This document shows, piece after piece, positions 1 to 64,000 of a DNA stretch of 64,000 bases. The DNA is from Oopsacas minuta (lineage: Eukaryota; Animalia; Porifera): assembly GCA_024704765.1 (NCBI GenBank), contig JAKMXF010000325.1, forward strand, positions 163,171 through 227,170, given 5' to 3'. The number at the start of each line of letters is the position of its first letter. The stretch's first letter is position 1. Both the position numbers and the translations under genes were made by a program. A model generated the notes under the pieces. The model did not search any database. It worked only from the letters and a program-made list of their open reading frames with translations, and had not been told where the DNA came from.

Positions 1-275
1 CTTGACGCTATACCAGTTTGTAATAACTACTACATAATATTATATATGTCATCCTCTAATAATATACTATGTCTATTTTCGACCACAATCTAAATGAATC
101 TATCTAAGCTACTTAGTTAATCTATTTAGCAAATTATACAAAGCAACTAGTAAACCACTTTTTTTAAGATAGAATTAACCAAACGAATTCAGACAAGAAA
201 TTAGTTCAATTATTTAGCCATTTAAAACCTGTTAAATTATTAACAAACATTGACCAATCAAAAGTGGAGCGAAAT

Positions 276-643
276 GTCGTGGAACGTTTTGTCGTGGAAC
301 GTTTTGTCGCTGGAACATTTTGTCGTGGAACGTTTTGTCGTGGAACGTTTTGTCGTGGAACGTTTTGTCGTGGAACGTTTTGTCGTGGAACGTTTTGTCG
401 TGGAACATTTTGTCGTGGAACATTTTGTCGTGGAACGTTTTGTCGCTGGAACATTTTGTCGTGGAACGTTTTGTCGTGGAACGTTTTGTCGTGGAACATT
501 TTGTCGTGGAACGTTTTGTCGTGGAACGTTTTGTCGTGGAACATTTTGTCGTGGAACATTTTGTCGTGGAACATTTTGTCGCTGGAACATTTTGTCGTGG
601 AACATTTTGTCGCTGGAACATTTTGTCGTGGAACGTTTTGTCG
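276..643. repeat. Minisatellite: 24 units of GTCGTGGAAC(G/A)TTTT (20 x 15 bp, plus 4 x 16-bp variant GTCGCTGGAACATTTT)
   Basis: Units counted directly from 276 to 639, plus a partial GTCG. It explains the six overlapping repetitive ORFs at 206-757. Confidence 0.97.
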
Positions 644-1713
644 GACTTCCCAGAAAATCAAATAAGAGACGATTTTTAGGTGTTCTTCAATAAAAAAGTT
701 TAGTACTCTTTTTAATATTATTACTTTTAACCGATTAATTGTTTTGACAATGATCAATGTATTTCATACGGAGTAGTTATAATGATAAAGTTATACTTCC
801 CAAATTTTCGGTTTTGCAGTTAATAGTTACATTCAAAAACTACAAATTTCAATAATTCAAATTTTACACTTGGAAGCATAAAAAGTTGAATGTCACCACT
901 GAAACACCATGCCACTATTAATGTGAAGAAATTTACGTGTAGCATATCTTCACTATTTTTATACTTATCACGCCAAATTTAACATTAGGTATCGCAAAAA
1001 CTAGAGCCAATTCGGATAAGCCGATGCCATTTTGAGATTCCCCGAGGTAAATATACATAGAAACGGATCTAACATATTAAGCAACAAATTGTTTGTTGAC
1101 CCGTGTAATTGATTGATTAAATAATTAATTAATAATTCGTTTTTCTTCTCTTGGACAATTTTTTTCTCGGAATACAAATATTGATATTGTTATATATCGA
1201 CAAGAGTAGCTGCTTTATAGGAGGCCATAATCTTTTGGATGGACGATAGATGATCAATTCAACAATTTTCAGATTAATTTTCGAATTCGAGCACATAGTG
1301 CTTGGTATATTTCGTCGTGCACTGACCAAAAGCATCATAAAACACTTAGGTTCTGCTATACTTAAGCTAGATCTGAGGTACGATGTGCCGTAACAATTAC
1401 CGCAGCGGTGCGGTATAGCAAATAAAGCCAGTTAGTGTATAATATTTCAGTATTTGTGTAGTAGTGAAGTCGAAGCTAGAGTAGGGTGGTGGTAAAGAGG
1501 TTGTACGTGATCTCTGAAGCGGCGGATTCTAATCTTTAAAATTTACACCTGAAAGGTTTGACATTTTCTTTTCAAAGAATTAAAATAATTTGCAAATCTA
1601 CACACAAAAATAACAAAAATTTTTATATAAATCTGATTGCTAAGTTTCGCAGAACGTTCGGATAGAGCTCCGGAGGCACATACCTCCAAAGTCAAAAATC
1701 TGAATATGTTATA

Positions 1714-3056
1714 CAGGGTGTTTCAAAAGTCTTGGCACCTATTCTAATGAAACCATCTATCTAGTTTATCAATGTAAATACTGTTAGATCTGGATACTAT
1801 CTTATTATAATGTCAGTTCAAGTATTCTAACGCATTATTCACCCTAATACCTTATATATTGTCGATAATCACAATTTTTTTTCGTTTTTTTGTAATTCGT
1901 AAACACTAGATAATGAATGTCAGAGATCATGGAATTGCAGTCCGTTCTAAAGCAATAGGCATGTTGGAAGCTGGTGTACCACTGAAAGATGTTGCTCTGA
2001 GGTTAGGTGTTGGATTACGTTCCATTAAAAGATGGTGGGCAGCAGCTAAATGTGGTCATTCATTGGAGACAAAGGCAAGGTCTGGCCGTCCGAAAACTCT
2101 AAATCGGGCCGCTAAGATAGTAATAGCGAAATCTTTGGAGAAACGAAGACATTCAACCCGAAATATAGCCAAGAGCTTAGCTGAAAAGGGCTATTCTGCT
2201 TCTTCTTCGACTGCCTATCGACATCTGACAAAAAATCTTGGTGCTAGAGCATTCAAACGGCCCCAAATCCCGCGAATTACTGAGAGGGTCAAGGGAAATC
2301 GGCTTTTGTTCGCCCACAATCATAAGGATTGGACTATTGAAGATTGGAGAAAGGTTCTTTGGTCGGACGAATCGCCCTTCGAACTATTTTCAACACCAAA
2401 CCGACAGAACGATAGAGTGTGGAGCAAAAATGGCAAAGATATCAGCCCAGTTTTCAAAGTGAAATTTCCTGCTAAAGTCATGGTATGGGGCATGATGTCA
2501 TACCGTGCCTTGTCAGAATTGCACATAATTCCTCAAAAGCAATCTGTAGACGCAGCATATTACCGTGATAATATACTAGGGGTTACTTGTCTTGATGCCA
2601 TTATCCGTTCTTCTAAACAGGTAGCATTGTGGAAAGATCAATGTTGTTAAACATGTCGGATTTTTTATTCATGCAGGACGGTGCTCCAGCATACACGGCT
2701 AAAGCTACGCAAGAATGGTGCACAAACAATTTCCCCCGCTTTTGGAAGAAAGCCGAGTGACCAGCCAACTCTCCTGACTTAAATCCTATCGAGGATTTAT
2801 GGTCTATATTAGCTGATAGGGTGGATAAGTTAGGTCAAGTGAACACAATTCAGAACCTAATTCAGAACCTCAAATTCGCCTGGATCAGTATTGATGCTGA
2901 TATTTTAAATAATTTAGTTAGTGGCATGCCTGATAGGATTAGAAAAGTAATAGAATTGCATGGTGATTATATTGGCCAATAAAATCGATAGTGTGTGTAT
3001 GCTATGTAGTATATAATTTACGTTACTCGAGGTGCCAAGACTTTTGAAAAACCCTG
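1714..3056 (+). mobile_element. Tc1/mariner-superfamily DNA transposon (DD37E), full length, inactivated
   Basis: 27-bp TIRs CAGGGTGTTTCAAAAGTCTTGGCACCT (1714-1740) and 3030-3056 with one mismatch. TA on both sides (1712-13, 3057-58). Transposase inside. Confidence 0.95.
1913..2982 (+). pseudogene. Tc1-like transposase with a frameshift (~2617) and a nonsense codon (TGA 2758-2760)
   Basis: HTH region, GRP motif and WSDES in ORF 1913-2650. Continuation in another frame gives MQDGAPAY...E*PANSPDLNPIE...HGDYIGQ* (stop 2980-2982). There are 37 residues between the second D and the E. Confidence 0.93.
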
Positions 3057-3282
3057 TAGTTGGCGGGTGTGTAGTTAAAGCCTTAAATCATTCGCTTTCC
3101 AAGTCTTGACCGAATAATTATAGAAAAAGCCATGGCAACGTACATTAATCAAACGTTATTTCTACAAGGCACTTGTAACGGGCGGTCCGTTTTGGGCGTG
3201 ACAATACTATTAGTTCCGTAAAATTTACGATACGAAAACATGAGCAATTTTAATATAATAAATTTATTATTCAAATTTAGTA

Positions 3283-4201
3283 ATGGCGACTGAATCTTCT
3301 GCAGGCCTTCCAATAATAGCAGTTTGTGGTGCAACAGGTAATCAAGGGGGTAGTGTAGTGAAAGCACTTCTAGCAACCAAGAAATACCGTGTAAGAGCTC
3401 TCACACGAAAACCAGATGGAGAAAAAACGAAATCCCTCCGTGACATAGGCTGTGAAGTCATAAAGATTGATTTCGATCAGAGTATAGAAGAAATGAAATC
3501 ATCTTTTGTTGGATGTCAAGGAGCATTTCTTGTTACCAACTTCACGGAACATCTCAATATTGAGAAGGAGATAGCACAGGGACTAGCTCTTGCAAAGGTA
3601 ACTAAAGAAACTGTTGGTATGAAACATGTCATATGGAGTACACTAGAAGACACCCAAGCGTTCAAGGAATTCAGTGCTAAATACAATGTCGAGTTTTTTT
3701 AATGCGAAAATTAAGGTCAACGAGTTCATGACATCAATCAATCTTCCAGTAACGTTTTTCTATACATCTTACTATTGGGAAAACATAATTGATTTGGCGC
3801 CACCACAAAAACAAGAAGACGGAACATATAACTTAGTGTACCCCTTGGATAACGTACCGTTACCAGGTTTAACAACAGTGGATATTGGAAGGGCAGTGGT
3901 TGCTCTTATTGAGAAGGGGCTAGGAGAGCCAGGGGAATTTTTCGGATTAGCTAGTGATCATCTACTTATCTCAGAAATGGCAAACATCCTAAGTGAAGTT
4001 AGTGGGGAACATGTCAAATCCGTCAGTCTAGATCCTCAACTATTAAGAGAAAAGGGAGATACTGTTTCTGTTATGCTAGCCAATGTATTCCAATACAAGC
4101 ATGAGCACAATAAAGAGTATTGCGAAGTGCGAGCTCTCATAAAGCCTACTTCCTTTCAGGATTTTTGTAAAGAGAATTTAGCTTTGATATTCAAAGTCTG
4201 A
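3283..4201 (+). CDS. NmrA-like NAD(P)-binding protein (atypical SDR), single exon, split by one extra T in a T7 run (3694-3700); about 305 aa if corrected
   Basis: IAVCGATGNQGGSVV Rossmann motif, VRALTRKP, AFLVTNF and HVIWSTLE. Removing one T joins the two ORFs as KYNVEFFNAKIKVNEF, which aligns with the NmrA VPHFDxK region, followed by TFFYTSYYWEN. Confidence 0.85.
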
Positions 4202-4336
4202 TTTGGTTTAGGGGTGTGATTTAGTTTTTTAGTTTCTGTATTTCATTCAACCTTAGTGATATTAGAATTTACTCAGTAGTCATTAATGTTGTGATCTCAT
4301 GTTTAAAGGAGGAAAATCATAATACTACATCCCCTT

Positions 4337-4495
4337 CAGGGTTTCATTTATGGGGGGGGCATTTGCCCCCCTTGGATCTTAAGTGCCCCCTCCTTGGATT
4401 TTAAAAATACATTGATCAAAACTGAAGTTATTAAGACTCACATTCCCAAAACTCTACTTTGCCCCCCCTTGTCTAAATGTCTGGATGAAACACTG
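4337..4495. mobile_element. Short MITE-like element with GGGGCATTTGCCCCCC core
   Basis: Imperfect TIRs CAGGGTTTCATTTA / TGGATGAAACACTG, flanked by CCCTT on both sides. Confidence 0.55.
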
Positions 4496-4773
4496 CCCTT
4501 CTGGTGTCAAAAAGTGCGAATATGTCGATCTTTTTGGGAAATGAGTAAAATGTTTCGATCAATTACGATCGTTGACAAGCACATGGTATTACCTGCCCAC
4601 TTCCGAATAAGTTCGTTATAAGCGTGTTCCACAGTATACTGTATCGAGGGCCTTTGAGCCTTGAAATCCTTCATTATAATGGTAGTTGACTTTAATTATC
4701 TGTTAATAAGGTCTTTATTTCAGTTTGTATGTCCAAATTTGTTGTTTGGGTCAATTGTCCACTGAAGAAGATA

Positions 4774-5008
4774 CCGTAAACTGGGGCTACTTTGGTCCAC
4801 TGGGTTTGCTTTAGCCCAATTATCAAAGTTTCAAAGAAACTAGATTAGATTCAGTATCATACTTGAAAATGACTTGCCAAATTTTTGACGAATTTTCAAA
4901 TTTCGGTAGACAATTTCGAATACAAATACAATATCTATTCGATACGTAAGCAAATTTCAATATTTGGGCTAAGCAAACCCAGTGGGCCTAAGTAGCCCCA
5001 GTTTACGG
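4774..5008. mobile_element. pogo/Tc1-type MITE (235 bp)
   Basis: About 45-bp TIRs CCGTAAACTGGGGCTACTT... / ...AAGTAGCCCCAGTTTACGG, with TA at 4772-73 and 5009-10. Confidence 0.85.
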
Positions 5009-7249
5009 TAGTTCGACGAGTTCTTCATGTCTTATAATCTAGCTACAGGGGAGTAGCTAGAGTTGATTGTCTAGGGCTCTAGGCTAGGCATAGATACGCC
5101 CATATAGCTGGCTTGTGTCCTCTCCATAATTACAATGTATTTATTCAGCAATGTTTCAACCGATACGAGCGGTGTGACACGAACTTTTTCGAAAGCTGTG
5201 CAGCTTGCTGTACCGGTTGGCGCATAACTTCTGTTACAGGTTTTATAAAATCACACATTTTCCCGGCTGTATTCAGTTAATTCAAGATAAAGGTGGGTAG
5301 TTTCATTAGTTAACTGTTTGATTAAATTTGTAATAACACTAATCCCCTGTGAACCTCCTATACAACTTTTTTCATATTTGGGAACCCTATCCGATAGCCT
5401 GCAATCCAAACTTACGCTCTGTAGTCCCCAGTATAGCACCCTGGACTACCAAGATCCATGCACTCTAGGTTGGCAACGCTCATCGAAGTTGTTCATTTTT
5501 GAAATATCTTTGACCAAGCTTGCTAAATGGACGCTAGTTCGGGTGAGACATGTCGTACTAGCTGGCCTGTTCCATATTCCATAAGTATCGCCACTGATCA
5601 CTAGCTCTTAGTCAATAATTACAAATTATTAGTTATCAGTCAGCGTGATCAATTGGAAATTTGTAGTATTTAGTAGTTTTATACTGGATCTTAAATACAT
5701 TCAGTGGAACATGTATAAACCGACACCTGTATACTACAGAAAGCCTCAATAATTCGCCAGTCTTTCTAATCCTAATACCTTCCGATAATCGTCACATTAC
5801 TCACCCTTTTGTTCTGTTTGAGAACTTTAATGAGTGGGATGGGTCATCATCCACAGGTCATATAGGTCATTGGAGATAGGTCCGTTTGAGTTACCCATTT
5901 ACCATAAATTCTGAGATACGTATTATGTAGTCCTGTGCTGAGTGGCGGATACCGGGAGTTTAGAGGTAATTTACATGATATGAAATCAAAGTGGAATTGG
6001 AAATTCATGCACTGAATACTGGCTCAAATTCCAAACCGTAAATTTAGGCTCGCTTCGCTTGCATCTTTCCCTATAAATCTTGTTATATTATCAAAGTTTC
6101 AGGTATATACATTGTATTACAAGAATTGTAGTGGCTCGAACTGTAATGGTGGGTCTGTACAAGTATTATGAGCAAGACAACACTTGATATGTTTATGAAA
6201 GTTTTGTTCAAGTTGAAACCAAATATATACGTTGGTAATTTATTTGAAAAGGATCTTGTGCAAGTGCAAATGTATACAAATAATATAACATGTTGATATA
6301 CACAATGAGATAATGTACTTACATAATCAACCGGAAATTTCCATGTCAAATGTCTATTGCGCAGTTAAGAGAAAGAATTTCGAAATGGAGGTACCCTGAC
6401 AGTAGAATGGCAACGAATTTTGTGGAAAATAGGGCTTGTCGTTACAGCACCCCCAGACCCCCAACTGTATTATTATCCTTCCCACAGCTATTCCTGAATC
6501 CGCCATTACCTGTGCTGTGTGCATGCGGTTATCCAGTGTTCCCTCCAGTATTCCCTTCATTGGTATCCGGTGGTTATTCCTCCATAATTTTCTCATTTTC
6601 TGACTTACCCTTCTGTGTTTTCACTTAAGAAAGTTTAATCCTCAGGATATTTTCCTGTACTACCAGGAATTTTGTTGACACTCAGAATTTTGACAGACCC
6701 TCCTGGCAGATATGGTGGCCCCGAAAATTATAGGGAATCGGGTTAACCCCACTGCACATTACAATTAAGATCAGTTCATGAGCTACCCAAAATGTCAATC
6801 TGCATGCGGAACTAGTGCTAATAATATATGACCTTCCAGTCTTTCCTCAACATCAAATATTTTGCACAAGATACTTAAGATATGTATTTCAATAGATCTT
6901 TTTCATGTGCAAATATCACGAAATCTTAAACTCTATTTTGCATAAATTCACACTATTTCATCTCTATTAAACACATAACATCAATCATCAGAATACTGAG
7001 ATGGATCATTAATTCACAAGCATGTATCTAGGTATGCTCCTGATAGTCTACTCCCATTATATCCAGGCAAATTGACCACGATAATTCCTTCTATTTAACC
7101 AATGAAATATATATATTACAACAAATTTGTTGGCTTTGGACAATATTTATACAATAGTAATTATGTAGTAAATGACCATGAGCTACACTACAGGCATGTC
7201 TACTGACTATTTGTATTAATTCATAATCCTATAAATATTTAGCAATAAT

Positions 7250-8118
7250 GGCCACAGCTAATCATATTGAATCAGAACCTGTTGAAGATAATTTACAGAG
7301 AGTCAGAACTGGAATTGATTACTCGAGCAAGATACAACCTTTAGTGAGTGTTTGTAAGAAAGAAAATGGAAAAGATAAACTTAAATTCCTACTTGTGTTG
7401 CAGTAGATAATAAACTGGAGATATTTATATATTAGATTGTTACAATAACTGTGTTAAAGTATTTGACAGTACTGCAAAGTAGATATTCAAATTTGGTGAC
7501 AGTAATGGTGAAGGAAAGATTCCCTATCCAAGAAGATTAGTTATTTGTAGGAGTAGGATTTTAATTACTCATAACTACTGTATATTCAATTATATCCTTG
7601 ATGGTGAATTTGTTTCTAGAATTGGTAAACAGGGAATAGGAGAGTTAGAATTTAACTATCCTTGGGGTATAGCAATCAATGAATCTAATGATGATATTTA
7701 TATTTGTGATTATTCTAACAATCGAGTTCAAATACTCTCACAAGATTTCCTATTCAAATCACAAATTGGTTCATTCACACGCCCTCGTGATGTTAAACTC
7801 TCTAAAGAATACATTTATGTGTTAGATGAATCTAATCCTTGTATCCATCTATTCAATCATAACTACATACTCCAGAAGAGTGTAATTTCACTAAGACAAG
7901 GAAATCAAGTCATTAATCCCCGATCATTCTTTATTGACAATTCTAACAACATTCTGATTCCTGATTATTTTTCTAATTCTATTTGTATCTTCAATCCTGA
8001 ATTCCAATAAATTCACAATATTCAAGTCTCAAAGCATCCAACATCAATAACAGTGGACAATCATGATAGAGTTATTGTTGTGTGTTATCATGCTATGAAC
8101 TGTCTACAGATATTTTGA
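7250..8118 (+). pseudogene. NHL-repeat (TRIM2/3-like six-bladed beta-propeller) pseudogene
   Basis: Reading across lesions gives IDYSSKIQPLVSVC...IGKQGIGELEFNYPWGIAINESNDDIYICDYSNNRVQI...RPRDVKL...CLQIF*. In-frame stops at 7480-82 and 8008-10, plus a frameshift near 7390. Start boundary is approximate. Confidence 0.85.
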
Positions 8119-8426
8119 TTACAAGTCTATGTGTTTGACTTCTATATTTCTTTGTTTTCATTTCCTTCCATAATTTTATGTGTTCACATATATCCTTACC
8201 TTATGATTCGATTCTTGATTAGTTTCCTATTTATTCAAACTCTTAATTCTATATTAATTTCAGTTTCACATAATTTCCATGAGTATCATGAGCATTCCTG
8301 ATGTATTGCATTTTCATTATCTCAATATTTAGGAAGGATACGCCTGTAGATTACCCGTAAGGTAAGCTAACAAACCATTAAATCTAATACATTTTCGTAA
8401 GAGTTTGATTCTATGATTCAGTATTA

Positions 8427-8840
8427 TCAACTCCCGTTTACACGGTACTGTAATAGATTCTGTTCTATAGCAGTAGTAACAATTAATTCCTGTTCTTTCA
8501 GGGCTTGATCAAATCGTTGTTGTTTGGTAGAAGAAGAAAAACGAGGTGAACAGTCGGAGAGGAATCTTGGCATCGCTTCTTTAACTAATTTAGGTTTGGT
8601 GGGTACTTCTAAATATGATCCATCTGATTGAAGGGCAGGATAACTTGTAATAATGTATTCTGGGAGGAAATGTTTAGAACAAACAAATACACATTTCAAG
8701 TCTCGGATATCTTCCCTGCAGAGCACACCTAGCCATTGATCGATAAGCATAAGTGGACCACTTGGTAGCTTAAATGCAGGAGTATAAGGTTCTCCTCAAT
8801 AATTACTCCGACAGTTAGGGGCCGAACACTTGTTAGGCAT
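8427..8840 (-). pseudogene. THAP zinc-finger (C2CH) domain remnant, likely P-element-like transposase or THAP protein
   Basis: MPNKCSAPNCRSNY*GEPYTPAFKLP...QWL...VCSKHF...KLVKEAMP. ATG at 8840 is in frame with ORF 8427-8750; in-frame TGA at 8796-8798. Confidence 0.8.
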
Positions 8841-9084
8841 GACAAGCTAACTGAAAGTATAATAGATTAATATACATAAGAAAAGGAGAAATCGAGAAGT
8901 AAAATAAAGAAATGTATATAAGCAAAATAAAAATAATATAATATGAGGGAGAAGCGACAATACGCAGATAAAACTACGAGATGGCAAGGGGTAACGGGTG
9001 GAGAATACGTAAAATGTTCAGTTTCAATTAAAATCTTACAAGAACAATTTAATAGTTCACGATTTGGATGGATATCATCTAATA

Positions 9085-9166
9085 CATTGGTTCTCAACCT
9101 TTTTTCTTCCGCGGACCTCTTTGGTCCATTTTATGGGGTCAGCGGATCCCAGGTTGAGAACCACCG
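9085..9166. mobile_element. 82-bp hAT (Charlie-like) mini-MITE
   Basis: TIRs CATTGGTTCTCAACC / GGTTGAGAACCACCG; 8-bp TSD ATCTAATA / ATCTAACA. Confidence 0.75.
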
Positions 9167-9284
9167 ATCTAACACATCATTATTTGTAATAATAATTAAT
9201 GCCCTTAACCAACATCCATGGTCTAAATTTTCACTTCAGTGAACGAGCCTTATTATAACGTGGGTAACGAATAAGTACATTTTT

Positions 9285-9710
9285 AGGGCAGCTCCTATGG
9301 GAGATGCGACTTTGGTACGTCCGTCCGTTTGGTGCAAATCTAGCAGTCCGATTAACATGAAAATTGGTATACATATACATTGTGGGTCGGAAATTTACAC
9401 CCCGGGTATGAATTTTTCATAAAATGAATATTCACACCTTTCCATGTAAACTTCAAAAGCATTCTAGGGATTAAGTTTCAACATGTTGTCAGGGGTAATT
9501 GACCGAGTAGAGTCCGATTGTGAAATTTTCAGTGTCTGAAACCTACGAATACACAGATTAATCATATTTTCACACCTTTTGCTAATATTTCTAAAATGAT
9601 GCTAGAGATTTTTGTTTCAATTGCTAGTTAGTGTTAAACGAGTATGTAGATTTCAAATGTCACATTTTCAAATCTATATCTACATGATTTATCATATAAT
9701 TACTCATATC
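9285..9710 (+). repeat. Interspersed repeat, Helitron/DINE-like non-autonomous family
   Basis: Shares the block AAATCTAGCAGTCCGATTAACATGAAAATTGG...CACCCCGGGTATGAA with ~42930-43080 (inverted) and ~54925-55010. Further similar blocks at ~42700-42900 and ~54280-54640. Carries a GTCC microsatellite-like motif. Class assignment is inference. Confidence 0.6.
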
Positions 9711-9795
9711 CGTAAGCGTCGAACCCACCCGGCTCTACCCGGAGTTCTGTTAGTGAATTGTGAGTGTGATATTAATTTATGCCATGAATGTAGCG

Positions 9796-10055
9796 GCCCC
9801 GGTGTAACAGCCTAGATTAACCTCCCAACCCAGTTTAACCCCGGGTATAGTCTAGGCTAGCCTAGATTAACCTCCAGGTATAAACGGGGCTAGCCCAGGT
9901 TATACCCTCAAAAGGGGGTTAATCTGCCCCGGTGTAACAGCCTAGATTAACCTCCCAACCCAGTTTAACCCCGGGTATAGTCTAGGCTAGCCTAGATTAA
10001 CCTCCAGGTATAAACGGGGCTAGCCCAGGTTATACCCTCAAAAGGGGGTTAATCT
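9796..10055. repeat. Exact 130-bp tandem duplication (9796-9925 = 9926-10055) covering the left terminus of the Ginger MITE
   Basis: Base-by-base identity of the two units. Confidence 0.92.
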
Positions 10056-10690
10056 GGGATAGGCTAGTTTATACTCAGGGGGTTAGTCTAGGCCAGTGAT
10101 TCTCAACGGGGTCCACTTGGCCCCCCCTGGGGAGGAATTTCAAGTCCATGGGGAGGATTATGTTTAAGGAATATCCACCAGGCTCTTGGGTCACTGACCA
10201 CTCAAAATCGGTTCACCTAGTTAATTAATTTCGACTTGACCTGGTTCAGAACTTGGACAAATATTTATATTATCTAACCAAATATTATAGATCGAACACA
10301 TCCAAACATAGAAGTAATCTAAATAATAATACTTATTCGGTAACATTATTCACAGTTCAGTTTGTTGATATCAAATATCATATTTTTGCATTATTTGTTA
10401 TATATTTCGGATAGTTATACGTAGTTCTATTCAAAATGCCAAAACGAAAATTTTCAATTGTTTGTTTGGTAGACTAACTGAAAAATTAATCATTGCTATT
10501 ACAAAAATTAAGGTATAATAATGATTCAAATATAAGGAGCCAGAGGCTACGGAAGAACTTGGAGGTTGCTAAGGGAGGAATGTGATGTCGGACGTTGAGA
10601 AACACTGATCTAGGCTCAGAAGGTATAAACCAGCCTAGCCTAGTTTATACCCGGGTATATTCTGGTGGGGGGTTAATTTGAGCTGCTATA
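9803..10690 (+). mobile_element. Non-autonomous Ginger-family element (MITE), same termini as the element at 47255-49739
   Basis: Left end CCGG|TGTAACAGCCTAGATTAACC; right end GGTTAATTTGAGCTGCTATA|CTGG (degenerate TIR, 4-bp TSD CCGG/CTGG). Shares subterminal CTAGCC..TTATACCC repeats. Confidence 0.8.
10094..10607. mobile_element. hAT (Charlie-like) MITE nested in the Ginger MITE
   Basis: TIRs CAGTGATTCTCAACG / CGTTGAGAAACACTG; 8-bp TSD GTCTAGGC / ATCTAGGC. Confidence 0.85.
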
Positions 10691-10725
10691 CTGGAATCGA
10701 TTGGGCCCATTTCCGACACCTATGA

Positions 10726-10918
10726 TCGAGTAACCTCTTGTGCCGGATGTCAGAGGTTGTCGCTTTTGGGAAGCTCCGTGTAATGTAATGGGCGAAAAAA
10801 TTTATGATACATGTCAATATTTTTACATTGGAACATGAAGGCCAATTATTCTCATCTCTATAAAAGACAACAATTACAAGTACTGCAGACAGAAATTTAG
10901 ATTATAAGATATAACAAA
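10726..10918 (+). repeat. Interspersed repeat, copy 1 (copy 2 at ~55723-55928, same orientation)
   Basis: Shared TCGAGTAACCTCTTGTGCCGGA...GGGAAGCTCCGT...GAAATTTAGATTATAAGATATAACAAA. Confidence 0.8.
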
Positions 10919-12039
10919 TATCTATACTCTAAATAAATATTTATTAACAACAGTTAAAACGTGTGCGGCCCGCGTCAATATTCTTGTACAAGCTGTCGCC
11001 CTTTGCAAAAATAGGTTGGACACTCCTGTTCTAGTGTAATATCACCCCACTTTGGTTTCAAGAAGACTGAAAGAAGAGTGAGTACGATCAATACCCAATA
11101 GTTATATGTGCTTATGTGGTATTACTAGGATATATAATTTCATTTAATTTGTAATTGTGATCCTAAGTATTAGTATTATTGTACGAGCATCCAAGCCTGT
11201 GCTGTATTTAGGCATTATTACGCCTGTGTACCAATTATAACTAGACCCCTTTCACCCCTAAAAAAAGAATGAAAGGTTTTTACTATTACAACAAATTCAG
11301 ATTGGAATTTTGCGAGCTATTCAAGCTCCTGCAAAATCAACTATCAAATCTTTAATATCGATGCTATCTAGTATTTCATTTCCAATATTTCATGAGGCTT
11401 AGCGTCATAAAACTCAAATACTGGATTTTGTCATAAATTGACTATAATTTTTCTGGTTGAAATACACTCACTAACAGTTCGGGGAAAGTTAGACAATACT
11501 TTAAAGGAAAATTCTTCACAACAATCCTAATATAGTCAGACTAAATACACAAATCCAACCATTTAAGCTGGCATATTCACTAATCCGCGTCCCTCAAGAG
11601 TCAAGAATATCTTTAATGTATCGTCCAGTGCTAGTGCTCACATTTAGGACAAATTCCAGTGTATTTGAGTTTTTGGGAAAATTCTGTAACTATTTAGTAC
11701 AGATTCCAGCTGTCCCTGAGGGCTTAGACTGTACAATGAGCAACTTATAAGATAACAACTTAATACCAGTACTTTATTAAGGGGCGTACGGTCCATAAGA
11801 AACGTGAGGAGGGTATTCAGAGCATGCGAAAACAGTTTTATTAAAATTCTACTGTCTCTACATAGCATTATTATAAAGAAGGTGGAGCTGTATTCAGAGA
11901 ATAGGGTGGATGCATTGTATAAACAAGTCATTGAGATTGATTTAATCCTCAGAATTATTACTAATCAATTAATCATTCTAACACTAAATCAAATATTACC
12001 CTAAAGATCTACAAACTACTAACTAAATTAAGCTAACAA

Positions 12040-13668
12040 CTAATCTTCATCCCAATTCTTATTAGCTGGTGGTTTAGGACCTCCTGCTGCTTTAGACATA
12101 ATAATCTGGTCTATACGTAGAATAGTAGTAGCAGCTTGTGTAGCTAGCTTTATCGCCCATTCCTTGGTAATTAGTAGATCTAGTATCTTCTCAGAGAGAG
12201 CATCTACTATCCCACCGGTCATAACATTAATACCCTGATTTACCTGTCCTTTCTGATGCGCTACCAGGAGTTTTGATAGGATATCGGGGCCTTTGTACCC
12301 TGCATTCTCTGCAATAGCCCGTGGAAGTGATTCTAACGCTTCTGCATACTTCTTAACAGCGTATTGGTCTAATCCAGGACATGTATCGGCATAGGAAGCT
12401 AGTTTCTTAGCTAGCTCTACTTCAGTAGCTCCAGCCCCGGGTAGCAAACGTCCGTCTCGTGTGATTGCTTTGAAACAATTGACTGTATCGTTTATCCCTC
12501 TCTCTACTTCATCAAGGAGATTATCGGTAGCCCCGCGGATTACTAGAGTACCAATTTTACTGTCTCCAACTGCTTGTTCAAAAACTACAACATGAGTAGC
12601 ACCGATCTCTTTAATGTAGACACTCCCGCAACTACCACAATCATCTTGAGTAGGAGTTACTATCCTAGGTAATGCTGTACACCCAACTATGCTACAAATA
12701 CGTCTCATATCAAACTTAGATACAAATCGTAGAGCCATTATGTTGTATTTATTCAGGTAGTGTAGTGAAATATCTCCTACCTTCCCTCCTGACACTACTA
12801 CGTTAACTCCAGCCTCTGATAATGATATCACTAGTTTCTCAACAGCCTCTTCTTCCCCCTGACTATATCCAGATAACTCGTTAGCTGATGTTATTAATAC
12901 GGTGCCTTTAGTCTCAGTACTGGGAGAATCGAAAGGACAGCTGTATACAACTACTTTAGCATTCTCTACAGAGGAGATATCTCCTTCTACGCCACGTTTG
13001 AAAAGCATACCACTGACTTGGAATGAATCTCTTACCCCAGCACCGGGTATCTTCACTATACGTACACAGTCTACGTCAAAATTCTTAGGATTCTCTGGGA
13101 GAATAGAGATACAACAATCAGCAATGAGACCGGAGAGGAAATCTTGATAAGGGAACTGTTTAGAAGCTATTGAAGACCTCAATGCTCTAGAAACAACTTC
13201 TTTATCTCGGATATTCTCAACAGTGAACACAGAAAGATTACCCAGTAGTTCAAGCACACGTTTACAAGCTCTATCATATCCATCTAGTATATCAGAAGAG
13301 GAGAGACCAGCTCTGATCAGCTCTTCCGCGCCCTCCAGCAAACTACCAGCTAACATCAGTACCATGTTAGTACCATCACCAACTTCCTTCTCCATCTGCT
13401 GGGCAGCTATCACCATCAGCTTAGCTGCTGGATGTTGTATTTCTACTTCGTTTACTATTGTTGCAGCGTCTTTTGTTACGAATAACTTTTCTAAATGATT
13501 CACCACCATCTTACTCATGCCAATAGGACCATATGATGTCCTGATCAGGTCACTCAGGTCCGTACATGCCTCGATATTTCGTAGAAGAGATTCGTCAGTT
13601 CCTGAGAAGTGACGAGCTCCATCCTTTAAGAGAGTGGAGAATCCTGATTTAGCTACATGTAGAGCCAT
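12040..13668 (-). CDS. CCT8: T-complex protein 1 subunit theta (CCT8), single exon, 542 aa
   Basis: MALHVAKSGFSTLLKDGARHFSG, YGPIGMSKMVVNHLEKLFVTKDAATI, EVGDGTN, LLPGAGATE, TILRIDQIIMSKAAGGPK. True ATG at 13668; the ORF track extends to a TTG at 13692. Confidence 0.97.
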   Translation of the reverse strand: MALHVAKSGFSTLLKDGARHFSGTDESLLRNIEACTDLSDLIRTSYGPIGMSKMVVNHLEKLFVTKDAATIVNEVEIQHPAAKLMVIAAQQMEKEVGDGTNMVLMLAGSLLEGAEELIRAGLSSSDILDGYDRACKRVLELLGNLSVFTVENIRDKEVVSRALRSSIASKQFPYQDFLSGLIADCCISILPENPKNFDVDCVRIVKIPGAGVRDSFQVSGMLFKRGVEGDISSVENAKVVVYSCPFDSPSTETKGTVLITSANELSGYSQGEEEAVEKLVISLSEAGVNVVVSGGKVGDISLHYLNKYNIMALRFVSKFDMRRICSIVGCTALPRIVTPTQDDCGSCGSVYIKEIGATHVVVFEQAVGDSKIGTLVIRGATDNLLDEVERGINDTVNCFKAITRDGRLLPGAGATEVELAKKLASYADTCPGLDQYAVKKYAEALESLPRAIAENAGYKGPDILSKLLVAHQKGQVNQGINVMTGGIVDALSEKILDLLITKEWAIKLATQAATTILRIDQIIMSKAAGGPKPPANKNWDED

Positions 13669-13773
13669 GTATTTAACCTGGAAAGTAGACAAATATAGTC
13701 AATATATAAATAAGTGCGAGACGAGGTACAAGAAATTTGGGAATTTTAATATAAGTTAAAATTAACACAGTGT

Positions 13774-14067
13774 CAGAGGATTAAGCCCTCCTCATTTTTG
13801 GAGCGCGCTCCCACCTCCGCTCCTTACTCAGAAAAGGAGTGCACTCCGGCTCCCGCTCTAGGACTCCAATCGCGCTCCTTTTCATCCTTTCAGATTTACA
13901 TTATATTTGTATTTTAAGTAATCAGGATTGAAATTAACCATTGTACACATTCGGGAAATTGCTCCACCTTCCGCTCCTGAATCATAAATGGACTGCACTC
14001 CAGGTCCCACTCCTTAAATAGGCGCACCCGAGAGCCTCTCTTAGGAGCGCGCTCCATTAATGCTCTG
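13774..14067. mobile_element. hAT-type MITE (family also at 51415-51740)
   Basis: TIRs CAGAGGATTAA / TTAATGCTCTG; 8-bp TSD CACAGTGT / CACAGCGT; GGAGCGCGCTCC core shared with the 51415 copy. Confidence 0.8.
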
Positions 14068-15320
14068 CACAGCGTACATCCCATTCTTGAATATTGTTGT
14101 TAATATACACTCGAACCGGTTTGGAAAATGCACTGGAATAACTAATATTAAAGAAAAGGTTTTCTACTGAGTGTCTGTAGCCGTTACATAAGCTAGTATG
14201 GGCCAAGAAATATGGGTAATATATTAAGTTAAATACAGCTGACCCAGGATAATTGAAATAAAGTCACGCAGCTTAATTAATAGAGTCACTTCGGGATCAG
14301 GATATTTTGGCCTGATTAAGTGGAATAAAGGTATTAACCCCATTAACAAGAGCAATGTAACAGTATTTGAATGGGTCTGTCTTAGCCAAGTGATCTGATT
14401 AATCGGTGCACAAGCTTAACGGCGGTTGCTCTATTAAGCCGAGTTTACTGTATATTCATTTCTGGAAATTAGCCAAATTAAGCGTTCTCGATTTACCGAA
14501 TATGTTTACCCCATAAATATGATTATCCCTATAGGATGTGTCTGAAACCACTCTGGATTCTTCCAAGAAATTGTCCCGATTAACGGAGTCAACTCTATTC
14601 CTCCAGGATCTACAGTAGATATTGGATATAGTGAGATTGTTGTTTATTTAGATGTGTCTCCTTTCGTGGATATCTTATATAAATATATTAGTATTATTAT
14701 CGTAATAAAATGAATATTTGGAGATTGACATTACAAACAATCGAATAATCTCATACAAATGAAAGAAGTATACACAAGGCTGCGAAACATATACTTATAC
14801 AATATCTATCAGGTTGACTACTAATATCTACCTATTAATTGCTCTTTACTTAATATTAGATGCCGTCTCCCGCCGATGTTTAATAGAAAATCATGGATGA
14901 GAAAAGAGGAATTACTTTATATGGCCTTGAGAATTTAGCTACAAAGTTCGTATTTAGTGGCAGATTTACTACGTATATTCAATATATACCCTATCCCTAT
15001 ATAGCTATATTTATACTAAATAAGTGGCGTCCCTAATTCACGAAACGGAACAGACAAGTTTTCTCGAAGAAATATCGAATTTGTTGCTTGTTGTACATTT
15101 GGCCTTGTAAATCACTGAATATAGTATCGTGACTGGTGTTAAGCATTTGTTTTGACTTTCATGTTGGTGGTAATCTATTTTCTCAATTTTGTACAAATCA
15201 ATAAAATATCTAGTAATACCTCATGAACAACTTTTAGTCAATTTAATCGCGAATATTATATGGACAACCTTTCGGTTGCTACCTCCCTTTAGGCAAGAAA
15301 AGGAGAAATTGTGAGAAGGA

Positions 15321-15490
15321 ACTTTCTAGACGGAATTACTTTAATATTGTAAAAATGGATATAAATTTGACATATTGATTACCATGAAAGTGAAACGTCA
15401 TAACAAATGCTTGACTACTGTTCTTCTACATTAGCTGTGATTTTCAAGGTCAAATATATGTCAGCTACAAATTTGAAATTTCTTTAAGAA
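15321..15490 (+). repeat. Interspersed ~170-bp repeat, copy 1 (copy 2 at ~19864-20027)
   Basis: Shared TTCTAGACGGAATTACTT...ATTGTAAAAATGGATATAAATTTGACATATTGATTA...CAAGGTCAAATAT...CTTTAAGA. Confidence 0.8.
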
Positions 15491-15600
15491 AAACTTGTCA
15501 GTTGCGTTCCGGGAACTATGGAAGCCCTAAATAAGTTCAGAATAATATAACACCGATTCTATACATACTAAAGGTACATACACACAACAGGTAAACTATA

Positions 15601-16080
15601 CTAAGAAAACCCTAATTCCTCTAACACAGCATGTGTACGAGTCTCAGCATCATCTGCCATCATCTCCTGACACTGAATAGCTTTCAAAACATGACTCTTA
15701 CTAGTCTCCTGCACAATACCTCCTAACAACAGCTCATCCAGCATAAAGTAAGCCTTCTCGAAGTTGAATATAACATCTAGCTCGCATACACTACCGAAGA
15801 ACTTATCTAGTAATTCTACAAACCTGTGTATTATCTCTAGAGCTAGCAATTCGTTGTCTTCTTTGTCGATAGCACAACAGAAGAATAGACTAGCATATCT
15901 CCTGTATACTATCTTCTTATCTCTGTACTCAAGGAAGTTACACATCTTAGATTTACGGGTTAGAATAATGGCTATTAATTCTCGTATTATTTTCTTCTTC
16001 TCCTTAACAGGGAGAGCGCTGTACCATCTCTGTAGACGGAGCTTCCCTTGTCTGCTGAATAGGAGCATAAACTCTATCAT
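15601..16080 (-). CDS. AP1S: AP-1 adaptor complex sigma subunit, single exon, 159 aa
   Basis: [74 protein letters not shown]. Confidence 0.95.
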
Positions 16081-16429
16081 TATCTACTGGATAATATAAC
16101 TGTATAGAAGATGAATAGGCATGTATTTGAAATATCAGAGGCAGTTTACAAATTCTGGGAGCCATAGAGTCTAACACATAAGTTTGGGCTGCTAGTCCAC
16201 CCCCAATACATGTATGCTTGAGATACAGTTAATATCACCGAGCTCTCAACTCTCACGATTTCGGCTTTCAACTACTACATACGTATAAACAGATATTGAC
16301 AAATTATTACCATCCATGGTCACTACTGTAATTCAAAAACCTCCTCGTAGTATAAATTACTCATAACAGAGCGTTAACTCGTCGCTTCGCGGTCAACTCA
16401 GCAATTGAAAGTTGACCTGTCCTGTATTA

Positions 16430-16640
16430 TCCAAATTAATGGCCAATATGAAATCTCAGTTTGTCTGTTTGTTCGTTGTCTAGGAAAGGATATACAGTAT
16501 GCTGTCTGAGTTCGAATTTCGCGATTCGAAGATTTAGTTGAAAAATGTATATATGTCACCGAAGATATTGAGAATCCGCGAAATCTCAATTTCGTCGGTA
16601 AGATATAAGCTCCATATGAATATGTAATTGTATTCCTGAA
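16430..16640 (-). repeat. Helitron-like repeat end with (CAAA/CAGA)n microsatellite, related to ~60950-61135
   Basis: The reverse complement ATCCTTTCCTAGACAACGAACAAACAGACAAACTGAGATTT matches ATCCTTTCCTTGACAACGGACAAACAAAC...TGAGATTT at ~61065-61125. Confidence 0.5.
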
Positions 16641-16817
16641 GTGATATATTTTGCTTCTTTCCCAAAACATTAATGCATCTCCATTAACATAAGTATAATT
16701 TTAGAGAAATAAAATGCAGAAATATCCAAAAAGTATACGAATATGAAGTATATTATGTAAGTGTAACAGGGATGCAAAGAATAAATAGATAAAATCGAGT
16801 GAGAATAGTGTATAATA

Positions 16818-19190
16818 CTACAGATGTGTCATGTATTTACTGCCCATCTTTTTAGCTACAGACAGAAAATACAGTTTGTCAGTAGTTTCCTCATAAATGC
16901 GTTTATTGAGATGGAAAATCTCATCATTCTTCTTAGAAAGAGTCCTGCCTAGAGCTGCTATTATAATGATCATAATACTGAATACAGGTAATGCAAGAGG
17001 AGAGTTTATAAAGTCAGCTACAAGCCATTGTACTGGGTTAGTGTTGTTACTACCTTGAAGAGGAATACTAACCCGTGTTAGGGAGGAGAGAGTATTGAGC
17101 TGGTCAGTGAACAGAGAATATACAGTTGTTCGCCCTCTGAATGGCGAGCAGCCTGCACTGGGAGTGAAGCCAAATATAGGCAGAATTAGGAGTAGAAATG
17201 TAAAAGCGAACATTAGAATCAAAATAAAGTTGTAGAATAGGAATGAATTTGCTGAATAATATATCTGTGAGACATCAAACTTTATAAAACTCAGAGTGGA
17301 GAATGACATCACAATGAATAGTAAAATGAAACCTAAAAATCCCATTAAACTTAACCAAGGACAGAAGAAGAGCCCGAGCCATAGCAACGCTTGTATGTAA
17401 ATGATATTCATTACACGTGTGGGAATGTTAAAATTCGGTCCTTCAATTACAAAGTCAATAGCTTTCATTATTTTATTGGGAATACATTTCCAAGTGTGTA
17501 ATTCTCCAAGTACAAGCGTTGAAATGATACGTCGTAAAGCTAGATAGATCGCATAAACGAATATAGAAGCTATCAACGCGAACAGAGCTTGTCGATAGAA
17601 CACCTGACCATATTGAGTTTCCCAGCAGTCCTCACCACCTGTACTCAGTATATACACACTCAATAGATCAATTGATATAGCTGTTATAGCGACTAGACGT
17701 ACTAACACAATACGAATCAAGGTGATGAATACCTGCACACTCTGTTTATGATAGAACTCTAGCTTAGAAATGAGAGGGAAGATGAAATCTAAAACAGCCT
17801 GCACGAGTAGAACTATTACAGGAGATATTATTGTACGCCAGCTCTCTGTAGATGCACACTCATCACTGATAATGTTTAGAAAGTTACATAGCGGAGATAT
17901 AACTATAAGAGAACAGCCAACTAATAGCAATATAATTGTCAGGGACCAGGTGAATGCTCTCCATAGATAAATCAACAGGAGATACTTCCATGTCCTAGTG
18001 TCATGTCTCTCTACAAACTCACGATGCATCTCTGTCAAGCTGATAAGATTAGCTTTCAACTTTCTCTTTGCAGAAATGGGTTTAGTAATGTTATAGTCCC
18101 AAGAACTGAAAATGAAAGCAGCGAATTGAAGACCAGGTTCTAGCTTAAGGCCTGAAAATAGCAGTAACGAATCTCCCACCCAGCGAGCCAGTAATATAGT
18201 AACAACAAGCAGAATAGTAAAGTAAGCGTAGAGGTAAGCTGATGGCATGTGGTAGCCGTATAAAGTTGTACTAGCAATAGGATTAATGTGTTCTGATGAG
18301 TATCGACCGATAAAAACAGGAGAATTCGTGAACCAACCTCCACCAGTTATTATAGGTATCACGAAATCATCGAAAACACAAGAAATCTCAGCTTTATTCT
18401 GTGTAGCAACACAAGTATCGATAATGTCTCTAGTGGAAGCGAGCGAGTAATCGCTAGGATTTTCTCCCAATAATTGAGGTACTATAACAAATGCCCCCTG
18501 CAATAATAGAATAATGAAATTCATCCAAATCAAATGCTTGAGTAAGAGGAAATATGACGCAATAGCAGAGCCAAATGTATTCTCTATCTTCTTCAATGCA
18601 TACTTTGAGATATCAAAAAAGGAAATTACATTTCTGATTGAGCTCTTTACCATTTTGAGCCTAACTTTCCTTAGTTTCTCGTTGCTATCATCGATATATC
18701 TCCTGAAGCCTGATCTGCTATGTGGTGTGTATCTCCTACGTAACTTTATGCCTTGAGTGTATGTATGATCTTCCATCTTGCTGGTAGCTCGTCTCAATTC
18801 TATACTGACATCTTGTGATGAGACTAGAGATTTTCTGTGGTGAGGCTCTTCAGTAATGTTACTTAAACGAGAGACCTGGGGTTCTCTGTTCTCCTCAAGG
18901 TGAGCTAACTCATCGTCATCTATATTCACTAATCTCATTACGTTTCTAGTGAGGCGTCTATGTATTGGCTCTTTGTCCTCGTCTAGACACAGGAAGAGAT
19001 CCATTGTTTTTGCATGTTTGGACTTAAACAATGCTTTTCTCACATTCTTCAGATCAGGACTACGTTCTTCATAATGTGTAGCCTTGCTAGGAGCCTCCAA
19101 TAGACATTCCAAAAGAGCATCTGGCGATTTTGATAAGCTTGGATTGAGAGTACCTACAATTTCGCATTCATCATTATTACAGAATGCCAT
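16818..19190 (-). CDS. TMC: Transmembrane channel-like (TMC) protein, single exon, 790 aa
   Basis: KKIENTFGSAIASYFLLLKHLIWMN, GGGWFTNSPVFIGRY, FIFSSWDYNI, CWETQYGQVFYR, FNIPTRVMNIIYIQALLWLGLFFCPWL, PSAGCSPFRG; about 10 hydrophobic segments. Paralogue not assignable. Confidence 0.93.
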   Translation of the reverse strand: MAFCNNDECEIVGTLNPSLSKSPDALLECLLEAPSKATHYEERSPDLKNVRKALFKSKHAKTMDLFLCLDEDKEPIHRRLTRNVMRLVNIDDDELAHLEENREPQVSRLSNITEEPHHRKSLVSSQDVSIELRRATSKMEDHTYTQGIKLRRRYTPHSRSGFRRYIDDSNEKLRKVRLKMVKSSIRNVISFFDISKYALKKIENTFGSAIASYFLLLKHLIWMNFIILLLQGAFVIVPQLLGENPSDYSLASTRDIIDTCVATQNKAEISCVFDDFVIPIITGGGWFTNSPVFIGRYSSEHINPIASTTLYGYHMPSAYLYAYFTILLVVTILLARWVGDSLLLFSGLKLEPGLQFAAFIFSSWDYNITKPISAKRKLKANLISLTEMHREFVERHDTRTWKYLLLIYLWRAFTWSLTIILLLVGCSLIVISPLCNFLNIISDECASTESWRTIISPVIVLLVQAVLDFIFPLISKLEFYHKQSVQVFITLIRIVLVRLVAITAISIDLLSVYILSTGGEDCWETQYGQVFYRQALFALIASIFVYAIYLALRRIISTLVLGELHTWKCIPNKIMKAIDFVIEGPNFNIPTRVMNIIYIQALLWLGLFFCPWLSLMGFLGFILLFIVMSFSTLSFIKFDVSQIYYSANSFLFYNFILILMFAFTFLLLILPIFGFTPSAGCSPFRGRTTVYSLFTDQLNTLSSLTRVSIPLQGSNNTNPVQWLVADFINSPLALPVFSIMIIIIAALGRTLSKKNDEIFHLNKRIYEETTDKLYFLSVAKKMGSKYMTHL

Positions 19191-21385
19191 TCTGTAGGCA
19201 AGTAGAATAAATTATATTCTAATTTAGTAATTGGTGAATTAAAAATAATTGTATTATCCAGGAACACACGTATAATCGTGGTAAAAACACTTAAGCATAG
19301 AAATATCTCAAAAATTATTCACAAATCCCATTAAAATTTTGAAAATTGCAAAATGTACCTCATAATGCCCTCTTCCCGAAAACTATGTATCAGGACAATT
19401 TGTCTATTTTCTCATTAATTAACTGTACTACCGCCTTATCAAAATATAACATCATATTAATGATATTATGCACCCCAAAAGACTAGAAAATGCTGGTACG
19501 TACATGGTTTGCTTTTGTGTATCAGGAAATCCCCGACAAGGGAGCTTAGGTCCCCAATGGGGGGTATAAATTTGTGATATAAATCCTAGAATACTACACT
19601 GTTTTACTAGATAGCGTTCCCCGACGGGGGGCTGTAGCCTCCCCCGCCCCCCCCCTAGCGCCACCCCTGTAGAAAGTCAGAAATAAGAAATAAGAAATTT
19701 ACTTTATATGGCCTTATTTATGTATTAGGTATGAATTAGCGTAATCATAATGCAATTACATTCAACAGGGGTTGAATGGAGAAGAGATTGAGACAAAACA
19801 ATTAAAATAATTAGAAACGATATTTCATAAATATGTGTTATAGACACACTAGACCTAACATAGACTTCTAGACGGAATTACTTAGATATTGTAAAAATGG
19901 ATATAAATTTGACATATTGATTAACATCAAAGTGAAATGTCATACAAATGCTTGACAACTGTTCTACCAATATCCTGTGATTTCAAGGTCAAATATGTGT
20001 CAAGTTACAAATTTGAAATCTTTAAGACAAACAACTTTGGTAAAACATTTGTGTACAGAAAATTTGGTGTGTAATGATTATTTACGAAGCCACTGTAAAT
20101 TTGTGTGCAATTATGAATGGCAGAAGTCAGAAGCATAATACTTTATACGAATGTATATGCCGGGCGGGACGTATACCTTTATGTGTTACGTACAAGTATA
20201 AATCACTATCAAAGTAGCCTAGTAAGTTAGTATGCGAATCCCAGAAAGGAATACAAATTTCGAGGGCCTGTTGGTCAGTGCTGTTATATAGGGGGGCGCG
20301 GGGGGGCATCGCCCCCATACCTTTTTTACTAGGGTGGTCGCTCCTTCTTAGAGGAGGCGCGCTTATTTTTTTGGAGTGAAATCCTGAAAGAACCAAGTTT
20401 AAATTATTGATTTACCACAAGTTGAATATTTCTTTAATAAAACAATAGAATTTGATCTTATCGTGGTATACGTATTATATATTTGTTCTCATTTGTCATT
20501 TTTAGATAATTGTTGTATCATAATTAAAGATTTTTATCTTGCAATGGGCAGAAATAAAGTATTCTTGAGAATTATTTTTCTAAAGTACCCAAAGAAGCTA
20601 CTCAATTGTACATTTTTAGATATTGGATTTTAGTTTTAGTGTTTAGTAAACAAACAAGAATTCGTATCTCTAATAGTAATTTATAGCGCGTATTTTCACT
20701 ATTAATTGCTGAGTAAATTATTAAACTAAGCTGAAATAAATTTGAACGAACATTTAGCGCTCCCTCACTTTAAATTTTGGGATAACAGCACTGCTGTTGG
20801 TGTTATTTGTATAAAAGATTACGTATTTGAGCAAGTTTCCCCGAAATACAGGTCTATCTGATTCAATAACAAAGTATAATTATCTATAATTAGAATAATA
20901 TTGTTTATCTATAATTCCATCAGCAATAAGTCACTATATAACTAATGTCACCATATCCCAGAGATGAAATGTGTCTTAAGATATGTGAGAGTCTAGTAGG
21001 AGCTGAGAGGCCGTAGCAAGATAACATTTCATGCCCTTATAGTTGACCTCATCTCCTCATATACAAATGATGCAACTAGAAATTATGTAAAATCGAATTG
21101 TATTTGAATCATTAATGATGATTTAAACGATAGATAAATATGACAGGTAATTGAACCGAATAGAGTTAGTCAAAGAAACCTATTCGAGTGTTTTAAGATA
21201 GAATAAGTAGGGTATATATAATAGCAAAGGTAAGTATAATCAGATCAAACAATTAAATAAAATGCATTACAAAAGACCCTCGCTAATCCAAACAGTCCAG
21301 CATCAATGAAATAAAATACGTTAAGGATTAGTAATTTGTTAGGAATAGTGATTAGCATTGAAACAATGCTATAAGATTTAGGGGA

Positions 21386-21622
21386 CAACGGTGGATTCCT
21401 GGGGGGGGACGGGGGCAATCCCCCCCCCCAGTTTTCAACATTAGAATAACTGAAATTAAATAGTAAACAAGAAAGAATCAGAAAATATCGAATTGCTGGG
21501 ATATAACTCAACGAATTGTAGTCCTAGTATGTGTACTGTGTAGTATTCTATAATGAAATCAAAATATAGCTCTGATAAGTTCAATTTTGTACCCACAGAA
21601 TTGTTTAAAGAATCCACCACTG
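21386..21622. mobile_element. hAT-type MITE (237 bp); a related, longer and left-truncated copy is at ~62066-62526
   Basis: TIRs CAACGGTGGATTC / GAATCCACCACTG; perfect 8-bp TSD TTAGGGGA. Confidence 0.85.
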
Positions 21623-22455
21623 TTAGGGGAACATATTGAATAAGTTATAAAAACAATAAAAAGAGTCAAAAAGTTGCAAAATCATGTGTAATATACGTAC
21701 TACGCTGCAGTAAATTTTATACAATTAAGTCTTTTTGGCCATTTCAAAAGATTATATAAGTATTATGCCCTGTTTGGATTAGCGAGGTTCTATTACATTA
21801 TTTACATTACAACAGAAAAATAGACCTCTCCGGTCCGGTTTTCATCTATTTTCAGCCTGTGTGTATTGTGGACAATTGCATATAATGGTTTAACCTTTGG
21901 TGAAGGATAGTTAGTTTAGAAGAATGTATTTGGGTCATTATCTTATGGAAAACAAGTTTAAAAGTCTCTATTTGATATGCTAGCTGGAGATGACTCGATT
22001 TATTTTGTTTGTTACATATAAACTTGATTATATACAGTGAATTTAATAGTTTTATGTTGTTTGCCCCTATGATAATGAACTAAGGAAATTGAAAATGTTG
22101 ATTAAACTTCTATAAATTTTCATTTGTAAATCAGGGGCAGTACAATGTGCTGAAATGATGTACATCAAGGCATACCATGGATAGTATTCTGGTTGTGCCA
22201 TCGTGCAAATGTAAGTTGCATACGTAAGAAGATTGCCAATCAGTATTAGATATTGTGTTCTATTTCAGGACGGGACGTATCATATTTGTATTAACTTGGC
22301 CTACCAAAAATCTGGACAATTCAGTGGGTGTAAGTCTCAGTTTGGTGGAACTTAGCGCCCACCAACGACCGAAATAGCGGAACATCTCCCGCAAAAAGCT
22401 GGACTGATTGTAATTAACACTCTTGAATTCATATTTATAGAACCAATCTACTGGG

Positions 22456-25400
22456 ATGTTACTGAATCAAATAATAATAATAATCTCTATTACATTCGTG
22501 ACAACAAGAGGGCTAACCGAAGAGAATGACAGATATATTATCGTACTTAAAGATGAGTCTACGTTACAAGACATAGAGGAGGTTATAAGTATGATAGAGA
22601 AACAGGAGCAGAAAGAAAGAGAGATGATGGAGATGAAATATGTAAACAATCTCATTCCAATGATATCTGGGAGAATCAGCGTGGAAACAGTAATTAAGGT
22701 ATGTATTGATACTTAAACACTAACAAATTGCAACAGGTATTACAAAGAAGAATACAGGGGAAAATTATTGTCTTCATTTAATTCCAGTAAATAAAGTAGT
22801 AAGAAGTAGCCGATAGAAAATGTAACAAATTCCACATTCATTACAATTTTAGCAAGAATATATGGTTAGCATTGCGAGTCAGAAAAACGGTTTCAACTGT
22901 AGAATATTGATGGAATTAGATATTTTGCTCAGCTGTCTCCTTCCACATGATGAGACCGTTTAGGAGTATAGGGAAAGTTCTGCTAGAGTCCTCTCTTTGA
23001 GTAGAGGCTGTCTTTGATTTCAATAGGAATCCAGATATATCGATAATAGTAGAGATATGTTTTGTAAATGCTGGTCGTATCGATTCGATTATGAATCTTT
23101 GAGAGGGACAGGGAGTATTTCACTGGAAATTATAGTCCCAAACTGTTTGAATAAGGGTGATAGCTCTTCTAACAATCGTTATTCACTTCTAAATCATCTG
23201 GTGCTATCACATCTTCCCATCTCATCGAAAACTCTTCAGTCGAATTGGAACAATAAAGTGTAAATCTATTGAAAGGATATATGCAACATTTGCCTCTTTG
23301 GCCGGGATGTCGCGATTTTAGAAGATATTTTCAGTGCTATGTCCCGCGTAAATGTGTCAAAGAGTGGAATCGTCACACTTTTCGTATGCCAGACGAATAG
23401 TAGTGGTATGGACAGCTTGGGGACTTTATACCTTGCAAAAATTCCGATACAAATTAAGCGCGTCAACCTATGGGTCAACTCATCTGCCCACCGGATCACT
23501 CGGTGGGTCAATCCCTCCTAAGTAGTATTATAGTTGTCAACTTTGTAAAAATACATCTGTAGATTTGTTTAACAATATAATATTTGAATAATTTTGATTT
23601 GAATGATTTTATTGCATTTTTGAAAAGATTACAAAAACTGAATAAGCAGTATAATTTCAGCTCTTAATCATTTGAAATAGTGTCGTAGGGGAAATTTGGC
23701 CCTTAAAAGGAGGCCATCCATTAACTCGAACACGATTTTTGATTTCCCCGCAGGTTCGAGTTACCGGATGCGGACTGTACATCTCTATTACAGCCGAACC
23801 CCCTAAATACTAAACCAACGGACAATCAAATATTGTCCGCATTTTCCAGAGTTCGTATTAAAGAGGTATACTGTGTATTCCTTGTTACAGATAGCAGCTC
23901 TACCAGTAGTTGACTACATCGAGAAGGATCAACCTGTCCACATGCTCCCGATTACTGATAAAAATTACAACGCATCAGAATGGTTGATTAACAACAGTGA
24001 AAATGTGAATGGAAGCACAACCCGTTACAACTTGGACATGATCAACAACCCTTCTAACAGATGCAGAAATTACAGATACAAACCTCCTAACGACGGTACT
24101 GGTGTAGACATATACATTATGGATACAGGAATTAATTATTCCCATCAAGATTTCAAAGATTCGAATGGAAAAACACGAGCTAAGTATGGTGGTTTTGAAG
24201 CAGTCAATCCAGTAAATTATGGATGGGACTGTCAAGGCCACGGTTCACATTGTGCTGGTATTGCTGGGGGACTAGCGAGTGGAGTAGCTAAGGGTGCTAA
24301 TCTCTACAGTATCAGAGTACTGAGTTGTGCAGGGGATGGGACTACGGAGGGAGTGGTAGAAGCGTTAGATTTCATAGCAGATTTACACAAGAAAAAATCA
24401 ACAAGGTAATATATTCAAAGGTGTAAGTATAGTAATATAGAATTTCTAGATAGAGCTATACAGTGTGTTAAGAAATTGATGTCGTATCGGGTTTTTATGG
24501 TCAATCTATCGTCCGATAACATCGCCAATTGATCCTGTAATCTTTATCAAATCAAATTTAATTTATGAAGTCTATTATGTCAATGTACATTTGCAAAGGT
24601 TTTATGGAATGTAGCGACAAAAATATTATTACCAAACATATCTGAAACAAACTCCGTGTAGACTCTGTCCCAGCTACCATACCTAAATACAGATATTTAT
24701 GGTTCAAATAAGTTATGGTGCTATTTTAGTGAAGGTGTGTGGTTTTGCCACTTTCTCGTGGAAAGAGAATATGAAATCTCTCTATTATACAATTGTATAA
24801 ACTTATTATCGAGAGGCGAATCATCAAGTAAAAATCGCTGATATAAATACCAAAACCATACTGGCAAAGGATCACTTTCTGAAAAATTATGAAATTCTAA
24901 CTTTGGTAGATTCCTTTGTAAAAAACAAAACAAGAAGATACAACAGTTTTATAGGTTTTCCTACCACATCAATTTCTTATAACCCTGTACTAGACGTCTG
25001 TATTTACTTATCCCGTTCCAAAACATCACCCAACCAGGCGTGGCACTGTCGACTGCAGTATGCATAATTATTAGCTTTACACATAGAATGGACAATCGAT
25101 CAAAGAATTATTATTAGCAAAATATTACTAAAATCATTATCTAGAAGTAATTTTGTTGCTTCAATCGTAAGCATGTCGCTTGGAGGAGGAAAGAGTATTG
25201 CCATGAACAGAGCGGTAAACAGATTGGTTAGTACAGGAGTTGTAGTAGTGACGGCAAGTGGAAATGATGGAGCGGATGCTTGCTTGACAAGTCCTGGATC
25301 AGCTGGACTCAATATTAATGTAGGAGCGCACTCTGAACCGATATTGAATTCTAAAGTTGGATGTAAGAATCCTATAGAAGCCTTCTCTAACTGGGGAAGT

Positions 25401-26298
25401 TGTGTGGATGTTATTGCCCCCGGTAGAGATATTAAGAGCGTTGATTACCGGAACAATTATGGTAAGGAATTTACGAGGATTTGGAGCTATAAAAAGGGTG
25501 TAGGAGTAGATGGTACCAGTGGGGCAATGGCCCTATCATATTTTTAATGCATATCAATATTGGGGGACTCCTTAAGTGATCATGTCCTTAGCTTAGTGTT
25601 CGTAAATCGGCAGGGTTGCCGTGAGAATGGGATGGGGAATCATTTTCTTTCTGTAGAAATTCCCATATGGGAAAACCTATAGGAATTCCACATAAATCCT
25701 GTGGGAATGGATGGGAAGGAAATTGGTGATTGTAGCTTTCTAACTTACCAATATATCGCAATTACACTGGAACTCGAATAAAGGAGTATGCTTTATTCGG
25801 GAACCAGTATGTACCATCCGAGCGTGCGCGTGTGTCTTATCAGAATAGATATTGTATAGAATGAACGAAAACAAATTGTTGAGTTGTAAGATTAAGAAGG
25901 AATACGTACTAACCGAGTAACCGAGTATGATTAAACGTCTTATATTGTTCTACTGTAGCATATGTATTTCAGGGTTCATTTTATCTAGATTTCTGGGAGA
26001 ATAGGATCATATTATTAACAGTCAGCATTAGTTTAGCCCAAACACTCAAAATTTGATTTATACATCCCTAGATTTCAGATTAGACTCAGGTACTTCCATG
26101 GCTTGTCCTCACGTAGCTGGTGCAGCAGCAATAATAATGCAAAGCAATAGATTCCTAAATCCAGAGCAAGTTAAGCAGAAAATAGTGAGAGGTGAGGCAA
26201 ATGACATAGACAGAACAGACCAATCCGTCTCAGTGCAAATAGCATCTCATAGCCAGAGGCTGTACATACCAAGCTATTACGCAAGACATGTTATTTAA
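22456..26298 (+). CDS. Secreted proteinase K-like subtilisin (S8A) with I9 propeptide; exons 22456-22698, 23891-24405, 25145-25461, 26072-26298; 433 aa
   Basis: Signal peptide, RYIIVLKD propeptide, triad YIMDTG / GHGSHCAG / GTSMACPHVAG and oxyanion ASGND. GT-AG introns in phases 0, 2 and 1 join to 1302 nt in frame. Confidence 0.9.
22919..23132 (-). repeat. Decayed coding-like repeat in subtilase intron 1, homologous to 29998-30193 (+)
   Basis: Shared blocks AAATACTCCCTGT.C.TCTCAAA and AACGGTCTCAT.ATGT.GA.GGA.ACAGCTGAG.AAAATAT. Confidence 0.65.
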
Positions 26299-27119
26299 TT
26301 CTTCATTATTCATTCATATAAATATTTGTATGTAATTCTGCAATATTATTATTTATTGGTTGAGAATTGGATAATCCAAATTTGAGGAACAATAAAATAA
26401 ACTCCAACCTTTTACTCTCCAAATGCTGGTGTCTTATAACATGTTTACTAGCCATGAAAATATGATAGTTTACTAGATAGTCTTATAATTATATAATTTA
26501 CATATATATGACTTACTAATAAGAGCTGTACTACAGAAACGAATCGCATATTCGATATTAAGCAGAATAAGCACGAACTATTTAATATGAAAATATCGTA
26601 TTACAATTTTGCTGCAAATGCTGGTACAAGGTTATTTGGGGTGTATGTAAGCGTTTGACCATATAATGTACGAGTTATTCTTCCACTAGTATTGAGGAAG
26701 AATGTGTTAGGTGAGATAAATTTCAATTTTCAAATACTTAGGTTCCGGTTATAACGCCAGTTATTCTAACCTGCAATTACAGTCTAGTAGTTGCAAAGTG
26801 TTTCTAATTCAGAATTTATAGGTCTACGACTCTACGTACATATCAATGATATCATTCCTGAATATACATAGATATTATCCACAGTTTGTGGTGGCAAAAG
26901 AACGTATTCGACGTGTATTTCCGTTCAAGAAATAAATGCAGTCATTATTCGATAACTAAGTATTAAATTGATGTTAGAGAAAGCACAGTTTATTAAGAAA
27001 CATTAAATTCTATATCATTCATAATTAAGAGTTCCTGGAAATGAGGACTTTCTGGTAGAATAGTGTTAGAAAAACTTTAAGGACCTACGGCTGTTAGATA
27101 ATTAGAATGCGGGTGATTG

Positions 27120-27600
27120 TGCCTGAGTAGTAGAGGAATTAACCATAATATCTTTGTATGGTATCTGCAGTTAATTAGCGATAATTATAATAAGTGTAGT
27201 GTGTTTGTTTGAAGGATCGCAATGGATGGATTTTCCCCTAGAACCACGAAGCCGGTCAATGATAATATCCTAGGCTTGTTTCCAACGTGGGGCAGCTATC
27301 GTTAATTGGCATGAACATAATCAGAATTTTGTTGTACACGATCATATTAAATTGGAAATGAGTACACACCTTGCTTCATTAATTGAATCAACATGATCCT
27401 CCTGCATCTAGGAATATGAGTTGCTATAATTATTGCAAATAAATGCCTCATTTTGGCTATGATCTAGTACAATAGAGTAGTTAGCTCATCCATCACTTGC
27501 TTGAATCAGTAGATATATCTAGTACTGAGACAACTTCACTCATAATAAATTTTCTTTTTAAAACAGCTTTTGAATAATCAATACATGGCACAGTATAACG
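27120..27600 (-). pseudogene. Possible highly decayed NHL-repeat family remnant
   Basis: Fragments PCIDYSKAV and IVLDHSQNEAFICNNYSN resemble the family at 7250-8118; many stops. Confidence 0.3.
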
Positions 27601-27628
27601 CCCCTGTGATTAATCCACGATATGAGAA

Positions 27629-27677
27629 AATTAGTTAGACAGTTGAAGGAATTGGTCCTTCAACTGTCTAACCAATT
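27629..27677. repeat. Compact palindrome: 22-bp arms (one mismatch), 5-nt loop
   Basis: AATTAGTTAGACAGTTGAAGGA-ATTGG-TCCTTCAACTGTCTAACCAATT. Confidence 0.9.
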
Positions 27678-28113
27678 CTTTGATTGAAAGCAAAAACCGA
27701 GCGTCGTCTTCAAACTAACGAGCTCCGTGAGTTACAGGAAATAATGCTAGCTGAGATTAGGATAAAGCGAGGAGAGGTTATGATATACCGGCCTAAGACC
27801 CAAGTTGCATTCATGAGACATCCGTACACCTAGAGCAGATGGTAGAGTACTGGACGATGTATTAATAAAAGGAGGTAGTACCAAATTATAAAAACATGAC
27901 ACGAGTAGCAAAGTAGCTAGCTATACATTTGGAAGAGAAGAAAGGCTCTTGGAGAGTTGTTTGGTCTTAATGATGTAATTATTAAATCCAACACCACAAT
28001 ATATGGTTGTAGAGGGGGTGTAATAATTGTTTTCAATCACACGCACGTATCTCCATATATTCTGAGAGAGAAGTCTACCTCCTAGGAGGCTTCACTCGCC
28101 AGGACATGGATGG

Positions 28114-28195
28114 CTTCGAGGCATAGGCGCAACTAGGCTCAATGAGTCAAGGTAGGAAAAATGACGTCATGCTCAGTTGTGCCTATGCCTCGAAG
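28114..28195. repeat. 82-bp inverted-repeat element, 21-bp arms (one mismatch)
   Basis: CTTCGAGGCATAGGCGCAACT ... AGTTGTGCCTATGCCTCGAAG; internal ATGACGTCAT palindrome; no TSD seen. Confidence 0.8.
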
Positions 28196-29839
28196 TACAA
28201 CCGTATACGGGGACAATGTGCATGTCACAGTCTCTGAGTATAAGAAGTACTTTGGTTAAATAAACTGACAGGATCGGTCTTATTGCTTAGCTAGCTATCT
28301 ACACTATCAGAGTGACTTTAAGCTAATCTAAAATCCTCGTGACATCAAGCTAACAGCTGATAAGATGTACGTTATCTGAGATGACAATCCCTGAGTCCAA
28401 ACGTTCACTCAAACGGGAGAGAGACCCCTGTACAGGGCTGGCGCCACCCGGTCCGGTTTGTCAGGTTTAACAGGATCACTTTTAGGTGCAGTTTGTACTG
28501 TTTCTAGGGGAAAGTGAGATTCTACCTGACCAATTTAGTATGGCTCCTAGGAGCCTATGACGGTTTAACCGGACCACTTAAAAATCCATGCCGCTGGGCC
28601 TGCTAAACTAACGGGCTGTATCGGATATCCAAGGGGAAAGAGCTTTACACATTTCATCCTATGTATGGTAAACAGTATAAGTCAAGTTTGAAATAACCAG
28701 ATAATTATTTGTTAACCCATCAAAAACAAAATTATCTGAGAAGTGCCTAAGGCTTTCATAGCTTCATATAAGTATAATAATACTATATATGCGAGATTTC
28801 TGTCTTCCTTTTAAATTAAATAACGACTGAGTACGCGGGCCAAATAATGGTCGAATTTATGTGGATCGCTTCGTTATTTGCGATGCAGACCTTGATACGA
28901 TGCGATGAATATTCTACAGCATATACCTTTGTATGTGTTCTCAAGGCAACTCCAAAGTTCACGTTATATTTCTTGATACGTGTAACTTACAATTCCATTT
29001 CACGTTGATTGGTGTGACAAACCTTGTTTTCAGTGTCGTTAATGTATTTAGCTTCAACCATATACTTCTGAGCTATCTCCCTAAATATACATATATTTAG
29101 TGTAAAAATTGATTACTAAACATCTTTGTGTTATTGATATTTAATATTAATTAAGTTGCATAAGAAAATTGTTAATCACCAAAAAGTAGAATATTACCCG
29201 AATTATCACTAATATGTTTCGAAAGGCGATTTTACTGATCTATACTAACTTGTTAACTTTCAGAATTTAAACAGTAAATATCAAAATGATAATCTTAGAA
29301 AATTCTCTAAATGATGCTTTGCAATTTATAAAACAATTATAATTAATATAAGTGTATATAGTAATCTGAATTTATGCCTAATTCTGAACCACAATATTAG
29401 CCACTTAATATACAAATCTCAATAGAAATTAATCAATGAATATTCTATTGAAACAACGCTACGACATCTCTATTAACTATAAATCCTAAACTAATTCTGA
29501 AGCAACATTAATGGCAGCTAATACTAGCCATGAAACTGTATCACAAGCTGATAAGATGATGAAGAATACTAATTTTAGAGAAATAATCCAGTTGTCTCAA
29601 GGATTTGAGCAGGAATTGCAAACATTGGATAGCAAAAAGGCCTGTATTTTGACAATGGAAACAGGCGCAACACTAAAGGTAACTTGATGATAATTCGAGA
29701 CCAGGCCTTTATCTGGGTGGGAGATTTTCGGGAAATAGTTATGAGGATGCGCGAAATTTGACCTTTATTAGGTAATGTCCCCATGTTCTTAATACATTAG
29801 GGGCGCAAATTTAATCTATGTGCATACTTTGGGTGCGCG

Positions 29840-31060
29840 GGTTATCTAACTCTAGAAGTAGCCCTGTTCGAGACTACAATACGAGAATACCCAAACTCCT
29901 CAATGAAATGGATGGAGTTATAGCTTTCATTGATATAAATGGGTATGTAAATTGCTAAGATCGGAGGTATCACAATTATACCATGAATTCGAGAGGTTAA
30001 TTTCTACTAAAATACTCCCTGTACATCTCAAAAGAATTTCATAGAACGCTACAGCCAGTATATACAGAAAATTACTCAAATTATTATTATCATTGACTGG
30101 CTCACGATCGAGTTCCAAGACAGCTCTTGCAAACCTTTCCTATACTCTATCAACGGTCTCATTATGTTGGAGGACACAGCTGAGAAAAATATTGATAAAA
30201 TCGAGAGAATAACTCCTAAACTGCCGAAACAGATCTTGAATGAGATTGTAAGATAATATGAATGTCTCACCAAAAAAGACTAAAGGCTGAGTGAAATTTT
30301 AAAATGAGAAATTATCCTATACCACAACTTTGATGTTCAAATTCGATGACAAATGGAGCGAAACATTTAATAGATGGAGAATCCATATTCTATGTAGATC
30401 CTGAAATAAAGGAAGACATGAAACCTCTAAATCTATCTGAAAGAGACCTGCTTCCAGGAGGTATCACACGCCAGGAGTATGACAAGAGGCTAGATAGATT
30501 TACTACGGAGTATGCTAAAGCTAGAGATACATTAGAGACCGTAATGCAGATGAGATAGAAGTGAAATGCAAAAGATAGAGGATCGAATGGGTGAATTTCA
30601 TTTATGAAGAACGTTAGACGGTAGATTCCTTAAATATCTCGTCAATAAAACGAAGATGACAAGGATTTGAGGGAAATATATGAAATTCTAATCAGAAAAA
30701 TTTGTTACTTTTACGACAACAGGATAGATATTCCTTCAGTTGCCATCAGGACTGATAACTATCCCTTAAAAGTACCCCCACTCAAAAATGAGAGGAACAT
30801 CCCCGTACATCTGGTATTGACAGAGGTGGAATTGAGGGATCATAACGGATAGATATTAACCAATTATACACTCCAACTGATGCGGATTGATACGGTGATG
30901 CAGTCCCATTCTACCACGCTCATGATTTTGTTTCTACAGAACCGTTTTATCATGAAAGTGATGCCCCGACAACATTGACCTTCTTCAAAACCTTTGTATT
31001 CGTGTGCTACTCAAGCGTAATAGCACAATATAGATTGACATGGGAAGATGATGTAAACCA
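29840..31060 (+). pseudogene. Decayed coding sequence of an unrecognised family
   Basis: Consecutive protein-like frames broken by stops and frameshifts (DWLTIEFQDSSCKPFLYSINGLIMLEDTAEKNI; MTNGAKHLIDGESIFYVDPE...; YFYDNRIDIPSVAIRTDNYPLKVPP). Homologous to 22919-23132. Confidence 0.45.
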
Positions 31061-32070
31061 ACGGTTTTTCAACCTATGGTCATATGACCAAACTTGACCA
31101 TACTGTGGTCACTGAGGTTTGTATATAGATTTTTGGTCAACTTGAGCTCCATGACCAATTTACCAAACGTAACTAATCTTGTCAAACGAGTCGACCTGGA
31201 TTGGGTCATGAGATCAAAAATTTCAGGGACAATTCAATCAAAATATTTGACAAGGAAGGTATATTCATTGAAACATTTTGGGAAAAAGTTTGCACAGATT
31301 AAAGAAGAAAAATCCGGTTTCGCCTTACCCGAAAACTACCTAAATAGAACACCACAAAATTTTTGTATCTACATAGAAAATATCCAAATAGTAGTTTACT
31401 CATAATCTAATCTTATCATATTGATCTAATTTTACGCTATATTCACATGATATTTTGGAAATCTGGGAGAAAGAAAAATATTGTTGAATAATTCATTTCA
31501 GAAATAATGAATCATGAATTATTTGTAATACGATACAGGAGTTTTTACGCCTAAAGAGAAATATTCGTACGTCTAACATATATTTTCCAAAATTTATGTG
31601 TCTATAGCCGCGCGCATACGCCTGGATAACATCCTGGTTATAATAGATTACACATTTTCCTGTTATAGTAATCAATCGTAATCATGCAAACAAATTGGTG
31701 TTATGTATCTTTAAATTTAGGATACACGGCTACGGTGCTTATATTAAATTACGACCTTATGGATCGAATTCACACTCGTATCATATACACTGCAATATTA
31801 TTGACTGAACTGTAATCGTAAAAGTAATCATGCAAGAATTTATAGCAATCGCAATCGTACTCACCAGAAAATTGACAGCCCTTCCGGCTAATAATATGCG
31901 AGATATTTATTATTTATATTTCAACTTACATGAACGTGAGACCTAGTCTCTACAAATATATTGAAGTTTCACTGACTTAATATTCATAAAAGATAATACA
32001 TTCGCATATGAGAATCCTGAATGGAGAAATACAGATTCAGTGGGATCTAGGAGTAGTGAAACCTAAACTG

Positions 32071-32468
32071 CAGTCAAACTTGTCTAAAACGGCCACTGAA
32101 GGGACTGGCCAAAAGTGGCCGTTGTATACAGGTGACAGCTATAGGAGGTTGACCGTTATATACTAGTTGGGTAGTAACTTTATGTTAATGGTGGTGCTAT
32201 AGGCCAAGTGACTGAGTTTTAAGATAGTATAGTGGAAGTAGTTAATGATGACTACCCAAAGGAGTTGTCAAAGGTAGACCTTACAGGAGGCGACCACTTT
32301 ATAATGTGGCCTTAGATAAAGGAGCTGGCCGTTAGATAGAGGTAGTAGCCGTTCTAGACAGGTTTAACGCCAGTAAGGGACCAAAAATGGTGGCCGCTAT
32401 AGAGAGGTCATTATAAGGGGAAATCGGAGGGGGCTGTTTTAGGTGGCCGCTATATGCAGGTTTGACTG
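32071..32468. mobile_element. pogo/Tigger-like MITE (398 bp)
   Basis: TIRs CAGTCAAACTTGTCTAAAACGGCCAC / GTGGCCGCTATATGCAGGTTTGACTG, followed by TA. Confidence 0.8.
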
Positions 32469-32575
32469 TATATAGAAAATATTAAATATAGAACAATCCA
32501 TTTTCAACACAAAATATTTCCATGCTAGATATATGAAAATATTAATGAATAATTATAATAATCTAATCTATAAAA

Positions 32576-34357
32576 TCATAGTTTAGAATCTCTCTTCTCT
32601 TTATTCCCATCTTGATTAGAATCAGGTGAAATAACCAGTTCATTTTTCTCCTCCATCTTATCAGCTCCCTTCTCTATCTCTCCTACCTTTGTCTGCATTT
32701 TAGATTGTACCTCCTCACCTTCTAACTTAGGTTGCTTAGCGCTGGGTTCTAACTCACCAGTAGATCCTCCCTCTGTAGCTGCAGGTTTCTCCTCCATCTT
32801 ATCAGCTCCCTTCTCTGTCTCTTCTGTCTCTGTCTTCGTTTTAGATTGTATTTCCTTATCTTCTAACTTAGGTAGCTTAGCGTTGGGTTCTAACTGACTA
32901 CTAGCATCTCCAGCTGTTGTTTCTTGTAAGGTTTCAGGCTTATCCGCCTTACTTATACCCTCATTTTCAGCTTTGTCCTTATCCAGCTGCTTGGTGATTA
33001 TTCCAGCAGGAGCTGTAACAGCTGAAGTGAGAATAGGAACACCTGTGCTAGCATGGGGTAATAAAGATTTTGGTTCTGAGACAGGTGGAGTACTCTCCTT
33101 ATCTACCCTATCCTGTGTATCTGTACTGGTAATGGGAGGAGGAGGTGTTGGGAAGAAAAGACATGACAATTCAGAATATATATCATAATCCACCTTAAGG
33201 AACACACAAAATATAACACGCTGCATTTGAGTCTTAGCATACTCATTCTCTTCAAACCATTTACGCACTATTTTAAGTGCCGTAAACGCAGCATTAAAGT
33301 TGGGATATCCGTATATACCAGTAGAGACACAGCAGAAAGCTATAGATTTAATATTATGCACCTTAACAAGATGTAAACACTCTTTGTAGCAAGATTCTAG
33401 CTCCATACGCCTCTCACCAATTGGACCTACAGTATGAATAATGTATTTAGCAGGGAGTCTGTGACCGCCGGAAATTTTGGCCTTTCCAGTATCACAACCA
33501 TTTAGAGCATAGCATTCATTATATAGAGATCGGCCAGCAGCGTTATGAATAGCTCCATCTACTCCTCCCCCGCCCAGGAGAGATTTGTTAGCAGCGTTAA
33601 CTATCGCATCTATCTCCAGTTTCGTAATGTCTCCTCTCCAGATAGACACCTTGTTATTTATAGCAGGATCAGCTGTTTTAGGATTGTTTAGTTCACTATT
33701 GCTCTTGCAATTCTTTGCTATTTGAAATTCAGGCCAGGTTTCAATGTCTTTCAATTGTAGGTAGTGTGACCCGCAGCTGTAATACTTACGTTTATCAGCA
33801 ATTGACATATTTTCAAAGAATTCTCTGTTTTCTGTGGGAGCTGTAGCAGAACGTAACAAGTACCATGGTTTTTCTACTACTTTACTGGAGCTTTTATTAG
33901 ATTTAGGATTTTGTTTTACTTCATCTGTAGGTGTATTCTTCTCAGGTTCTTTCTCGTTTGAAGATTCCATATCTACATTCTTAGATTCTTCTCCAGTCTC
34001 TAGTTGCTGAGACTTAGCAGAATCAGTTCTAGCTTCATCTGTAGTTTCCAAAATAGGAGTAGATTCTCTATCTTCTCTAGAAGTAGTGTCTTTATCAGTT
34101 TGTTTCTCTATATTGGTAGTAGCAGAATCTGTGTTAGTTGTAGACTCATCAGTTTTATTAGTATCTGCCTTATCTTCTCTACTTTCATGGGTAGAGTCTA
34201 TCGGAGAAGATGAACTTGCCATCCTAATTGCTTGTGAATGTAGTATTGATGGAGAATTATAATTATATAGATGTGTAGATAACCTGCTAGTCAGTGATGA
34301 TGATTTACAAACAGTTGTGAGTTTCAAAGTAGTTCTTAATGCACGTAATGATAGCAT
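32576..34357 (-). CDS. MACROD: MacroD-type mono-ADP-ribosylhydrolase / O-acetyl-ADP-ribose deacetylase, single exon, 593 aa, with predicted mitochondrial presequence and acidic extensions
   Basis: WRGDITKLEIDAIVNAANKSLLGGGGVDGAIHNAAG, LPAKYIIHTVGP, SIAFCCVSTGIYGYP, RVIFCVF; R/S/T/L-rich acid-free N-terminus. Confidence 0.93.
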   Translation of the reverse strand: MLSLRALRTTLKLTTVCKSSSLTSRLSTHLYNYNSPSILHSQAIRMASSSSPIDSTHESREDKADTNKTDESTTNTDSATTNIEKQTDKDTTSREDRESTPILETTDEARTDSAKSQQLETGEESKNVDMESSNEKEPEKNTPTDEVKQNPKSNKSSSKVVEKPWYLLRSATAPTENREFFENMSIADKRKYYSCGSHYLQLKDIETWPEFQIAKNCKSNSELNNPKTADPAINNKVSIWRGDITKLEIDAIVNAANKSLLGGGGVDGAIHNAAGRSLYNECYALNGCDTGKAKISGGHRLPAKYIIHTVGPIGERRMELESCYKECLHLVKVHNIKSIAFCCVSTGIYGYPNFNAAFTALKIVRKWFEENEYAKTQMQRVIFCVFLKVDYDIYSELSCLFFPTPPPPITSTDTQDRVDKESTPPVSEPKSLLPHASTGVPILTSAVTAPAGIITKQLDKDKAENEGISKADKPETLQETTAGDASSQLEPNAKLPKLEDKEIQSKTKTETEETEKGADKMEEKPAATEGGSTGELEPSAKQPKLEGEEVQSKMQTKVGEIEKGADKMEEKNELVISPDSNQDGNKEKRDSKL

Positions 34358-34968
34358 AAATAACTTGACTATAATTTTATAGAATGAATTAACATAGCAA
34401 TAGTGATTACTGGCAAATCTATATAATCAGACATGCGTATTTTCATGGATTTTTCCGGCTCTAACTATAAATCTCGTTGGCTCTTTGGCTACTTAACTGT
34501 TTATTTTGCTGGAGAAATGTAAAATCTCACATATTGGTGAGAAGCCAGGTGGGAACTATTCTGTAACAGATTTTGTCTGTTTAGCATGACTTTGGTTCGA
34601 AATAATGAATAGTAACTGCACAGTCAACATAGCTATTTGCTACTAATACAAAGGGTCGCTTCTAATGAACAATCTTATCATACCTATCAACCTTTGTCAC
34701 ATCAATCCCCGGACCTTGAGTAAATCCCAGGACGACAGAAATATACGTATGTAAGTGTGTACATATGTTGTGCGAGATGTTGGCGATTTACAATATATGA
34801 CTTAAGTTATGTATTATTGCGGTTTAGCGTTAACTAGTATATGGCTTCTTACGCATAATAATGACTTATCACCCTCAGGATATACTATATCTTCCACTTA
34901 GATGCAAGGGGTACCAGGTGTAGTGATCATTTTGACTCGTATTCTTCTTCGAACCTGATTCGAGAGGT

Positions 34969-35832
34969 CTAAGCTAAAAGTCATCTACATGGATAAGCAC
35001 TTACACTACAAAGTTGACTTTACTATTTTGTGGCTGATTAGAACTTTCTTCCAATTGTATCTTTTTCTTCCTCATTCCATCGTAATGGTAACAATTTGTA
35101 CCAATGAAGGTGTTCAGGGTGAAATGATTCCCAAATAGTAGCGTACACCCAATGAGTTGAAAACATTGGAGTTTGCTCTGATGAAAGAGGTGAATTTTCT
35201 TCTCAATGTTCTTTTCAAACACCTTAAGATTTCCCAATTCTAGAATAATCAACGGAGACAGTTGAACAAAATCCCCTTGTAAGTGCACAACATGATTTTG
35301 GTGCTTGCATAGTCTGCTTACGAGAGAGGTAGCCTTACTTCCGATAGTAGATTGGCCGTTTTTCGTGAATTTATCGAATGTAGTTATGTTAATGACCTTT
35401 GAAATTTCTTGAGAGTACGAAGAAATACTATAAAATATGTGCTTGGTCTATCGTCTGAGAAATGAAATACTATATTTGTAAATTGCCTATATAGATATAC
35501 AGTTGATACGCTATCACTTACACGGACATTTCGTTCAACTGTCTCCGTTGATTATTCTAGAATTGGGAAATCTTAAGGTGTTTGAAAAGAACATTGAGAA
35601 GAAAATTCACCTCTTTCATCAGAGCAAACTCCAATGTTTTCAACTCATTGGGTGTACGCTACTATTTGGGAATCATTTCACCCTGAACACCTTCATTGGT
35701 ACAAATTGTTACCATTACGATGGAATGAGGAAGAAAAAGATACAATTGGAAGAAAGTTCTAATCAGCCACAAAATAGTAAAGTCAACTTTGTAGTGTAAG
35801 TGCTTATCCATGTTAGATGACTTTTAGCTTAG
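34969..35832. repeat. Long inverted repeat: arms 34969-35267 and 35533-35832 (about 300 bp, one 1-nt indel), 265-bp spacer
   Basis: Direct comparison of the arms; it explains the mirror ORFs 35001-35288 (-) and 35503-35799 (+). Confidence 0.95.
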
Positions 35833-36984
35833 GCATTGTAGTCGTCTTAGTACGTAGTGTTTCAAAAATAGTCAAAAGATATAGGAAAACCATTTGCATT
35901 TGAAGAGTCAGATATTATCTACATATATGGGCGAAGTAAGGGGAGGGCTAATTAAGAATTTACGAAAAAACACATTGAGGAATGCATAGGCTGAACATTG
36001 ATCTACCATAAATTCTATTTTACTTGGAATTTGTCCATATTTTTCTGTGCAAATGCAAGGAAATATTTTGATAAATTTATTTGTGTGAGGAATCTCATCA
36101 TAACTGACACATAATTGGATAAATTTCCTGTTTAACCATGGATGCATGGATTTCGTATAGATTACTATGTCAAATTATTGAGGTGCCTAGCACAGTAACT
36201 GTGCAAGGTATTCACTATAAATCTATAACTAACACGTATAAATTTGATATCCAAGCATGAGTATGGCTTCCCAAAATTAGGATTTGTCATCACATGATTC
36301 CGTAACAGACCTTTTTGGGCGATTTTGGCCTAACTCGAACGGTTAATAAGTTATCACGTTATGTATCAGGATTGACCATATATGGTAAGTTACTTCATAA
36401 TTAATTAATCATTATAGTTAGGGATCAAAAATGTATTATTCATGAGTAATACTGTTTGATCTCTAATTGCAGATAGATTAGTATAAAATCTACAGCTCCA
36501 CCATCAATATTTAAATTTTCTCGCTCGCTACGTTCGCTCTACCAGGAATTCAATTAATAACATCATGTACTTATCAATTCTCTGACACATTTTAGTAACT
36601 GAATTCTGAACTATTTTGAAAATGCTGAATTACAAAAACATCCTTGAAATGTAGTAAGAAATTGATTTTGAAGCAAGTCTGCTGAATATAATCAAGAATT
36701 GAATAGAACATGCTATTAGAAAGTAAATGAAAATGTAAACATATTTGTAAAAATTTCAGCGATTTCATTATTTAATTGAGGCTAAACGAAATGATTGATA
36801 GTCTTTGTGAAGTTATTAAGGGGTAGCAATTCATTCCTCAAATCAGGAAATACTAAGAAACTCAATTTGCGATTAATGGAGGTTTATATTTTGACAAATG
36901 AGATTAATAAACCTGGCTTTCTCTGATATATATATATATAAAAACTTATATTATGTAGGCTATGTCTGAGTATAATATATTAAT

Positions 36985-38514
36985 CTAATCATTCTCCACT
37001 TCAACTACATACTGAGGCTTAACATGGTATGCTCCTAGAGTATACTGCTCTCTTATCTTAGTGTAGAATATTCCACCCAATATCTCCTGAGAGGTGTTAG
37101 AATTCGCGAGAATAGTAATAACCTCAAATCTAGAATAGACTAACTCCTCCCCTGATATACCCTCATTGCTAATAAGATACTCAAGAAAACCTGGACAATT
37201 CCGCATACTCTCTTGTCCCCATCTCCAACATGCAACAGCACGACACACAGAGAATACACTGGTCTGTAGTTCTGAGAACGGCTGCTTCATGACCAGGAAC
37301 ATTCTCTTTAACGGATCACTCCCGATACAATTGAACCAAGAGCGTGTCTGTTCGTGGTAGAACTCAATATCACTCATCCAACTCCGCTGCTGTATTAGAG
37401 CAGAGAACATACTGAGTATCTGAACTCTCCTAGCACTGCTACTGCTAGATAACTGACTGGCACAGATACACAAGGCCTCGTGTATACGAGAGTTCTTATT
37501 AAGTAAGACACGACCTTCCTCCAGAGCAGAGAGATGTGTCAGAGACTCCAGGAACACTTTCATGTCCCTCTCTTCCCCAGCCTCTAGGAGTGAAAACAGA
37601 TGTGAGATTAGCGGTTCATAGTACATATTTCCTTCAGTAGCAGTGTGTGGTAGATGAATAAGTGAGAAGAAGAACACGATAATGTCGTGGCGTACCATCT
37701 CCAGAGCAGGGTCTGTATTCTCTGCAGTTGCTAGCTGTAACAGACGTGATAATACTCCGTTACTTCTGAAGAAAGCATACCCATCAGGATGCTGACAGAA
37801 AATTGACAGGGTGTCAAGATAGCACAGGAAGCTGAGGGGATCTTCTGAGCTAAGACGCTGTGAGAGGACAGACAGGAGACCAGAGTGTTTACAGTACTCA
37901 AATGCTTGTGGAGATAGCGCGGATATACGTGATATAGCTGTAAGCACACGAATAGCTGAGATGTCATCCTGTAGCTGTGATAACAACCCGGCTATTAGAG
38001 GAGATGAATCAGAGAAGAGAATAGATAGAGCTGTCTGATGTCCTGACACGCTGATTAGTGTATTAGTTATATTCTCTACAAGAGCTAGATCGTTATGAGA
38101 GAATAGAGTAGGGATAGAGGATAGGAGATATGTCGTTAGGTATGTAGAGAGAGATACAGGATCATGCTTAGATACAAACTGTAGGAACTCACATACTAAC
38201 TCTACCTGTAGGGGAACAGCGTTAGAGATAGCTGTCTCTAGGTGAGAGGGGGGAAGGAGAGAAGAGAGTGTGGGGTAGAGAGGAAGTATCAACAGACGTT
38301 TGAATATTGATATGATTAACGAGCTCTCTGATTTAGAAGTTCTAGAAGAAAGCAATAATAGATCTGTTACTAATAGCTGTATGACTTCACTAGGTAATGA
38401 CAGGAGTGTAATCTGTCCAGAAAGAATAGAGGAGTGAATGCTCTCTAGAGAGTCTATACGTCTAGGAACTGATTCAGTAGTTGACATGTCTTCTAGGAGA
38501 GACTCAAGATTCAT
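36985..38514 (-). CDS. PSMD5: 26S proteasome non-ATPase regulatory subunit 5 (S5b/Hsm3 assembly chaperone), single exon, 509 aa
   Basis: ARM/HEAT-like Leu-rich helices, EDPLSFLCYLDTL, MKQPFSEL, WRWGQESM...PGFLEYL and C-terminal LGAYHVKPQYVVEVE, resembling the PSMD5 GPYYVKP motif. Confidence 0.85.
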   Translation of the reverse strand: MNLESLLEDMSTTESVPRRIDSLESIHSSILSGQITLLSLPSEVIQLLVTDLLLLSSRTSKSESSLIISIFKRLLILPLYPTLSSLLPPSHLETAISNAVPLQVELVCEFLQFVSKHDPVSLSTYLTTYLLSSIPTLFSHNDLALVENITNTLISVSGHQTALSILFSDSSPLIAGLLSQLQDDISAIRVLTAISRISALSPQAFEYCKHSGLLSVLSQRLSSEDPLSFLCYLDTLSIFCQHPDGYAFFRSNGVLSRLLQLATAENTDPALEMVRHDIIVFFFSLIHLPHTATEGNMYYEPLISHLFSLLEAGEERDMKVFLESLTHLSALEEGRVLLNKNSRIHEALCICASQLSSSSSARRVQILSMFSALIQQRSWMSDIEFYHEQTRSWFNCIGSDPLKRMFLVMKQPFSELQTSVFSVCRAVACWRWGQESMRNCPGFLEYLISNEGISGEELVYSRFEVITILANSNTSQEILGGIFYTKIREQYTLGAYHVKPQYVVEVEND

Positions 38515-38676
38515 TTTAATGCCTAATAAATGAACTAAACGGTCAACTCAAATACCAAGACTAACCATATTACTTCTACATAAGGCCCCTGTTGATACGA
38601 TTTCCGGATAAGACGAACAATATTTACACAAAAATCATGTACCTACAAATCTACAATGGTTATCAAATTGGTACTA

Positions 38677-38979
38677 CAGTAGAACGTCAGTTATTCTAAC
38701 ATGATGGGACCAAGGAGGGTTCGGATAACTGATATTCTATTACAATATATGCCAGATGTGACCAGATAATTAACAATGTAATATGTTTTTATAGATGTAG
38801 TCTAGATCATGGCCATAAATCTCCAGTATATTAAATAATATATTTAGTGGATTTGGGATGTGTGAAGAATAAATGAGTTCAGTTAACTGAATTATTTGGA
38901 TAACTGGCGTTACACTGTACTCCGGATAAATCGAACAAAATTCACCATCCATTGGTTTCGTATTAACGAGGTTCCACTG
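38677..38979. mobile_element. pogo/Tigger-like MITE (303 bp)
   Basis: TA|CAGTAGAACGTCAGTTA ... TAACGAGGTTCCACTG|TA. Confidence 0.7.
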
Positions 38980-39959
38980 TATTTTAGATACTTAGATGCT
39001 TGATTGCTAGTTATAGAATCCAGAGTAATGTTCTTATATCCGAAAAAAATTGTATGGATTAGATAGATAAGATTCGATAAATTGAGTATTTGATTGACAA
39101 TGAAACCCAGGGAAAATTGCATATATGTAGGGTTGGTAAATATTTATATTGGTTTAGACCTGGTTATACAGCAGATACCGAATATAACAACACCGGTTAT
39201 AAGACTCCTACTGTTGACTCAAGTTTTTCCAGCACATAGTTAAAAAATTCCCAAACTGTTGATATGGGTTTTCTCGGTCTACAAAATGTTATATCAGGTT
39301 ATATGGAAATTATAGACAGTCTACATATAAGATAGATCATTCAAAAATTACCAGAAACCAGTAGAATTAGATCCGGATATGAAATAAGATCCTGTGAGGA
39401 TTGGGAGCAATACTCCAGAGATATGATCGGTCAGCTTTTCCATGACACGACCAGCCCAAACGGGCTGATCGACTGGTCAATCTCAATAACTAATAAACAA
39501 TACTAAACTTCTCTAAATTTATATTTAAACTAAAACTATGTCAACATATAGCCATATTGAACAACCTGAGTGAATAATATAGTGATATAGTGATATGTCA
39601 CACAAAAATCGAGACAATTGGCAAGTATGTATCTCGAATACTCGAATAATTGGTAAATTTCGAACTTCCGGTCGACCGGTCGGTCAATATCTCGACAGGT
39701 ACCTGACAGGTGCTGATCAACCCCGACCTGTTCCATTGGTCGAGATTCAAGTCAATCGGAACTACAGATTATCTAGGATCTCACGGACGTATGTAACATA
39801 ATACACCCTCCACATCATTACGTAGAATATCTATAGAATCTGCACCAAAAGATACATTAATAATCGTAAGCAAAAGTATATCGCTACTAATAAATTTGAC
39901 TATTCTTTCACTAAAGAGATACCTATAACATGTAAATACATTAGTAGATACTAAATAGT

Positions 39960-40337
39960 CTATTGGAAATGTTTTATAATGAAGAATACTGTTACCCCGA
40001 GCAATATGATGCCGATAGGAACGATCCAATTAACCTTTTTCTCCCCTTCAGCTGCTCCGGTAGTAAATGGGGGAGGTCTACGCTCTGACTCTGCAACTTC
40101 CCCAATCAGAAACCCCCGTCTCTTCTCCAGAGCATCTGCTGAATGCCCTACGTCATTGAAAGCTATCGTAGCGTCTTTAGCTGCTTGCTCTAGTAGTACT
40201 TCTTCCCCACCTGGATGATCTGTTAGAAATTTCGTGACGTCATACACTTTATCTTCAAATACTATCCATAGAGAACTGCGTGTATAGTGCTTTTGTATTT
40301 CAGCCCATGTGTACTGTTTGAGATTATCATGAGACAT
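39960..40337 (-). CDS. CYB5: Cytochrome b5, tail-anchored, single exon, 125 aa
   Basis: LWIVFEDKVYDVTKFLTDHPGGEEVL and AFNDVGHS (both heme-ligand His), with a C-terminal TM helix. Confidence 0.95.
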   Translation of the reverse strand: MSHDNLKQYTWAEIQKHYTRSSLWIVFEDKVYDVTKFLTDHPGGEEVLLEQAAKDATIAFNDVGHSADALEKRRGFLIGEVAESERRPPPFTTGAAEGEKKVNWIVPIGIILLGVTVFFIIKHFQ

Positions 40338-41818
40338 ATTGTATTAGGTAAATAATTATAGCTAGTAAAGTAAGTAAACGTACATACAGTGGATCCCGTT
40401 AATAATCATAAAATGCTCAAATCCAAAACCATTTCCGTTACTTCTTATACTAAAAAACTCATAATTTTATACTCTAATTTATACTTTAACACGTGCTAAA
40501 TAGAATGCAAAACCGCCAAGCTTGCGATCTCTACTGAAGCCCAGACAGCTGGATTAGGAGTGAATATATTTTAGAAAAATAGTTGACAATTGGAAATAGA
40601 CAAAATGATTATTATAGTAAGCAGGTTTTGAAATACTGCCATATTTTTATCGTCGTTTAACAGTTGTTCTATGGCGTTTTAAAAATTCTTAAACTGCACA
40701 AAAGGATTTATAAGCAGCTCACTGGCCCCATCGATCCACCCATCGGGAAATCTCCCGTTCTCCCCGTAGGTCAGTCCGTCCCTGCTAGTAGAAATCTATT
40801 AGAATGAAACATGGAGTATTATATCGTAAATAAGTTAACAGTGTGAACAAACTGGTTTGCATATAGTTGTCTACTTGTATTGTCACTTAGTACTGAACAC
40901 GTAAATACATACTCCGTTTACGAACTGTATTCCCAGATTATCCCGGATAATGTCATATTCGGACGAGAGGATGACATAAACGTTATCCACTGTATCTACA
41001 AGATATATAGATTAATCATGTACACTTTAATGCGAGATTAAATGAAAGTTCAAGTATATAAAAGGTATCTGCAGGCAAGGCGGAAGCATAATTAAGTAGT
41101 ATGGCATTTCCAAAGAGACTACATAAGAACTCTAGCATATGGCATACATTCATAAGCGCCAACTTTATGAGGCCAGGGAATAAGTTGAGGCGTCCAAATT
41201 GTAAAATCTAAAACATTTGGTAGAGAAACTAATAGATATTATAGAATAATGTAAAGTAAACGTAAAACGAAAGTCTGTAAAGTACGTAACAAGGTTTGAG
41301 TCAACCGTTATTCTCAGCCAAATCTCCATGAGTTTGGCAAGCCATTTGATAAGTAGAATATAGTGTCCAGGATTTTGAAAATTAAGTCCAGGAATTTTTG
41401 GGTACAAATATTTAAATATACAGGATATAGACTTAAACATGCTGGTCACCCTAAGCTATAATACCTTGACTGAGAGGAACTATGAGCAGTGTTACGTTTT
41501 TCGGTGATGGTGCCAACGCGGCGCGGCGGTCGGTTAGGACCGAAAACCCATAGGTTAGTGCTGAAGGCTGGTAGGTTTGGGTTGAATCCCGGAAGGTTTT
41601 AAGTCGAGTATATAGAAATAATAGAATGATAGCATTTTACGTGAGTCAACCAATTCAATTAAGCCAACGGGATATTTTTAAATAACTAAATTATCTAAAC
41701 AAGTAAGCAAGGATTGGGAAACAGGAGCAAAAAATGAGTAGGTCTTAGACCTTGCAAACACTTGGGGGAAGCAGGTTTCAGACATTGCCAAGAAACAACG
41801 TAACACTGAGTATGAGAT

Positions 41819-42250
41819 TTACATGTTATCCAAAGATTCTGTTAGACTACGGTTAGTTACTCCAATATGAGATACAATATCCAATGCAACACTGATATGT
41901 ATAGCTAGTAGGTGCTTGCACATTATAGCCTCATCCTTAGATAGAACAGAGTAATGAAATGAAGAACAGGGGCAGAAGTTTGCCTCCAATAAGCATGAAT
42001 AACTCTGCTCAGAAACACTGGCTACTTCATAGACACAGCGACCAGATGTGGATTTGAGTCGAGTAACTGCTTTGTGATCCACGAGGTCTAATGCTGGGAA
42101 GAGAGAATTAGGAAATACTGTGAGCAGGTCTCTCATCAATCCATCAGATATTTCACCATCAGTAGTCCATTGTTCCTTCACTTCTTGGAACAAGTGTATT
42201 GCAATTTCTCTTAGAGATACACGGCGATTAGTATTTCCTACCTTTGCCAT
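41819..42250 (-). CDS. ZSWIM7: SWIM zinc-finger protein 7 (SWS1, Shu complex), single exon, 143 aa
   Basis: LFPALDLVD...SGRCVYEV...YSCL...FCPCSSFHYSVL...MCKHLLAIHIS (CxC-x-CxH SWIM motif). ATG at 42250 preferred over the upstream TTG. Confidence 0.9.
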   Translation of the reverse strand: MAKVGNTNRRVSLREIAIHLFQEVKEQWTTDGEISDGLMRDLLTVFPNSLFPALDLVDHKAVTRLKSTSGRCVYEVASVSEQSYSCLLEANFCPCSSFHYSVLSKDEAIMCKHLLAIHISVALDIVSHIGVTNRSLTESLDNM

Positions 42251-44220
42251 GTCATATACAGATTCAGATAAATTAGAACTAGAGCTGTATGGGGAAATTG
42301 ACTTGATAGTGTACACATAGACCATTATACAGATAAGAAAGTAGCAAAGCAACGAATAAAATGTCCGGCTGACAGACTGGTAGTGCAGCTCAGGGTTAAG
42401 TAGTTTTGTTCTTTTCAGGGGGGCAAGGCCCCCCCTGACCCCTCATGTAAATACCGCAATGCACCGGACCCAATTGATTTTGGGCTCCTGGATCAGACTT
42501 CATGTCTATCCTCAAATCCTATGGGTAATATTCCCAATAATTATCCTTTAATTACCCCCTGTCTAACTTTTGAAAAGAAATCTCTAGCATCAATTAGAAA
42601 TATTTGCACAAGAAAATATGATAAATAATGTAAATATAAATTTGAAAATTTTGGAACCTAAGATGCTCGATTCACCCTTGAATAGCAGTTAAAACGAAAT
42701 CTCTACATGATTATGAAGAATAGGCAAAAAGTTGTGAAAATATCATCTGACAAATCTATGAATTTGTAACTTTCAAACAATGAAATTCTCAAAATCCGAC
42801 TCTACTCACCCAATTACCCCTAACATCACGTTGCAACCTATTATCTAGCTTGCTTTTGTATTTTACATAGAAAGGTGTGAAAATATGATTAATCACCAGA
42901 ATGGTGTGAAATTTTCACTTTAGAAAAGTTCATACCCGAGGTGCAAATCTCCGACACAAAATGTATATATATGCCAATTTTCATGTTAAATGGACTGCTA
43001 GATTTCGCACGGCCGCGCGGACGGAAGAACGTCGCACATTCGTCATACCATTAGGGCATCTCTATATAGGAGCTGAACTAAAAAGAGATGCCATTTGTAT
43101 AAATCTCATAAAATTTCAAACACCCTCCAAGTTTGTGATAAATTCACATCAAAAATTTGTTTGATTTTTTGAAATTCTTGTATTTCTATAAATTAATGTT
43201 CTACTAGAGCGCTTCTCTTGCTAGGTAGCTGCGCGACAGCTTAGTGCCCCAGGTTAGATAGGTATTAAACAGATAAATATCTTAGTGCTTTGGTCACTAA
43301 GCGAAGGGATAAACTCAGCACTTCGTGCCCGGGTATATAATATAGCAGAAATTGGTACAATTGCAGAATCTTACACCCCCAACTTTTTTAATGTGGTCAA
43401 AAATCCCTATATGCACCGTTCAAGAACTCGTTGAGAGAAGTTGATAGAGCTAAAGAAATCCAAAATCGGATTAAAATTGACAAAGTTACGAAAAATTTAC
43501 TCCCTAAGCCAAATCCTATGGGGAAAATTGTATTACCCACTATAGTCAAATTGTATTGATTTATACATTACAATTACCATAGGAATGCTCATACTGTTGA
43601 TATTGCGGTTATACACGCTTGTTACTCTACTCTTTCATGCTCATTTGTTTGCTATTCAGTGTATTTCACTGCAGGTAATTTTGTTACTTTAAAGGAAAGC
43701 TGGTTATTACATAATTCTGTCTGCAACACTAAATATACAATGCAACATTTCATTTCATATTTTATACTATGGTACCTCGATAATTCGACCTAGTTAATGG
43801 AATTCCCGATATGACACATATATTTGCATATATTCTGTTTCCTAAAATGGTAGTTTAATTTGTATTACTCCGGCCAAGGTAAACCAATTTTGATCGTTCG
43901 TTTGTGTTCGTATCAATGTTAGAAACAATTCATGTACTATTTAATCGCATAGTTATGATCCAGCTTCTCTCCAGGTGCGTTAGTAATGTTGGAACAAAGT
44001 TTTCATGGGTTTTTACTTATGATAGTGGGCAGAATATTAAATATATGACACCCCATGGCTGGATATAATACTATGGGTAGCAGTTATATTTGGAGTAACT
44101 AATTAGTATTGAGCTTTCCATACACTACTTTAACTACAAATCTACAATATAACAAGTACTGCTACAAAAGAAACACCAAAGCAGAAGTATGGTACAGTTA
44201 GATAACTGGATAGTGCTTCC

Positions 44221-45141
44221 TTATTTCCATGATAAGGTTGGAGAAACTAGCTTCTCCATATTTTTCTGCCAACAAACTTCAGAAAAGTGAGTCTCTAAAA
44301 GTATGGGGTTAGTAGTCATGCAATTCCTCAGCCGTTTCTTCGCACCACCCCATGTACTCTCAACTGTTTGCGTATGTACACCTGTATTAGGGTCAACAAA
44401 ATTGAGACTATGGTTTACGGTGAGATGCTGAAAACTTGCAGCGGGGATAGAATTATACGATGCCCATTCGTCAGAAAGTATGGTAGTGCCCGGAAGAATA
44501 TATCTCTGGATGAGAGGGACTAATGTTGCAGCCGACCTGTCTTGAACAGGTATCATAAAGATATCTTTTGTCTCTCTATCTATTCCTCCAAATACCCATT
44601 GACCTGATAGCATACGACCTCTTGAATACTTTCGATATCCAAACTTTGATTCATCTATTTCTACAATATGCCCAGGCCCTCCAATTGGTTGAGGATTGAC
44701 TAAAAATTCCTCAACACATAGGTCTCTGAGGAAGTTCTTCCAGTCTGTTATAGTATGCTCTCCCCACCCTAGATTCTTGTGTAAAAAGGCAGTAGTTTGC
44801 ATATTATCGGTCCAGAAATAGAGAAATTCTACCAACTCAGTTAACGGTATATGAGCACCTTCAAAGAATGAGCCAATCCTCATCGAAGCGAATTTCTTGC
44901 ATGACTTTTCCGGGCACCTCCACCCCTTTCCATCTGCAAAACCTGAAAATGTTCCGGGTCTCATAATTCTACCGCATTTGCACATCATCCCGGTAGCTAA
45001 AAGTCCGTTACTTTTGAGCCATGCTATACAAGTATCTTCATCAATAGTGATATTACGAAAAAGTTGTTTTAAGGTCATTTCTTCAATAACTGGAAATATT
45101 GTAGGAACCAGCAGAGGTTGAAACGATGGAGCAACTGCCAT
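44221..45141 (-). CDS. Merlin/IS1595-family DDE transposase; a 1-nt deletion in an A5 run (44261-44265) replaces the C-terminus, and the corrected stop would be at 44198 (314 aa)
   Basis: Zn ribbon CKC...WRCPEKSC, VEIDESKF, WVFGGIDR, ILSDEWASY, VNHSLNFVDP, HTQTVESTW. The other frame gives KYGEASFSNLIMEIRKHYPVI*. Confidence 0.92.
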   Translation of the reverse strand: MAVAPSFQPLLVPTIFPVIEEMTLKQLFRNITIDEDTCIAWLKSNGLLATGMMCKCGRIMRPGTFSGFADGKGWRCPEKSCKKFASMRIGSFFEGAHIPLTELVEFLYFWTDNMQTTAFLHKNLGWGEHTITDWKNFLRDLCVEEFLVNPQPIGGPGHIVEIDESKFGYRKYSRGRMLSGQWVFGGIDRETKDIFMIPVQDRSAATLVPLIQRYILPGTTILSDEWASYNSIPAASFQHLTVNHSLNFVDPNTGVHTQTVESTWGGAKKRLRNCMTTNPILLETHFSEVCWQKNMEKLVSPTLSWK

Positions 45142-46257
45142 TAAGGGTTTTATAATAGAAATATCACAACTCGAATAATTAGGATTTGTTAGTTATATTT
45201 CCCTGATATTCCTTTTATACTTGACTTAAGATTGATCGAAATACATTGTATGATCGTTTGGAATGTATTCTTTAAGTATAGGTAATAATTACATGTGATT
45301 TGCATGCCACTTTCCTAAACCATTTGTTGTTCAACTCAGTAACCAGCAAACAGCATTCCAATTATACTAAATTTTGTATGTAATAGATACTGGTATAACT
45401 ATGAACACATCAACAAATCTATACAATAGAAATTACATCTGAAACCACATATTTTTACCACACTTCTCATGTTTAATCTCAAGCATATTTACCATATTTT
45501 AGGTGATTGTTGGTTGTAAAGAAAATTTATGTAAATAATCCCATAATCAAATAACTTTCTCATTCGGATCGTTATATTGTCTTCCGATAACAATAACTAG
45601 TAAATAGAATTTGATTTGGCCACATTAATCCCAAATTAAGCGATGTACCTAGTACGTAGCTTATTACAACTTCCTAAATCAAGAGAAAATCGTCTTGAGT
45701 GAGTTACTAATTTCACTCGATTACCTAAATTTGTCCTAATTAAGCGGAGTTGACTGTCTAATAATACTGGCATTGTAGGGACGCAGGAATCACAAACTTA
45801 CTGTTGCAGCATTCATCACATCTCACCATTAATATACATTGCTAATTATTGGTTCGGAGCGACCGCCGAACCTGTTACACGACCTCATAAGGCCCAGTAC
45901 TGTAAACTTCCGTTATAAGCTAACATCAATTATATGACTAAACTCACGCTATAACAAAGTGATTCACAAACCTCCTCCAGCTTGAAAGTATTGATCTTAC
46001 TCCGCATATATCCTAATGCTGCAGATCACGAAATGTAACCGGGTTCCGTACCAGTCCAGAACACTTCGTTATAATGAGAATGTGTTGCAGTTACAAACTG
46101 ATTGCACTTGCTCAAGTTTATCTATAATAGACATTTGACCCCGCACATTTGGTTCAGGCAAGAAATACCACCCGTATTATATTAGCTATCCAAAACTTGA
46201 TACTTTTGCTCTGCACTGGCTAAACATTATCGGGGTATTACAGGGCAAGTGTCAACC

Positions 46258-46483
46258 CCATACTTGCCAACATGAGTGAAGATAAAATGCGGGACAGAAG
46301 GGGCTAATTGAGCGGGACATCGTCGGATGCAGCATATTTGTATTAGACTGGACTACAAAATAGAGGGACAATTAAGGGTTTTGTCAAGTTTTGGCTGGAC
46401 ATTAGCCTCATTGGCAGTCAACACATATTCGGGGCGAGTAATCGTGGTGTCCCGCCAACCAACGGAACAGTTGGCAAGTATGG
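46258..46483. mobile_element. Small TIR element nested inside the Merlin element
   Basis: 14-bp perfect TIRs CCATACTTGCCAAC / GTTGGCAAGTATGG; no clear TSD. Confidence 0.55.
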
Positions 46484-47254
46484 TACGTTTGAACGACTTC
46501 ACATACAGGATGCAATTTAGTTGCATGCATAATATGAAATGAAATGTTGCATTGTATATTTAGTGTTGCAGACAGAATTATGTAATAACCAGCTTTCCTT
46601 TAAAGTAACAAAATTACCTGCAGTGAAATACACTGAATAGCAAACAAATGAGCATGAAAGAGTAGAGTAACAAGCGTGTATAACCGCAATATCAACAGTA
46701 TGAGCATTCCTATGGTAATTGTAATGTATAAATCAATACAATTTGACTATAGTGGGTAATACAATTTTCCCCATAGGATTTGGCTTAGGGAGTAAATTTT
46801 TCGTAACTTTGTCAATTTTAATCCGATTTTGGATTTCTTTAGCTCTATCAACTTCTCTCAACGAGTTCTTGAACGGTGCATATAGGGATTTTTGACCACA
46901 TTAAAAAAGTTGGGGGTGTAAGATTCTGCAATTGTACCGGTATTTCAGGTTTTTTCGGGTAAGCTCGTACCCAAAAGTATCTTTGGGGAAGGTAAAATTA
47001 TACAAAAAAGTTGTATATAGCTCAACTATACTAGAGTACAGTTTATGTATATTAGCTTTTCTATGCTAGAGGAAAGGTCATTTGTTAGGCCTAATGAAAG
47101 TACCTTTTTGGAATGAGGGTATGGGGTTTTTGTATTACAAAAAACTCTACTATAGTATAGTTGAGCTATTTATAAGGAATCTGAAAATTATATAATTTAT
47201 AAATTTTAAAACACTCTGGAATTCTATAGTTACAAGTGGCGTAGCCACGCCCGG

Positions 47255-49739
47255 TTTAACACCCTAGACTAACCTCCCACCCAGTTTAACTCCGGGTATA
47301 GTCTGGGCTAGCATAGATTAACCCCAGGTATAAACTGGGCTAGCCCAGATTCTATCCCGGAGTTAATAGTCAACAAATTATGATGTTATCTGCTTGTAGA
47401 ATACAAGCGATGCGTGTGGCGGCGACACTTACAATGTCTATATTTATGTTTCAACTATATAAATAGACTAGAAGAGCATATCTACTTGTTTGATCTATCA
47501 ATTTTATTTACTACATTGTTTTGATGGATGATCAATTCTACAATTAAATATTGCATTTTTTTATTTCTAACGAAAACAAATATCCAGGAGAGATCTATAA
47601 ACTTCCAGCTGACAAACGAGTCAATGCGAAATCACAATTCAGACAAACTGTTAAGCCATATACTTTGAAGGATGGGGTTCTGATGCATGCTGAAAAGCAA
47701 GTGTTACGAAAAAGTGGAGTGGACGCAGTACTCAAAATGTGTCATGATAACCCTGTAACCGGTGGTTAATTGATACTGACAAAACCTACCAAAAGATCGC
47801 ATCAAGATTCTACTGGAAAGGTAAATATTTACTAATACTTAATTTAACATTCAATCCGGGAGCAAACTTTTGCAATGGGTAGCGCAATGCCACTGTTGGC
47901 ATATTAAAGCTTAAGTAAATTCCTTAATTAAGCGATGCTAACTTACTTGCAATCAATTGTTAGACCGTTGTTAATACATTTGGGTTTATTTTCAATAGAT
48001 GTTGTCAAATTCCCAAGATTCGGAATTGTAAACAAATTTCACAAAGTTTCATGATTCCCAAATGTTCTTTAGGTATGAAGCAAGAAATTGAAATGTATTG
48101 TAAACAATGCATCAAGTGATTGAAGTCAACCGAAAACTTAAGATAGACCGTCCTCCGCTGTCTTCGATACGCGTACCATCTCAAGTATGGAGTCTTGTAG
48201 GAATTGATCTCATCGGGCCCTTACAGGAGTCTACAAGTGGCAACAAATATATTGTAGCTATTTCACATCATTTTTCCAAGTGGTCAGAAGCTATTGCCAT
48301 TCCTGACAAAACTTCTAAATCTGTAGCTGATTTTCTATACCTAGTAGTTTGCAGATCGGATGTATGGGCACACTGATAAGTGATCAAGGAAGAGAGTTTG
48401 TGAACGAAGTTATTGATTATCTTCTTGACATTATGCAGACTGAGCATCGAATTTCTTCTGCTTATCATCCTGAAACAAATGGACAACGGGAAAGAGATAA
48501 CCGTACCCTGAAATCTGCATTGGTGAAATTATTAAATGAAAGAGGTGATGATTGGGATATGTATATCCCAGGAATACTATTTGCTTATCGCATAAGCATT
48601 CATGCTTCTACGAAATGTACTCCATTTCAAGCGATGTATTGTCGTAGTGCGAAGCTACCAATTGATTTGTACATTAAACCTCTAAAATCAATTGAGCAGG
48701 CGAATCCAAAAGTTTTACAGGCGTTTGGCATGATACGTGAAGCTATCAACGCCAAAATTGATCTTAATATCACAAACGCACAGAAACACCAAAAACGCAA
48801 CTTTGATAACCGTCATTCTAATAGCAAAGTGTTATCACCTGGCGCAACTGTGTACATAAAAAACAGCAAGCAAATACATCGAATGGGATCGAAAATGGAA
48901 CCACGCTGGATAGGTCCTTACAAAATCATTGAGTTGCTAGATAAAGGACGTGCAATCCTAGAGAATATTAACACAGGTAAGAAACTAAAATATATATATA
49001 ATATTGCAAATTTTAAGGTTTATGATTCAAATAACAAAGCTGAAGATGGTAAATCAAAGAAAAAAAAAACAATTTCCATATCACATTCTAAGATTAAGAA
49101 ACTAGAGTGTACGGATGAGCTAGTTTTAATTGGAGTTAAACAAGGAGTTAAACAATTCAACCTAAACAGACTGTTTTCTCCAATTTCCGCTGAGTGAAAC
49201 ACTAAGAAAGTATCTTTCTCAAACGGTTTCCAATTATGTCAGCGAAAGTGCCATTGACTCCAGTGGTGTTTGGGCAACCGAGGCAGAAATACTGACCACA
49301 GCTAATCTTATTCAACATGATATCGTTGCGTATGCAAAGAGTGGGAATTCTATGGAATGGCTTATATACCCTACATCTTTTACATTGACAGAAACAACAG
49401 AAACTGCATTGTATCTGAAAAATTTAGCTGAACACTTCAGCGTAGTCATTAATATACAATGATACTAGAAACATAGACAATATTTTTCATATCTGTTCGT
49501 TAGTACCATAGATTAATTTGTATTCGCAGATGATTTAAAAGAACTATTAATCACTATAATCTCATTGGGAATATTTACGCAGGGTATAAACTAGGCTAGG
49601 CTAGTTTATACCCAGGGGGTTAATCTAGGCTCAGAAGGTATAATCTGGTCTAGCCCAGTTTAAACCCTGGGGTAAAATCTAGGCTAGCCCAGATTATACC
49701 CGGGTATATTCTGGCGGCAGGTTAATCTAGGCTGTTACA
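47255..49739 (+). mobile_element. Ginger1-type DNA transposon (2485 bp), decayed
   Basis: CCGG|TTTAACACCCTAGACTAACC ... GGTTAATCTAGGCTGTTACA|TCGG; repetitive TIRs; Gypsy-like integrase without gag, RT or LTRs. Confidence 0.85.
47524..49462 (+). pseudogene. Ginger transposase: HHCC Zn finger, DD35E integrase core, GPY/F module and partial OTU domain; intron 47821-48072
   Basis: CHDNPVTGG..YQKIASRFYWKG|MKQEIEMYCKQC, GIDLIGP, ISDQGREF, YHPETNGQRERDN, RWIGPYKI, GVWATEAEILTTANL...LYLKNLAEHFSVV*; several stops and frameshifts. Confidence 0.85.
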
Positions 49740-50078
49740 TCGGGCAACTATTTTTTCGTGCCTGGGAAATATTTTAAAAATTGTATTTTTAACTGCTTTG
49801 AGCAAATTAGTTCTACTTATTAATAAACCTTTTTGCTGTGTTTCGATACTCCCAATAATTTCTATATTCATTAATTATTAATAATAGGCTATCTTCATAA
49901 TGAAAGTATAATACAGTTGCTATGGTTGCTATTGACGTCAGTAGATATGTAGAAATCCAGTATATATAATATACAATTGAATTCTAATCGTATATCTACC
50001 AGCTCTCAACTTAAATAACAAGCAACATTACTCAAACAGCTGAAGTGAAGTGGACTATATTTAGCAAATACGCGAAAA

Positions 50079-52163
50079 ATGGCAGAAACGTTCTTTCAAC
50101 GGGCTAAATATGCACAAGTGATGGAAAGATACGAAGGTCAGTTGTTATCCCTACCCCTGGGGACTCCTTTTTTGTCCAATTTGATTGAGGAACTGATCCA
50201 AGGGGGCTGGCTCGGGCCAGCTTCAATGTTGTGGTGAATATTTTGTAGCATACAAATCAGGTATTTTGAAAGTTTCAAAGTGTATTATGATAATTTGATT
50301 TTTGCAGATATGAGAAAGTTTATGGAGAGTGAATACAGGGTCATGTTTGAAAATAATATAACAATTCCACCAGAACATAGAAACTTACTCTCTGTCGCTT
50401 ACAAGAATGTAATCGGAACCAAGAGGAGCTCCTGGAGGACAATAAATTCCATCCAAGAGAAAGAAGAGATGGTCAGGCTAAGAACAAAGACCAGAAACTG
50501 ACTATCATTAAGGTGAATAAATAGTGGACAAATAAGAGGCACTAGAAAGTTGTCTACTGCCTCATATTTGCAGGTTTTCATTTAGGAGGGAGGCATTCCC
50601 CTTAGCTCGCTATTTATTTAATATACCAACAGAAATTTAAGAGTGCTATCGAGGAAGATCTAGACGAAATCATTCACACCCTTCTCAACCTGATAGACAG
50701 TTATAAGCTATGCAATGCTCATTTTGAGGGTAAGGATGACCCAAACTTAGAGTCAAATGTGTTTTACTCAAAAATGTAAGTCAATTTTAGACAGTAGATT
50801 CCACTTATAGAGTCACATCGGGACTACTTTTAACCCGATTAACAGAGTAATTTAGCACTGCTATTATACAGTGCAACCTCAATAAGCAGGGTCTCTATAA
50901 ATGGGGAAGGTCTGTAAGCGGGCAATTTTGGTCTACTTTCATTCATTTCCATAGAAACGAACCTCTATAAGCGGGGAGTGGGGTATGGAGCTTACTTTAG
51001 AGATACTTTTCCCTCACATCATCGAAATTTACTTATATTTGTGGAGAATTCTGCCATAAATTTCTTGAGTATTCAATTTTTGTGCTAAATTGGAAAAAAA
51101 CACGTATTTAAAGCTATGATGAATTGAAATTTTGGGTTTCTCAGAAGAATTTCTTACAAATTAGTATATTCAACTAACAACGATATTATGAATTGTACAC
51201 AGGAAGTGGGATTATTATCGCTATATGGCAGAATACAAATCAGGAGATGAGAGAAAAATCGTTGCAGAAAAAGCATCTGAAGTTTATAAAAAGCTGAAGA
51301 AATTGCAAAGTCCTTGCAATCAATTCACCCAATTAAACTCGGGTAAGAAATAACTAGCACAATTACACTAAAATTAACATCTCAGATTACAGTCTGTGCC
51401 GAGTTAATTTTCACCAGAGCATTAAGCGTTCCTCATTCTTTGGAGCGTGCAGGAAAATGGAGCGCGATCCTTTTCATTCCTTCATATTTACATTAGATTT
51501 GCATTTTAAGTTATCAATATTGAATTTAATCATTGCACGTTCGAGAAATTACTAAGTATGCAACGTTAAACAATTTCAAATGTGATTTATACAAGATTGT
51601 CTCAGCAGCCACTTTTTATAGAAAGAATACTGAATTTATGCAGGAATAACCATGAAATTTGTGTATTGTTTGCAATTAAATAGGAGCGCTCCACCTTCCG
51701 CTTCTGAATCAGAATTTGAGCGCGGCCCTTTAATGCTCTGATTTTCACTAAATTAATTACAGTGAATCATTGGAACTATATTATTCTACTCAACACATTT
51801 TAGCTAAGAAATTTCAAATACAGAAGAACTCGGATAAGATCTCGGGAAACGAAATAAAGTAAGTCTTAAGCCGAGTTCTACTGTAGTATATAGATAATCG
51901 TGAAAGTGTCAAAATCGAATTCTATATCCCCTTTAATATATAATATATTTTATATATTTCACCACAGATTAGGTCTGAATTATTCAGTTTTTCACTACGA
52001 GATCCTTGCCAATCCTGAGGAAGCCTGCAAATTGCTAAGATGACAATTGATTCAGCCTTCGAAGAAAGAGACTTGTTAAAAGAGGACACTTACAAAGACT
52101 CTATATTAATTATAAGTCTGCTGAGAGACAATCTTTCCCTATGGACAGCTGAAATACAAAATG
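50079..52163 (+). pseudogene. Divergent 14-3-3 gene, exons 50079-50136, 50308-50512, 50633-50775, 51203-51342, 51968-52163, with four apparent 1-nt deletions (pseudogene or assembly error)
   Basis: [88 protein letters not shown]; canonical GT-AG junctions. A short last exon is possible at 52366-52379. Confidence 0.88.
51415..51740. mobile_element. hAT-type MITE in a 14-3-3 intron
   Basis: Perfect TIRs CAGAGCATTAA / TTAATGCTCTG; perfect 8-bp TSD ATTTTCAC. Confidence 0.9.
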
Positions 52164-52174
52164 GTATGTAGCTA

Positions 52175-52351
52175 CGGTCAACTCCCGTTATATATAAAAC
52201 ACGAATATACCGAATACCCGCTTATATTGAAGTGTGAAATTGTACAAATATGGTCTCAAACCTTCAAAGTAACAAATATTTCATCGGTTATATCGAAGTA
52301 ATTATCACTACCCCTTGACCCCTTAAGCTTAGATATAACGAGAGTTTACTG
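52175..52351. mobile_element. pogo/Tigger-like MITE
   Basis: TA|CGGTCAACTCCCGTTATAT ... ATATAACGAGAGTTTACTG|TA. Confidence 0.7.
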
Positions 52352-53699
52352 TATAATAATTGCAGGATATTCGAGATAACGAATGTCAGCTGGCATTTTT
52401 GAAGCGCTTTTACTAGATAAAAAGAAGAAAATTCCAAATCGTTCACTGAATTCCTGAAAATTAACTACAGTTGAATTCGGGTATTTTCGTCCATTTCTTT
52501 ATAAAAAGAATGAAGACGAAATATCCAACTGGCCTGATTTCAATTGTAATTATTCGGTGTTTGTATTATAGGGGAACCTACAGGAGAAGAGGGTACAGGA
52601 GATCAATAAAGATGTCTACCCCTAGTTACACAAATTCCAATAGTTCAGCACTGTTTCTATGTTAGAACATTACTGTAATACAATAGTATTAATATTTTAT
52701 CATAATTTCTACAAAATAGAAAAGTTTTCAATTTATTTTGGGATGTAAATTTACAAAAGAATTATCAGTGGGTACCAGAAATGGCATATTGTGTCAATAA
52801 GTGTCACGATAGGTGATATATATCAAATAACTTAAAAGTAGCAATAACTCATGCTCCAAATATGACAACGTGGTCTCTATCGAAGCAAAAAGTTGACTCA
52901 TATGTGAGACAATTCGGGAACATTCAATAACTAGAAATAAATACCTTTTTAGGAAGAGCTCTAATATCCAAATGGTGTAGAAGTAATTCCTTCATAGAAC
53001 AAATATTAGGTATATACGGTGGTATACAAGCACCTACATTGATAATTATATTGTCAAAAGTGTCCAATTTCAAAATCACAGTGGACCTCGTGAATACGAA
53101 CACGGTTAATTAATTTTAATTCCTCTGAATCGTAGCAAGAGTGCAATAACATACAGATCATATTGCATTAGTTATGTGTTTACTACATACGTACTATAGA
53201 ATTCTAATACTGAATCCCTTAGTAGAGAAGGTATTTTACAGCAATATTGGGACATAACTAGAGACTCAAAACGTTTAAAGGATTACCGGTCGTTTAGCAA
53301 CAAATCACATATATTACGTGCAGTAGCTGCCGTGACCAATTTGAGTGGGAGGTGTATCTACTCGGTTTTAACAACGAAAATCATAGTTTTAACGTGGGAT
53401 ATATACTGTAAATATTTCAGTACTTGGAAGTATAAAGTATAGCTACATTTACTAAAACTAGAACACAATTGCCAAACCTGAGATGACTATTTAGCCGTTC
53501 CTGCGATATTACTATCACAACTGATATACTACATCAATACAACCAATTGCGGATACAGGAGTTAGTCAATTTTGAGTGAATTATTTTATTTAGGGGAATT
53601 CAAGATAGGTACGCATAAAATATAGCACTATACTATTTAAAACTACTCACTCAAATATGGTGATCAGATATATCTATCTATTGATTATCTATATTACAC

Positions 53700-54130
53700 A
53701 GCGTACGAAACTATAGCCTGTTCACAGTCTCCCATTGCTATACCGTCTAAAACGATTATTGATGGTTTATCTTTACAGGTTTGGCATTTGAAGTTGGTAG
53801 CATAATCAATATCGACCTCTCTTAAATAAGCGTTCGAAGCTTAATTTACAATTTGATACTTATATTTAAGTTCTCTGTCTATTCGCGACAGTTTGTTGTT
53901 TTGCTCTTTAAGAAATATGTATGAAATAATCACAGCAGACCATCGGCAATACTGAAATGATTATTACTTACCTGAAGTAACTAAAAAAGGGTTTCTGAAA
54001 CTGTCATCATCTCACTATATTCATGCAACAAACTGTAATGAACGAAATAATGGTTGTCAAGATTGATAAGCAGGAATTATGACTGTTAAACACACTAACA
54101 TTTGTAGGGTCCATTACAGAAGGTAATGTA
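53700..54130 (-). pseudogene. Decayed Cys-cluster protein fragment, possibly CxC/KDZ-transposase-related
   Basis: FLLINLDNHYFVHYSLLHEYSEMM and ASNAYLREVDIDYATNFKCQTCKDKPSIIVLDGIAMG; family assignment is from recalled motif resemblance only. Confidence 0.3.
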
Positions 54131-55949
54131 CACTAATAACAGTGACTAATAATAAGATATACCTATTCGTATATCACACGAACTATGAGTATCTAATATA
54201 TTAACCGTCTTTTATTCCAATTATATACAAAACATAAGAAAGTTAAGCCACATAAATCATTCTCCAGATATACAATTATACAATTATAGGTGATTAATCA
54301 TATTTTCACACCTTTCTATGTAAAATATATTAACAAGCTAGAAATAAGATTTCAAAGTGTTGTCAGGGGTAATTGGGTGCGTAGAGTCAGATTTTGAGAA
54401 TTTCAGAGCTCTAAAGTACCTAATTCACAGATCTATCATATGATTAATCTTATTTTTTCACACTCTTTTGAAATATTTCAAGATTATGCTAGAGATTTCG
54501 TTTTAACTGCTTGTCAGGGGTAACCGAGTATATAGATTTCAAATTTCACATTTTAAAATCTATATCTACATAATTTATCATATGATTAATCATATTTAAC
54601 ACTTTTTTGTATATTTTCAAATTATGCTAGAGATTACGTTTTAAAAGGAAACAATTAATATGTCATAATTAATATGTCATAAATAATTCTACATAATCGC
54701 CGGAATATTTGTTCAAAAATTGAAAATCGCGGATATATTGATGGATCGCCGGGGAGAGGCTGCGATCTGGTCTCCTTAGAGGGAATACTGGAATAAACCC
54801 ATACTAGTCAATTAGGTACAACCCCCTCCCCTGATCATATGAACTTCCAGCGCCCATGCGTATGTGTATAGTATATGATTGTATAGCCCAAAAGCCACGT
54901 AAGAGCTCCAATATTACCACAGAAGGCTGCGAAATCTAGCATTCCGATTAACATGAAAATTGGCACACATATACATTTTGGGTCGGAGATTTGCACCCCA
55001 GGTATGAATATGATTGTAGGGGTTCAGTTGGGGGAGACCCCAGCCAATTCTATCAAGTTTATTGATTCGATTTTGGAGGTCCCTTAATTGGGGGTCCCCT
55101 AAGTGGAAATCTAATTTTTCATTTGGAGGGCCCCCCATATAGAATAGAAATAATTGGGGGGTACCTCACTAATTTGTGGGAGCCCCCAACTGAGCCGCCA
55201 TAATGATTAAGCATATTTTACAGCTTTTTCATATTATTGAAAATGATGCTAGAGCTTTCGTTTTACCTGTTAGCCTGGGCTAAGGGTAATCGACTATTTA
55301 GATACCAAGTTTGACATTTTCAAATCTCTCACTTAGTGATTAATCATATTTCCCATATTTCTCAGATCCAGCTAGGAGTCCCAACCGGGGACATGCCCGC
55401 TTGAAAGAACAAAATCACATTACCCTGAGCTGCTCTCCCAGGCTGTTGGCTGGACATTTTTGTTGTTGATAATCATAAATTAGTATTCATCATTTTTCTT
55501 CATTTTGTAGATGAATTGTCTTTATTATTAGCATTATTATCATTATGCATGGCCGTAGGAGACAGTCCGCTTGGCCAGGTTTCAACCGGACCAACAATTG
55601 GTCTGCTTATACAAATAGTATCAGCCCCGGACTAACTTTTGGTGGTTTCATATAATTTTGTATAGGTTAACCTGACCAATTAAAAACTGCTTCAGTACGG
55701 GCCAGTTATGTGGCAGTATAGCTCGAGTAACCTCTTGTGCCGGAATTCAGAGGTGGTCGCTTTTGGGAAGCTCCGTATAATGTAATGGGCGAAAACATTT
55801 TATGATACATGTCAATATGTTTACATTGGACCGGCCGACCTTGAATACCAAATTATTCTCATCTTTAATTCTTTATAAAAGACACCAATTACAACCATTG
55901 CGAAATTTAGATTATAAGATATAACAAAAATAGTTCCTAATGCAGAAAT

Positions 55950-57000
55950 ACATATACCAAATGAATATTCAAATTCCCCTCTCCCATGACCTTCCCTCCC
56001 TATTGTATGAATTAGCTGACCTGAGGGTGATGGTATATTGATTTTATTAAGGTGAAAAACAGTGCTGAGAAAATTCCCTCAGGCATCTAAACAAAAGAAT
56101 GATGGAGAAGCCATCGTATGACCTAACTCACGAGAATTGCACAAGTTCAACCTGAGTCCATGATCCACTTCTTGAGAAGAAGTGAACACAGTTGTGACCG
56201 AGGTCGAGGACTACTACACAATTTGGAGTATGTTTAATATCTTTAGGACATCTTAGTTGTTGAGTGCCTAAACATTTCAGAAATCCGATCTTTTTAGAGA
56301 AGATTGAAACTCTCTGTGATTGTTACAATCAGCAACCCACACGTCTCCAATATGGTCGACACAGAGTACGAATGGTTGATTTAGCTCTCTGTCTCTTGAT
56401 CCTTCAGTACCAGTTCGCTTTACTTACATGGCGAACTGAAGCAGAGTGTGAAGATGTTTGTCCGTGATGAAGATGTGATATTAAGTAACTGCAATGCCAT
56501 ATTGCCTCTCGCGTACGCCTTGTCCAAATCTTTAAAAACTTCTCTATAAACGATAAACCTTGAATGTGACTATTCTGGAAATCAGCTATGTAAATATATT
56601 GATTGAATTCATCTAAAGCTATACCTCTAGACTTTAGCTCATTATTGGCATTACCTTTTTTCCAACAGCTAGGAGTGGCTGCTTTATAGTAGAGTAGCCC
56701 AACACCCAGTCCTTCACTTCCCCGAATACAACTATTCGACTTTGCAGTTGAGATAGCGTCGGAGACGAGAAGAAGGGCTGGTGGAGTTGGGTTGGAGTCT
56801 CCAATTTTTGATACGCTTTTGGTAGAGGTCAGTGGCCTGTTGATAGAATTCTTTGTTCTTGTTAACTTTGTGACTTAACTCAATCAAATGTTGTTGTTTT
56901 TGCCCGTTCTTCCATGGTTGACTAACGGATAGTTTCCTTTGAGAAATATTCCTATTTCATATCTAGCAGTTTGCTTAGTAGAGCGTCCCATCTCGCGACT
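55950..57000 (-). pseudogene. Second NHL-repeat (TRIM-like) pseudogene with coiled-coil N-terminus
   Basis: RWDALLSKLLDMK*EYFSKETIR, KQPLLAVGKKGNANNELKSRGIALDEFNQYIYIADFQNSHIQ and EGEFEYSFGIC; many lesions. Confidence 0.65.
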
Positions 57001-57959
57001 ACATGCTCAATTAAGAAATCGTACCTATCTGAGATTACCTTGCAACAGATTCGAATTGTAGACTAACTCGTGTATGTATGTGTTGAATGGTTGCCATTTG
57101 TATTCATTTGATTGAAATTTATACCGAATATCGCATACATTTAAATTCCTATATCATAGGTCCGGATAGTTAATAGTTGTATATATTTTGGATTTTGTAA
57201 ATAATTATGAAACCCGAGAATACCAATTTTATGTTATTTGCTTCTATGTAATTTAGTTTTCTTGGTTGTAGTTAGTTGTGCTTACCAGGCTTGACTCATT
57301 AGAATGAACTAGTTTTGATTTCCCCAAGAAATGTATTTAGAAAATTTTCGCATTCAACACGAGCATAAATGTACATAAATATATTCATGATGAATTTAAG
57401 AAGATATTTTATCATTTATATGGTGTCCAAAGCGTCTATCAAATCTGATAGACGATTTGGGCACCATATAATATATTCTTACTTGGTTTTGACATTTTTG
57501 GCTATTTTAACAAGGAAAAGTCAATAGTGTTTAATGCTACATAGTAATTTTCCGAGAGGGAATATTTATTTTGGGCAAATACTATACGACACCGAATAAT
57601 GCATGAGATAAAGAGCTCGTACTTAGGGTACTTCCAAATTATGGAGTTCGACTGAACAATGGTGAAAGATGAGGAAATGACTTTGCATAAGAGAAAAGGG
57701 TCAAATATCAGGATTTTGTTCACACGTATATATTGAACTTAGTAATATACGTTCAGTAAATTTGTTTACAAAAAGATTATTAAATACTTTTAACCAGAGC
57801 GTTACTTTAATTATATTCATACTAGTCAGAGAAATGACACAGAAAAATCACTAATCATACCTAACAAATAGTGAGGAACTAAAAAGAGCAATACAACATT
57901 ACCTACGTTGAAAAAAAGGAAGAGTTAATTAATCAAAAACAGAAAATACACTTTTGGTT

Positions 57960-60545
57960 TCATTCGCAGAAACCAGTTTCTTCAATCCATGGAAGCTTGA
58001 ATTTATTCAATAAATCAGATGCACTTTTCCTATTGTTGGTTCCCAGAGAACAAACAACTATGCTAACCATATCGGAGAAATCAACTGCAGAAAGCGTACC
58101 CAATCGATCATAATTCGATTTTTTCAGGAGTTTGTCCGGATTCGTAAGTGCGTCAGTCATCATTGATCCCAATCCGTTGTCGAAATCCAGCATAAATGCA
58201 GCACTCGCAACAACACATTCCGAGATATCACCTGAAGAACCATCATTAAATGCAGTAGTACCTAAGCTTGAAATAGTCGAGAGATCAGACAGATCCTGAC
58301 ACCAGCCATCACAATAGATCAAATTACCAATTACCTTTTGTCCGAGGTAAGTAGCATAGCCTTCCGAAAACGCAAAATTAGGAGAGATTGGTGATCCATC
58401 ATGGGATCCACTTCCTGTTATAACTGCACCTGTTATATCCATTATTAAATGGCCAAATTCATGCAACAATACAGATTCATCCCACTCATCAGGATCCATA
58501 GCATTACCACCCACTGATATTCCATTTTCATCATAATATGATATCGGATAATTTGTGTCCTTTGCGTACTCCCCATGCTCCCAATTTGCCTTCCATGGAT
58601 AATCTGATGTCTTGCCGCCATATGCAATGTATAGAGGTAGCATACGATCTAAGGTTACCATAATGTTGAATGCTCCAGAACCAGATGACAGAGGAATAGT
58701 GACATGTCTAACCGCTGATTCTTCATTATTCGGGTATATTACGTCATTGGAACGATATATGTGAGTGTCGCCATAGTGATCAGTCACATCGATCTTATTA
58801 TTTGAAGATAGGAATTCAAGATTAAGAGGAGAATCGATATTGTCTGGTTCATAGCTAAAGGAGAATAATCCTCTTTGTGAATTGGTAGCATCTAGTCCAA
58901 CCTGAGATGTCCCATATATGCCTCCAAATGCATCTACTATTCTGACGATTGATCCCAACGGATTCGCACTGGACATAGGCGTAACGTAGCTGATTGTACC
59001 ACTAACTAAGAATTGTTTACAAGTTGTAGTATATCTTAAAACTTCTCTTCCTGAACCAAGACCTCCTGAATCTGCTTCCGAAGGTAAAAACGAACCAGAT
59101 ATTGTTTGAGACATGTCACAGCCGTCACCCTCTATTAATACAACAAAGTTAATTGTATTTGTGACGTCGCAGGCAGAGAAGAGATCAACCCTGATAATGT
59201 ATTCTCCTGAAATAGCTAGCTCATAATAGACATTTTCAGTTTTTCTATGATCAATTTCACAATCCCCATTTGAATCCAGATCAAGAAAACCTCGCTGCAT
59301 ATCTGATGCTCTTTGTCCATAATAGATTTCTTCATTGTTAGGATCCATCACGTGTATATCGAGATCTGCTTCTCTATCCCAAGTTAGTCTAACATGAAGA
59401 GTTCCTGTCTGTGATGTAGAAGTTGTAGTTGTGATCCTTTTTATTTGTCCAAAGTCTCCTTCCATATCCTGCAGACGAAGCAACATTTCTACATGACCTC
59501 CACTTGCTATGGAGCCACTAGGTAGCGTAAGGACGAAAACTATTTGTGAACCTGTCGTTTTATCGGATGCCCTACGTGAATTCGAATTTCGCTTCTGAAG
59601 TGATGCAATTGGAATGATAAAATGCTGTCCAAATCCCTCGAAGCCCACGAGTAGATCACTTGCTAGAGAATTTTCGTCTAGTTCGAACGGTATCTCTACA
59701 CTTTGACCAGTCGTTATAGAGACTTCAAAATTTTCCACTAGTATCAGGTTTAAACTGTTTATGTTCGTAGCGACATTAGATGGAAAACTTCTCATATCAA
59801 CAACACCTTCTTCAATCATAAATGGATTGGTTGGGCCTAATTGGAAGAATATTATAATTCCAGGAATTATTAGAGTGTACTCATCAGTGCTATATACGAC
59901 TATTGGTATTGTATATAATTTTTCATCTGCTACAAGATTTGAAGGAATATTTTCTATTGCCGTCAAAGTAGATCCTTGTATACTGGATGAATTTGAAATC
60001 ACAGTTTCTCCAAAAATTGACGAGTAGTTCACTGTAAAATAAGCTGGATTTCCTGAAACTTCCAAAGAAATCGTTAAATCCATACCAGGATAGATAACTT
60101 GAGGGTAATTAGCGCTAATTAACATCATTTTTGGGTCATTTACTAGCACTGTAATTTCTCCGATACCTCTCCTATTATTTACAGACTTTGCTGTTACAAC
60201 TATGTGGTGTTCTCCATCTTCTAAGCCACTCGTAGATATTTCCAAGTTAGTAGGGAGCATTTTGAATGAATACTTTTGAATTCCATCTAGATAGACGAGA
60301 ACGTTTCCCTCTAATTTTATCCCAGTTGGTAAAGACAAGAGTAGATCAATATAGCCATTCGTAAATTCCTCTCCTGGGTTTGGTGTAGTCAGAATGATGA
60401 CAAAATTACCTGATTCAGATTTCGCTGTACTGCCCTTGGAAGCTGAGACACCAATTGCTATGGCTATAATTAGTACTAATCCAAGCACTGCAATTATTGT
60501 GCATATCGTTGCTATGAGTAGAATTATTTTCATTTTCTTCTCCAT
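57960..60545 (-). CDS. Type II membrane-anchored zincin-like metalloprotease with bacterial-type Ig-like and YfaP/DUF2135-like domains, single exon, 861 aa
   Basis: N-terminal signal anchor; LDG...LEDGEHHIVVTAKS Ig-like domain; LHVRLTWDREADLDIHVMDPNNEEIYY...GFLDLDSNGDC; DPDEWDESVLLHEFGH...GSH...AFSEGYATY. First ATG at 60545. Confidence 0.85.
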   Translation of the reverse strand: MEKKMKIILLIATICTIIAVLGLVLIIAIAIGVSASKGSTAKSESGNFVIILTTPNPGEEFTNGYIDLLLSLPTGIKLEGNVLVYLDGIQKYSFKMLPTNLEISTSGLEDGEHHIVVTAKSVNNRRGIGEITVLVNDPKMMLISANYPQVIYPGMDLTISLEVSGNPAYFTVNYSSIFGETVISNSSSIQGSTLTAIENIPSNLVADEKLYTIPIVVYSTDEYTLIIPGIIIFFQLGPTNPFMIEEGVVDMRSFPSNVATNINSLNLILVENFEVSITTGQSVEIPFELDENSLASDLLVGFEGFGQHFIIPIASLQKRNSNSRRASDKTTGSQIVFVLTLPSGSIASGGHVEMLLRLQDMEGDFGQIKRITTTTSTSQTGTLHVRLTWDREADLDIHVMDPNNEEIYYGQRASDMQRGFLDLDSNGDCEIDHRKTENVYYELAISGEYIIRVDLFSACDVTNTINFVVLIEGDGCDMSQTISGSFLPSEADSGGLGSGREVLRYTTTCKQFLVSGTISYVTPMSSANPLGSIVRIVDAFGGIYGTSQVGLDATNSQRGLFSFSYEPDNIDSPLNLEFLSSNNKIDVTDHYGDTHIYRSNDVIYPNNEESAVRHVTIPLSSGSGAFNIMVTLDRMLPLYIAYGGKTSDYPWKANWEHGEYAKDTNYPISYYDENGISVGGNAMDPDEWDESVLLHEFGHLIMDITGAVITGSGSHDGSPISPNFAFSEGYATYLGQKVIGNLIYCDGWCQDLSDLSTISSLGTTAFNDGSSGDISECVVASAAFMLDFDNGLGSMMTDALTNPDKLLKKSNYDRLGTLSAVDFSDMVSIVVCSLGTNNRKSASDLLNKFKLPWIEETGFCE

Positions 60546-60669
60546 ATTCAACTTTTATTTCTGCCTTTGTTTTGTTACTATAGTGTCATAGCTGTTTATT
60601 AATATAAATAATAATAATTTTGCTACATTTCAATGCATTGGGGACTATACAATACAAGAACATAGCAAG

Positions 60670-61135
60670 CTAATGAATACTGATCCCGCCATTCTCAGTA
60701 CGATTACCCCAGTACAGTAGTTGAAAGTATGATTCTACCTCAATTTTGAAATTTTTTTACTTTATACGCCTAAAAGTAAACAAATATTCACAATATATTG
60801 TTTACAATACCATATTCGGACTCAGCATACTCGAATACCCCAGCATAGTCGTTGTAAGTATGATTCTACATCAATTTTGAAATTTGTTTACTTTATATTC
60901 ATAAAAACAACAATAAATTTACCTTGTATTATTAATCCAAAAGTGTGAAAATCGGATTCAGCATGTTCGATGTATTTAGTGAAGTTTTATTGAATTCTAT
61001 TTACTTCCTTGATAAACACGATAAATACATAGTTATGCGATAATTTCAAAATTGCATACCTTAAATCCTTTCCTTGACAACGGACAAACAAACAAACAGA
61101 CAGACAGACAACAATTGAGATTTAATAATATAGAT
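60670..61135 (+). repeat. Helitron/DINE-like repeat with ~130-bp internal tandem subrepeats and (CAAA)n(CAGA)n tract
   Basis: TATGATTCTAC.TCAATTTTGAAATT occurs at ~60729 and ~60860; microsatellite at ~61085-61110. Confidence 0.55.
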
Positions 61136-62936
61136 ATACTAGTTAGAGGAAATATTTTAATAGGGAGTGGCATCACAATATATATATAACGACGAATCTC
61201 CAATGGCCACTAAGTTATATGATTTGGCTACAATTGTTAATCCAAAGGCGCTGTGATAAGGAAATTTCTTAAATACAAGGAACATCATGAAGACCCCCCA
61301 CAATATGTGAAAATAACCCCAAAATAATATTTCATAGATATTTTCCCCTGATATCAATTACATATAGAGCGCTAAATACAATAATAATGAGATTAGCCGA
61401 TTAGAGGAAAATGAAATTTTCTCCACAATACCAGGAAACACCTTATAGAAATCCATCGAATCACCGAAAAGGGTCTATTCTAGTCACTATAGGCCCTAAT
61501 TCTTCAATCATAATTGAACCCCACACAACTTTCAATGAGGAATTCGAATAAGTTACTTAGAAGAATTCGAGACCTCAGTTAAGGCAGACTAATTTTCAGG
61601 CAAGGGCCTTAAGAATGTGGCTGGTGTTGAAGATCAAATTGTTCACTCACTAACCTTAATGTAGGATATCCCTAGATGAAATCATAATGGATCTTCGCGC
61701 AATGCATTCTCGGATCGAGTGTAAAGCAAAATTCTCATCTGGGACATTTAACAAAGATCCTGACATCAGTAGAATAGATTCTAACGAAATTTGAGGTTAC
61801 TTTATTGTAGATTTTACACCGAAACCGAATACCATAAACACCATACATAAACAACATATTATGAATTTTTCTCCATTTAGATTTATTGGCACCCTTTTGG
61901 CACCCCTGGGCTCGTTTAAATTAAACTAAATTCTGAATATTGAAAACAACATCAATAGTATTAAATCTCAAATGTTGTTTGCCTGTTTATTTGTTCGTTG
62001 AATATCTCGAGGTGCAATGCGCCGAGTTCATCGCGAAGCGGCGAGCCATATACTCAAAAATATACTGGGGGGCAATTGCCCCCCCCAGTTTTCAACATTG
62101 GAAAAACTGAAATTAATTAGTAAACAAGAACGAATATAATTTTTTGGAAATTCTACCCGGATGAAGGCGTATTAGCTAGCATGGAATTACGCGCTTCTTC
62201 TGCATCATCCACCTTTCCAACACATTATTAAAATTGATTGCTTTCACAATTTCTCTATTCAAGGAAATTGTCATCAAATCACTTGCTCCAGTGCTATCAA
62301 GACTAGATCTAGCCCAACTTAATATTCTATTAATAACATTAAAGCTTATGTCGACTGTTGCAGTGCTAACAGGTGTGGTTTTGGAGATCATAATTAACTT
62401 CTTTAATTGAGGGTAAATGTATCTAGTATGTGTACTGTGTAGTATTCTACGTGTATAATGAAATCAAAAACTAGCTCTGATAAGTTCAATTTTGCCCCCC
62501 AGTACTTTTTGAAGAATCGGCCACTGGTATATGGATTCGTATTCTAAAATATCTCAATTTCCTATGAGAAATTTTTGAATATCTGACTTTACGCATCATA
62601 CTGAGAAATGATTATGGATAGCTTAATTCTACTAATGAGTTTAAGTTAGTATAGTAATATTCAAACCCAAGATGGGCTTAATTATATTTGGTTAGATAGC
62701 AATTTTCCGATAGTGATCCTACCCAGGTATAGGAATCAAACAAGATTAAATTTGAGAAAATTATCCTTGATTGAGTTACAAATTTCACTTGGTTACCAAT
62801 GTTGTCCCAATTAAAGCCGAGATTACTTACAAAATCCACATAGCAGCTCCAGTATTACCACAGAAGGCATTAAATATTTTTGGTTGGCACATGGATAATA
62901 AAAATTATTATTTCTACTACTTTTTAACTCTACCGA

Positions 62937-63140
62937 GTAGCGGATATACTCGGCTCCGGCCGAAATTTGGTACTTTTTCCTGGCACCGGCAAAAAATTGT
63001 GCCTCTGGTCGATCCCTAGTTGTACTTGAGGAACTAGGGATCGACTGGAGCCTCGGCCCTGATCCCGGCCGAAAAGTGGTACTTTTTTCCGGTCCCGGTC
63101 CCGGTCCCGGCCAAAATTGTGCCCCCAGTCGATCCGCGTA
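62937..63140. mobile_element. Two adjacent short hAT-like MITE copies (TIR TAGGGATCGAC)
   Basis: GTCGATCCCTAGTT...AACTAGGGATCGAC junction; duplicated internal CGGCCGAAA..TGGTACTTTTT..C...AAAATTGTGCC. Confidence 0.55.
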
Positions 63141-64000
63141 GCAACTACAGGCACTAAGAAAATTAGCTATTTCATACTCTTTAGTTACATCAGAAACACA
63201 AAGCTGTCGCGCAGCGACCTCCAGCGAAGTTCGCTTGTCATCGATTAAAATTGATATAATTAACTAATTCGATAATAACGTTTTTAGTAATGAGGATCGC
63301 TGATGGTTGACCATAACTGGCTCGGCTCGGACTATTTATAGCCAGGCCGGACAAGTTATGGCATGACAGGCCGAGCTGCCGAGGTTCGTGAAACTAGAGT
63401 CAGCTAGCCTAGCGGCGTCGAATAAGGGATGACTCGATGGGGTTATGAGAAATTTTGAGTATGGAATGTTGCCGCATTGCTGAGACATTCCAGTTATTGC
63501 TAGGAAAAAGTTCATTTGGCCTTCGAATTAAATATTGTGATAAACTACACAATGTAATAAATATGAATATATTTGGTCAAAAGGTTCGATAAAATACCTC
63601 TATATTCCTGGGAATGAGATTCGAAAATATTTTCAAAAACTGTGTTCTCTGCAAAAAGAATTTTAAACCTTTATATACTAAATTACCTTACTGTATATTG
63701 GCCATGTTATAATTATAGAATTGCAATTAGTCCGTTAATTTAAAGTACTACCTAGTTCTTTCAGTTTTAATAGAGCATATTTTATTGCGATGGAGGAGGA
63801 TGATGTTTCCCCATTACGCGTACTCAATATGTAAATTAAGTTATGTATCCTAAATAAATTGTACCATCATCACTTACCAGGACAGTAATTCTTTACTGAA
63901 GTAATGATATCTCCTTTTGGTTATTTAGATAATTTATTATCTAACATATTTTAAGTGTTACTATTGTATCACTAGAGATTTGATCTGAGCAACCATGCAG

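Follow-up and report, generated by a model that had tools for sequence, protein, structure and literature searches.

The locus in Oopsacas minuta

The gene described here belongs to the glass sponge Oopsacas minuta and lies on a 340-kb contig (JAKMXF010000325.1, assembly GCA_024704765.1), close to a 14-3-3 gene. We analyzed a 64-kb window of this contig, 64,000 nucleotides in length, and all positions below refer to it. Within the window, the gene has CCT/TCP-1, TMC, Macro, and PSMD5 genes as neighbors. The open reading frame, 57960-60551 (-), encodes 863 aa when counted from a TTG; with the ATG at 60545 as its start, it gives the clean 861-aa frame that a first-pass annotation of the sequence had reported. 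The database protein P0001 is the same protein; its gene model begins at residue 5 and is identical from there on. The whole protein was modeled with AlphaFold2 (AF2; pLDDT 92). The features of the locus, with the evidence for each, are:

57963..60545 (-): coding sequence, 861 aa, intact, no intron (stop codon 57960-57962, ATG at 60545)
60447..60527 (-): predicted signal-anchor transmembrane helix, aa 7-33, after the short Lys-rich tail MEKKMK (Kyte-Doolittle window mean up to 3.09; AF2 helix aa 3-33)
59841..60407 (-): two Ig-like beta-sandwich domains, aa 47-135 and 141-235 (A1 profile against PDB 3pdd; AF2 secondary structure)
59421..59804 (-): third beta-rich domain, with one helix, aa 248-375 (AF2; AFDB matches A0A271J2G9 and A0A2E0TCQ9 over about aa 240-509)
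59016..59408 (-): DUF2135/PPC-like jelly-roll, aa 380-510 (hhalign against YfaP, Pfam on relatives, conservation)
59376-59399 (-): LHVRLTWD motif, from aa 383 (sequence)
58746..59012 (-): beta-sandwich packed on the peptidase domain, carboxypeptidase-regulatory/MG-like, aa 512-600 (AF2, AFDB matches)
57963..58733 (-): predicted thermolysin-fold zinc peptidase domain, aa 605-861 (separate model, pLDDT 93; VIA-align; Foldseek)
58359..58463 (-): active-site segment, HEFGH to AFSEG (conservation; helices 690-705 and 722-739)
58449-58463 (-): HEFGH, aa 695-699 (sequence; in helix 690-705)
58401-58415 (-): GSGSH, ending at H715 (sequence; conserved His)
58359-58373 (-): AFSEG, aa 725-729 (sequence; E728 in helix 722-739)
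60634..61224 (no strand): high-copy interspersed host repeat, upstream of the gene (contig depth 3e4-4.5e5 versus 57-253 in single-copy flank, four runs)
61816-62200 (no strand): second flanking repeat (contig depth 10^4-10^5 versus about 57-253 in single-copy DNA)

Predicted membrane anchor and accessory domains

At the N-terminus, MEKKMK is followed by a hydrophobic stretch some 27 residues long, and the same design is found in every sponge paralog examined. In the AF2 model, four or five beta-sandwich domains account for 65% of the ectodomain, which has only two N-glycosylation sequons. The Ig-like assignment is supported by the family profile A1, which matches Ig-like modules of PDB 3pdd (E 1.1e-5). 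Farther along, AFDB matches that run from about residues 507-512 through the peptidase include a "Carboxypeptidase regulatory-like domain-containing protein," and the homolog P0048 gives weak CarboxypepD_reg and bMG3 matches. Cysteines 429, 459, 476, 509, 832, and 860 are conserved in the family alignment, a set that would fit an extracytoplasmic protein. Two matches from searches of Pfam, NCBIfam, and PDB sequences with the single protein, 3-oxosteroid dehydrogenase (E 0.0025) and PorU (E 0.13), were dismissed as chance.

The jelly-roll domain is conserved at W389, D394, D396, the LDLDSN motif, and Cys 429, 459, 476, and 509. We compared the profile of this domain family (A3) with YfaP of E. 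coli K-12 and obtained an hhalign probability of 97.8% (E 7.7e-13, 99 aligned columns, YfaP 141-241). Searched entire or in segments, the sponge protein has no Pfam match, including DUF2135 (PF09906), even at E<=10, and among 56 family members DUF2135 is weakly matched in 21 (best E 3e-4) and PPC in 26. Judged from these profile comparisons, the homology of aa 380-510 to the C-terminal domain of YfaP is real but remote. A literature search on DUF2135/YfaP found nothing relevant. Thus, of the elements that the first-pass annotation had read from the sequence, the N-terminal membrane anchor, the Ig-like domain, and the HEFGH motif with downstream GxH and AFSEG were all recovered, and its YfaP/DUF2135-like block stands as a distant homology that the sponge protein alone does not reveal to Pfam.

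A catalytic domain of predicted thermolysin fold

When the whole model was searched with Foldseek against the PDB, Ig-array proteins (titin, contactins, complement) swamped the list, making it uninformative; the catalytic domain was therefore modeled on its own. With VIA-align, this domain is closest to thermolysin (Z 17.4, rmsd 3.4 over 230 of 287 residues), followed by M36 (Z 15.9) and LasB (Z 15.3), with M1 enzymes next best (Z 10-12). Foldseek returned many M4 structures at TM 0.5-0.6, and the structure matches in AFDB Swiss-Prot are mycolysin and bacillolysins. According to the model, then, the domain has the two-lobed fold of the thermolysin type.

No Pfam or NCBIfam peptidase model, including Peptidase_M4, M4_C, M36, and Mycolysin, matches the sponge protein. 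For M4 in particular, the query has no Pfam match at E<=10 and 0/57 family members match the M4 models, while 2/57 match the M36 model weakly (E 0.007). A search of PDB sequences with the peptidase-domain profile found no peptidase, its lone match to a rubredoxin being due to chance, so that only structure links the domain to thermolysin. A propeptide of the M4 type (FTP/PepSY) has no Pfam match in aa 1-600, where Ig-like beta-sandwiches are modeled instead.

The active site displays the MA(E) gluzincin pattern, with HExxH on one helix and the glutamate E728 on the following helix. By the DSSP limits in the AF2 model, E728 sits six residues into the second active-site helix, and E166 of thermolysin is similarly placed in its own. 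H699 and E728 are spaced 29 residues apart, the latter in an A(F/W)SEG motif, whereas in thermolysin the Glu ligand lies 20 residues past the second His, in an NExxSD-like motif. In an alignment of 61 sequences from sponges and bacteria, H695, E696, H699, H715, and E728 are each conserved in at least 90%, and all aligned sponge sequences keep the active-site motif.

This conservation argues for selection on catalysis, and it weighs against the idea that the protein is a noncatalytic adhesin or receptor, for example one that binds bacteria through its Ig and jelly-roll domains, with a zincin site that is vestigial or that binds ligand without cleavage. Such a role would suit the predominance of beta-sandwich domains in the ectodomain, as well as the lack of a propeptide, which a potentially harmful protease would usually have. 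Moreover, some bacterial family members, forming a whole subclade, do not have HExxH; not every member is therefore an enzyme, and the scaffold can persist without catalysis. Given that the five residues are maintained, and the motif is intact in every aligned sponge sequence, we consider an adhesin unlikely and favor a protease.

Bacterial relatives and phylogeny

A library search with the sponge protein yielded 2700 matches (about 2700 cluster representatives). The near-full-length bacterial relatives have 25-32% identity to it and are lipoproteins with a lipobox, found in bacterial gene contexts; those with a name come mostly from Myxococcota. They share the whole architecture, from the Ig domains through the peptidase; the N-terminal anchor alone differs, with the lipobox located where the sponge copies have the predicted signal-anchor helix. 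The top match in AFDB is Q2I6L5, a "Lipoprotein" (TM 0.68/0.62 over aa 34-844). Searching GTDB with eight close bacterial sequences (A4), we found 226 species loci; the family spans several bacterial phyla, and the full-length loci are mostly from Myxococcota or Deltaproteobacteria MAGs.

These results bear out the initial view of a bacterial-style modular metalloprotease with a predicted membrane anchor of eukaryotic type, with the refinement that the catalytic domain is, by structure comparison, specifically of thermolysin fold. The link to myxobacterial lipoproteins made at first reading agrees with the named GTDB matches. The domain fusion that had been suggested is not needed, since the bacterial lipoproteins already have the full architecture except for the anchor, and the alpha-2-macroglobulin operon context of E. 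coli has no counterpart in the loci examined.

In the phylogenetic tree, the sponge sequences group together (100/100), and their clade is nested among bacterial lipoproteins in a larger group that also has 100/100 support and does not include other bacterial clades, as the proposal of a horizontal transfer candidate would lead one to expect. This tree has no root, and placing one on the eukaryote stem would leave bacteria monophyletic; the direction of transfer therefore rests on distribution, not topology. We regard horizontal transfer from bacteria into glass sponges as well supported. The word "horizontal" is absent from the Oopsacas and Aphrocallistes genome papers, and "HGT" from the Aphrocallistes paper.

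The family in glass sponges and other eukaryotes

We found about 30 paralogs and orthologs at 52-69% identity, located on AT-rich contigs of 0.3-1.5 Mb, one of which has a zf-TRAF gene as neighbor. O. minuta carries tandem paralogs, several paralog lineages exist in glass sponges, and the family member of Vazella pourtalesii is a Trinity transcript. The distribution in eukaryotes was drawn from database proteins. Among the named database proteins, eukaryotic members occur only in Oopsacas, Vazella, and Mastigella, most database matches being without taxonomy. The transcript from Mastigella, an amoeba (P0047), and a transcript-like contig (P0056, SRR12264491) group with the sponges at 89/94 on long branches. 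The history of the family may thus involve more than one eukaryote, or the union of sponges, Mastigella, and P0056 may be due to long branch attraction.

This grouping, together with the root on the eukaryote stem that the unrooted tree permits, is what could be adduced for vertical inheritance, in which an ancient eukaryotic or animal gene was kept in glass sponges and Mastigella and lost nearly everywhere else, or else was transferred from eukaryotes to bacteria. We find such a history improbable. The family occurs in several bacterial phyla, with 2700 representatives and 226 GTDB species loci, against three named eukaryotes, and the eukaryotes are placed inside the strongly supported lipoprotein clade while other bacterial clades fall outside; the long branches of the eukaryotes also make their union open to artifact.

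Host character and apparent expression of the gene

The protease gene has a GC content of 0.384 and a GC3 of 0.294, the latter within the range of the host ORFs in the window (0.285-0.40), whereas its bacterial homologs have GC3 values of 0.51-0.80. The correlation of its RSCU with that of the host ORFs is 0.65, lower than between host ORFs (0.81-0.90), but that of the bacterial homologs is negative (-0.27 to -0.60). A short-read contig of 5.4 kb spans 56300-60712 without differences, covering the whole gene and 1.6 kb past its stop codon, at a single-copy depth equal to that of the flank. The absence of introns, which the first-pass annotation had stressed, is confirmed as a fact (the gene is a single ORF) and discarded as an argument: it is not evidence of transfer, because the neighboring CCT/TCP-1, PSMD5, TMC, and Macro genes in the window are single long ORFs too. 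The O. minuta genome has 1.59 introns per gene (PMC10280926).

Two sequencing runs whose kind is not on record bear indirectly on transcription. Run X4 has a depth of 2500-17000 over 57876-60633 and of 48 in the flank, a 50- to 350-fold difference. In run X5, which carries a different organism code, contigs with about 97% identity to the window map to the gene body and also to a separate stretch of flank, 56613-57174; hardly any fall between 57285 and 57865. The gene family is apparently expressed. Between the window and X5 there are 10 coding differences (six nonsynonymous, four synonymous), all in the variable C-terminal tail and too few for use. A skip joint, 58147->60879, was not accepted as a splice, because one of its sides is 28 bases long, it ends in the high-copy repeat, and it is present in DNA-like runs as well. 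Inspection by eye for a polyadenylation signal and a promoter at the gene gave nothing decisive.

The host-like AT richness and the flanking repeats noted at first reading are confirmed, as is the rejection of contamination: although the close non-sponge relatives are all bacterial, the gene has no intron, and the upstream repeat begins about 90 bases from the ATG, where assemblies can mis-join, an ORF of a sponge-associated bacterium joined to sponge DNA is hardly credible in view of the host neighbors, the mismatch-free bridging contig at flank depth, the host-like GC3 and codon usage, the eukaryotic-style anchor in place of a lipobox, the relatives on large AT-rich contigs, and the Vazella transcriptome homolog.

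Proposed origin and function

Taking these lines together, we consider this a nuclear gene of O. minuta, belonging to a hexactinellid family that probably derives from a bacterial surface lipoprotein, most likely by horizontal transfer. The donor would have been a Myxococcota-like bacterium, and the transfer would predate the divergence of the sampled glass sponge lineages, with duplications following. The bacterial lipobox, and with it the lipid anchor, would have been exchanged for a eukaryotic signal-anchor helix, so that the enzyme would be membrane-tethered in both hosts.

The protein is predicted to be single-pass type II, with a cytosolic Lys-rich tail of six residues and a transmembrane helix at aa 7-33, its ectodomain facing either the cell exterior or a vesicle or phagosome lumen. 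In the model, the ectodomain stacks rigidly, with three Ig-like or beta-rich domains followed by the DUF2135/PPC-like jelly-roll, the beta-sandwich, and the thermolysin-fold domain. From fold and conservation, H695, H699, and E728 would be the zinc ligands and E696 the general base; H715, in the loop joining both active-site helices, probably aids transition-state stabilization. Regulation would not involve a propeptide of the M4 type. Glass sponges use bacteria as food and have an unusual syncytial tissue. As to the role of the enzyme, it appears likeliest that it degrades proteins of bacterial prey or of matrix, outside the cell or in phagosomes, although we propose this with low confidence.

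A more complete scenario can be put forward tentatively, and we hold it possible rather than probable: that the proteins constitute an unclassified MA(E) family (thermolysin fold, HEFGH-x15-H-x12-E, no propeptide, with Ig, DUF2135-like, and beta-sandwich domains), which passed from Myxococcota-like bacteria to the glass sponge ancestor and also to an archamoeba, independently or from eukaryote to eukaryote, took on a transmembrane helix in place of the lipid anchor, diversified into at least six paralog lineages, and acts in the syncytial tissue as a surface or phagosomal protease, either to digest bacteria or to ward them off.

If true, this would be a clean and datable domestication of a bacterial surface protease in an early-branching animal, and the exchange of anchors would illustrate how a prokaryotic lipid anchor can give way to a eukaryotic signal anchor with membrane tethering retained. 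To our knowledge, the digestive and defensive enzymes of glass sponges are almost unknown, and we are aware of no studied function for the sponge members or for the bacterial lipoproteins. Our results draw attention to the latter as a large family, of about 2700 cluster representatives, whose thermolysin-fold domain lies outside Pfam coverage.

Comparison with known systems

The closest system is the bacterial lipoprotein family itself (Q2I6L5 and Myxococcota MAG proteins, e.g., P0033-P0041 and L009), which has the same domain order, conserved cysteines, and active-site residues. The bacterial proteins have a signal peptide with a lipobox Cys and are encoded by GC-rich genes; in the sponge proteins, the N-terminus is instead a basic tail followed by a helix about 27 residues long. 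YfaP of E. coli shares with the sponge jelly-roll the pattern LxWD...D.DLHV..P.G.E.YY...G.LD.D, but it is a protein of 258 aa without a peptidase domain, whose gene lies in the operon of yfaS (alpha-2-macroglobulin); the sponge domain is internal to a protease, contains two additional pairs of Cys, and scores below the Pfam thresholds.

With the thermolysin-like peptidases of MA(E), namely M4 (thermolysin, aureolysin, LasB), M36 (fungalysin), and M5 (mycolysin), the sponge protein shares its predicted catalytic fold at only 10-16% identity. It departs from thermolysin in the longer His-to-Glu spacing (29 rather than 20) and an extra conserved His (GGxH), and from the group as a whole in five additional N-terminal beta domains and in having no detected propeptide of FTP/PepSY type; it is also predicted to be membrane-anchored, whereas these peptidases are secreted. 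In its predicted overall design it resembles the ectopeptidases of M1 (aminopeptidase N) and M13 (neprilysin/ECE), in which a signal-anchor helix likewise follows a short N-terminus in the cytosol and leads into a large ectodomain that contains HExxH and Glu. These enzymes have no sequence relationship to the sponge protein, and they differ from it in domain composition and in evolutionary origin, which for the sponge protein would be a bacterial lipoprotein.

Sequence and predicted structure of the protein

A single unbroken, intact ORF runs along the minus strand of the window (57960-60551) and encodes 863 amino acids from a TTG codon or 861 from the ATG at 60545. The HEFGH, GxH, AFSEG and LHVRLTWD motifs lie exactly where the first-pass annotation had placed them:

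HEFGH, amino acids 695-699, 58449-58463 (-)
GSGSH, last residue H715 (-)
AFSEG, amino acids 725-729 (-)
LHVRLTWD, amino acid 383 (-)

Residues 7-33, preceded by MEKKMK, are the sole strongly hydrophobic stretch of the 861-aa protein, and in all sponge copies examined the N-terminus consists of a basic tail followed by a hydrophobic helix of 23-28 residues. The positive-inside rule, the length of the helix, which exceeds that of a cleaved signal peptide, and conserved cysteines that could form disulfides point to a type II membrane protein, whose catalytic domain would lie outside.

We modeled the full protein with AlphaFold2 using a 61-sequence alignment (pLDDT 91.7, pTM 0.89). The high pTM suggests that the predicted domains form a rigid stack, not beads on a string:

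aa 3-33, helix (membrane anchor)
aa 34-46, short linker of low confidence
aa 47-135, Ig-like beta-sandwich
aa 141-235, Ig-like beta-sandwich
aa 248-375, beta-rich domain
aa 380-510, jelly-roll
aa 512-600, beta-sandwich
aa 605-861, alpha/beta domain (peptidase)

In the N-terminal part, the family profile matches the Ig-like modules of PDB 3pdd (E 1.1e-5). Pfam gave nothing for aa 380-520 even at E<=10. A profile of 56 sequences of this domain aligned to residues 141-241 of E. coli K-12 YfaP, its DUF2135 region, with an hhalign probability of 97.8% (E 7.7e-13), so that the YfaP-like block proposed earlier is correct as remote homology. Among these relatives, 21 of 56 match DUF2135 weakly and 26 match PPC; the domain also stands alone in many bacterial proteins of ~300 aa.

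Modeled separately (pLDDT 93.1), the catalytic domain aligned in VIA-align with thermolysin (Z 17.4, rmsd 3.4 over 230 residues), M36 fungalysin (Z 15.9) and LasB (Z 15.3), followed by M1 aminopeptidases (Z 10-12). Foldseek returned many M4 structures (TM 0.5-0.6), and the AFDB Swiss-Prot matches were mycolysin and bacillolysins. Sequence identity to the thermolysin, M36, LasB and mycolysin-type matches is 10-16%; Pfam peptidase models matched neither the query nor its relatives above noise, and the family profile found no peptidase by sequence among solved structures. Sponge and bacterial members share H695, E696, H699, H715 and E728 at conservation levels of at least 90%; in the model, HEFGH falls within helix 690-705 and E728 within helix 722-739. 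The zinc site of thermolysin consists of H142, H146 and E166. The sponge active site has the same gluzincin arrangement, although its connecting loop is nine residues longer and carries a conserved histidine. We infer that the protein acts as a thermolysin-type zinc endopeptidase and is made without a propeptide.

Bacterial relatives

HMMER, run exhaustively over 1.84 billion cluster representatives, yielded 2700 proteins at E<=1e-3, the best matches behind the sponge paralogues being full-length proteins with 25-32% identity. One homologue (P0041) adjoins MacB/FtsX/ABC/RND genes, another (P0035) adjoins a PEP synthase gene with tight spacing, and a third (P0048) is carried on a 4.8-Mb contig. 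The nearest non-sponge relatives begin with lipoprotein signals containing a lipobox Cys (e.g., ...LQAC-GGG, ...VVAC-GGP), in contrast to the basic tail and hydrophobic helix of the sponge copies; the top AFDB cluster match is itself named "Lipoprotein" (TM 0.68/0.62 over aa 34-844). Across GTDB species genomes, 226 loci were confirmed; full-length coverage occurs chiefly in Myxococcota or "Deltaproteobacteria" MAGs, other loci belong to Pseudomonadota and Acidobacteriota, and in Gemmatimonadota, among further groups, the matches are domain-only. Gene context, lipoprotein N-termini and named GTDB taxa thus link the nearest relatives to bacteria.

HExxH is absent throughout one bacterial subclade (loci L024-L028, L030, L031, L034, L037-L039, L049 and L055) of Myxococcota and other bacterial MAGs, several labeled "Deltaproteobacteria". 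The members of this subclade are probably pseudo-peptidases in which the scaffold has been retained. Their existence makes it possible that the sponge protein is a non-catalytic adhesin, but the sponge copies retain the active-site motif.

The glass-sponge family and its origin

The assembly of the host, the hexactinellid (glass) sponge Oopsacas minuta, also encodes two paralogues, LOD99_3361 and LOD99_3359, in tandem on the same strand of contig JAKMXF010000255.1 (locus L090, 2205-4792 and 10001-12571). LOD99_3361 shifts frame close to codon 708, immediately past HEFGH, a break that the annotation spans with a 65-base "intron". Over its last 148 aa LOD99_3361 is 98.6% identical to LOD99_3359, versus 87% over the first 707; this suggests gene conversion, and the frame change would mark either a recent pseudogene or an indel in the assembly. 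Several large contigs among the sponge-family matches carry two or more members each; the window has no second copy.

Both trees were built on aa 375-861. The 18 sponge sequences are monophyletic in a quick LG+G4 tree of 84 rows (support 100), as is the sponge clade in a careful LG+C20 tree of 46 rows (100/100); a Vazella pourtalesii transcript is one member. In the LG+C20 tree a long-branch pair joins the sponges at 89/94, and together they fall inside a 100/100 clade with lipoproteins, other bacterial clades lying on the opposite side. The pair comprises P0047, a Mastigella eilhardi (Archamoebae) transcript (EukProt EP01105, six isoforms), and P0056, a transcript-like 2858-base Logan contig of SRR12264491 with very short flanks around its ORF. 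Both homologues are eukaryote-like, and each has a signal peptide and an N-terminus rich in Cys; they could group with the sponges through separate transfers, transfer between eukaryotes or long-branch attraction.

Named matches are confined to Oopsacas, Vazella, Mastigella and bacteria, and vertical descent within eukaryotes would need massive loss across them. Most likely, a bacterial lipoprotein gene was acquired by an ancestor of the sampled glass sponges, before they diverged, and duplicated afterwards. Since the trees are unrooted, the direction of transfer rests on this distribution.

Genomic setting and likely expression

Four ordinary eukaryotic genes in the window are each one uninterrupted ORF, illustrating an intron-poor sponge genome:

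12043-13692 (-), CCT/TCP-1
16821-19190 (-), TMC protein
32579-34357 (-), Macro-domain protein
36988-38514 (-), PSMD5

With such neighbors and 1.59 introns per gene genome-wide (PMC10280926), an intronless state is normal in O. minuta and uninformative on origin. Two further ORFs are mobile-element remnants of the sponge genome:

44224-45141 (-), ISXO2-like DDE transposase (PF12762, E 3.8e-17)
1913-2647 (+), ORF with Tc3-type HTH domains

Contamination, which the first-pass annotation had argued against, or chimeric assembly is very unlikely: the 340-kb contig JAKMXF010000325.1 (GCA_024704765.1), which encodes the identical protein from residue 5 onward, has an adjoining 14-3-3 gene; depth in runs X1 and X3 is flat and single-copy, and their 5394-base contig spans 56300-60712 with zero differences; and composition is host-like (GC 0.384; GC3 0.294, within the host range of 0.285-0.40), with an RSCU correlation to pooled host ORFs of 0.65, versus -0.27 to -0.60 for bacterial homologues. 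Host-to-host values are higher (0.81-0.90); some foreign signal may persist in the gene, or its amino-acid composition or level of expression may account for the gap. For the gene of this orthologue group in another sponge assembly (L008), the correlation is the same (0.66).

Run X4 shares its sample code with X1 and X3; X5 has a different organism code and study. Depth in X4 is 48 in the 3' flank versus 2500-17000 over 57876-60633. Contigs of X5 (~97% identical to the window) cover the gene body (57866-60008) and a separate flank stretch (56613-57174), with almost no coverage between them (57285-57865). Both patterns are transcript-like; because the kinds of these runs are not on record, we regard expression as likely. 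A repeat element begins ~90 bases upstream of the ATG. Two repeat blocks, 60634-61224 and 61816-62200, occur in very many copies (contig depths sum to as much as 4.5e5, versus 57-253 in unique DNA) and have a 49-base inverted match in common.

Relation to known systems

As a speculation, the protein may help to digest or resist bacteria. In the literature searched, this sponge/bacterial lipoprotein-protease family is nowhere described; "horizontal" is absent from the Oopsacas genome paper, and both "horizontal" and "HGT" from that of Aphrocallistes. As a thermolysin-fold gluzincin and a probable case of bacterial-gene domestication in an animal, the gene joins two kinds already known.
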